Source: an uncultured Alphaproteobacteria bacterium (GTDB taxonomy: Bacteria > Pseudomonadota > Alphaproteobacteria > Rhizobiales > Kaistiaceae). Taken from it: DNA of 32,000 bases. The stretch lies in NCBI GenBank assembly GCA_963785065.1, contig CAWATX010000001.1:93690-125689 (forward strand), read 5' to 3'. Position numbers and translations under genes: made by a program. This document shows, one piece after another, positions 1 through 32,000 of the stretch. The notes under the pieces were generated by a model. The model made no database searches. It was not told where the DNA came from and was given only the letters and a program-made list of their open reading frames with translations. Each line of letters opens with the position of its first letter. Within the stretch, counting starts at the first letter, position 1.

Positions 1-1471
1 TCACGAGAGCCGACTCGGTGATCTCAATTTCGAGGCGCTCTGGCGGAAACCCCGTCTCCGACAAGATCGAAAGAATCTTTGCGGTCAACAGAGGATCGCC
101 AAGATGTCTAGGCGAGACATTGAGGGCGATCGTGATCTCGGGTGACCAGTTGCGTGCGTCGAGACAGGCGCGGCGTAAGAGCGAGTAGGTCAGCTCCGCG
201 ATCAGGCCGAGCTTCTCCACGACCGGGATGAAGAGCTCTGGCTCGACGTCTCCTCGTGTCGGATGATGCCAGCGCGCCAGGATTTCGAAACCGACGAGGC
301 GCTTTTCGGCCAGTTGCATCAGCGGCTGGTATTGCGGTTGGATGTCCTCGTTCGCGACTGCCGAGCGAATATCTTCTTCCAGTGCCAGGCGAGCCCTCAG
401 AGCATCCTCCATGCTCCGCTGGAAGAACCGATGGGTGCCGCGGCCTTCTTCCTTGGCGCGATACATCGCCATATCGGCGGCGCGCAGCAGCGTTTCCGGA
501 TCGGTCCCGTCCATCGGACAGATGGCAATTCCGATGCTAGCACCGACATCGACGCATCGATCGCCGATGCTGATCGGGCGCCCGACGGCATCAATGATCC
601 GATCTGCGAGCGTGGCCGCGGCGGCGGCAGGCTCTTCATCAGAATTGGCGGAGTGCATGATCAGGGCAAATTCATCGCCTCCCAGGCGCGCGACCGTGTC
701 GCCTACCCTGGCAACCGCGCCGATCCGAGTTGCAACCTCGCGCAGGACATCGTCGCCGGCTTGATGACCGTAGATATCGTTGACCGGCTTGAAACGGTCG
801 AGGTCGAGGCTCAGAACTGCGAATTGCGGACCACCACGAGCGGCCTGCAATCTCGCAGTTTCGAGCACTTCGGCAAAGACCCGTCGATTGGGCAGGCCGG
901 TCAACGCATCGTGCCGGGCAAGTGACTGCGCGAGTCTCTGAGCCTCCTCGGCTGCCTTATGGGCCTTTTCAAGTGCGGCAACGTGTTTGCGATAGGTCTG
1001 CTCTTTCTCCTCAGACGCGCGCGCTTCGGCCTCCTTGAGGCTGGTAATGTCGGTGTCCGTACCGATGATCCGGGCAACGCTGCCGTCGGAGTTCCACCCG
1101 ACCGGCTTGCCGCGGCTCAGAATCCAGATGTAGTGCCCGTCCCGATGTTGCTCGCGGTATTCGAAAGAATTCTGGGGCAATTCGCCCGAATTCTGTTGAT
1201 CGGTTTGTTTGATGATGCGCTCGCAATCGTCGGGATGGACGCGCGCCAACCAAGCATCGCGCGAGCTATCGATCGTCTCATCCAGACCGAAGCCGCGCAT
1301 CTGCCGCCACATGCGCGAGTAGAAGGCCTTGCCATGCTTCAGGTCGTGGTCCCAGACACCCTGACCGGCGCCTTCGAGCGCAAAGTTCCAGCGGCTCTCG
1401 CTCTCGGCAAGCGCCGTCTCGATGTGCTTTCGTTCGGTGACGTTGCGGGCGACTCCAACGACGCCAATCAC
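1..1471 (-). CDS. PAS-GGDEF-EAL c-di-GMP signalling protein, partial. The C-terminus runs off the left edge and the N-terminus appears truncated.
   Basis: This is my own minus-strand translation; the frame is absent from the ORF track because it has no stop inside the window. PAS region: NVTERKHIETALAESESRWNFALEGAGQGVWDHD. I-site RxxD plus GGDEF: RVGDTVARLGGDEFALIM, with the GGDEF codons at 668-682. EAL domain (EIL variant): LVGFEILARWHHPTRGDVEPELFIPVVEKLGLI ... RLEIEITESALV, reaching position 2. The first usable start is GTG at 1469-1471. The frame is closed upstream by TGA at 1613-1615. Confidence 0.8.
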   Translation of the reverse strand, partial: MIGVVGVARNVTERKHIETALAESESRWNFALEGAGQGVWDHDLKHGKAFYSRMWRQMRGFGLDETIDSSRDAWLARVHPDDCERIIKQTDQQNSGELPQNSFEYREQHRDGHYIWILSRGKPVGWNSDGSVARIIGTDTDITSLKEAEARASEEKEQTYRKHVAALEKAHKAAEEAQRLAQSLARHDALTGLPNRRVFAEVLETARLQAARGGPQFAVLSLDLDRFKPVNDIYGHQAGDDVLREVATRIGAVARVGDTVARLGGDEFALIMHSANSDEEPAAAAATLADRIIDAVGRPISIGDRCVDVGASIGIAICPMDGTDPETLLRAADMAMYRAKEEGRGTHRFFQRSMEDALRARLALEEDIRSAVANEDIQPQYQPLMQLAEKRLVGFEILARWHHPTRGDVEPELFIPVVEKLGLIAELTYSLLRRACLDARNWSPEITIALNVSPRHLGDPLLTAKILSILSETGFPPERLEIEITESALV

Positions 1472-1484
1472 ATGGTCGTCGTCA

Positions 1485-1931
1485 TCACGCAGAGGCGCCT
1501 TGGATGTCGATAGCCACGTCCACCTGTTCCACCGGCGGCGCTGCGAATGTCTGCTCGAGCTGCCGGCGTGATGCGCGGCTGCTTTCGACGATGTAGTCGT
1601 TGCGTGGGATAGTCAGCCGCAACGGCGGCAACCGACTGCCGAAATCGAAGGTGACCGACGGCCCTTGCGGCTTCGGCGCCGGCGGCGGTGTACGCGCGCC
1701 ACGCTGTGGCTCCACCGCACCGATCAGCACCTCGACGCTGCCGTCCCGGTTCTTCCGGTAGCGCTGGAGGATGTTGCCGCTGGCGTCCTTGATGGTCACC
1801 ACCTGGGCGCCGTCCGGACGGGCGACAGTCGTTGTAAGGGTGCCGTTGGGGCCTTTCTGTTCGTTGACCTTTCCGCCCAGCCGGACGACCCCTTCTATCG
1901 CGCACTCGCTGCGGCGCTGATTTTGTAGAAC
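1485..1931 (-). pseudogene. Internal fragment of an OmpA-family (rhizobial OmpA-like outer-membrane) protein, lacking both the N-terminus and the C-terminal OmpA domain.
   Basis: The open frame runs from a TGA (plus strand 1932-1934) to a stop at 1485-1487. It reads ...TTTVARPDGAQVVTIKDASGNILQRYRKNRDGSVEVLIGA...LRLTIPRNDYIVESSRASRRQLEQTFAAPPVEQVD. From memory, this matches the repeat and linker region that precedes the OmpA domain in Rhizobiales OmpA-like proteins (RPDG..VT..D..G.LLRR..., IPR..YIVE..., APPVE). No OmpA domain follows. Confidence 0.4.
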
Positions 1932-2046
1932 TCAAAGCTACTACTCGAATTTCCGATTTGCGGCCGCGGCGGTGTCGCCGACCGACCCGAGCCACCAACC
2001 TCATGATGTGCCCGGCGCAATCTGGTGCGGTGACGTTCCGGTCCAC

Positions 2047-2092
2047 TTGAAGACGCCCTCACGCTGGATTATCCTATGGGGGAGGATAGGAT
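2047..2092 (+). promoter_or_regulatory. Putative dmeR-dmeF promoter with an RcnR/DmeR-type operator.
   Basis: TTGAAG (2047-2052), a 17-nt spacer, then TATCCT (2070-2075). A perfect 7-bp inverted repeat, ATCCTAT (2071-2077) and ATAGGAT (2086-2092), flanks a G-tract (GGGGGAGG). AT-rich arms around a G/C tract are the known architecture of RcnR-type operators. The site overlaps the -10 element. Confidence 0.55.
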
Positions 2093-2097
2093 ATAAA

Positions 2098-2364
2098 ATG
2101 ACCGAGAAACATGCGAGCCATCCGGCCATCGTCAAGCGCCTGAAGCGTGCCGAAGGGCATCTTCATGCGGTTATCGGCATGTTCGAGAACGAGCGCAGTT
2201 GCCTTGACCTGGCGCAGCAACTCCACGCGGTGGAGAATGCTGTCGCCAACGCCAAGCGCGAGCTCATCCACGATCATATCGAGAATTGCCTCGACGATCC
2301 CGACGGTGCCCTGAGCGGCAAGGCCGCCCTCGGCGAACTGAAGGCGATCACCAAGTATCTGTGA
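2098..2364 (+). CDS. dmeR: CsoR/RcnR-family metal-sensing transcriptional repressor (DmeR-like, Co/Ni type).
   Basis: 88 aa, starting MTEKHASHPAIVKRLKRAEGHLHAVIGMFENERSCLDLAQQLHAVENAVANAKRELIHDHIENC. The H..C..H..H ligand pattern fits the RcnR/DmeR class. A CDF transporter follows immediately, as in the known dmeRF operons. Confidence 0.85.
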   Translation: MTEKHASHPAIVKRLKRAEGHLHAVIGMFENERSCLDLAQQLHAVENAVANAKRELIHDHIENCLDDPDGALSGKAALGELKAITKYL

Positions 2365-2371
2365 GGGCAGC

Positions 2372-3364
2372 TTGCTTCAGGCACTGAAGGAATGGTTCGG
2401 CTTTGTCGCGCCGTACCAACATGGGCATCATCATGATGGCCATCACCATGATCATGGGCATGGGCGTGGCCACAGCCATACCCACGGCGTTGTCGATCCG
2501 ACGATTGCCACGACCAGCCGGGGCATCTTCGCCATCAAATGATCGTTCATCCTGCTGGCGGTCACGGCGGCCCTTCAGATGGCGGTCGTTGCCGTCTCGG
2601 GCAGCGTCGCGCTGCTTGCCGACACCATCCACAACATCGGCGATGCGACGACCGCCATCCCGCTGTGGATCGCCTTCCTGCTGGCGCGGCGCAAGCCGAC
2701 CGCAACCTTCACTTATGGCTACGGGCGGGTGGAGGACCTTGCCGGGATCATCATCGTGCTGGTCATCCTGTTCAGCGCACTGGTCGCTGGCTACGAGGCG
2801 GTCGCCCGCTTCATTCACCCACAACCAATCGGTCATCTCGGCTGGGTGGCGCTCGCCGGCCTGATCGGGTTCGCAGGAAACGAAGCTGTGGCGGTGTTCC
2901 GCATCCGGGTGGGACGCGAGATCAACAGCGCGGCGCTGATGGCCGACGGCTATCACGCCCGCACCGACGGCCTCACAAGTCTGGCGGTCGTTGTTGGCGC
3001 TGCGGGCGTCTGGCTGGGCTTCCCTCTCGCCGATCCCATCATTGGCCTGCTGATCACGCTGGCAATCTTCGGCATCGTCCGGCAATCGGCCAAGGCGGTG
3101 CTGACGCGCATGCTGGATGGCGTCGAGCCCGACGTGATTGAGCAGATCCGGCATGCTGCCGAGCATGTCCCGGGCATCCGCCTTGAGCAGACGAAAGCTC
3201 GCTGGCTTGGCCATCGCCTCCATGCCGACATCACCGTCAGCTTTGATCAGAACATTTCGGTTGGGGAGGCGACGATTCTTACCGACCGCCTGAGGGAAGT
3301 CTTGCGCGACCACCTCCAGGCCCTCGAAGACGCGTCGATTGGCTTGTCAGGGAGACGCCGGTAA
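2372..3364 (+). pseudogene. dmeF: DmeF-like cation diffusion facilitator (Co/Ni efflux) interrupted by an in-frame TGA at 2540-2542. The longest uninterrupted ORF is 2579-3364.
   Basis: The frame of ORF 2579-3364 stays open upstream and encodes a typical His-rich CDF N-terminus: LLQALKEWFGFVAPYQHGHHHDGHHHDHGHGRGHSHTHGVVDPTIATTSRGIFAIK. TGA follows, then SFILLAVTAALQMAVVAVSGSVALLADTIHN, which is TM1. A TTG start at 2372 has GAGGG 4-5 nt upstream. Restarting at ATG 2579 would remove half of TM1. Confidence 0.7.
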
Positions 3365-3557
3365 CGCAGGCTACCGCATATCCGTGATACGGACGACCAG
3401 GGCCGAACGCGCTCGGTCTGCAATGTTCACACCAGCAGCCGCTGTTCTGGTGAAAGATGCGAAACGCCGCCCTCGATTTGGCATAATGCGCCCTATCTCG
3501 TTTGCCCTCGATCGAACGTCGCGTCTACCCCGTTTCAACGCGAGCCGTCACCGAAGC

Positions 3558-3959
3558 TCACCAACTGCAATTTGCGAGCGTCTCGATGACACGGCATTCG
3601 CCTACATGACCACAGGCGCATTCCTCGATCATCCGCTGCAATTCCTCACGCAACGCCGTCAGGCGGGCGATGCGATCCTCGACTTCGGCGAGGCGAGCGG
3701 TGGCGATCCGGTCAGCGGCGGCGCAGGGTTGGTCTGGGTTATCCTGTAGTGCCAGAAGCGCACGGATCGCCTCCACGCCGAAGCCAAGCTCACGCGAGTG
3801 CCTGATAAAGGCGAGCCGGGCCGGCGCATCCTCTCCATAGCGTCGTTGCCGCCCCTCTGTGCGAGACGGCGGCCGAAGAAGGCCGATCTGCTCGTAGTAA
3901 CGGATGGTCGGCACCTTCACCTCGGTGCGTCGGGACAATTCGCCAATCGAGAATGTCAT
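3558..3959 (-). CDS. MerR-family heavy-metal-responsive transcriptional regulator (CadR/ZntR/PbrR-like).
   Basis: N-terminal HTH: MTFSIGELSRRTEVKVPTIRYYEQIGLL. A coiled-coil region follows, then a C-terminal Cys cluster (ECACGHVGEC ... NCS). The gene is divergent from a CDF gene. Confidence 0.9.
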   Translation of the reverse strand: MTFSIGELSRRTEVKVPTIRYYEQIGLLRPPSRTEGRQRRYGEDAPARLAFIRHSRELGFGVEAIRALLALQDNPDQPCAAADRIATARLAEVEDRIARLTALREELQRMIEECACGHVGECRVIETLANCSW

Positions 3960-3969
3960 CAGGAGCCTC

Positions 3970-4000
3970 TTGAACCTCTAGTCACTATAGGGACTACGTT
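3970..4000 (+). promoter_or_regulatory. MerR-type promoter with an over-long 19-bp spacer and a central dyad operator.
   Basis: TTGAAC (3970-3975), a 19-nt spacer, then TACGTT (3995-4000). The dyad is CCTCTAGT-c-ACTATAGG (3975-3991), with arms matching 7 of 8, roughly centred in the spacer. SD AAGGAGG lies at 4011-4017 and the ATG at 4024. Confidence 0.6.
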
Positions 4001-4023
4001 GACCCTGTGAAAGGAGGCGACGC

Positions 4024-4761
4024 ATGGCTGATGATTGCTGCGACCAGTACCAAGACGCCTGCTGCGAGCCGCCACGACTGGTGCTTCCCGCCAAAGGGGC
4101 AAGCGCATCTCAAGCATGCGGAGACGCCTGTTGCTCCGGTGGCGTCCCCGTATTTGACGGAATGAACCGCCGCTACAGGCGGATATTGTGGACGGTCATC
4201 GCCATTAACGGGGCGATGTTCCTGACCGAGATGGTGGCGGGTCAGCTTGCCGGCTCGCAGGCGTTGAAGGCCGACGCCCTCGATTTCATGGCCGACACTG
4301 TTACCTACGGGCTAAGCTTGGCGGTCATCGGTGCAAGCCTGCGCGTGCGCTCCACGGCCGCGTTGTTCAAGGGGCTGTCGCTTTCCGTCATGGCCGTCTG
4401 GGTGTTCGGATCGACCGTCTACCAGACATTTGTCCCCGGCCTTCCCCGTGCGGAGGTGATGGGCGTCATCGCGTTGCTGGCACTCGCAGCGAACCTTGCC
4501 TCGGTCTTGTTGCTGCTCCCCTACAAGGATGGTGATGCGAATGTCCGGTCAGTCTGGCTGTGCTCCCGCAACGATGCCATCGGCAACGTGGTGGTGATGG
4601 CGGCTGCGCTGGGAGTATGGGGCACCGCAACGGCGTGGCCGGACCTGATCGTCGCAGCGTTGATGGCGGGTATCTTCCTCACGTCCTCGATGCAGATCCT
4701 GAAGCAGGCGTGGGGCGAGTATCGGGAGGAACGCGGTCCCAGCACAGAAGCGGCGGAGTAG
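4024..4761 (+). CDS. Short cation-diffusion-facilitator-type metal efflux protein with a Cys-rich N-terminus and no C-terminal cytoplasmic domain.
   Basis: The N-terminus reads MADDCCDQYQDACCEPP...ACGDACCSGG. Six predicted TM segments follow, with ALKADALDFMADTV in TM2 and CSRNDAIGNVVV in TM5. The protein ends about 20 aa after the last TM. A strong SD precedes it and it is paired with the MerR regulator. Confidence 0.75.
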   Translation: MADDCCDQYQDACCEPPRLVLPAKGASASQACGDACCSGGVPVFDGMNRRYRRILWTVIAINGAMFLTEMVAGQLAGSQALKADALDFMADTVTYGLSLAVIGASLRVRSTAALFKGLSLSVMAVWVFGSTVYQTFVPGLPRAEVMGVIALLALAANLASVLLLLPYKDGDANVRSVWLCSRNDAIGNVVVMAAALGVWGTATAWPDLIVAALMAGIFLTSSMQILKQAWGEYREERGPSTEAAE

Positions 4762-4917
4762 ATGAGCAGCCCCACCCGCCGAGCTGCTCTGGCCGAGCTT
4801 CCGCAAGGACCAGCCCCGAGAGGCGGGCAGTTCATTGCCCCCAGGCGCACGGTCGGGGGCGAGAACAGCAGCACGGAGACCACCTTGATGAGCCACGACC
4901 ACAAATATCACGCGCGC

Positions 4918-4930
4918 GGAACGGCGTTCC
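4918..4930. promoter_or_regulatory. Perfect palindrome GGAACGGCGTTCC about 155 bp upstream of trbB (candidate operator).
   Basis: The motif has the form GGAAC-N3-GTTCC. The same form occurs twice in the TetR/SDR intergenic region at 28139-28151 and 28161-28173. Confidence 0.3.
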
Positions 4931-5083
4931 CGTAGCCGGCTTTCGATCGTCCTGCTCGCCTGTCTTTCTGTCCCAGACCCCTCCGGCCTTCACAAGGTTG
5001 TTGCAGAAGCGCGTTTCCGGCTCTTTCTAATCAACCCCGCTGACATCTGGACCTCCGCGTGAGGCCAACTTGCGGGGTTCATC

Positions 5084-6049
5084 GTGACGACGATCTCCTT
5101 CCGGTCCGAAGTGTTTGCTCGCGGCGCACGCATGCTGCGCACTGCGCTTGGGCCAGCCATCTCCGGCTACCTCGAAGACCCGACCATCGTCGAGGTCATG
5201 CTCAACCCGGATGGCCGCCTCTGGATCGACCGGCTGTCGAGTGGACTGGAAGACACCGGCTCCCGCCTCGCGCCCGACGACGCCGAGCGCATCGTGCGCC
5301 TGGTGGCCCACCATGTCGGTGTCGAGGTACATGCGGGCAGCCCACGCGTGTCGGCCGAACTCCCGGAAAGCGGGGAACGATTCGAGGGGCTGGTGCCGCC
5401 GGTGGTGGCGGCACCATGCTTCGCCATCCGGCGGCCAGCCGTCGCCATCTATACCCTCGATGACTACGTCGCCGCTGGCATCATGGTGGCGGCGCAGGCG
5501 GAATATCTCCGCGCGGCGGTGCGCGAGCGCAAGAACGTCCTCGTCGCCGGTGGCACCAGCACGGGCAAGACGACGCTGGTCAACGCGATTCTCGCCGAGA
5601 TTGCCAAGACCGGCGATCGCATCGTGCTCATCGAAGATACACGCGAGCTGCAATGCGCCGCGCCGAACCTCGTGGCGCTGCGCACCAAGGACGGCGCCGC
5701 CTCGCTCTCCGACCTGGTTCGTTCCTCGCTCCGTCTTCGCCCCGACCGCATCCCGATCGGCGAGGTGCGCGGCGGCGAAGCGCTCGACCTCCTCAAGGCC
5801 TGGGGCACTGGTCATCCCGGCGGCGTCGGTACGTTACACGCCGGGTCCGCCATCGGAGCCCTCCACCGGCTGGAGCAACTCATCCAGGAGGCGGTGGTGA
5901 CAGTCCCGCGCGCCCTCATCGCTGAGACCATCAACGTCATCGCCGTTCTTGCCGGCCGCGGCGCGGCCCGCCGCCTTACCGAGCTCGCGGCGGTGAAGGG
6001 CCTCTCCTCCAACGGCGACTACGTCCTTACCCCAGCAGGAGAACCATGA
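5084..6049 (+). CDS. trbB: P-type conjugative transfer ATPase TrbB (VirB11 family).
   Basis: GTG start. Walker A is GGTSTGKTT, followed by [17 protein letters not shown] and [10 protein letters not shown]. It is the first gene of a coupled trb operon. Confidence 0.93.
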
Positions 6050-6372
6050 TGCGCATCACCCGCACTCGCTGTGCGCTCGCCGCGGCGTCGGCCTTCGCCT
6101 TCGTCGCTCTCGCGGCCGCGCCGGCCTATGCGGCCGGCACGAACATGCCCTGGGAGCAGCCGCTCAACCAGATCCTGGAAAGCGTCGAAGGCCCCGTCGC
6201 CAAGGTGCTCTCCGTCATCATCATCATCATTACGGGCCTGACGCTCGCCTTTGGCGAGACCGCCGGTGGCTTCCGGCGGCTGATCCAGATCGTTTTCGGT
6301 CTCTCGATCGCCTTTGCCGCCTCCAGCTTCTTCCTGAGCTTTTTCCAGTTCGGCGGCGGGGTGCTGGTGTGA
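6046..6372 (+). CDS. trbC: TrbC/VirB2 pilin precursor.
   Basis: 108 aa with a signal peptide (...AAAPAYAA) and two hydrophobic helices. ATGA overlap with the trbB stop. Confidence 0.85.
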   Translation: MMRITRTRCALAAASAFAFVALAAAPAYAAGTNMPWEQPLNQILESVEGPVAKVLSVIIIIITGLTLAFGETAGGFRRLIQIVFGLSIAFAASSFFLSFFQFGGGVLV

Positions 6373-6641
6373 TGGAGCAGGATACGCCCATCACCGGCTT
6401 CTATGCGCCCATCCACCGCGCACTGACCGAACCGATCCTTCTCGGCGGCGCGCCGCGCGCGGTCGCGATCGTCAACGGGACGCTCGCCGCCGCGATCGGC
6501 CTTGGGCTTCGGCTCTGGGTCGCCGGCGTGGTGATCTGGCTCATCGGCCATCTCGCCGCCGTCTGGGCAGCAAAGCGCGATGCCGCCTTCGTCGACGTCG
6601 TCCGCCGGCACCTCCGCTATCCGCAGCACATGGTCGCGTGA
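6369..6641 (+). CDS. trbD: TrbD (VirB3-like) conjugal transfer protein.
   Basis: 90 aa, with PIHRALTEPILLGGAPR and TM helices. The likely start is ATG 6372, overlapping the trbC TGA (TGATG). Confidence 0.85.
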   Translation: MMEQDTPITGFYAPIHRALTEPILLGGAPRAVAIVNGTLAAAIGLGLRLWVAGVVIWLIGHLAAVWAAKRDAAFVDVVRRHLRYPQHMVA

Positions 6642-6654
6642 GGCTCACGTCGTG

Positions 6655-9084
6655 ATGAACCTTTCCGAATACCGCCGCCGTAGCCAGGGCCTCGCCGACT
6701 TCCTTCCTTGGGCGGCGCTTGTGGCGAAGGGCGTCGTCCTCAACAAGGACGGCTCGTTTCAGCGGACGGCGCGCTTCCGCGGTCCCGATCTCGATTCAGC
6801 GACCCCAGCCGAGCTGGTGGCGATCACCGCGCGGCTGAACAACGCGCTCCGCCGCCTCGGCTCTGGCTGGGCCGTCTTCATCGAAGCCCAGCGTGTCCCG
6901 GCGCAGAGCTACCCCTCAAGCGAATTCCCCGATCCGATCTCGGTACTGGTTGACGCCGAGCGCCGCGCCCAATTCGAGGAGGAAGGCGCGCATTTCGAGA
7001 GCGGGTACTTCCTGACGCTCCTCTGGCTGCCGCCTGCCGACGATGCCGCCCGTGCCGAAGCCTGGCTCTACGAGAACCGTGCCCGGTCGGGCGCCGACTG
7101 GCGCGCCAAGCTCGAAGGCTTCATCGACCGCAACGATCGCGTGCTGGCGCTCCTCGAAGGCTTCATGCCGGAAGTGGATTGGCTCGACGACGGCGAGACG
7201 CTGACCTACCTGCATTCCTGCATCTCGACACGGCACCAGCGTGTGCGCGTGCCCGAGGCGCCGATCTATCTCGACGCGATCCTCACCGACGAGGACCTGA
7301 CCGGCGGCCTCGAGCCGCGCCTCGGGCGCGCGCATCTTCGCACCCTCACCATCATGGGCTTCCCGTCGCAAACCTGGCCCGGTTTGCTCGACGACCTCAA
7401 CCGTCTGGCTTTCCCCTATCGCTGGGCGACGCGGGCCATCTGCCTCGACAAGACCGACGCCACCAGGCTCCTCGGCAAGATCCGCCGGCAATGGTTCGCC
7501 AAGCGCAAGTCGATCATGGCGATCCTCAAGGAGGTGATGACCAACGAAGCGTCGGTGCTGATGGATTCCGACGCGGCCAACAAGGCAATCGACGCTGACG
7601 CAGCGCTGCAGGAGCTCGGGACCGACCTCGTCGGCGAGGCCTATGTCACCGCGACGGTCACCGTCTGGGATGAGGACGCTCATATTGCAGACGAGCGCCT
7701 GCGGCTGGTCGAGAAGACCATCCAGGGCCGCGATTTCACCTGTATGAGCGAAGGCGTCAACGCCGTGGAAGCCTGGCTCGGATCGCTGCCGGGCCACGTC
7801 TATGCGAACGTCCGCCAGCCGCCGGTCTCGACGCTCAATCTCGCCCATATGATGCCGTTCTCGGCGGTCTGGGCGGGGCCGGAACGGGATGAGCATTTCG
7901 GGGCGCCCCCGCTCTTCTTGGGCAAGACAGAGGGCTCGACCCCCTTCCGCTTCAGCCTCCATGTCGGTGACGTTGGCCACACCCTGATCGTCGGCCCGAC
8001 AGGTGCCGGCAAGAGCGTGCTCCTGGCGCTGATGGCGCTGCAGTTCCGCCGCTACGCCGGCGCACAGGTCTTCGCCTTCGATTTCGGCGGCTCGATCCGT
8101 GCCGCCGCGCTCGCGATGGGCGGCGACTGGCACGATCTCGGCGGTGCGCTGTCCGATAGTGCCAGCGAGCCGGTCGCGCTTCAGCCTCTCGCACGGGTCG
8201 ATGATCCCGGCGAACGGGCTTGGGCCGCCGAATGGGTTGCAACGCTGCTCGCCCGCGAGTCCGTCACCGTCACCCCCGAGTTGAAGGAGCACCTATGGTC
8301 GGCGCTGACCTCGCTTGCCTCCGCGCCCTTGCAGGAGCGCACCATCACCGGCCTTTCGGTGCTGCTGCAATCGAACGCTCTGAAGCGGGCGATCCAGCCC
8401 TACACCGTCGGCGGCCCCTGGGGCCGATTGCTTGATGCCGAAGCCGAGCAGCTCGGCAAAGCCGATGTCCAGGCCTTCGAGACGGAAGGCCTGATCGGTG
8501 CAGGCGCTGCTCCTGCGGTCCTCTCTTATCTGTTTCATCGCATCGAGGATCGCTTCGACGGCCGGCCCACCCTGCTCATTGTCGACGAGGGTTGGCTCGC
8601 CCTCGACGATCCCAGTTTCGCCGGCCAGCTGCGCGAGTGGCTGAAGACGCTCAGGAAAAAGAATGCGAGCGTCATCTTCGCCACCCAGTCGCTCGCCGAC
8701 ATCGACGGCAGCGTCATCGCGCCGGCGATCATCGAGAGCTGCCCGACCCGTATCCTGCTCCCGAATGAGCGCGCGCTCGAGCCGCAGATCGCCGCGATCT
8801 ACCGGCGCTTCGGTCTCAATGACCGGCAGATCGAGATTCTGAGCCGCGCCACCCCCAAGCGCGACTATTACTGCCAATCGCGCCGCGGCAATCGCCTGTT
8901 CGAGCTCGGCCTCTCGGAAGTCGCGCTCGCCTTCACCGCCGCGTCGGCGAAGTCCGACCAGAACACCATCGACGAGCTTGTCGCCGAGCACGGCCGCGAT
9001 GGCTTCGCCGCCGCCTGGCTGCGCCATCGCGGGCTCAATTGGGCGGCCGACATGCTCACCCCCTCGCAGGAGACCACCTCATGA
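6655..9084 (+). CDS. trbE: TrbE (VirB4-family) conjugal transfer ATPase.
   Basis: Starts MNLSEYRRRSQGLADFLPW. Walker A is GPTGAGKS and Walker B is LLIVDEGW. The ORF-track start at 6580 overlaps trbD; ATG 6655 (or GTG 6652) fits better. Confidence 0.93.
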   Translation: MNLSEYRRRSQGLADFLPWAALVAKGVVLNKDGSFQRTARFRGPDLDSATPAELVAITARLNNALRRLGSGWAVFIEAQRVPAQSYPSSEFPDPISVLVDAERRAQFEEEGAHFESGYFLTLLWLPPADDAARAEAWLYENRARSGADWRAKLEGFIDRNDRVLALLEGFMPEVDWLDDGETLTYLHSCISTRHQRVRVPEAPIYLDAILTDEDLTGGLEPRLGRAHLRTLTIMGFPSQTWPGLLDDLNRLAFPYRWATRAICLDKTDATRLLGKIRRQWFAKRKSIMAILKEVMTNEASVLMDSDAANKAIDADAALQELGTDLVGEAYVTATVTVWDEDAHIADERLRLVEKTIQGRDFTCMSEGVNAVEAWLGSLPGHVYANVRQPPVSTLNLAHMMPFSAVWAGPERDEHFGAPPLFLGKTEGSTPFRFSLHVGDVGHTLIVGPTGAGKSVLLALMALQFRRYAGAQVFAFDFGGSIRAAALAMGGDWHDLGGALSDSASEPVALQPLARVDDPGERAWAAEWVATLLARESVTVTPELKEHLWSALTSLASAPLQERTITGLSVLLQSNALKRAIQPYTVGGPWGRLLDAEAEQLGKADVQAFETEGLIGAGAAPAVLSYLFHRIEDRFDGRPTLLIVDEGWLALDDPSFAGQLREWLKTLRKKNASVIFATQSLADIDGSVIAPAIIESCPTRILLPNERALEPQIAAIYRRFGLNDRQIEILSRATPKRDYYCQSRRGNRLFELGLSEVALAFTAASAKSDQNTIDELVAEHGRDGFAAAWLRHRGLNWAADMLTPSQETTS

Positions 9085-9821
9085 CCCGTCGCCGTCTGCG
9101 CGCCCTCCTCACCGCGGGCACGGCCGCTCTCTTGATCACCGCCGCCAGCCTGCCGGCGCGGGCGTGGATCGTGTTCGACCCGACCAACTACGCGCAGAAC
9201 GTGCTCACCGCCGCTCGTGAGCTGCAGCAGGTCAACAACGAACTGCAGATGCTGGAGAACCAGGCGACGTCGCTCATCAATCAGGCGCGGAACCTCGCCA
9301 AACTGCCTTACTCCTCGCTGGCTTCGCTCCAGCAGCAGATTTCTCAGACCCAGCAGCTTCTCGGCCAGGCACAGCGCATCGCCTACAGCGTCTCGGCCAT
9401 CGACCAGGCCTTCCGCCAGACTTATCCGCAGGCCTATTCGAGCGCGACGTTCTCCGACCAGCTTCTCGCCGATGCAAAGACGCGCTGGCAGAACGCGCTC
9501 GCCGGCTTCCAGGACGCAATGCACGTGCAGGCCGGTGTCGTCACCAATCTCGACAGTACGCGATCACAGATCAGCGCGCTCGTCTCTTCCAGCCAAGGGG
9601 CGACGGGCGCCCTGCAGGCCGCGCAGTCCGGCAACCAGCTCGTCGCCTTGCAGACAACGCAGCTTTCCGACCTCACGGCGATCATGGCATCGATCGCGCG
9701 CGCCCAGAGCCTCGATGCCGCGCGCAGGCTGGAGGCAGAGGTCCAGGCGCAGGCCCAGACCAAGGCCTTCCTCAATTACGGTGCCGGTTACCAAGCCGGC
9801 TCCGCTGAGATGTTTCACTGA
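9081..9821 (+). CDS. trbJ: TrbJ (VirB5-like) conjugal transfer protein.
   Basis: MTRRRLRALL... signal peptide, then WIVFDPTNYAQNVLTAARELQQVNNELQMLENQA. ATGA overlap with the trbE stop. Confidence 0.9.
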   Translation: MTRRRLRALLTAGTAALLITAASLPARAWIVFDPTNYAQNVLTAARELQQVNNELQMLENQATSLINQARNLAKLPYSSLASLQQQISQTQQLLGQAQRIAYSVSAIDQAFRQTYPQAYSSATFSDQLLADAKTRWQNALAGFQDAMHVQAGVVTNLDSTRSQISALVSSSQGATGALQAAQSGNQLVALQTTQLSDLTAIMASIARAQSLDAARRLEAEVQAQAQTKAFLNYGAGYQAGSAEMFH

Positions 9822-10123
9822 TGCGCGGCCGGCTCCTCCATCTGCCCGCGATCGCACGCGCCATCGGCTTTGCACTGGTCGCGGTCGCCATGATCGCCGC
9901 CGTGCTGCATTTTCATGCGTCAGCATCGCACATCGCCCCGCATCAGACCGGTTCGTCGGCCGCGGCGGATCAGCTGGCAGCGGAGTTCAAGCGGTGCCAG
10001 CGCATCGCCGAAGAGGCCAATGATGACCCGGCCTGCGAGAAGGCCTGGGCGGAGAACCGCCGCCGCTTCTTCACTTACGCGCCGTCACCTACGCGCGCCC
10101 AACCGAAGACGAACGGCAGGTAG
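9821..10123 (+). CDS. trbK: Small membrane-anchored protein in the trbK position (TrbK-alt-type putative entry exclusion protein).
   Basis: 100 aa with an N-terminal TM segment. The C-terminal part reads CQRIAEEANDDPACEKAWAENRRRFF. TGATG overlap with the trbJ stop, and it lies between trbJ and trbL. Confidence 0.6.
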   Translation: MRGRLLHLPAIARAIGFALVAVAMIAAVLHFHASASHIAPHQTGSSAAADQLAAEFKRCQRIAEEANDDPACEKAWAENRRRFFTYAPSPTRAQPKTNGR

Positions 10124-10128
10124 GCGGC

Positions 10129-11394
10129 ATGGGCGGGACGGGGGTCATCGACAATTTCCTGGGGACGTTCACCCAGTATATCGATTCCGGCTTCGGCCTG
10201 GTGCAGGGCGATGTCCGCTGGCTTGCCGGCACGCTCATCGCCATCGATGTCACGCTCGCAGGCCTCTTCTGGGCGATGGCGCCCGACGAGGACGTGCTCG
10301 CACGCCTCATCCGTAAAATCCTCTATATCGGCTTCTTCGCCTTCATCATCAGTAACTACAACAGCCTTGCCGAGATCATCTACAACAGCTTCGCCGGCCT
10401 CGGCATCAAGGCCGGTGGCGGGGCGCTCAGCGCCACCCAGCTCCTGCAGCCCGGACGCATCGCGGAAGTCGGCATCGATGCCGGCAAGCCGATCCTCACC
10501 GCCATCTCCGGCATGATGGGCTTCACCAGCGTCTTCGCAAACCTGATTCAAATCCTGATCATGTTCGTGGCCTGGCTGATCGTCGTCATCAGCTTCTTCG
10601 TCATGGCGATCCAGCTCTTCGTCAGCCTGATCGAGTTCAAGCTGACGACCTTGGCAGGCTTCGCGCTGGTCCCCTTCGGATTGTTCGGGCGTACCGCCTT
10701 CCTCGCCGAGCGCGTGCTCGGCAACGTGGTGTCGAGCGGCATCAAGATCCTGGTGCTTGCCGTCATCATCGGCATCGGCTCGACGATCTTCGGCCAGTTC
10801 ACCAGCACATTGAACAATCCGCCGACCATTTCCGACGCGCTGACGCTGATCCTGGCTGCCCTGTCACTCCTCGGCCTTACCATCTTCGGCCCCGGCATCG
10901 CCAATGGCCTGATCGCCGGCGGTCCGCAGCTCGGCGCCGGCGCTGCCGTCGGTACCGGGCTCGCCGCTGCGGGTATCGGAGCTGCCGGGATCGCCGCAAC
11001 CGCCGGCGGTCTCTCCGCGGCGGGCGGCGCTGCTGCCGGAACGGCGCGTGACGGCGCGCGCGTCGCCGGCGGAGCGACCGCAGCCTATCGCGCTGGCGGT
11101 GCCATGGGCGTCGCGCAAGCAGCCGGTTCCCTCGCCATGAGCCCGCTCCGTCGTGCCGCCGGCAGCCTGAAGGAGAACTTCGCTTCAGGCGAGCGCGCCG
11201 TAATGCGCGGCGAGTCGCAAGCCGCCGCTGGCGGAGCGGGTTCCTCCGGAGCATCCGACGGCCCTCCGGCGTGGGCCCAACGCATGAAGCGCAACCAGAC
11301 CATCAACCGCGGCGTGTCAGCCGCCGATCATGCGATCCGCTCCGGCGACCGGCCAAGCGGCGGGCATCAGGCCGATCTTTCCGAGGGGAATTAG
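10129..11394 (+). CDS. trbL: TrbL (VirB6-like) polytopic membrane protein.
   Basis: 421 aa with multiple TM helices and an Ala/Gly-rich C-terminal tail. It occupies the expected operon position. Confidence 0.9.
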   Translation: MGGTGVIDNFLGTFTQYIDSGFGLVQGDVRWLAGTLIAIDVTLAGLFWAMAPDEDVLARLIRKILYIGFFAFIISNYNSLAEIIYNSFAGLGIKAGGGALSATQLLQPGRIAEVGIDAGKPILTAISGMMGFTSVFANLIQILIMFVAWLIVVISFFVMAIQLFVSLIEFKLTTLAGFALVPFGLFGRTAFLAERVLGNVVSSGIKILVLAVIIGIGSTIFGQFTSTLNNPPTISDALTLILAALSLLGLTIFGPGIANGLIAGGPQLGAGAAVGTGLAAAGIGAAGIAATAGGLSAAGGAAAGTARDGARVAGGATAAYRAGGAMGVAQAAGSLAMSPLRRAAGSLKENFASGERAVMRGESQAAAGGAGSSGASDGPPAWAQRMKRNQTINRGVSAADHAIRSGDRPSGGHQADLSEGN

Positions 11395-11397
11395 CTC

Positions 11398-12078
11398 ATG
11401 TTTCGACGATCGACGGTGCGCTACGGCAAGACACCCGAGCCCGAGACGCCCTACCAGCGGGCCGGCCAGGTCTGGGACGAACGCATCGGATCTGCCCGCG
11501 TACAGGCCAGGAACTGGCGGCTCGCCTTCTTCGGAGCGCTTGCTCTCAGTGGTGGGCTCGCGAGCGGTCTCGTCTGGCAGTCGGCGCGGGGCACCATCAC
11601 CCCCTGGGTCGTTCAGGTTGATAAGCTCGGCGAGGCGCAGGCCGTGGCTCCAGCGGTCGCCGACTATCATCCAACCGATCCTCAGATCGCCTGGTATCTC
11701 GCGCACTTCATTCAGGAGGTGCGCAGCGTTCCCGACGACCCCATCGTGCTGCGGCAGAACTGGCTCGACGCCTACGACTACGTCACCAGCAAGGGTGCGC
11801 TCGCCCTCAACGACTATGCGCGCACCACCGATCCCTTCGGCAAAGTCGGCAAGGAACAGGTTTCGGTCGATGTCGCGAGTGTCATCCGCGCCTCCGACAC
11901 CAGCTTCCGGGTGGAATGGGTCGAACACCACTATGTCAACGACGCGCTCAACGCGACCGAGCGCTGGAGCGCCATCCTCACCATCGTCGTGCAGACACCG
12001 ACCGATGCTGATCGGCTGAAGAAGAATCCGCTCGGCATCTACGTCCAAGCCCTCAACTGGTCAAAGGAACTCGGCTGA
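11398..12078 (+). CDS. trbF: TrbF (VirB8-like) conjugal transfer protein.
   Basis: 226 aa with YQRAGQVWDERIG, a single TM, and WVVQVDKLGEAQAV. Confidence 0.9.
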   Translation: MFRRSTVRYGKTPEPETPYQRAGQVWDERIGSARVQARNWRLAFFGALALSGGLASGLVWQSARGTITPWVVQVDKLGEAQAVAPAVADYHPTDPQIAWYLAHFIQEVRSVPDDPIVLRQNWLDAYDYVTSKGALALNDYARTTDPFGKVGKEQVSVDVASVIRASDTSFRVEWVEHHYVNDALNATERWSAILTIVVQTPTDADRLKKNPLGIYVQALNWSKELG

Positions 12079-13067
12079 TGCGCTCCTTCGCCGTCTCAAC
12101 CCTGCTGCTTGCGTCTCTTTCCCTCGCCGCCTGCGCGACCACCTGGAAGCCGCCGGCGATCAGTTACGACAATCTGCCGAAGCGCGCCACGCTGCTGCCC
12201 GAACCGCCAAAGCCTGTGCGGATCGTCGAACTCCCGAAAGTGTTGCCGTTGCCGGGCCAGCTCAAGCCCCTCCCCGGAAAGTCGAAGCTGCCGCCGGAAT
12301 CGCCCGACCCACATGTGCGCGTCGACAAGGCCAACGGCGCTGCCCGCGTCCAGCCGAAGGGCGCCGATTACCTCAATGCCATCCAGGTCTACCCCTTCGC
12401 CGAGGGTGCGCTGTACCAGGTCTACGCCACCCCTGGAGAGATCACCGATATTGCCCTGCAGCCGGGCGAGCAGCTCGCCGGCTCCGGCCCGGTCGCCGCC
12501 GGTGACACGGTCCGCTGGATCATTGGCGATACGGAGAGCGGCGCAGGCGCCGACAAGCGCATCCACATCCTGGTGAAGCCCACCCGTTCCGATCTCGACA
12601 CCAACCTCGTCATCAACACTGATCGCCGCACCTATCACCTCGAGCTGCATTCCGACGACAAGACCTACATGGCGTCGGTTTCCTGGGCCTACGCCGAAGA
12701 CCAGCTCATTGCACTGCGCCAGCAGAATGCCGCGGCTGATGCCGCCGCGCCGGTCATGAGCGGTGTTGACATCAACGCGCTCAATTTCCGCTACCGCATC
12801 GCGGGTGACAATCCGCCCTGGCGGCCGCTGCGCGCCTTCGACGACGGCCGCCAGGTGTTCATCGAGTTTCCGAGCGGCATCAGCCAAGGCGAGCTACCGC
12901 CGCTCTGGGTGATTGGCGCCGAAGGCGACGGACAGTTGGTCAACTACCGCGTCAAGCAGAATTACATGATCGTCGACCGCTTGTTCGCCGCCGCTGAGCT
13001 CAAGCTCGGCGCCAAGCACCAGCAGGTTGTCCGCATCGTGCGCACCGACGGAAGGCCCCGGTCGTGA
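12078..13067 (+). CDS. trbG: TrbG (VirB9-like) outer-membrane lipoprotein of the T4SS.
   Basis: Lipobox LSLAAC, then YPFAEGALYQVYATPGEITDIALQPGE. TGATG overlap with trbF. Confidence 0.9.
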   Translation: MRSFAVSTLLLASLSLAACATTWKPPAISYDNLPKRATLLPEPPKPVRIVELPKVLPLPGQLKPLPGKSKLPPESPDPHVRVDKANGAARVQPKGADYLNAIQVYPFAEGALYQVYATPGEITDIALQPGEQLAGSGPVAAGDTVRWIIGDTESGAGADKRIHILVKPTRSDLDTNLVINTDRRTYHLELHSDDKTYMASVSWAYAEDQLIALRQQNAAADAAAPVMSGVDINALNFRYRIAGDNPPWRPLRAFDDGRQVFIEFPSGISQGELPPLWVIGAEGDGQLVNYRVKQNYMIVDRLFAAAELKLGAKHQQVVRIVRTDGRPRS

Positions 13068-14227
13068 CGGACGAACCCCGGCAAGAGGAGAGGCCAGGCG
13101 CGGCCGCACGCCCGGCCGAGGAGATGCGCCTTCGCCCGCGGCGCCCGCCAGTAACCCGGCTGTCGCGCAAGGTCCTGCTCGGTCTCGGCGCGGCTGTCGT
13201 GGTCGCAATCGGCGGCATACTGCTGTTCGCGCTGAGGCCGCAGCACCACACCACCGGAACGGAGCTGTTCAACACCAACAACCGCGATACACCGGATGGC
13301 CTGGCAAACCTCCCGCGTGACTATACCGGTCTTCCGAAGCCCGTCCCCAAGCTTGGCCCGCCCCTTCCGGGCGACCTCGGCAAGCCGATCGTCAATGCCG
13401 GTGCCCCGGCGCCTGGCATGTCCGGCCCCGAGGAACAACGCATCGCACAGGAAGTGGAGGCTGCGCGGACGAGTCGCCTGTTCGCAACCACGAATGTCAC
13501 GCCGCCGAGCGCGCCGCCGCCGCCAGCGCAGGAAGCCGCCCCGCCCGCTCCCATCCGGGACGGCTCCTCCGCCAACCCAACCTCACAAGATCACGAGCTC
13601 GCTTTCCTCAACGGCTCCGTCGATCGGCGCACGACCAGCCCCGATCGCATCCAGCCGCCAGCGAGCCCTGCCGTGCTCCAGGCAGGGTCCGTCATTCCGG
13701 CCTCTCTGATCACGGGCCTCCGCTCCGATTTGCCTGGCGAGGTCACCGCTCAGGTGACCGAGGACGTCTATGACAGTCCAACGGGCAAGATCCTCCTGAT
13801 CCCTCAAGGAGCACGCTTGATTGGTCAATACGACGCCCGGGTCACTTTCGGCCAGTCCCGTGCCCTCCTCGTCTGGACTCGCCTCATTATGCCTAACGGC
13901 AAATCGATCGTGCTGGAGCGTCAGCCGGGCGTAGACCCACAAGGCTATGCCGGTCTCGCGGACCAGGTCGACAATCACTGGGGCATGCTGTTCAAGGCTG
14001 CGATCCTCTCGACAATCCTCTCAGTCGGCGCCGAGGCGGGAGCCGGCAACAACGAGAACAACCTCGCCCAAGCGATCCGCCAGGGCGCATCGCAAAGCAT
14101 CAATCAGGCCGGCGAGCGCGTGGTCGGCCGATCGCTCGATATCCAGCCGACCATCACGATTCGGCCGGGCTTCCCGGTGCGCGTCCTGGTCACCCGTGAT
14201 CTCGTACTGGAACCCTACGGCAGATAA
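13064..14227 (+). CDS. trbI: TrbI (VirB10-like) conjugal transfer protein.
   Basis: GTG start overlapping the trbG stop. It has an N-terminal TM, a Pro-rich linker, and a C-terminal VIPASLITGLRSDLPGEVTAQVTEDVYDS... Confidence 0.9.
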   Translation: MTDEPRQEERPGAAARPAEEMRLRPRRPPVTRLSRKVLLGLGAAVVVAIGGILLFALRPQHHTTGTELFNTNNRDTPDGLANLPRDYTGLPKPVPKLGPPLPGDLGKPIVNAGAPAPGMSGPEEQRIAQEVEAARTSRLFATTNVTPPSAPPPPAQEAAPPAPIRDGSSANPTSQDHELAFLNGSVDRRTTSPDRIQPPASPAVLQAGSVIPASLITGLRSDLPGEVTAQVTEDVYDSPTGKILLIPQGARLIGQYDARVTFGQSRALLVWTRLIMPNGKSIVLERQPGVDPQGYAGLADQVDNHWGMLFKAAILSTILSVGAEAGAGNNENNLAQAIRQGASQSINQAGERVVGRSLDIQPTITIRPGFPVRVLVTRDLVLEPYGR

Positions 14228-14246
14228 GGAAGCAAGGAAGCGAAGA

Positions 14247-14507
14247 ATGGCAAAGCTGAAGCTCGGGGCGATTGCCGACGACAAGCCCGTCAAGCTGACG
14301 ATCGAACTGCCAGCCGCTATCCATCGCGACCTTGTCGCCTACGCCAATGTTCTTGGCCGCGAAACGGGTGAGGCCGCGGTCGAGCCGGCGAGGCTGATCG
14401 GACCGATGCTGGCGCGCTTCATGGCGACCGATCGGGCGTTTGCAAGATTGCGACGGACCGGCTCTGCGGGACAGCACTTGCCGTCGAGGAGAGCGCAATC
14501 AGAATAG
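14247..14507 (+). CDS. DUF2274-family small protein that typically terminates ICE-type trb operons.
   Basis: Starts MAKLKLGAIADDKPVKLTIELPAAIHRDLVAYANVL. It lies 20 nt after trbI. Confidence 0.75.
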   Translation: MAKLKLGAIADDKPVKLTIELPAAIHRDLVAYANVLGRETGEAAVEPARLIGPMLARFMATDRAFARLRRTGSAGQHLPSRRAQSE

Positions 14508-15386
14508 TTGGCGTGCGCGCGCCTCGTCGCGCATGAAGGCTACGAACCGTCCAACGGCGGGATCTTCCGCCTCCGAATTCCACGCGAGTTCCACCTGAAC
14601 CCAGGCGTTCTCTTCGCGGATCGGCCGGTAAGCGATGCCCGGAAACGGGACCTCGGACTGGCTTCTGGTGGCAAGCGTGATCCCGAAACCGGCCGCGACC
14701 AATGCAAGGATGCTTTGCTTGCTCGCGGCATGCGCTTCGAACCGAACGCCGGATCCCATGAGCGAGGCGTAGAACTGGCGCGCCGCTTGGCTCTCACCCC
14801 ACCCCTGGACGAGCAGAGTCTCCCTGCGCAGGTCTTCCCACCTGAGCGTCTCCAGCTCCAGCAGTTGATGCTCGCGCGGGATCGCCGCAAGCATTCGCTC
14901 GCGGTAGAGCGGCATCGACGGGGCGTTGGGCCATAGCGTATGGTGCGGCATCAGTGCGACATCGACGCGGCGTTCCTGCACGGTCAACTGTATCTCCGGC
15001 TCGCTCAGTTCCGAGACACTGAGCCTGACGTCCGGGTGGCGCATCCGCCAACTGCAGAGGAGCTCGGCGAGCGGCGCGCCGACCGGCGGCATGCGCACTG
15101 CAAGGCGAATCTCACCAACCATGCCGTTGCCGTTCCGGTCGCTGGCGAGCTTGGCAGCATCGAGTTCCGCCAGCGCCCGGCGGATATGCGGCAGAACCGC
15201 CTTGCCGCCGCTGGTCAGCCGAACGCCTGCATGACCGCGTTCGAACAACGCCAGGCCAAGCTCGTCCTCCAATCGCCCGATCCGGCGGCTGATTGTGGAC
15301 GTGTTGATCCCGAGCGACTTGGCAGCGCGGGTGAAGTTTGAGGCAGTCGCCGACGCCTCAACGTAAACGAGATCGCGGATTTCCAT
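14499..15386 (-). CDS. LysR-family transcriptional regulator.
   Basis: N-terminal HTH NFTRAAKSLGINTSTISRRIGRLEDELGLALFER with a LysR substrate-binding-like C-terminal half. A dyad ATCTC-N9-GAGAT (15387-15405) abuts its start codon. Confidence 0.9.
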   Translation of the reverse strand: MEIRDLVYVEASATASNFTRAAKSLGINTSTISRRIGRLEDELGLALFERGHAGVRLTSGGKAVLPHIRRALAELDAAKLASDRNGNGMVGEIRLAVRMPPVGAPLAELLCSWRMRHPDVRLSVSELSEPEIQLTVQERRVDVALMPHHTLWPNAPSMPLYRERMLAAIPREHQLLELETLRWEDLRRETLLVQGWGESQAARQFYASLMGSGVRFEAHAASKQSILALVAAGFGITLATRSQSEVPFPGIAYRPIREENAWVQVELAWNSEAEDPAVGRFVAFMRDEARARQLF

Positions 15387-15764
15387 ATCTCAATCGCCCG
15401 GAGATCTCACCGTGCGGGCGCGGTGTTGGCTCACGCGTTTGCCAAGCGGCTCGGATGGCGTTGCGTTGCGCCGCCGGGTAGCAAAGACCGACATCCTCCG
15501 CCCGTCGACGCCACCCGCTACCTCGCTGAACCCTTCACGCGCCGAGGACCGTACTCGCTGATGGCGCCGACGATCGGCACCCCAACCTCCCCGTAACGAT
15601 GCCTCATGCGGCGTGGTGCCTGAAGGACGCGGTACCGCAATCACGGCGTCGCTTCGAGGGCGCTGGCGAGATTCGCCTTGCCGCATGGGCCGCATCAGCG
15701 TCATCGTTGTCTCCTGTGCGCTGGCAGCCCCCGACATTAGCAATTGAAAACGCCGCCTGGGACA

Positions 15765-15784
15765 ACCTGTAGAATTACACAGCT
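15765..15784. promoter_or_regulatory. lux-box-like 20-bp element ACCTGTAGAATTACACAGCT.
   Basis: It has the CTG-N10-CAG core. By my count, 15 of 20 positions are identical to the Vibrio fischeri lux box ACCTGTAGGATCGTACAGGT. It lies 2 nt beyond the luxR-family stop codon and faces the 15390-15760 gap and lysR. Confidence 0.5.
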
Positions 15785-15786
15785 TG

Positions 15787-16527
15787 TCAATCGCCAGTCG
15801 TTCGATGTGGCAGGCCGTTGGTCGCGACGAGACGGGCGACAGCCTGGGTTATGTTTCGTGCGCCAAGTTTTTCCTTTGCCTTTTCCAAATGGAAGGCAGC
15901 CGTCCGTTGGGAAACGCCAATTATCTTGCCGATCTCCCAAGTCGACTTGCCTTGGGCGGCCCAGTTAAGGCACTCAATTTGGCGTCGCGACAAGCCGGTG
16001 CTCTCGAACGGCTGTATCGCGCGGGTTCTTCTGCGAGCGTGTGCATGGAAATTGACAGCCAGAAGACGGAGAAGCTGCGCATTCCAATGAATACTCCGAC
16101 AGAATGCAGCACGATTGTCACTGGTTGCGAAGGTAATCACGGCGATGGAGCCGTCGTGCTCGTGAATCGGGATCGTGAAGCCGTATTTGATCCCGAATTG
16201 AGCGGCCTCATCAAAGAGCTGCTGTTCCGGCCTGAGCGCGTCGAGCGGCGCGAAGTCCGGTCCCCATGTGAACGCGCCCGAATGATTGAGGGCGTGACGG
16301 ATGACTGGATCGATGCGCTCGTAGTGGCATGCGGCGTACCGATTGATCCACGCTGCCGGATAATTCGAGATGACATCTGGGCGAAACGTCGACAACCGCG
16401 GCATCGCCAGGTAGGCGAAATTGTTCAAATCAAGTGCATTCGCTGCGTACAGCATCGCCCCGACGAGCGCGGCCTCGCCGTCAGCCTGAAAGAGCATGTC
16501 GACGAAGCCTTGGAACAGGTCGTACAT
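15787..16527 (-). CDS. LuxR-family regulator with an N-terminal autoinducer-binding domain. It is a LuxR solo, since no luxI-type gene is in the window.
   Basis: YPAAWINRYAACHYERIDPV gives W-x3-Y-x8-DP, matching TraR W57/Y61/D70/P71. FTWG and FGIKYGFTIP follow. The C-terminal GerE HTH reads LSRRQIECLNWAAQGKSTWEIGKIIGVSQRTAAFHLEKAKEKLG. Confidence 0.88.
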   Translation of the reverse strand: MYDLFQGFVDMLFQADGEAALVGAMLYAANALDLNNFAYLAMPRLSTFRPDVISNYPAAWINRYAACHYERIDPVIRHALNHSGAFTWGPDFAPLDALRPEQQLFDEAAQFGIKYGFTIPIHEHDGSIAVITFATSDNRAAFCRSIHWNAQLLRLLAVNFHAHARRRTRAIQPFESTGLSRRQIECLNWAAQGKSTWEIGKIIGVSQRTAAFHLEKAKEKLGARNITQAVARLVATNGLPHRTTGD

Positions 16528-17138
16528 CGTGGCTCAATCTCATTGTCGCTGGTCGCCACATCGACACACGCAAAGATGGTATGTGTTGGTCCTGCGGCGT
16601 TAAATCGGCCCCTTTCTTCATTTCTGGTTAACTAAAGCTTATCGGCTGCCGCGGCACAGTCCATCCTTCTATGAGGTTCCTAACCCCGACACGCGCTATG
16701 TGACCCATCTCGTAGTCAGCAGCGTGGCGTGGACGCGAGCGAACTCTTCGACCGGGTCGAAGCAAGCGATTCGATCAATGTCACCCAGCGCGGCGCGCAC
16801 CGGCGCGCTCATGGTGTGATCGGGCGTGAGCAGCACGATTGCGCAGGCCACGCCTCTCGCGAGAATGCCGGATCGCCCCGCACGCTCAATTCTCAGCGCG
16901 TAGATGCATTGAGGGCGTGCGCGGCGGTGGTTGAATTAGCCGACCGCACCGCGGCACGCCCTCATTCGAATAACCCGCCCTGAGCGGCAGGCCATGCAGC
17001 CGGCGATATGCTTGCCGGCCTGGTGGGCTCCGAACGGGTTCGCCGCCATTCCCACCACCGCGCTCGATCCGCCCCACGGTGCGGCGTCTCCCGCGGTCCC
17101 CGCGCTTATCGGGTCCGGGTCCCCATCGACAGCTCCTC

Positions 17139-18041
17139 TCACGCGGCTGTCGATTCCAATTCTGCAATTCGCTGAAACTCGGTCAGGAATTCCTGGTGGT
17201 TCTGAGCGAGGTACCGCACGACCCGCGCGTTGGCGAGGAGCTTTGCCAAGTATCCTTTGGTAAGAACGAGATCGAGATGGTCGCTGCCATACGATTGCTC
17301 GGCCATCTTGAACTCGCGATCGAGGTTGGCCAACTCGCGTTCCATGAGGGCCATCTGATCGTCGGTGAGGCCGTTCACGGTCTTCCGCTTTTGCGCGTCG
17401 GCCAATTGCGAATGCGGGGTCGCGGCGTAGAGCGATTTGGCATAGTTGATCGTGTACTTGTTCATCGCGACCATCAGCTCAGCGGCTTCGATCTGTCGAA
17501 GCGGCGCCATCTTTCTGAGTTCCGTGAAAGAATTGATCGGGACGTGCTTGTCCTTGAGGATCTCAGCGGCCTCCGGGCAGATCCCTGCGAGGAGGCGACG
17601 CTTCTTGCGAATTTCGGCGACGTTGACGTTCAACGCTCTGGCGATCCGTTCCTCCGAGACGCCCTTTTCGACCGCCTTCAGAATCATCTTGTGTTCCTGA
17701 ACGATCGCGATGCGGCTGACCCGGCGATTGTAGGTGAAGGCTTCGTCATCGGTCGAAACCAAGCAAGCGACCTCGGTCTCACCTAGGTCCTTCAGGACCT
17801 CGACGCGGAGATGGCCGTCGAGGAGGAGGTACTTGCCCGCCTCGCTCCGGTCTCGTGCAACGACCGGCGGCTCGATGATACCTACCTCGCGGATCGATGC
17901 GGCTATCTGCGCGAACTTCGGGGTCTTCTTAATGGTCGCGGTGACGGCACGGAGCGGTTGAAGATCGGCGATCAGTATCCTTACGCCGACTTGTTCGAAC
18001 GCCATCTTCACCGGACCGGTGGACGCCTTGCGAGCCATCAT
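17139..18041 (-). CDS. ParB/Srx-fold N-terminal domain protein with a long helical RepB-C-like C-terminal half (ParB paralogue 2).
   Basis: 300 aa, containing IADLQPLR...GIIEPPVVARD...YLLLDGHLRVEVLKDLG, HTH EERIARALNVNVAEIRKKRRL, then a helical C-terminus. Its ATG overlaps the stop of the upstream gene (ATGA at 18038-18041). Confidence 0.75.
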   Translation of the reverse strand: MMARKASTGPVKMAFEQVGVRILIADLQPLRAVTATIKKTPKFAQIAASIREVGIIEPPVVARDRSEAGKYLLLDGHLRVEVLKDLGETEVACLVSTDDEAFTYNRRVSRIAIVQEHKMILKAVEKGVSEERIARALNVNVAEIRKKRRLLAGICPEAAEILKDKHVPINSFTELRKMAPLRQIEAAELMVAMNKYTINYAKSLYAATPHSQLADAQKRKTVNGLTDDQMALMERELANLDREFKMAEQSYGSDHLDLVLTKGYLAKLLANARVVRYLAQNHQEFLTEFQRIAELESTAA

Positions 18042-18928
18042 TGCGTCTCCGAAGACACTTCGAAGCGGGCTGCCAGGTTGCGGGGAAGAGTGTCGAGATG
18101 CTCCGCCCTGAGCAGCGTCACGAAGTTCTCGTCCCTCAGGAGCTTGCGCAGCGCTTCGGTCGCGAAGATCAGCCGATCCCTCGTTGCCTCCGCTTTGCGG
18201 ATCAGGTGCCGCTTCTTGTCCGTATCCTGGCGATAAGCACGGATAAGGGAGTCCGACGACACGTTATCCTGTTGCTTTGGCCCGTTTGTGCGAAGTCCCT
18301 TGCCGCGTCGTCGACGCTGCTCGATCACGCGTTTGGCGATCATGAGCTTACGGCCCCTGAGCTCCTTCTTTTCGTAGGCCTGCTGAAGCGCGCGCTGAAC
18401 ACCCGAGTCATCGGCCTCGGCGATCTCGACGGCGACGCTGACCGGGAGATGGCCGGATTCGACGGCACGGAGGAGGCGGTGTTCGCCCTTTTCCAGGAGC
18501 CGGATCACTCCTCGGACGTACTCCGCTGACAAGTCGGTCTTCTGCGCAATCTCCAACTCGCGGTATCCGCGGCGCTTCAAGCCTTCGATGTCGTGGAGCA
18601 GGTCGATAGCGCGATGCTGTCGGCGCGCACAGTTTTCGACAAGGCTCATCACCAGGCAATCGTCGGTATCTGCCTCGACCACCAGAGCGGGGATTTCTAG
18701 CTGCCCAAGCAGCCGATAGGCCTCGAGCCTGCCTTGACCACAGACGAGGTCGTAGCGCGGGCCATCGGTCCGCTCACGTTTCGTCACTGTGATCGGCTTC
18801 TTCAGGCCCAGTTCGGCGATATTCCCAACAATCTCCTTAAAAAGACGGGAGTTTCGCAGGCGCGGATTGACGACATCGACCTGATCGACCGGAATCAACT
18901 CGACGGCTGGAACAGCCAAAGCTTTCAT
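18038..18928 (-). CDS. ParB-like N-terminal domain / HTH protein (ParB paralogue 1).
   Basis: 296 aa, containing LIPVDQVDVVNPRLRN...LGLKKPITV...YDLVCGQGRLEAYRLLG...LVENCARR, HTH LEIAQKTDLSAEYVRGVIRLLEKG, and a basic tail. Its ATG overlaps the recombinase TGA (TGATG at 18926-18930). Confidence 0.75.
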   Translation of the reverse strand: MKALAVPAVELIPVDQVDVVNPRLRNSRLFKEIVGNIAELGLKKPITVTKRERTDGPRYDLVCGQGRLEAYRLLGQLEIPALVVEADTDDCLVMSLVENCARRQHRAIDLLHDIEGLKRRGYRELEIAQKTDLSAEYVRGVIRLLEKGEHRLLRAVESGHLPVSVAVEIAEADDSGVQRALQQAYEKKELRGRKLMIAKRVIEQRRRRGKGLRTNGPKQQDNVSSDSLIRAYRQDTDKKRHLIRKAEATRDRLIFATEALRKLLRDENFVTLLRAEHLDTLPRNLAARFEVSSETQ

Positions 18929-20532
18929 CAGGCAGCCTCGCTCAGCTTCACGCGCGCCCCCATGCTGTAGAGCGGATCGAGTGTCTCGAAACGGTAGGCG
19001 TCGAGCGATAAGCCGTTGTGCTCGGCGAGCCGAAGACGCGCGACCGTCATGTCAATCCGCGGCAGGATGTAGTAGTCGAGCGGGATGCTGTTTGGCCGGT
19101 CCATACGAAGCACAACCGTCACATCGGGCTGCAGACTGGTGTCGAAGCGGACAGTCCATCGAAGCGAGCCGGTCGCCAGCTCCAGGCAACGGGCAATGAC
19201 AATCGAGGCGGTGAATTCGCGATTGATGGTCAGGAGGTCCGTGTCCGGGTCCCTGTCGACCTGACCGCCAACCTTCTCGATCTGGGCGACGGTCTCAGCC
19301 ATCACGCCGGGATGCAGTTCGCGAAGAGCTCGATTGATCTCGATGTAACGGTAATCGCGGTCCGGCGTGAACCCGACCAGCTGATAGGCCCGGAGCAAGC
19401 TGCCATATCGACTTTGGTACGAGCTGCTCGACGGAAGGTGCTCGCTCTCGTCGATGATGAGCCCGGAGAGGTAGCCGTGTCGATCAAGGAGTCCGCGAAG
19501 CCCCTCCAACATCTCCGCGTCGGAAAATCTCCGTGATCGCTCCCGAATGATTGTCTGAGCAGCATCGAATAGCTCCTGATCGACGATGCGCTCGAAAGCG
19601 CCTTCAGCCCGAATCCACATTTCCGGACCGTTCCGTATGCGCTTCTTCTTCAGCTTGAATGAGACACGGTTCCAAAGGTTGTTGCCGACATATTTCTCGT
19701 TGATCAGCACCTGATGCACGGTTCCGCGCGTCCAGGGGCGGCCGAGATCCGTCATGATGCCGCGACCGTTCAACTCGTCGGCGATTTCCTTCTCAGCCTT
19801 CTGGTCTACGACAAAGCGTCGATAGATTGATCGGACGCTGTCGACCTCGTCCTCCGGCCCAAGCGCGAGGATCACGCGGTCGGTTTGGATACTCTTGTGC
19901 TCACCCTGATTCAGGTCGCCCTTGACGTTGCCGCCTTGATCGATCAGGCGGCGGCGAAGGCCGTATCCAGGTGCGCCGCCCTGCCGGAAGCCCAGTTCAA
20001 TCAGGCGACACTGGCCGGCGAATACTTTTGCCGAAAGTTCGCGGCTGTACTCACCGGCCATCGCGCGCTTGACGCCTTTGACGATCGTCGAGACCGGGCT
20101 GCCATCATTCTCGAATTGTTCAGCGCAATAGTGAACGGTGACCCCGGCGCGCTTGCAGATGTATTCGTAGTAGGCGCTCTCATCGGCATCCTGGAAGCGG
20201 CCCCACCGGCTGACGTCGTAGACTAGAATCGCGGTGAAGTCCGCCGTTCCACTCTCCACATCCTTGATAAGTTGTTTGAGTGCGTCTCGCCCATCGAGCC
20301 GGAGACCGCTTCGACCCTCGTCGGCGTAGGTGCGCACGATCTCAATCGAGCGCTGATGCGCGTATCGCCGGAGTGCCGCAGATTGGTTTTCGGTCGAGTA
20401 TTGCTGGTGCTCGGTCGACATGCGGACGTACTCGGCCGCCCGCACCGATGTCGGGGTGCTTCGTTCGCCTGTCGCGTTCCAATCGGTCACCTTGGGGCAA
20501 TCCACTGACGGCCCGGCGCCGGTCAGACGCAT
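18928..20532 (-). CDS. Large serine recombinase (resolvase catalytic domain, recombinase domain, and a long C-terminal extension).
   Basis: AAEYVRMSTEHQQYSTENQ...YADEGRSGLRLDGRDALKQLI...LVYDVSRWGR is the resolvase-type catalytic region, with the nucleophile Ser in RMST. I see no Cys-pair zinc ribbon in the C-terminal 250 aa. An alternative internal GTG start, giving MRAAEYVRMST, is possible. Confidence 0.85.
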   Translation of the reverse strand: MRLTGAGPSVDCPKVTDWNATGERSTPTSVRAAEYVRMSTEHQQYSTENQSAALRRYAHQRSIEIVRTYADEGRSGLRLDGRDALKQLIKDVESGTADFTAILVYDVSRWGRFQDADESAYYEYICKRAGVTVHYCAEQFENDGSPVSTIVKGVKRAMAGEYSRELSAKVFAGQCRLIELGFRQGGAPGYGLRRRLIDQGGNVKGDLNQGEHKSIQTDRVILALGPEDEVDSVRSIYRRFVVDQKAEKEIADELNGRGIMTDLGRPWTRGTVHQVLINEKYVGNNLWNRVSFKLKKKRIRNGPEMWIRAEGAFERIVDQELFDAAQTIIRERSRRFSDAEMLEGLRGLLDRHGYLSGLIIDESEHLPSSSSYQSRYGSLLRAYQLVGFTPDRDYRYIEINRALRELHPGVMAETVAQIEKVGGQVDRDPDTDLLTINREFTASIVIARCLELATGSLRWTVRFDTSLQPDVTVVLRMDRPNSIPLDYYILPRIDMTVARLRLAEHNGLSLDAYRFETLDPLYSMGARVKLSEAA

Positions 20533-20578
20533 GGCACATGTCGGAAATCCGAGGGGGGAAGTGTCATCTTCCTACCCT

Positions 20579-20608
20579 CTCTGCATCGACGTCACTGTAG
20601 ATGCAGAG
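20579..20608. promoter_or_regulatory. Perfect 9-bp inverted repeat in the divergent recombinase/HTH control region.
   Basis: CTCTGCATC (20579-20587), a 12-nt spacer, then GATGCAGAG (20600-20608). It sits between the recombinase start (20532) and the HTH gene. Confidence 0.45.
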
Positions 20609-20618
20609 TGGTGGAAAC

Positions 20619-20978
20619 ATGTTGCCGAAAACGGGCAAGAGTTTGCCGAAAGGGTCGCGCCGCAAACAAACCGGACTAGACTTCAACAAGAGGATCGCCG
20701 CGGCGCTACGTGCCGAACTCGGTTCCACGCACCAGGCAGTCAAGACGGTGATGCGCTGGACCGGCGCCAGCGAGCGCACGGTCAAGAACTGGCTCGACGG
20801 AACCCACGGACCGAGCGGAGATCATGTCGTCGTCCTGATCCGCCATTCCGACGAGGTCTTGAAGGCGCTGCTCGCAATGGCGGGCCGCGATTCTGCGCTC
20901 GTTTCGGTGGACATCATCGATATTCGAGAAAAGCTTCTGGAGACCGTTCAGTTCATTGACGAGCAAATAGATCGCTGA
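20619..20978 (+). CDS. Small HTH-type DNA-binding protein of unknown function, divergent from the serine recombinase.
   Basis: MLPKTGKSLPKGSRRKQTGLDFNKRIAAALRAELGSTHQAVKTVMRWTGASERTVKNWLDG contains an HTH-like segment. The alternative ATG at 20601 lies inside the inverted repeat. Confidence 0.55.
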   Translation: MLPKTGKSLPKGSRRKQTGLDFNKRIAAALRAELGSTHQAVKTVMRWTGASERTVKNWLDGTHGPSGDHVVVLIRHSDEVLKALLAMAGRDSALVSVDIIDIREKLLETVQFIDEQIDR

Positions 20979-20982
20979 GTTC

Positions 20983-21906
20983 TCACGTGACCGTATTCCA
21001 TGGACCGCCCGGAGCCCACTTCATCGAGAAATCACCGCCGGCAAGAATCGCCGCCGTTGGCGGCATGACGAACGCGGCGATCTCATCGATCGTCGCTGGC
21101 AGACTACGAGGCTCAACAAGCAAGGGCGTCCGGCCCACGAACGCTGTCCATTGCTCATTCTTCTGCCGATCCGAGGAGAACGCTTGTCCGAGCGCGATCG
21201 GTAGTTCGGCGGGGATCGGTGTCTGGCGACGATCGAAGGTCGCCCGGATCGCGGCAGCCACGGAATACCCATCGAAAGCAAACAATCGGCCGAGTGCGAG
21301 AAGATCGTAGAAGTCTTTCATCCGGCTGTTGGCGAGCCCCAGCTCGACGATCGCCTGAAACTTCTCGGCGACGACCGTCTCCCGAGGATACGCCCGAAGG
21401 TGTGGGCCTCTTGCATCAAGAAGTGCGGGGAACTCGATGTCGGTTGCGGCCGGGGTGATTGCGTCGCCAAAACCGATATCGATCTGGATCGGGATACGCG
21501 TCTTTCCCAGGAAGGCCCTACTGCGAATGCGAACACCACGATATTGCTGATCGTCGCGGATCGGCTCCACGATGACGTCGTCGGCGTCGAAAACCAGCCC
21601 ATCGTCGGCGACCTCTTGTCCGCAAATTGCTCGATACGTGGTGGCGATCGTTTCGATGGCGGGGTCACCGAAACCCATCAGGTCGAGATCCTGCGTGGGC
21701 CGGAATGGATCATCGAGCCATGCCGTGAAAAGCATTGCGCCTTTGAGGACGAAGCGATCGCGAAAGGGCGACAAACTCAGGCGGTGGAGAAGCCGTTCGA
21801 TCGCATAGCGTCGCAGGATGAACTCGAGGCTGGAATTCTTGTCTCGGGCAATGTTGCGCAGTCGCGCTGCGACGGACGCCGGGAGATTGGTCGGCTTATC
21901 CTTCAT
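20983..21906 (-). CDS. abiEii: AbiEii/AbiGii-family nucleotidyltransferase toxin (type IV TA / abortive infection).
   Basis: MKDKPTNLPASVAARLRNIARDKN...FVLKGAMLF...PTQDLDLMGF...IPIQIDIGFGD. The start at 21906 overlaps the abiEi stop by 11 nt. The longer ORF-track N-terminus (to 22038) is Arg/His-rich and unlikely to be real. Confidence 0.85.
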   Translation of the reverse strand: MKDKPTNLPASVAARLRNIARDKNSSLEFILRRYAIERLLHRLSLSPFRDRFVLKGAMLFTAWLDDPFRPTQDLDLMGFGDPAIETIATTYRAICGQEVADDGLVFDADDVIVEPIRDDQQYRGVRIRSRAFLGKTRIPIQIDIGFGDAITPAATDIEFPALLDARGPHLRAYPRETVVAEKFQAIVELGLANSRMKDFYDLLALGRLFAFDGYSVAAAIRATFDRRQTPIPAELPIALGQAFSSDRQKNEQWTAFVGRTPLLVEPRSLPATIDEIAAFVMPPTAAILAGGDFSMKWAPGGPWNTVT

Positions 21907-22522
21907 CCGCCGCGAGGCTTTCAAGGTAGGGGCGAATGACCGTCCCGATCCGCAGGTTGCCAGCGTGGCGGGAGATTTCGTCGGGTGACGTCTTGCGGGA
22001 CCGAAGTGCCATGCGGAGTGCTTCGAGTGCCACGTCAAGACCTACCGTCTTTCGGTACCGGAAGCAGTCGACGACCGTTCTTGCCGGATCGGTGATCCTC
22101 ACTTTCACGGAATCAATGATGTGCGTATCGATTCCGTCGGCAAGGGCGCGCTCGCCGAACCGGACGAATCGAACCGGCGGATAGCTGATGCTTGGCTTCC
22201 GGTCTCTCTCCCCAATTGCCACCCACACGCTACTGGCGTTCTGCAGCGTGATCTCGTGGAACTGCAGTGCAGAAATCAGGCAGATCACCCCCTTTGGGAC
22301 CCGCTTCGCGATTTCGGCCAGCCCATGGGAGAGATGGAACTCGGCATCGGCGAGTTCATAAAGGCCGCGGGAGGGGCGGACGATGGCGCCCTCGTTGACG
22401 AGGCGTGAAAGGGTCGGGGGATCGACGCCTTGCGCCACAAGGTCCGAGAGCCGCATGATTCCGTTGCGCTCAAGAAGGCGGAGCGCGGTCTTCCGCTGAC
22501 TTGGGACTGCGGGTTCGGCCAT
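21896..22522 (-). CDS. abiEi: AbiEi-family antitoxin / transcriptional regulator.
   Basis: The N-terminal winged HTH reads LLERNGIMRLSDLVAQGVDPPTLSRLVNEGAIVRPSRGLYEL. The C-terminal domain contains ICLISALQFHEIT. It lies directly upstream of abiEii and overlaps it. Confidence 0.85.
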   Translation of the reverse strand: MAEPAVPSQRKTALRLLERNGIMRLSDLVAQGVDPPTLSRLVNEGAIVRPSRGLYELADAEFHLSHGLAEIAKRVPKGVICLISALQFHEITLQNASSVWVAIGERDRKPSISYPPVRFVRFGERALADGIDTHIIDSVKVRITDPARTVVDCFRYRKTVGLDVALEALRMALRSRKTSPDEISRHAGNLRIGTVIRPYLESLAADEG

Positions 22523-22570
22523 GTTACAAAACGTCGTGTCCTAGCGCTGATTCCCGACGTTCTGTAACAT
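22521..22570. promoter_or_regulatory. Inverted repeat at the abiEi start (candidate AbiEi autoregulatory operator).
   Basis: ATGTTACAAAACGTC (22521-22535) and GACGTTCTGTAACAT (22556-22570) are complementary at 14 of 15 positions, with a 20-nt spacer. The left arm touches the abiEi start codon. Confidence 0.5.
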
Positions 22571-22925
22571 ACCTTCCTACCAAACGGGAGCCACGTCTCA
22601 CGTCTACAAGCCGCTTCGGCCCTGGCAGGAGGTCGAGGTCAAGATCGTCAGCGCCAGCCAGGTCGGTGAGGGCGGCGAGGAGAAAGGCCCGGGGGCGTGC
22701 ACCATCCGAGCTTCGGGAACTTGGCACCCATCCCTTTCGTGCGCCGCGATAACTTCTTCTACGATCTGGCCGTTCAGCTTCTTTCGGGCGCTGTCGCTAA
22801 CCCGCATCATACGTGGTCACCCACACGGGTGGACGGAATTCGAGCCCTCATTGCCGGCAGCCCACGTATTGATCCTCGCCATGCCACGTCCTGCCATAAT
22901 TCCTGCGGGTTCTTGGCCGCGCCGT

Positions 22926-23111
22926 ATGTCAGCCGCAATAGCAGCGGGATATTGCGGAGAGCCGACTGTCGAAGCATTCTTGAAGCGCGTTGGCAGTGAA
23001 TATCCTCGGCCACGGATCAAAGAAGGTAGACGGCAGCTATGGTTGCGAGACGATCTGGACCGGGCCATCGCACCGGAAATCGTGCCGGGCGACCTCGCCG
23101 AGGATTTGTGA
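22926..23111 (+). CDS. Small excisionase / AlpA-like HTH protein (putative Xis).
   Basis: MSAAIAAGYCGEPTVEAFLKRVGSEYPRPRIKEGRRQLWLRDDLDRAI resembles the MerR-superfamily excisionase pattern. Its TGA overlaps the integrase ATG (TGATG at 23109-23113). An earlier start at 22881 is possible. Confidence 0.5.
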   Translation: MSAAIAAGYCGEPTVEAFLKRVGSEYPRPRIKEGRRQLWLRDDLDRAIAPEIVPGDLAEDL

Positions 23112-24454
23112 TGCTGGAACGCCCGCGCTTCATAGAAGTGCGGAGGCTCGCCGACGGCTCGGTCGCGTTCTATTTCCGCGTACCGACATATTATCGCAAG
23201 CTCGGGTGCGAAATTTCCAACGAGCCGTTGGGCACCAACTACGAAGCTGCCTGCGGCGAAAGCGGCAAAGGTGGGCGGGCGGCCACGCTCAATGCCCTGT
23301 TCGATGAATGGAACGGCCAACGCAAGGGCGAGCCCGTCAATCAGGCGCAGATCGCCCGCTATGGCACGATTGATTGGCTGTTCAGGCAATACAAGGCTGA
23401 GAAGGCTTACACGGAGAAAGTCTCGCCACGCTCGCGCCCTGACTACGAGCATATCATGCAGATGATATGTGACACCGTCGGCAAGAGTGGTCGGCGCATC
23501 GGCGAGCGGCTGATCGCAGAGGTTACGCCGCGGGCCGCTGACAAGATCTACGAGAAGATCATCAACGGCCCCAACGGTCTCAGGCTGCGGCAGGGCGAAA
23601 AGGTGGTCGGGCTCTGCCGCAAGGTCTGGCGGATCATGCGCAGGCTGCATCCTGAGCTGTTTGACAAGAAGCACCCCAACCCATGGGATGACTTCACGCT
23701 CAAGAGCCGCACCAAGAGCAAGAAGCACGCTGTGACACGCGAAGAGGTCTACAAATTCGCGTGGGGTTGCATCGCGCAAGGCCGGCCCGAACCGGCGGCA
23801 GTGGCGGTGATCTGCTTTGAGTGGCTGCAGCGCCCCGAGAACGTGGTGGCGGGCTTGCTCACCTGGCCGGACTACCGCGGCAAGAAATGGCCGCATGCCG
23901 TGCGCATCGAGCATCACAAGAACAAAACATTGGTCTGGCATCCGCTCGAGGAGACCGTCGATGGCGAGACCGTCAGGTTCTACGCCGAGGCCGAGGACGT
24001 CCTGAGCCATCTGCCCAGGCTCGGCGTTCCGATGATCATGCGCAAAATCGAGAGGGGGGAGAGCAAGGGCACCGCCAAGGTTTGGTCCTATCCCGGCATG
24101 GAGAAACTCGTGCAGACGTTGCGCAAGAAGGTCGAGGGGGTGTCGGAGCTATTCACACTCGATGCCTGCCGGCACGGCGGCATGACCGAGCTGGAGGAGG
24201 CGGAGCTGACCGAGGGTCAGGGCCGCGCCCTGTCCGGACACAAGACCGCGCAGGCCTACCGCGGCTATGCCAAGGAGACGATGCAACGCGCACTGGCGGC
24301 AACCCGCAAACGGCATGCGCACCTGCTGACGCAAAAGCAGCTGGAAGAACAAATCAGCACAGAGTTTCCAAATGGCGGCCAGAATGAATTTCCAAATGGG
24401 ACACAAAACCAGCGCGAGAACAAACCGGTTTCTGTAACGAATTCAGGGTGTTGA
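23111..24454 (+). CDS. int: Tyrosine recombinase / phage-type integrase.
   Basis: Candidate catalytic residues: R in EWLQRPENV, HHKNK, ACRHGGMTE (H-x-x-R), SGHK, and the Tyr in AYRGYAK. The stop codon at 24452-24454 lies 3 nt from the tRNA-Gln 3-prime end. Confidence 0.88.
   Translation: MLERPRFIEVRRLADGSVAFYFRVPTYYRKLGCEISNEPLGTNYEAACGESGKGGRAATLNALFDEWNGQRKGEPVNQAQIARYGTIDWLFRQYKAEKAYTEKVSPRSRPDYEHIMQMICDTVGKSGRRIGERLIAEVTPRAADKIYEKIINGPNGLRLRQGEKVVGLCRKVWRIMRRLHPELFDKKHPNPWDDFTLKSRTKSKKHAVTREEVYKFAWGCIAQGRPEPAAVAVICFEWLQRPENVVAGLLTWPDYRGKKWPHAVRIEHHKNKTLVWHPLEETVDGETVRFYAEAEDVLSHLPRLGVPMIMRKIERGESKGTAKVWSYPGMEKLVQTLRKKVEGVSELFTLDACRHGGMTELEEAELTEGQGRALSGHKTAQAYRGYAKETMQRALAATRKRHAHLLTQKQLEEQISTEFPNGGQNEFPNGTQNQRENKPVSVTNSGC
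24362..24399 (+). repeat. Tandem direct repeat (24-bp period) at the integrase 3-prime end, GAGTTTCCAAATGG / GAATTTCCAAATGG. These are candidate arm-type recombinase binding sites.
   Basis: Copies lie at 24362-24375 and 24386-24399, matching 13 of 14 in the core and 17 of 24 over a full period. They encode EFPNGGQN/EFPNGTQN in the Int tail, 60-95 bp from the tRNA junction. Confidence 0.45.
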
Positions 24455-24457
24455 GGC

Positions 24458-24532
24458 TGGCTGGGGCGGGAGGAATCGAACCTCCGAATGGCGGAATCAA
24501 AATCCGCTGCCTTACCTCTTGGCTACGCCCCA
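24458..24532 (-). tRNA. tRNA-Gln (anticodon UUG), CCA encoded.
   Basis: The reverse complement is TGGGGCGTAGCCAAGAGGTAAGGCAGCGGATTTTGATTCCGCCATTCGGAGGTTCGATTCCTCCCGCCCCAGCCA. It has a 7-bp acceptor stem, anticodon loop TTTTGAT and a TTCGATT T-loop, and closely resembles E. coli tRNA-Gln. Confidence 0.93.
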
Positions 24533-24686
24533 AAAAGAGCAACCGGCCCGGCAGGTTTCCGTCCGTGGCTCCGTATATAGGCTGGGCCACGCCCCCGCAA
24601 CGCGGGCGAGCCCGCATGCAAATCGCCGTCCGCTGCGGCCTTGCCGCCCCCCGACGGCGACGTTATAAGTCCGCTCCGCCAGGAAC

Positions 24687-24763
24687 CGGAGTGTAGCGCA
24701 GCCTGGTAGCGCACCTGCTTCGGGAGCAGGGGGTCGCAGGTTCGAATCCTGCCACTCCGACCA
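24687..24763 (+). tRNA. tRNA-Pro (anticodon CGG), CCA encoded.
   Basis: CGGAGTGTAGCGCAGCCTGGTAGCGCACCTGCTTCGGGAGCAGGGGGTCGCAGGTTCGAATCCTGCCACTCCGACCA. The anticodon stem is CCTGC/GCAGG and the loop is TTCGGGA. Confidence 0.93.
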
Positions 24764-24847
24764 CCCTTCGCCCGCGGGCAGCCCGTTGAGCCAAGGTGAC
24801 GTCATGTACCGGTTCCGCGCTTGGTCCATCGTGCTTCGCTAGCGCCG

Positions 24848-25762
24848 ATGGCCGAGCTTATCTTCGACCGCGATTTCGATCCCCAATATGGGCGCGCCGT
24901 GCCGGTGGCGCCGGGCGTGCGCCGGGTCACGGCGGCAAATGCCGGCCCCCTCACCTTTGCCGGCACCAACAGCTACATCCTCGGCTCTGGCCGGGTCGCC
25001 ATCATCGACCCCGGCCCCGACGACGAAGCCCACTTCCACGCACTGATGGCGGCGACGGCGGGCGAGACGGTGACCCACATCCTGCTCACCCACACCCACC
25101 GCGACCATTGCGCCGGCGCGGCGCGGCTGGCAGCAGCCACCGGGGCGCCGCGCTATGCCGGCAGGCGCCAGGGCGCCGCGGCGGAAAGCGCGCCCGGGGT
25201 GGACACCGGCATCGATGAGGATTTCGTGCCGGACCAAGTGCTCTCCGACGGGGCGCTGATTGCCGGCGACGACTGGCAGGTGGACGCGATTGCCACGCCC
25301 GGTCATGCCAGCGATCACTTCGTCTTCGCGCTGGCCGGAAGCGATCTCATCTTGTCCGGCGACCACGTCATGGCCTGGTCGACAACCGTGGTGGCGCCGC
25401 CGGAAGGTTCGATGGCGGCCTATATCGCCTCGCTCGATCGGCTGCTGGCGCTCAGCCAGGACACCTATCTGCCCGGCCATGGCGGGCCGGTCGTGCAAGC
25501 GCATGTCTATGTCCGCGCGCTGAAAGCCCATCGGCGAGAGCGCGAAGCGGCGATCCTGGCTTCGCTTGCTGCCGGGGCCGAGACCGTTCCGGCGATCGTC
25601 GCCGGGGTCTATGCGAACCTTGACCCGCGGCTTGCCGGCGCTGCCGGCCTCTCGGTGCTGGCCCATCTGGAAGACCTGATCGCGCGCGGCCGTGTCACTT
25701 CTGACCGCCCGCCGGGATCGGCGGCGCGCTTCCGACTCAGTTACTGCTCGCCGGACTGCTGA
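24848..25762 (+). CDS. MBL-fold metallo-hydrolase.
   Basis: HILLTHTHRDH matches the HxHxDH motif. ATPGHASDH and LPGHG follow. Confidence 0.85.
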   Translation: MAELIFDRDFDPQYGRAVPVAPGVRRVTAANAGPLTFAGTNSYILGSGRVAIIDPGPDDEAHFHALMAATAGETVTHILLTHTHRDHCAGAARLAAATGAPRYAGRRQGAAAESAPGVDTGIDEDFVPDQVLSDGALIAGDDWQVDAIATPGHASDHFVFALAGSDLILSGDHVMAWSTTVVAPPEGSMAAYIASLDRLLALSQDTYLPGHGGPVVQAHVYVRALKAHRREREAAILASLAAGAETVPAIVAGVYANLDPRLAGAAGLSVLAHLEDLIARGRVTSDRPPGSAARFRLSYCSPDC

Positions 25763-26597
25763 CCCCCTGCAAGGCGGCATCGAGGTCGTGGAAGAAGGCG
25801 CGGATGCGATCGGCGTCGGCACCGAGATCGTGGGCGGCGTTGCGCGCCGCCGAGCGCATGTCGACCAGGGCGCCGTCGCCGTCGGGAACGATGCGGATGA
25901 CGACGTCCTGGCGGAAGCCGAAGACGAGCGTGGTGGCGACCGCTTCGATATGGGCGGTCTCGTCGGTGTCCGATGGCGGGCGGGTTTCCAGGATGCGCCA
26001 GTGGCGGTCGTCGACGATGGACTTGGCCTCGTCGTAGACGCGCGCGGTCGACACCGGGTAGTGGCGCGGGACGATGTCGGGATAGGCGTCGCGCTGTGCG
26101 GCGATGTCGTCGTCGGCCGGGTCGGCGATTGTCTGGTCGTCGGCCGCCCGGTCGGCCTGGGCCCGCTCGAACTGCGGCGGGTCCTCGGGATCGGTGGAAA
26201 TGTCGATCAGGCGGGGCAGGGTGACCACCTTCCAGGCGCCGAACGCCGGCAGAACCAGCACCAGGAGCCCGACGATCAGACCGCGGGCGGCAGCACCGGC
26301 GCCCTTGCGCCCGTCGCGCCAGATGCCGGTGAAGGCGGCAAGCGCCATGATGACCGCGAGCGCGGCAAGCGAAAAGCCGAGCGCCATCACCGCATAGGTC
26401 GGCGTTGCCGCCAGCATGCCCGAGCGGTGGCCGATGGCCGCAATGATGAGGACGGGAATCGACAGCGCTGCCAGGCGGGCGCTTGCCGCCGCCAGCTTCG
26501 AGCGCCGCTCGCCAAGTTGCGAGATCACGCCGGTCTCGCGAGAACGCGGCAGGGGCGGACGAGCACGGTGAACCTCCTCCAAATCGGGCGGCGTCAT
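25737..26597 (-). CDS. DUF1499-domain membrane protein.
   Basis: N-terminal TM helices are followed by ...DDRHWRILETRPP...VATTLVFGFRQDVVIRIVPDGDGALVDMRSAARNAAHDLGADADRIRAFFHDL. The start is uncertain; an internal GTG is possible. Confidence 0.7.
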   Translation of the reverse strand: MTPPDLEEVHRARPPLPRSRETGVISQLGERRSKLAAASARLAALSIPVLIIAAIGHRSGMLAATPTYAVMALGFSLAALAVIMALAAFTGIWRDGRKGAGAAARGLIVGLLVLVLPAFGAWKVVTLPRLIDISTDPEDPPQFERAQADRAADDQTIADPADDDIAAQRDAYPDIVPRHYPVSTARVYDEAKSIVDDRHWRILETRPPSDTDETAHIEAVATTLVFGFRQDVVIRIVPDGDGALVDMRSAARNAAHDLGADADRIRAFFHDLDAALQGVSSPASSN

Positions 26598-26850
26598 TCA
26601 AGGCGAGAACCCGCACGACTGTCCAGACGGCGACGGCCGGGCGGGCGGATATTTCGCGCCGAAGGGCGTGTGGGGCACGAAATCGGCGAGATTGAGAAGC
26701 CGGGGAAGCCGGGCCCGCCACGTCGGACAGGGATCGGCCGCCCCCTCTTCCTTTTCCAAAGCCGCGACCATCAGCCTTCGACGCCATCGGCCGCTGTCGT
26801 TATCGCGGCCGAAGGCGACCGGAATCTGGGCCAGTCACTATACTTTTCAG

Positions 26851-27033
26851 GTGCGTGGCGCCGGCATCGGCATATTATTCGCAATCGTTTCGGGGATTCT
26901 GGTGCTGGCTTTCGGCCTCGGAATCGTCCTCCTGATCCTCACCGCGGTCTGGTGGATCGTGCGTGCGATCAGGGGGCTGATGGCCGCCAGCCGGACGGAG
27001 CCGGTGCCCGACCCCCGGACGTGGCGTTGGTGA
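26851..27033 (+). CDS. Possible small hydrophobic membrane protein (60 aa).
   Basis: A GTG start gives VRGAGIGILFAIVSGILVLAFGLGIVLLILTAVWWIVRAIRGL.... Third codon positions are strongly G/C. There is no clear SD, and the upstream part of the 121-aa track ORF does not look protein-like. Confidence 0.3.
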   Translation: MRGAGIGILFAIVSGILVLAFGLGIVLLILTAVWWIVRAIRGLMAASRTEPVPDPRTWRW

Positions 27034-27179
27034 GGCATGATCCTTGTCAATGCCGGCGGGGTAGCGATTCGGTAACACGCCGGTGCCAACATGGATTTGC
27101 CGCAATCGGTGTCCACAGACGCGACCCCGGCGGCAGGTGCCACTGGGTGGCAATGACTTAGGACTGACGAGACACTCCC

Positions 27180-27359
27180 GTGAAGAGCAACAAGGAATTC
27201 GTCGAACTGCGACCGTTCCGGTCCCGGGCCGACGACGCACTCGAGCACTCGCTCGAAGCCAAGTACCGCCGGATCGCCATTCCGGAACTGGCGGAGATTG
27301 TTCAGCAGCAGCAGCAGTCGGGCGACACGTCGACGAACGACGATAAACAGCTGCACTGA
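27180..27359 (+). CDS. Possible small hydrophilic protein (59 aa), hypothetical.
   Basis: It is absent from the ORF track. A GTG start gives KSNKEFVELRPFRSRADDALEHSLEAKYRRIAIPELAEIVQQQQQSGDTSTNDDKQLH. Third positions are about 80 percent G/C and the composition is protein-like. Confidence 0.35.
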   Translation: MKSNKEFVELRPFRSRADDALEHSLEAKYRRIAIPELAEIVQQQQQSGDTSTNDDKQLH

Positions 27360-27444
27360 TCCCTCAGCGCAGCGTTCCACGCCCCGCCGACGCGGCGAAG
27401 GGCGAGGATCGGCCTCATCACCCCGATCAGCGTGACGAGGACTG

Positions 27445-27481
27445 CCGGGTGTTTCACCCGGCAAGGTCGGGTGTTGCCGGG
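27445..27481. terminator. Two overlapping GC-rich hairpins between convergent genes (candidate bidirectional terminator).
   Basis: Hairpin 1 is CCGGGTG-TTT-CACCCGG (27445-27461). Hairpin 2 is CCCGGCAA-N9-TTGCCGGG (27457-27481). They share CCCGG and are therefore mutually exclusive. No U-tract follows. Confidence 0.3.
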
Positions 27482-27502
27482 CGGGCGCCGTGGCGCCGAC
27501 AA

Positions 27503-28120
27503 TCACAGCGCCGGGGTTTTTGGCGCGCCGTAGCGCAGCCCATCGACAAGCAGGGCGACCATGCGCCGCCCGTAGGCGGGATCGTCGCCCGCCGGGGCGC
27601 TGAGGCTGGCGACGGCATAGAGAAGATCGTTGGGCTCCACCCCTGAGCGCACGGCGCCCGCAGCGGCGGCCGCGTCGAGCAGCCCGCGCAGCGCGGGCGT
27701 CAATCGCCTTTCGAATTGCCCCGGCAGGGCGTCGTATGCGGGATCGCCGGAATGCAGCGCCGCAGCCAGCCCGCGCTTCGTGGCGATGAAATCCATGTAG
27801 CGCTCCATCCACCGCGCCAGGGCCTCGCCGGGCGCGAATTCGGCCGCGAGCGCAGGCGCGGCGTCGGCGCAGGCATCGAGCTCGCGCCGGAAGACCGCTG
27901 CGATCAGGTCCGAGCGCTGCGGAAAGTGGCGGTAGACCGTGCCGACACCCACCGCGGCCTTCTCGGCGATCTCGCGCACCGGCGCATCGACACCTGAGGT
28001 CGCGAACACCGCTTTGGCGGCCTGGAGAAGCGCATCAAGATTGCGCTGCGCGTCGGCGCGCACGTGGCGATGTGTGCCGCCGCCGGCTTCCTCCCTCTTC
28101 CCTTTCCTGACGTCGCTCAT
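27503..28120 (-). CDS. TetR/AcrR-family transcriptional regulator.
   Basis: The HTH region reads RNLDALLQAAKAVFATSGVDAPVREIAEKAAVGVGTVYRHFPQRSDL. The start MSDVRKGK at 28120 is preferred over the track start at 28153. Confidence 0.88.
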   Translation of the reverse strand: MSDVRKGKREEAGGGTHRHVRADAQRNLDALLQAAKAVFATSGVDAPVREIAEKAAVGVGTVYRHFPQRSDLIAAVFRRELDACADAAPALAAEFAPGEALARWMERYMDFIATKRGLAAALHSGDPAYDALPGQFERRLTPALRGLLDAAAAAGAVRSGVEPNDLLYAVASLSAPAGDDPAYGRRMVALLVDGLRYGAPKTPAL

Positions 28121-28136
28121 CCTTCCACCTTGAAAA

Positions 28137-28173
28137 ATGGAACATCGTTCCATATAAACAGGAACAATGTTCC
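28137..28173. promoter_or_regulatory. Two palindromic operators in the TetR/SDR divergent intergenic region.
   Basis: ATGGAAC-ATC-GTTCCAT (28137-28153) and GGAAC-AAT-GTTCC (28161-28173). Both arm pairs are perfect. Confidence 0.6.
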
Positions 28174-28238
28174 GGTTAGATACGGTTTAGCGCAGCCGGA
28201 CGGTCTTTGCCACATCGATACTGAGAAGGAGATGTCCA

Positions 28239-29000
28239 ATGCCGGACAAGCCCGTCGCCCTCGTCACCGGGGCCAATCAGGGAATCGGATTTCAGATCGC
28301 CAAGGATCTCGTCGGGCACGGCTTCATCGTGCTGGTTGGCTCGCGCGACTTCGCCAAGGGCGAGACGGCCGCCGAGAGCATCGGAGCCGATGCCCACGCG
28401 CTCCAGCTCGACGTCACCGACCAGGCCTCGATCGCTGCGGCAGCGGAGCGTGTCCGCAGCGAATTCGGCCGGCTCGACGTGCTCATCCAGAACGCGGCCA
28501 TTTCGAACACGGGCAAGCGTCCACCAGGCCGGACCGTCGAGGAGTATGCGAAGGCGACGCGTCCCAGCAACGTGTCCCTCGCTGAGACGCGCGCGGTGTG
28601 GGACACCAACGTCTTCGGTGTGCTGGCCGTCTACCAGGCGATGCTGCCGCTGCTGCGCGCAACGCCGAATGCCCGCATCGTCAACGTGTCGAGCGGGGTC
28701 GGTTCGCTGACGCGCAACGCGGACCCGTCCTTCCCCTACCGGGCCATCTTCGGCCCCGTCTATCCTGCCTCCAAGACGGCGCTCAACGCGCTGACGCTCG
28801 CCATGGCGATCGAGCTGGAGCCGGAGGGCATCAGGGTCAACGCCGTTTCCCCGGGCTTCACCAAGACCAATCTCAACAACTATCAGGGCACCGAGACGCT
28901 CGAAGAGGGCGCCCGCGAAGCGGTGCGTGTGGCACTCCTCGGAGCGGACGGCCCGACCGGAACATTCACGCGCTGGGAAAACGAGACGGTTCCGTGGTGA
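28239..29000 (+). CDS. SDR-family oxidoreductase (classical short-chain dehydrogenase).
   Basis: TGANQGIGFQIA matches TGxxxGIG, with NAAI and YPASK (YxxxK). SD AAGGAG lies upstream. Confidence 0.9.
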   Translation: MPDKPVALVTGANQGIGFQIAKDLVGHGFIVLVGSRDFAKGETAAESIGADAHALQLDVTDQASIAAAAERVRSEFGRLDVLIQNAAISNTGKRPPGRTVEEYAKATRPSNVSLAETRAVWDTNVFGVLAVYQAMLPLLRATPNARIVNVSSGVGSLTRNADPSFPYRAIFGPVYPASKTALNALTLAMAIELEPEGIRVNAVSPGFTKTNLNNYQGTETLEEGAREAVRVALLGADGPTGTFTRWENETVPW

Positions 29001-29083
29001 GACCGGCCACGCAACGGCCGGACGACCGTCCCGTCCAGTCCCCCCTCTCCGCCCATCACCCCTGACAGACAAGGCCCCGCATC

Positions 29084-30076
29084 ATGACTCACAGGCAGCA
29101 CCCGATCGGTACCGGATTCACCCCAGCCTCGACGGCTGACGACGTTCTGGCCGGCATCGACCTCACCGGCCGCAATGCCGTCGTCACCGGCGGACACGCC
29201 GGAATCGGCCTCGAGGTCACCCGCGCGCTCAGCAAGGCCGGCGCCTCGGTGACCGTGGGGGCACGCGACCCGGCGCGCGCCGCCCGCTCGCTGGGGCGAA
29301 TCGAGCGCGTCGACGTCGACCGGCTGGACCTCATGGACCCCGCCTCGATCGACGCCTTCGCCGGACGCTGGCTTGAAGACGGGCGTCCGCTCCACATGCT
29401 GATCAACTGCGCCGGCGTGCCGGCACCCCGCGATCGGCTTGTCGATGCGCGGGGTTACGAAGCGCAGTTCGCGACCAACCATCTTGGCCACTTCCAGCTG
29501 ACCCTCGCTCTGTTGCCGGCGCTCCGCGCCGCTCATGGAGCGCGGGTGGTCACCGTGTCGTCCGGCGCCCAGCGGTTTTCGGACATCCGCTGGAATGACC
29601 CGCACTTCACCGAGGGCTACGATTCCGGCCGCGCCTATGCCCAGTCGAAGACCGCCAACGTGCTCTTCTCCGTCGAACTGGACCGCCGCTGGGCGGCCGA
29701 CGGCATCCGCGGCTATGCCGTGCATCCCGGCGTCGTCGTCGGCACGGCTCTCAACAGCTCGGCCGGCGAAGAGGCCCTGCGGAGAATGGGTCTGATCGAC
29801 GAATCGGGCCGGCCGATCATCGATCCCGAGCACGGCAAGAAGACCCCGCAGCAGGGGGCGAGCACCATCGTGTTCGCCGCCACCAGCCAGCTGTTGGCGG
29901 ATATCGGCGGCGTCTACCTCAAGGACAACGACATCTCGGCGCTCGACGACGAAGACAGGCCGATGAGCGCTGACGGCCCCCCGGCCGAGGTCAAGTCCCA
30001 CTCCATCGACCCGCAATCCGCCCGGCGACTGTGGGAGATGAGCGAGCAGATGCTCGCTTCCCCGGCCAACGCGTGA
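29084..30076 (+). CDS. SDR-family oxidoreductase (retinol-dehydrogenase / WWOX-like subgroup).
   Basis: VVTGGHAGIGLEV, NCAG, YAQSKTANVLF, and HPGVV. Confidence 0.88.
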   Translation: MTHRQHPIGTGFTPASTADDVLAGIDLTGRNAVVTGGHAGIGLEVTRALSKAGASVTVGARDPARAARSLGRIERVDVDRLDLMDPASIDAFAGRWLEDGRPLHMLINCAGVPAPRDRLVDARGYEAQFATNHLGHFQLTLALLPALRAAHGARVVTVSSGAQRFSDIRWNDPHFTEGYDSGRAYAQSKTANVLFSVELDRRWAADGIRGYAVHPGVVVGTALNSSAGEEALRRMGLIDESGRPIIDPEHGKKTPQQGASTIVFAATSQLLADIGGVYLKDNDISALDDEDRPMSADGPPAEVKSHSIDPQSARRLWEMSEQMLASPANA

Positions 30077-30096
30077 CGACCGGAAAGGTGACAGCC

Positions 30097-31125
30097 ATGC
30101 AGTACAGAACCCTCGGGCGAACCGGCATCAAGGTCAGCCCCTATTGCCTTGGCGCCATGATGTTCGGCGCCCAAGGCAACCCGGACCATGACGACGCGAT
30201 CCGCATCATCCACAAGGCGCTGGACGCCGGCATCAACTTCATCGACACAGCCGATTTCTACAGCCACGGCGAGTCGGAAGAGATCGTCGGCAAAGCGCTC
30301 AAGGGCCGGCGCGACAGCGTCGTGCTCGCCACCAAGGCGCACCTGCCGATGAGTGATGATCCGAACAGCCAAGGCAACTCGCGGCGATGGCTCTTGCGGG
30401 CGGTCGACGACTCGCTGCGCCGCCTGCAGACGGACCATATCGACCTCTACCAGATCCACCGCCCTGCCCCCGACACCGACATCGAGGAGACGCTCTCCGC
30501 CCTCACCGATCTCATGCGCGCGGGCAAGGTCCGCGCCATCGGCTCGTCGACCTTCCCGCCTTCCGAGATCGTCGAGGCGCAGTGGGTGGCGGAGAAGCGC
30601 GGGCTGGCGCGCTTCCGCTCGGAACAGCCGCCCTACTCGATCCTCAACCGCGGCATCGAGCGTGAAGTGCTGCCGATCGCCGAGCGCTACGGCATGGGCG
30701 TGCTGGTGTGGAGCCCGCTGGCGATGGGCCTGCTTACCGGCCGCTACCGCAAGGGGCAGCCGCTGCCCGACGGGCTCAGGATGCAGTATTTCCCCGAGCA
30801 GATGTCAGACGAGCGCAGGCTGGATGCGGTCGAGCGACTGATCCCGCTGGCCGAGGAGGCGGGCCTGTCGCTCACCCACATGGCCATGGCCTTCGTCATC
30901 GCCCATCCCGGCGTCACCTCGGCGATCCTCGGCCCACGCACGATGGCGCATTTCGACGACCTGCTGGCCGGCGCCGAAGTGCGCCTCACCGATGACATCC
31001 TCGACCGGATCGACGCGATCGTTCCGCCCGGCACCGAGGCCGGACCGATGCTGAACTACGACCCGCCGGCAATCGTGAACGCCGTCCTGCGCCGTCGTCC
31101 GCCCGCCGAGCGCACCGCCGCCTGA
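30097..31125 (+). CDS. Aldo/keto reductase.
   Basis: MQYRTLGRTGIKVSPYCLGAMMFG...INFIDTADFYSHGESEEIVGKAL...HIDLYQIHRP. Confidence 0.9.
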   Translation: MQYRTLGRTGIKVSPYCLGAMMFGAQGNPDHDDAIRIIHKALDAGINFIDTADFYSHGESEEIVGKALKGRRDSVVLATKAHLPMSDDPNSQGNSRRWLLRAVDDSLRRLQTDHIDLYQIHRPAPDTDIEETLSALTDLMRAGKVRAIGSSTFPPSEIVEAQWVAEKRGLARFRSEQPPYSILNRGIEREVLPIAERYGMGVLVWSPLAMGLLTGRYRKGQPLPDGLRMQYFPEQMSDERRLDAVERLIPLAEEAGLSLTHMAMAFVIAHPGVTSAILGPRTMAHFDDLLAGAEVRLTDDILDRIDAIVPPGTEAGPMLNYDPPAIVNAVLRRRPPAERTAA

Positions 31126-31127
31126 AG

Positions 31128-31760
31128 TCAGGTGAGCCCTGGCCACGCCTCGGCGACCAGACGCGCGGCGAGCACCAGCATGACCACCCCGATCAGCGTG
31201 TCGAGGACCTGCCAGGCCCTCGGCCGGGCAAAGACCGGCGCCGCCAGCCGGGCGCCGTAGCCCAGGCCATAGAACCAGATGAGCGAAGCCAGCCCCGCCC
31301 CGGCGCCGAAGGCGACAGCGCCGGTGCCGGGATGGCGGCCGGAGAGCGCGCCGATCAGCACCACCGTGTCGAGATAGACGTGCGGGTTGAGGAAGGTGAG
31401 CGCCAGGCAGGTGGCGATGGTGGCCGCGAGCCCGGCCGTGGCACGGTCGGCCGGGGTGAGTGCGCCCGGCCGCAGCGCCCTGCGGAACGAGATCAGGCCA
31501 TAGACCGCGAGGAAGACGGCACCGCCGAGGCTGACCGCGGTCAGCAGCGCCGGCGCCTCGCGGACCAGCGTGCCGAGCCCGGCGACGCCGGCGGCAATCA
31601 GAATGACATCGGAGAGGAAGCAGATGCTCGCCACCGCAAAGACGTGGCGGCGCGCCAGCCCCTGCCTGAGGACGAAGGCGTTCTGCGCCCCGATGGCGAC
31701 AATCAGACTGGCGCCGAGCAGGAAGCCCTCGATCGCGGCGGACAGAAGCGGCTCGTCCAT
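31128..31760 (-). CDS. LysE/ArgO-family amino-acid exporter.
   Basis: 210 aa. GFLLGASLIVAIGAQNAFVLRQG is the typical LysE N-terminal motif. There are about six TM helices. Confidence 0.88.
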   Translation of the reverse strand: MDEPLLSAAIEGFLLGASLIVAIGAQNAFVLRQGLARRHVFAVASICFLSDVILIAAGVAGLGTLVREAPALLTAVSLGGAVFLAVYGLISFRRALRPGALTPADRATAGLAATIATCLALTFLNPHVYLDTVVLIGALSGRHPGTGAVAFGAGAGLASLIWFYGLGYGARLAAPVFARPRAWQVLDTLIGVVMLVLAARLVAEAWPGLT

Positions 31761-31766
31761 CGCGGC

Positions 31767-32000
31767 TCAGAGCAGTCTCGGCTCGAGCGGTTCGAGCACG
31801 CCCGGATCGTCATTGTCGGCCTTGTTGACCCGGTTGGAGATGGCGACTGCTTCGAACAGATCGTCCGGCGCGGGCCTCAGCAGCGCACTCGCCTCTACCG
31901 GGTCACCGGTCAGCCATTGCTCGAAGTCCTCCGGCGCGATCACCACCGGCATGCGGTCGTGGATCGGCGCCACCGTGCCGTTGGCCGCGGTGGTGACGAT
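31767..32000 (-). CDS. SOS-response-associated peptidase (SRAP/YedK family), C-terminal part. The N-terminus lies beyond the right window edge.
   Basis: The frame is open to position 32000: IVTTAANGTVAPIHDRMPVVIAPEDFEQWL...AVAISNRVN, a typical SRAP C-terminal region. Confidence 0.75.
   Translation of the reverse strand: MVTTAANGTVAPIHDRMPVVIAPEDFEQWLTGDPVEASALLRPAPDDLFEAVAISNRVNKADNDDPGVLEPLEPRLL

Follow-up and report, generated by a model that had tools for sequence, protein, structure and literature searches.

A former luxI promoter that probably feeds lysR at the regulatory end of a putative ICE

Genes at the locus

The DNA analysed here, a stretch of 32,000 nucleotides that is called the window in the following, is part of contig C1 in the genome of an uncultured alphaproteobacterium of the family Kaistiaceae (4.53 Mb, 66% GC). 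Its plus strand carries a mating-pore operon whose last gene encodes a DUF2274 protein; convergent with this gene, and overlapping it by 9 nt, lies a gene for a LysR-family regulator, and on the far side of an interval of 400 bp follows a gene for an AHL receptor of the LuxR family (Table 1). As luxR and lysR abut the DUF2274 gene and trbI, a quorum-sensing gene is carried on the element in linkage with transfer genes. The region is best explained as the regulatory end of an ICE, in which the ancestral unit would have consisted of luxR, a lux box, luxI and lysR, arranged tail-to-tail with the trb operon.

Table 1. Positions of genes and predicted signals in the window
Feature	Position	Strand	Remarks
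trbB-to-trbI mating-pore operon	5084-14227	+	Pfam TrbI, CagX (TrbG), TrbL, T2SSE (TrbB) and TrbE-type domains
trbI, near the 3' end of the trb operon	13064..14227	+	Pfam TrbI
DUF2274 gene, last of the trb operon	14247..14507	+	Pfam DUF2274, E 6e-33
lysR, LysR-family regulator	14499..15386	-	Pfam HTH_1 and LysR_substrate
Rest of the 104-codon frame	15390..15647	-	Non-conserved, putative filler where luxI once stood
First ~19 codons after the ATG	15648..15701	-	Conserved at the DNA level
Shine-Dalgarno AGGAG (15715-15711) and ATG (15704-15702)	15702..15715	-	Six nt apart; putative former luxI translation start
-10-like element CTAATG	15735..15740	-	Transcription start predicted near 15728
28-bp palindrome GACAAGCTGTGTAATTCTACAGGTTGTC	15761..15788	-	Contains the 20-bp lux-type box as its core; predicted LuxR binding site
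luxR, AHL receptor of the LuxR family	15787..16527	-	246 aa; Pfam Autoind_bind and GerE
Two RepB/ParB-like genes, large serine recombinase, AbiEii	beyond luxR		

The luxR gene is apparently intact. Its product scores above the cut-off for both Pfam domains (Autoind_bind, PF03472, 100.7 bits, E 7e-29; GerE, PF00196, 55.4 bits, E 5e-15) and aligns over its full length with the sequences of TraR, RhlR, QscR and LasR in the PDB. Alignment to the TraR and RhlR PDB sequences finds all nine residues that are canonical for the family, namely W60, Y64, D73, P74, W88, G116, E185, L187 and G193 (W57, Y61, D70, P71, W85, G113, E178, L182 and G188 in TraR numbering), and these residues are invariant across 13 related LuxRs. 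Moreover, comparison with the 96%-identical receptor of a related locus (L020) yields a dN/dS of 0.14 with 6/6/27 differences by codon position, which points to continued purifying selection. The closest named homologues are found in Bradyrhizobium and Tardiphaga, at 46-52% identity, and within the subclade of the window LuxR has a C-terminal extension of 5 residues.

Where could the ligand of this receptor come from? A search for PF00765 gave no match in the window, and the sole clear Autoind_synth match of the genome, which is 94% complete, lies on another contig (C3). There it belongs to a second luxR-luxI pair, the LuxR of which is 27% identical to that of the window; on account of this low identity a recent duplication of the C3 luxR as the source of the window's gene was rejected. 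A frameshift of one base at GAGTTCGATC breaks up the C3 luxI; it may be genuine or may stem from faulty assembly. Given the C3 pair, the organism may not be signal-blind.

An earlier note on this DNA, made from the letters of the sequence, had described an intact LuxR-family receptor with the canonical residues of the AHL pocket, the absence of a LuxI-type synthase from the window and a connection to a conjugative element. The first two statements agree with the domain, residue and synthase searches above, and the third is supported, as far as linkage goes, by the conserved association with the DUF2274 gene and trbI that is described below. The term LuxR solo that was used there is appropriate locally, where no luxI adjoins the receptor gene; the genome as a whole holds a second, unrelated luxR-luxI pair on C3.

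The position of luxI in related elements

Relatives of the locus were picked by similarity of either LuxR or LysR. In the first five luxI-bearing loci, the LuxRs of which are 45-54% identical to that of the window (L019, the plasmid p187_1 of Bradyrhizobium sp. 187, and the metagenome contigs L024, L027, L028 and L029), the gene order is in all five cases luxR, luxI (210-242 aa, PF00765), lysR, a convergent DUF2274 gene and trbI, and trbG, trbF and trbL come next where the length of the contig allows. The identical luxR-luxI-lysR-DUF2274-trbI order is seen in three further modules with LysRs 74-77% identical to the window's (the P0122 contig, L030 and L031/L032), and another one (L033/L034, LysR 71%) has the luxR-luxI-lysR trio without adjoining trb genes. 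Hence, a comparison with related elements, which the earlier note had recommended for finding out what occupies the slot of the gap, gives a uniform answer: luxI sits at this position in 9/9 luxI-bearing modules examined, eight of which also show the linkage to a convergent DUF2274 gene and trbI. The proteins encoded on the flank are 56-63% (TrbI), 72-73% (TrbG) and 65-73% (DUF2274) identical to those of the window, and the flanking genes are orthologous. In the searchable literature, with subscription journals outside its coverage, no description of a luxR-luxI-lysR-DUF2274-trbI module was found.

The LysR of the window is just 26-29% identical to the LysRs of the first five relatives, and a swap of the lysR cassette was suspected from these values. 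This idea was dropped, since LysRs 71-77% identical to that of the window occupy the same modules, where they directly follow luxI in the order luxR-luxI-lysR. The presence of proteins of 71-77% and of 26-29% identity in one and the same slot instead indicates that two LysR types share it.

Only five other loci encode a LuxR that reaches 76% identity or more with that of the window (L020/L021, 96%; L006, 90%; L023, 78%; L005, 77%; L022, 76%), and none of them has a luxI. Together with the window they make up a luxI-less group of six members. In the phylogenetic tree, which took in five of the six LuxRs, that of L006 being left out for a frameshift, these receptors group together as a clade (100/100 support), and the stem that carries them is long, at 1.08 substitutions per site. 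The luxI-less loci share the architecture and the length of the gap, which measures about 400 nt in four loci and, owing to an additional deletion, about 190 nt in L006; L005 has a larger deletion that brings the remnant up against trbG, and lysR, the DUF2274 gene and trbI are gone there while the promoter described below is still present. It should be noted that most relatives are metagenome contigs or MAGs, in which single-base frameshifts such as that in the luxR of L006 may be errors.

As the LuxRs are monophyletic and the gap architecture is common to the loci, a single ancestral loss of luxI is the simplest account, and the 400-bp gap is explained as the slot that luxI left empty. The length of the stem raises the alternative that recombination, instead of a simple loss in place, may have produced the arrangement. 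For quorum-sensing genes on ICEs of Mesorhizobium, loss, duplication and frequent pseudogenisation are documented (PMC8627217).

Promoter and start signals and the gap behind them

The 28-bp palindrome at the end of luxR overlaps the stop codon of this gene (TGA, 15789-15787). It has as its core the 20-bp box ACCTGTAGAATTACACAGCT (15765-15784), which shows dyad symmetry with a CTG-N10-CAG centre, lies 2 nt past the luxR stop and occurs a single time in the window. By hand count the box matches ACCTGTAGGATCGTACAGGT, the lux box of V. fischeri, at 15 of 20 positions. The pattern CTGT-N8-ACAG has a chance expectation of 0.22 per window, and with a weight matrix made from the luxI-promoter boxes of five relatives the site ranks first of the 4.53 million positions of the genome, scoring 18.4 bits versus 16.7 for the runner-up position. 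The box thus exceeds chance. A search of the whole genome found neither a second copy of it nor a comparably strong box elsewhere.

The box is conserved in 6/6 luxI-less loci, and the same type of box precedes luxI in L029, L019, L030, L031 and L033. The distance from box to luxI start was computed in two relatives: in L029 GACAACCTGTGCATCTGCACAGGTTGTC stands 55 nt and in L019 the box stands 52 nt before the luxI ATG, versus 60 nt between GACAAGCTGTGTAATTCTACAGGTTGTC and the ATG at 15704 in the window. In L030, L031 and L033 the motif CCCCTGTGCAACTGCACAGG(A/G)T, as read from the sequences, lies about as far ahead of luxI. These correspondences identify the box of the window, as far as can be judged from comparison of sequences, as the operator of the former luxI promoter. 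Its spacing of 2 nt from the luxR stop is peculiar to the subclade of the window; in L005, L022 and L023 the spacing, read from the sequences, is about 19-22 nt.

Downstream of the box, 24-26 nt past the ACAGG half-site by hand count, a hexamer resembling NNAAT(C/G) occurs in the window, in L006 and L023 and in the luxI-bearing loci L030, L031 and L033; it reads CTAATG in the window and N-CAAT-C/G in the relatives. A scan with the sigma-70 consensus found no promoter, as is expected of an activator-dependent one. The Shine-Dalgarno sequence and the ATG are invariant in 6/6 luxI-less loci. Furthermore, when a profile built from five luxI promoters is aligned to L006, the alignment runs unbroken from box to ATG (E 5e-6), which identifies the ATG at 15704 as the old start codon of luxI. 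Several details of the earlier note recur here with the same coordinates or counts, namely a lux-type box 2 nt after the luxR stop that agrees with the V. fischeri box at 15 of 20 positions and an AGGAG six nt before the ATG at 15704. Orthologous elements, on which that note had made the meaning of the box depend, carry it in all six luxI-less loci and ahead of luxI in the relatives.

Conservation ends soon after the start codon. From the box to about codon 19 the two subclades of the luxI-less group are 57-74% identical, versus 20-40% further downstream, where identity is effectively random and indels are many. The first ~19 codons are candidates for a translation-initiation region or for the binding site of a regulator. 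The remainder of the gap, of which some 210 nt are absent in L006, shows a roughly neutral rate of evolution, and it probably forms part of the lysR transcript as its leader. Comparison with the luxI-bearing loci at the nucleotide level gives matches limited to the box, the start of lysR and about 12 nt upstream of this start.

Is there a gene in the gap? The ATG at 15704 opens a frame of 104 codons that is closed by a TGA at 15392-15390; 3 nt separate this stop from the lysR ATG at 15386, exactly as the earlier note had it. The GC content at third codon positions is 0.66 in the frame versus 0.77 in lysR (previous estimates were 66 and 74 percent), and over the three codon positions of the frame GC is flat (0.70/0.66/0.66). 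Between the window and L020 the dN/dS of the frame is 0.62 and the differences by codon position are 10/9/13. Moreover, the frame has lengths of 104, 104, 30, 90, 64 and 40 codons in the six luxI-less loci, with differing end points, and paired indels cause the conserved 5' bases to be read in different frames in different loci. The dN/dS, the even spread of differences, the flat GC and the varying lengths show that the frame is not coding; it is not a gene or a conserved protein, and would be a by-product. Pfam gave no match for it. Some colinear but weak BLAST hits in the frame (E 0.14-0.7, with composition correction switched off) found no confirmation in the LuxI profile described below and are treated as compositional.

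A decayed luxI, for which the earlier note had proposed to search, was rejected as content of the gap. Eight LuxI proteins of the most closely related modules, used as tblastn queries, gave no sign of similarity (E-values no better than 0.005, in a very small database and without composition correction), and a profile of eight LuxI sequences gave negative scores throughout in all six frames of six orthologous gaps; positional homology is confined to the start region. A known RNA family or a structured leader was rejected as well, there being no relevant Rfam match in the gap and a fold z-score of -0.57. Likewise rejected was a repeat or mobile insertion, as the box is unique in the genome and a plasmid database held no similar DNA.

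The likely output of the promoter

What may a luxI promoter do after luxI has gone? The gap shows no terminator between the promoter and lysR, and L031 and L033 likewise have none in the spacer that separates luxI from lysR. In the first 80 codons of lysR, compared between the window and L020, dN/dS is 0.03 with 0/1/11 differences by codon position, which speaks for purifying selection on this gene too. Most likely the former luxI promoter now drives only the neighbouring lysR, that is, it is probably alive and feeding this gene. Of the three readings that the earlier note had offered, read-through from the box into lysR is the best supported as a present function; transcription into lysR itself is predicted.

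The reading that we favour, with a probability of about 0.65, is that luxI was lost, that its LuxR-dependent promoter now feeds lysR and that a self-signalling circuit was thereby turned into a listening-only one. According to this proposal luxI would have disappeared in one event in the lineage of the window, leaving about 315 nt of filler between the old start codon and lysR, and LuxR and its binding site would have been retained under selection, together with the -10 element, the ribosome-binding site and the start codon left over from luxI. LuxR would bind AHL that originates from other cells or from another locus, occupy the palindrome and activate transcription on the minus strand from the predicted start. 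Ribosomes would enter where translation of luxI once began and read the 104-codon frame, meaningless in itself, almost up to lysR, and translation of the leader would keep this long leader covered and deliver ribosomes to lysR. The LysR protein so produced would then act as downstream regulator of functions of the element. If these steps apply, the element changed from self-signalling to listening-only. The leader frame ends 103 nt short of lysR in L022 and 37 nt short of it in L023, indicating that translational coupling is not a conserved feature.

The linkage of LysR to DUF2274 and trbI in most relatives inspected, that of G258 included, suggests a function in the element, and by analogy LysR is presumed to be a regulator of the conjugative element. 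G258 has a related lysR behind catabolic cargo genes, with no luxR or luxI in the 7.7 kb upstream of it, an arrangement implying that LysR may not be dedicated to transfer.

It is unlikely, albeit the strongest of the competing explanations, that the box and the promoter are idle remnants of the loss of luxI. In that case lysR would have a promoter of its own, which could lie within the gap, and the conservation would reflect limited time or mutational chance. This would suit the persistence of the promoter in L005 despite the deletion of lysR, the DUF2274 gene and trbI, which shows that the promoter can outlast its presumed target for some time, as well as the frameshift in the luxR of L006, if this is not an assembly error. 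Neutral decay is, however, hard to square with the contrast between the well conserved and the effectively random part inside the same 400 bp, and the purifying selection on luxR and the lack of another comparably strong box in the genome on which LuxR could act likewise count against it. Of the corresponding reading of the earlier note, a deletion or decay of luxI that left the box as a relic, the deletion of luxI is strongly supported by synteny, but the relic part is doubtful, as the box, the promoter and the start region stayed conserved while the rest of the gap decayed.

Could the box instead serve luxR, by an antisense transcript running into this gene or by a hairpin of the 28-bp palindrome that acts as luxR terminator or roadblock? 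Lux boxes are symmetric and can work in both directions, and an antisense transcript into a luxR-type gene, asrpaR, has reportedly been found in R. palustris. In addition, the palindrome overlaps the luxR stop codon and can form a hairpin of nine pairs that is followed by a conserved GTTT run. Nevertheless, we consider this quite improbable, as it leaves the conserved Shine-Dalgarno sequence, ATG and -10-like element on the lysR side unexplained, as no comparable -10-like element is visible by eye on the plus strand at a matching distance, and as the overlap with the stop codon is not conserved in the loci with the wider spacing (L005, L022 and L023).

Least probable of all is a small product as output of the promoter, be it a regulatory RNA, the Arg-rich protein of 104 residues or a short peptide encoded by the conserved first ~19 codons, the last of the readings in the earlier note: the strong Shine-Dalgarno sequence and ATG, the recurrence of the first six codons (MTLMRP) and of a PRSD stretch in several loci and a metagenome annotation that called the 104-residue frame a gene would fit it, but the high dN/dS with differences spread evenly over codon positions, the conserved DNA read in differing frames, the lengths between 30 and 104 codons and the lack of Pfam match, Rfam match and unusual RNA folding all speak against it.

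How does the favoured arrangement, with the former luxI promoter feeding lysR, compare with known systems? The tandem of receptor gene, box and synthase gene is a standard layout, and LuxR solos as well as conjugation under quorum-sensing control are both well known. Like TraR/TraI of Ti plasmids and TraR/TraI1 of ICEMlSymR7A, the window has a LuxR-type receptor on a conjugative element beside transfer genes; unlike in those systems, no luxI heads the trb operon, the module is convergent with the 3' end of trb, and a LysR gene comes next. As in LuxR solos, an apparently intact receptor without adjoining synthase presumably eavesdrops on the signals of others, but here the origin would be traceable, with the former luxI promoter and start codon in place and the former downstream operon partner as target. 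In RpaR/BjaR-type loci of Bradyrhizobium and Rhodopseudomonas, among which the tandem arrangement of rpaR, lux box and rpaI has been described (PMC10305029), a CTG-N10-CAG palindrome likewise lies within about 20-100 nt past the receptor gene, where it activates the next gene; in the window the synthase gene is missing and the promoter faces some 315 nt of filler and then the LysR gene, the likeness being one of layout. Finally, the LysR protein AhaR is carried by ICEAc of Azorhizobium and activates the integrase gene (PMC9601964). Both AhaR and the LysR of the window are LysR-family regulators on an alphaproteobacterial ICE, and by analogy the latter may also relay an external chemical signal to mobility, except that AhaR senses a flavonoid directly whereas in the window LuxR would receive the signal one step earlier.

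What looks less familiar is the conserved LysR gene as third member of a module that is convergent with trb, and also the clean retention of a promoter after loss of the synthase. Otherwise the case appears to be a tidy, fairly ordinary piece of regulatory rewiring. A more far-reaching idea, which we regard as speculative and would not expect to hold in full, is that luxR-luxI-lysR-DUF2274-trbI constitutes an undescribed relay from quorum sensing to LysR, under whose control a widespread ICE family of the Alphaproteobacteria would stand. The clade of the window would then be a listening-only variant, the receptor of which diverged fast after the loss of luxI and may answer a foreign signal, triggering transfer in the vicinity of particular neighbours or hosts.

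As LuxR solos and quorum-sensing-controlled conjugation are established phenomena, the practical value of the finding is modest. If the favoured reading holds, the locus would offer a stepwise view of a mobile element turning a self-signalling circuit into an eavesdropping one, in which the synthase was deleted, the receptor, the operator and the translation start were kept, and LysR, formerly a partner in the operon, became the sole output. The conserved trio of luxR, luxI and lysR beside the end of trb is a candidate switch for ICE transfer in soil alphaproteobacteria.

Variation of the luxI-bearing module

In otherwise orthologous modules, the slot between luxI and the DUF2274 gene holds one of two LysR types, which are mutually only 26–29% identical. 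In one luxI-bearing relative (L030) luxR is separated from luxI by an insertion, which lies upstream of the lux-type box and comprises a DDE transposase gene and a small ORF; the module is intact apart from this insertion. In another (L033) the luxR-luxI-lysR trio lacks adjoining DUF2274 or trb genes and is followed by MarR and MFS genes instead; the trio can therefore persist or travel as a unit separate from the trb operon.

Coordinates and membership of the features discussed
Feature	Locus	Position
CCTCC...GGAGG-type palindrome before luxI	L024	1276-1370
CCTCC...GGAGG-type palindrome before luxI	L027	4121-4220
CCTCC...GGAGG-type palindrome before luxI	L028	6738-6822
LysR type one	L019, L024, L027-L029	
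LysR type two	L030-L033	
LysR type two	window	14499-15386
Transposase and small ORF insertion	L030	3096-4057
luxR-luxI-lysR trio	L033	3374-5888
Decayed element copy	L005	6001-8255
Frameshifted luxR	L006	6001-6750
Additional LuxR C-terminal residues	window	15787-15804
Further CTGT-N8-ACAG match	window	18617-18632
Second luxR-luxI pair	L004 (G000:C3:439060-440216)	398-2208

Palindromes and the luxR stop codon

Three luxI-bearing relatives carry before luxI a CCTCC...GGAGG-type palindrome (for example TCACCTCCCTTAGTTGCAGGAGGTGA) that replaces the CTGTG...CACAG box, suggesting that DNA recognition diverged within the family. Apart from the lux-type box, the window has just one match to CTGT-N8-ACAG (CTGTCGGCGCGCACAG). 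This match is within the second RepB/ParB-like gene and is probably due to chance, since its center is GC-rich and it scores poorly on the matrix built from the luxI-promoter boxes of five relatives. The LuxR proteins of the window and of its luxI-less relative L020 end in five residues (RTTGD) that are extra as compared to the luxI-less relatives L005, L022 and L023. The ancestral luxR stop is lost in both, and for this reason the present stop codon abuts the box.

A decayed locus, a frameshifted luxR and the second luxR-luxI pair

The copy of the element in L005, a MAG of the same genus, has decayed: lysR, DUF2274 and trbI are deleted, luxR and a remnant of the luxI start are fused straight onto trbG, and a tyrosine integrase gene is found some 1.1 kb upstream of luxR. 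In the luxI-less relative L006, the 90% identical LuxR is frameshifted within the helix-turn-helix region, which may reflect an assembly error or a pseudogene; only 21 nt of lysR precede the contig end. The window's own genome contains on contig C3 another luxR-luxI pair, unrelated to the luxR of the window, whose luxI consists of two overlapping frames broken by a one-base shift at GAGTTCGATC, near position 700 of the excerpt L004. If this frameshift is real, the genome would be without any intact AHL synthase.

Follow-up and report, generated by a model that had tools for sequence, protein, structure and literature searches.

Known large serine integrases carry a zinc-ribbon/coiled-coil domain that serves att recognition and directionality, while a C-terminal helix-turn-helix (HTH) is a feature of the small resolvases. 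The window considered here, meaning the whole 32,000-nt stretch of DNA that was analysed, contains a recombinase that fits neither description, being of the large integrase/transposase type and lacking the zinc-ribbon/coiled-coil domain of the known large enzymes. It belongs to a compact, undescribed cassette of about 4.1 kb that is transferred horizontally as a unit and consists of five parts: a divergent small gene, a palindrome-rich control region, the serine recombinase (SR), a pair of ParB-like proteins (ParB-A and ParB-B), and a 3′ structured RNA. No published account of the cassette was found in the literature, in agreement with a preliminary description of this DNA that knew of no function for the gene trio, and none of 5,027 PADLOC defence models, candidate systems included, matched it.

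The three operon genes lie on the minus strand at exactly the coordinates first given for them, SR at 18928-20532 (534 aa), ParB-A at 18038-18928 (296 aa) and ParB-B at 17139-18041 (300 aa). The ORF coordinates bear out their proposed translational coupling, with a 1-nt overlap at the SR/ParB-A junction (TGATG, 18926-18930) and a 4-nt overlap at the ParB-A/ParB-B junction (ATGA, 18038-18041), and coupling of -4 to +3 nt is seen again in homologous loci. The profile searches that had been proposed matched Resolvase (1.4e-23) and Recombinase (3.5e-23) domains in SR and ParB_N and RepB/PF07506 domains in the ParB-like proteins. SR comprises a catalytic domain, the Recombinase domain and a C-terminal region of about 200 aa in which, as anticipated, no zinc ribbon was matched by Pfam and a single Cys falls within the last 200 aa. 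Its nucleophile is Ser39, within VRMSTEHQ, and S39, R82 and other residues are invariant across 39 SR homologues. NCBIfam gave partial matches to CcrB/CcrC, PDB sequence searches returned TP901-1, TnpX and SPbeta SprA, and the AF2 model, of moderate confidence (pLDDT 65), was closest in Foldseek to the SPbeta, Bxb1 and PhiC31 integrases. With CcrB, TnpX, TP901-1, SPbeta, Bxb1 and PhiC31 as its best matches, SR is an integrase/transposase-type recombinase.

ParB-A combines a ParB N-terminal domain (ParB_N, 5e-8), a putative HTH and a helical PF07506 region (3e-18). The N-terminal domain of ParB-B is more diverged, its ParB_N match (1.2e-3) lying under the Pfam cut-off, and its PF07506 match is strong (6e-47). 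Against TIGR00180, ParB-A scored 53.3 bits, under the cut-off of 58.45. PDB sequence matches of ParB-A were to Spo0J (4.5e-10), ParB, Noc and KorB; ParB-B also had such matches, and in alignments to Spo0J and Noc the canonical GERR position is occupied by GQGR in ParB-A and GHLR in ParB-B; the two are indeed diverged paralogues with non-canonical GxxR boxes. ENxxRR is retained in ParB-A, and YNRR replaces ENLQR in ParB-B; ParB-A is taken to keep the ENxxR and final Arg motifs and ParB-B to have lost the catalytic Glu. The predicted structure of ParB-B, again of moderate confidence (pLDDT 68), had as its best Foldseek matches the Myxococcus xanthus ParB, KorB and Noc CTP clamps (E ~6e-8), and a ParB fold for this protein is supported by the model. 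The HTH ascribed earlier to each paralogue is suggested by the PF07506 match and, for ParB-B, by this ParB/KorB/Noc fold similarity. ParB-B has more than 5,900 homologues, the best 120 of which are all at least 71% identical to it.

The divergent small gene (20619-20978, plus strand) encodes a putative regulator of 119 aa beginning MLPK. A mechanically called ORF starts at 20601; the ATG at 20619 is the likelier start because both the start (MFPK/MLPK) and a Shine-Dalgarno sequence are conserved in homologues, and the resulting length equals that of the genes called in loci L012 and L139. Homologues (36-81% identity) are divergent and upstream of SR in most loci. The preliminary description was thus right about a divergent gene, which it gave 120 aa, and its HTH label is unproven, as the protein had no Pfam, NCBIfam or PDB sequence match and a faint DeoR HTH match appeared in only some homologues. 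The control region (20533-20647) shared by SR and this gene contains the perfect 9-bp inverted repeat previously noted at 20579-20608 (CTCTGCATC at 20579-20587, GATGCAGAG at 20600-20608), together with two 14-bp near-palindromes 21 bp apart, GGAAACATGTTGCC (20613-20626) and GGCAAGAGTTTGCC (20634-20647). The former is centred on the small-gene start codon, and in 39 of 60 loci a palindrome of the form GG(A/C)AAC-AT-GTT(T/G/A)CC occupies that codon. A -10-like hexamer, TACAGT, is found on the minus strand inside the spacer of the inverted repeat (20599 to 20594), with a TAnAAT-like hexamer at the same position in homologues, and may mark the promoter; a simple scan for consensus sigma-70 sequences gave no match in the control region, and it found neither a consensus promoter nor a terminator.

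Directly 3′ of ParB-B, and absent from the parts list of the preliminary description, is the cassette's most distinctive component, a structured RNA of about 125 nt (16999-17125, minus strand). The structure, derived with RNAalifold and read on the operon strand, consists of P1 (17119-17116/17102-17099), P2 (17096-17092/17062-17058) enclosing P2a (17088-17087/17067-17066) and P2b (17084-17081/17072-17069), P3 (17056-17051/17027-17022) enclosing P3b (17046-17043/17037-17034), and a terminal hairpin, P4 (17019-17014/17004-16999). A conserved tail (16949-16998, minus strand) extends past P4 to the edge of similarity with the closest copy in another context. Immediately 5′ of the RNA core and spanning the ParB-B stop is P0 (17126-17153, minus strand), a putative 8-bp hairpin or inverted repeat that was read directly from the sequence (TCGACAGC ... 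GCTGTCGA); hairpins of other sequence take its position in L008, L012, L016, L019, L022, L023 and L031. The module reaches some 140-190 nt past the start first assigned to it and takes in the conserved non-coding stretch 16999-17153. In a first sequence set, pairing was 96.3%, with 12 compensatory pairs and 0 of 500 shuffles, and it fell to 35-46% when the structure was slid; a second set gave 98.4%, 13 compensatory pairs and again 0 of 500 shuffles. G-U pairs occur on the operon strand (about 84 G-U cells as compared with some 18 A-C). Copies of the RNA hardly vary, with 83-95% DNA identity across loci at which ParB-B is 47-75% identical and the proteins overall 45-75%. A covariance model matched the window once (155 bits), and an Rfam search matched no known family. 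Of the 189 distinct copies, pooled across searches, whose position could be assessed, 169 lie directly behind a ParB-B gene, as do 100 of 114 determinable copies in a metagenome sample selected by the RNA first. Conservation, covariation, strand and tight linkage to ParB-B are thus established for the RNA. One entire clade of the trio, that of the sphingomonads, lacks the RNA, which is therefore not essential to the core activity of the proteins.

The anatomy of the cassette, its domain identities, its conservation as a unit and the unrelatedness of its flanks are likewise established. About 55 of the 60 loci with sufficient flank have all four genes in the same order, which upholds the earlier view that trio and divergent gene are co-inherited, and this order is also kept in most loci of a viral collection. 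Hosts are mostly Alphaproteobacteria and settings include accessory regions of plasmids and of integrative conjugative elements (ICEs), prophage borders and chromosomes. The genes are under strong purifying selection in thousands of copies, and Sinorhizobium meliloti megaplasmids have several cassette places per replicon, many unannotated or in pieces. The window is 90-91% identical to L012, L013 and L014 over 16949-21042 and unrelated to them outside it; similarity to L139 ends at 17019, the P3/P4 junction, beyond which lies an IS481 element, and similarity to L008 ends at 17014, a tyrosine-integrase island following the RNA in that locus. An all-against-all comparison of loci likewise showed similarity stopping near gene ends, and in the RNA-less sphingomonad clade flanks are unrelated directly after the ParB-B and small-gene stops in at least eight contexts. 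Rhodobacterales copies have extra conserved DNA, about 150 and 280 bp, at the two ends. The flank alignment proposed in the preliminary description thus gave similarity edges near gene ends and no att sites, and neither terminal repeats, target duplications, empty sites nor circular junctions were detected; no dyad symmetry is obvious at the two ends.

Neighbours are highly diverse, with 117 neighbouring ORFs falling into 108 Pfam families led by Fic, tyrosine integrases and ArdC. Toxin-antitoxin and Abi genes (AbiE, ParDE, a PIN/VapC gene, Fic) often abut the divergent side, and SIR2, McrBC/AAA and SNF2+DUF1156+DUF499 gene sets also occur nearby. In the window, the adjacent AbiE pair is confirmed by Pfam as AbiEii/AbiEi (20983-22522, minus strand; AbiEii 4e-44), a type IV toxin-antitoxin or abortive infection system that is separate from the cassette and physically linked to it in the window lineage. 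It travels with the cassette in L139 (94.6% identity over window 17019-22592), a 19-codon AbiEii remnant adjoins the cassette in L012, and AbiE likewise adjoins it on Agrobacterium C58 pAt. Trb-type T4SS genes are present in the window. The placement of the cassette in an integrase-proximal defence slot holds for the window, with AbiE again beside it in C58, and gives way to very varied contexts elsewhere; the tRNA-adjacent ORF taken for the integrase (23039-24454) had no Pfam match at E<=0.001.

What the cassette does we infer from these features, and the reading that we prefer, tentatively and at somewhat under an even chance, is a self-contained mobility or recombination cassette built around the serine recombinase, to which the ParB pair and the RNA would be cofactors. 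Repression of the operon, by the small protein, the ParB proteins or both, would act through the palindromes over the promoter and the small-gene start codon. Once expressed, the recombinase would carry out site-specific recombination leading to excision or integration of the cassette, or to resolution of the DNA carrying it, with a junction near the two outer stops, possibly within the short spacer that separates the ParB-B stop from the RNA. ParB-A and ParB-B may form a hetero-oligomeric, nucleotide-gated clamp on cassette DNA that controls or targets the recombinase, and the RNA, co-transcribed as the operon 3′ end, could be a protein-bound cofactor or a regulator of the complex. Parts kept as a unit, an RNA linked to ParB-B, similarity that ends near gene ends, several copies per replicon, operator-like palindromes and the failure of any known system (ParA/Rep, PADLOC) to be recognised are consistent with this reading, as are the recombinase type, the ParB clamps and an RNA outside Rfam; among the three roles first proposed, a self-contained mobilisable cassette gains most, circumstantially, from flanks that diverge after the outer stops. 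Against it stand the missing att and empty sites and circle junctions, an inconstant transferred unit (AbiE is included in the window lineage and C58, extra DNA in Rhodobacterales), the absence of a zinc-ribbon/coiled-coil domain, the RNA-less clade, the lack of consensus expression signals and the pLDDT of 65-68 of the models; moreover, precise boundaries and variable flanks are equally typical of cargo defence operons.

A defence or exclusion system of that kind, with an RNA component, is itself a live if unlikely rival reading, according to which the ParB pair and SR act on incoming DNA, the RNA serves as cofactor, guide or antidote, and solitary RNAs in prophages are decoys or confer immunity. 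AbiE beside the cassette in three lineages, the SIR2, McrBC/AAA and SNF2 sets and the hypervariable neighbourhoods agree with it, as do complete solitary RNAs, which are mainly at prophage borders and some of which have their own upstream region with two palindromes like the cassette operators; in one isolate genome an RNA-only prophage locus coexists with a full cassette (L122/L123). The decoy role nevertheless rests on prophage predictions only, because in cultured phage genomes the RNA had no match and ParB-B only one relative, and defence is further disfavoured by the negative PADLOC search, the lack of any recognisable nuclease, NADase, pore or other effector domain, a near-invariant RNA with no obvious variable guide segment, and the clade without it. 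Still less probable is that the 3′ element acts as DNA, as a recombinase att/res site, a folded single-strand site or an insertion hot spot, with covariation reflecting co-evolving half-sites. Breakpoints do cluster at its edges (L139, L008, and prophage pairs whose similarity begins exactly at the RNA 5′ end), P0 spans the ParB-B stop and RNA-less loci break exactly there; yet the helices are nested with arms 25-30 nt apart, unlike dimer-binding half-sites, their sequences are unrelated and yield no repeated half-site consensus, and pairing is preserved through G-U intermediates on one strand only. The two roles are in any case compatible, tRNA and tmRNA genes being both RNAs and att sites.

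Two comparisons with plasmid systems complete the argument. A degenerate remnant of an ordinary parAB/repABC partition locus, with a resolvase adjacent by chance, is scarcely credible: database entries named, for example, 'plasmid partitioning protein RepB C-terminal domain-containing protein' and weak matches to partition models point that way, but all such models score far under their cut-offs, and a remnant would not show strict order, overlapping codons and strong purifying selection. A par/repABC locus was rejected, in line with the preliminary description, as no ParA or Rep gene was found in the window or among the 117 neighbouring ORFs, and the repABC RepB model TIGR03454 gave 21.9 bits against a cut-off of 201.5; ParA, RepA and RepC were likewise lacking near every homologous locus examined, which also counts against a remnant. 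A maintenance module of the host mobile element, though rather unlikely, is a live rival and fares a little better than defence; the recombinase would act on a site within the cassette to resolve plasmid or excised-ICE multimers, the ParB pair would compact, position or regulate without a dedicated ParA, and adjacent toxin-antitoxin genes would provide post-segregational killing. It is disfavoured by the recombinase type, by the many copies in chromosomal contexts where plasmid or ICE functions could not be recognised nearby, by multiple decayed copies per replicon and stop-codon-precise boundaries, which suit a selfish element better, and by a search that found no res-like array of repeated half-sites. 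In its favour, the cassette often occurs on conjugative plasmids and ICEs, its divergent side often abuts toxin-antitoxin or Abi genes, the structures nearest to ParB-B are those of ParB, KorB and Noc, and several Rhodobacterales loci have TniQ-type transposon genes a few hundred bp downstream, relatives such as Tn5053 being known to hunt resolvase-occupied res sites. So understood, the cassette would be functionally like the parCBA-parDE stabilisation region and KorA/KorB of RK2/RP4.

The three genes of the operon lie on the minus strand and appear in the six-frame ORF list as a 534-aa serine recombinase (SR, 18928-20532) followed by two ParB-like proteins, ParB-A (18038-18928, 296 aa) and ParB-B (17139-18041, 300 aa). 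From the ORF coordinates, the stop and start codons overlap as TGATG at 18926-18930 and ATGA at 18038-18041, in agreement with the preliminary description, which had coupled all three genes through these two overlaps. SR carries the domains of a large serine recombinase, with Pfam scores of 84 bits for Resolvase and 82 bits for Recombinase (PF07508), and its S39 and R82 are invariant in 39 homologues. Among solved structures its sequence matches TP901-1, TnpX, and the SPbeta integrase, and Foldseek matched the N-terminal domains of a structural model (alignment of 39 sequences, pLDDT 65) to the integrases of SPbeta, Bxb1, and PhiC31. NCBIfam matches to CcrB/CcrC are partial and far sub-threshold, and invertase and resolvase models score far below their cut-offs. 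Assignment to the small resolvase/invertase class (Tn3, gamma-delta, and Hin; about 180-200 aa with a C-terminal HTH) was rejected, SR being 534 aa long with a Recombinase domain. It had been remarked that SR has no obvious zinc ribbon, and this was borne out by Pfam, which gave no Zn_ribbon_recom match, and by the single Cys in residues 334-534. Residues ~335-495 are modeled with moderate confidence as a helical bundle and beta-sheet; no specific structural match to the C-terminal region was found, the whole-chain Foldseek search recovering only integrases via their N-terminal domains. At least 8,000 relatives of SR were returned by protein search. In a survey of Paracoccus prophages, 11 serine recombinases formed a cluster for which no integration sites could be identified (PMC6536676), and these may be the same genes as SR.

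Pfam identifies both ParB-A and ParB-B as ParB_N plus PF07506 ("RepB") proteins, the ParB_N match being above cut-off in ParB-A and sub-threshold in ParB-B. Matches of the two paralogues to the NCBIfam ParB/Noc, plasmid ParB, and RepB models are partial and far sub-threshold: TIGR00180 (cut-off 58.45) scores 53.3 bits with ParB-A and 20.9 bits with ParB-B, and TIGR03454 (cut-off 201.5) matches ParB-B only, at 21.9 bits. Sequence matches of both proteins to solved structures (Spo0J, ParB, Noc, and KorB) span the N-domain and HTH, and for a ParB-B model with a pLDDT of only 68 the best Foldseek matches are CTP-bound ParB, KorB, and Noc clamps (E 6e-8 to 1e-5). Each protein is thus predicted, from sequence and model, to consist of a ParB N-terminal fold and, after it, a DNA-binding HTH domain. 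In the alignments GQGR (ParB-A) and GHLR (ParB-B) occupy the position of GERR in canonical ParB, which upholds the view that their GxxR boxes are non-canonical. The second box, ENLQRE in canonical proteins, reads ENCARR in ParB-A and YNRRVS in ParB-B; on inspection of the motifs, ParB-A keeps the E-N of this box and the last Arg of GERR, and ParB-B lacks the Glu. Together with the translational coupling of the two genes, this difference in motifs suggests that the paralogues might form an asymmetric heteromer. ParB-B has at least 5,929 significant relatives, and among the best 120 of these none is less than 71% identical to it.

Upstream of SR, homologues of the small gene are divergently oriented in most loci and have a conserved start (MFPK or MLPK) preceded by a Shine-Dalgarno sequence. 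On the strength of that conservation the start in the window is placed at ATG 20619, giving a protein of 119 aa, equal in length to the genes called in two relatives of the window locus, L012 and L139. The gene had been described as divergent and of 120 aa; its orientation stands and its length is corrected. It had also been called an HTH gene, a label that must be regarded as a guess, since Pfam, NCBIfam, and PDB-sequence searches returned no match for the small protein. The perfect 9-bp inverted repeat reported from the control region was located at 20579-20587 and 20600-20608. A 14-bp near-palindrome, GG(A/C)AAC-AT-GTT(T/G/A)CC, is centered on the start codon of the small gene in 39 of 60 loci, and the window has two such near-palindromes (20613-20626 and 20634-20647), 21 bp apart. 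Beside the start-codon palindrome a TAnAAT-like hexamer recurs on the operon strand; in the window it reads TACAGT (20599 to 20594) and falls within the spacer of the 9-bp inverted repeat. A simple scan for sigma-70 consensus promoters and for terminators gave no match in the control region or after the RNA described below, and it is therefore only with reserve that we suggest that the palindromes could be operators lying over two divergent promoters.

In 69 loci sampled from one-genome-per-species contigs, small gene, SR, ParB-A, and ParB-B keep this order where the flank is long enough (about 55 of the 60 loci with sufficient flank), and gene junctions within the trio range from -4 to +3 nt. 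These loci belong mostly to Alphaproteobacteria (Rhodobacterales, Sphingomonadales, Hyphomicrobiales, and Rhodospirillales), with one Enterobacter at 33-43% identity, and the same four-gene order occurs on plasmids of Sphingobium, Marinibacterium, and Pseudorhodobacter and on pAt of Agrobacterium C58. The neighbors are highly varied and include sugar transporters, SIR2, terminase-like genes, amidohydrolases, virB genes, ssb with DUF2493, and a tyrosine integrase with a set of SNF2/DUF1156/DUF499 genes. On the small-gene side, 117 ORFs from about 60 loci represent 108 Pfam families, of which Fic (7), tyrosine integrase (5), and ArdC (3) are the most frequent. Co-occurrence of the trio and small gene in unrelated contexts, which the preliminary description had put forward as a check, was thus observed, with the order kept and the flanks varied.

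Several individual settings may be recorded here. On pAt of Agrobacterium fabrum C58 (L142, record positions 39240-46200) the cassette corresponds to ATU_RS24135-24150, flanked by a DUF6088/AbiEii pair next to the small gene and, directly after ParB-B, by a Fic gene in convergent orientation; no plasmid match to the RNA is listed for this record. On two Sphingobium plasmids (L001 and L002) the RNA is followed by DUF2493, a hypothetical gene, and ssb, as is typical of the leading or establishment regions of plasmids, and a McrBC/AAA pair or a GIY-YIG gene lies near the cassette. Sinorhizobium meliloti megaplasmids have two to four ParB-B-like places per replicon, many of them split and without a listed gene, a pattern suggesting that the cassette has been gained and has decayed more than once.

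When the region was compared with plasmids by megablast, only about 115 nt directly 3' of ParB-B matched, at ~89% identity, on plasmids whose ParB-B proteins are only 47-53% identical. In most loci this element lies 10-60 nt past the ParB-B stop and is 83-95% identical; in the window its core runs from 17125 to 16999 on the minus strand. The consensus fold of 46 distinct copies has a helix P1, a P2 that encloses P2a and P2b, a P3 that encloses P3b, and a terminal hairpin P4 of variable sequence. Compensatory series are seen in P2 (CCGCG/CGCGG, CCACA/UGUGG, CCAUG/CAUGG) and in P3 (GGUGGG/CCCACC, GAUGGG/CCCAUC, GGCGGG/CCCGCC). In this first alignment (46 sequences, 30 pairs), 96.3% of cells are paired and 12 pairs have double changes; the observed values were reached by none of 500 shuffles on all five measures, and only 35-46% of cells pair when partners are slid by one to three columns. 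A second set of 48 distinct copies from the viral collection and other loci, fitted to the covariance model, gave 98.4% paired cells and 13 double-change pairs (0 of 500 shuffles), and P2b as well as all five P4 pairs showed further compensatory changes; the sequences are related by descent, and the viral and metagenome copies were retrieved by an exact P1 pattern. The covariance model finds one copy in the window, at 155 bits. G-U cells (~84) exceed A-C cells (~18), which indicates that the strand likely to fold is the operon sense strand. Single-sequence folding gave z-scores of 0.3 and 1.2, and the structure was revealed only by comparative analysis. Short P0-like hairpins of variable sequence span the ParB-B stop in many loci, in the window at 17153-17146 and 17133-17126.

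Rfam 15 gave nothing at E ≤ 1 across 15500-24900 except two tRNAs, and with lax filters the 191-nt stretch 16960-17150 returned only a chance 12.5-bit miRNA match (E = 9); by ARAGORN and Rfam the RNA is neither a tRNA nor a tmRNA. A small ORF was rejected as an explanation of the element, because close relatives differ by a frame-breaking indel and substitutions are not concentrated at third codon positions. The 3' element is a well-supported predicted structured RNA, unclassified, with about 200 distinct examples. A 21-nt direct repeat, present at the 5' end of the RNA (17110-17130) and within SR (19240-19260), was considered as a pair of recombination sites and discarded on its absence from all other lineages.

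Searches that started from the RNA led back to the trio. In the viral collection, 48 contigs have the motif, and most of those with enough upstream DNA have ParB-B and the trio upstream, with six copies lacking the trio. Among at least 120 metagenome loci, 100 have ParB-B (41-80% identical to the window protein) within 200 nt upstream on the same strand, 14 are without ParB-B (one of these, L209, has a ParB-B C-terminus upstream), and six cannot be judged. Pooled as distinct copies, 169 RNAs are linked to ParB-B, 20 are unlinked, and nine are undetermined. Conversely, the covariance model found no RNA in a whole sphingomonad subclade of trios or in a few other loci, and the DNA downstream of these RNA-less loci is unrelated from one to the next. 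The RNA is thus a regular, though not universal, part of the cassette. Among cultured phage genomes the RNA has no match, and the trio is present only on one unverified 7.4-kb faecal scaffold, the human-faecal "bacteriophage" record MT837206.1 (L140). This record and L141 (NZ_CP110863.1, a 13.5-kb plasmid record assigned to Lactiplantibacillus, L. plantarum) are distant trio copies with ParB-B at 44-48% identity; in L140 a 282-aa ORF begins within 5 nt of ParB-B, where the RNA would be.

The six trio-less RNAs of the viral collection (L093:3768-3922, L096:4219-4372, L111:2087-2241, L118:6710-6864, L119:928-1082, and L123:4412-4567), like several from metagenomes, are full-length and score 110-139 bits. 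These solitary RNAs are placed precisely where host-like genes meet the tail-fibre end of one prophage family, and similarity between prophages starts at the first base of the motif (position 3787 of L093). The same prophage family stands 3' of the RNA in three trio-bearing loci (L112, L113, and L117), and in one isolate genome (L122/L123) a prophage locus with a solitary RNA coexists with a complete cassette. Other elements meet the RNA on the same side. In a Bauldia contig (L008 type), a tyrosine integrase and a defence-like island begin just after it; as a general right-hand neighbor this integrase was rejected, as it directly follows the RNA only in one Bauldia contig. In L139, which is 94.6% similar to the window, similarity stops at 17019, the P3/P4 boundary, and an IS481-family transposase gene (L139:13514-14551) lies ~80 nt beyond. 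TniQ/TniB-type transposon genes occur a few hundred bp downstream of the RNA in several Rhodobacterales.

Upstream of some solitary RNAs (L233:~800-897, L239, L242, and L245), about 100 nt are shared and contain two TGCAAC-NN-GTTGCC palindromes that resemble the cassette operator on the small gene start codon; in L233 a 12-codon ORF that starts MLP, like the small gene, can be read by eye on the reverse strand of the first palindrome. The junction data fit an RNA gene that serves as an insertion target, as a tRNA gene does; they fit an att site lying between the RNA and the stop codon of ParB-B, and they fit capture of the RNA by phages. A model of a larger integrated element that has the trio at one end and the RNA at the other, with attP between the ParB-B stop and the RNA, agrees with the RNA-only prophage junctions and was rejected as unsupported in the sphingomonad clade, where DNA past the small gene also diverges immediately. 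On one metagenome contig (L259) two RNA copies, at 2018-2142 and 2175-2299, face each other in inverted (convergent) orientation about 30 nt apart. Seven Rhodobacterales loci have TniQ-domain genes 0.6-1.2 kb downstream of ParB-B, directed toward the cassette and each with a conserved second gene after it (for example L063:11443-14271, L064:11436-14287, L070:11702-14595, and L075:11610-13520); such genes may reflect res-hunting or attachment-site-directed insertion.

The limits of the cassette were drawn by comparison of related loci. Against L012, the closest relative in another context (90% identity), the shared block is 16949-21042, and the right-hand 60 bp of the block are the last 19 codons of AbiEii, a remnant in L012. 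Against L139 the block is 17019-22592 and comprises AbiE and the cassette. AbiE adjoins the cassette in Agrobacterium C58 as well and is missing from most other loci; since it abuts the cassette in the window, in the L139 block, and in C58, it can be regarded as a recurrent partner. In the sphingomonad clade, DNA becomes unrelated straight after the ParB-B stop and the small gene stop in at least eight contexts, with the last codons still alignable. In Rhodobacterales the block runs on past the small gene for ~150 bp that contain three direct TTGCCATT (or TTTCCTTT) repeats, and for ~280 bp past ParB-B, where it ends after a second long hairpin.

The Rhodobacterales left end opens with TGTGGATTG, and its three to four direct repeats read TTGCCATT in one subclade and TTTCCTTT in another (loci L058, L064, L066, L068, and L070, ~40-160 bp past the small gene stop; L063, L075, and L076); they may be protein-binding iterons. 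Tn7-like ends were rejected for these loci, the TTGCCATT repeats being confined to the left end with no inverted partner cluster within 10 kb. No terminal inverted or direct repeats joining the two cassette ends were found, and no att site, empty site, or circular junction was recovered in the loci compared. Because the boundaries are precise and recurrent, they argue for movement as a discrete cassette, by a mechanism that the boundaries themselves do not reveal.

In the window, the AbiEii/AbiEi pair occupies 20983-22522, beside the trio as had been described, and Trb-type conjugation genes (TrbE, TrbL, TrbG/CagX, and TrbI) occupy 6580-14227. Between the cassette and the Trb genes lie a LysR regulator (14499-15386) and a LuxR-type autoinducer-binding regulator (TraR-like, with GerE; 15787-16527), a placement that suggests quorum-sensing control of the ICE. 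Within 22817-24763, tRNA-Gln(ttg) (24458-24532, minus strand) and tRNA-Pro(cgg) (24687-24763, plus strand) stand side by side. The tRNA-adjacent ORF had been called an integrase; this 471-aa ORF (23039-24454) has no Pfam match at E ≤ 0.001, and the identification is not upheld. Its C-terminus (...CRHGG...SGHKTAQAYRGY...) is reminiscent of tyrosine recombinase motifs.

The reading that we favor, tentatively and as something short of probable, is that the cassette is a self-contained serine-recombinase unit that moves as a whole. The small protein, the ParB proteins, or both would repress the operon at the palindromes; the ParB pair would be a nucleotide-gated DNA clamp that controls or targets the recombinase; and the RNA, made from the 3' end of the operon, would act as a cofactor or regulator bound by protein. 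That the cassette serves its host element for maintenance or multimer resolution, by analogy with RK2 parCBA-parDE and KorAB, seems somewhat unlikely. In the RK2/RP4 stabilization region, the parCBA multimer-resolution operon is divergent from parDE and encodes a small resolvase (RP4 ParA) and a nuclease (RP4 ParB) whose fold differs from that of ParB-A and ParB-B; KorB has a ParA, IncC, as its partner. On conjugative elements, RK2/RP4 and the cassette both have a recombinase operon of three genes that adjoins toxin-antitoxin genes or is divergent from them, and the likeness to KorA/KorB lies in a ParB-fold, CTP-clamp-like protein with a small DNA-binding protein and no classical partition role, KorB being among the best structural matches of ParB-B. 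Unlike either, the cassette lacks a ParA and has two paralogous ParBs, a large recombinase, and an RNA.

To see in the cassette a defence or exclusion system with an RNA component is to take an unlikely course, for which the AbiE linkage and the prophage-borne solitary RNAs are suggestive; PADLOC-DB v2 gave no match for SR, ParB-A, or the small protein, and the one match of ParB-B was partial (16.9 bits), its ParB-like N-domain aligning with a methyltransferase model. That the 3' element acts as DNA, in an att or res role, we think decidedly improbable, and such a role would be compatible with one as RNA. Descent from a partition locus is scarcely credible. The cassette and repABC or ParABS loci are alike in the ParB N-domain fold with HTH and in the PF07506 "RepB" domain name, whereas the cassette has no ParA/RepA or RepC, its GxxR boxes are non-canonical, no parS-like palindrome array was found, and ParB-A and ParB-B fall far under the TIGR03454 and TIGR00180 cut-offs. 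ParA and Rep families are absent from the top Pfam families of the 117 neighboring ORFs and from the called genes of examined loci, and RepA/RepC adjoins no copy examined; the earlier observation that no ParA or replication gene adjoins the trio thus holds at the window and at examined copies. The pipeline label "plasmid partitioning protein" is contradicted by these partition-locus tests. With the unit conserved, no ParA or Rep neighbors, and PADLOC-DB blank, the preliminary description of the trio as a distinct module therefore survives attempts at refutation.

A bolder proposal, which we regard as doubtful, is an RNA-dependent DNA-manipulating machine in which the RNA would be an obligatory scaffold, activator, or specificity cofactor of SR and a ParB heterodimer clamp, and in which the solitary promoter-plus-RNA copies of prophages would exploit or disarm resident cassettes. 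If true, such a machine would be the first in which an RNA partner is described for a serine recombinase or a ParB-family protein, and if the RNA is a true cofactor it would be the first link of ParB-fold clamps or serine recombinases to RNA. Should the cassette prove self-mobile, as we favor, the ParB pair and RNA would represent a new accessory logic for a recombinase class widely used in genome engineering. The cassette rides on elements that spread traits in Alphaproteobacteria, among them rhizobial and agrobacterial megaplasmids and elements of marine Rhodobacterales, and its RNA motif is a point at which prophages and other insertions repeatedly adjoin. A full-text literature search that covered PF07506, the combined genes, RNA guidance of serine recombinases, RNA in connection with ParB, and the RNA sequence found no description of the system. 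The component families are known; their combination, the missing zinc ribbon, the ParB pair without ParA, and the RNA are undescribed.

Among known systems, tRNA and tmRNA integration targets resemble the cassette RNA as structured RNA genes whose 3' side is a recurrent junction, here with prophages, an integrase island, an IS element, and transposon genes; the cassette RNA differs in belonging to the mobile cassette itself, and duplicated att cores were not found. The IS110 bridge RNA, the IS1111 seekRNA, and the omega RNA of IS607/IS605 TnpB are likewise structured RNAs at the end of a recombinase-bearing element with which they are co-conserved. The enzymes of those elements, however, are DEDD recombinases or TnpB nucleases, whereas that of the cassette is a large serine recombinase, and their RNAs have variable guide loops, whereas the cassette RNA is nearly invariant apart from compensatory changes and gives no sign of base-pairing to DNA. 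Enzymatic parallels are Tn4451 TnpX, Tn5397 TndX, SCCmec CcrAB/CcrC, and the phage integrases Bxb1, PhiC31, and SPbeta SprA, which have catalytic serine and Recombinase domains as SR does and, like SR, are carried on compact elements that occur at many unrelated sites. In contrast to those elements, no att sites were found for the cassette, SR has a different C-terminal region of ~200 aa in place of the zinc ribbon and coiled coil, and SR is always co-translated with two ParB-fold proteins, usually with a structured RNA after them.
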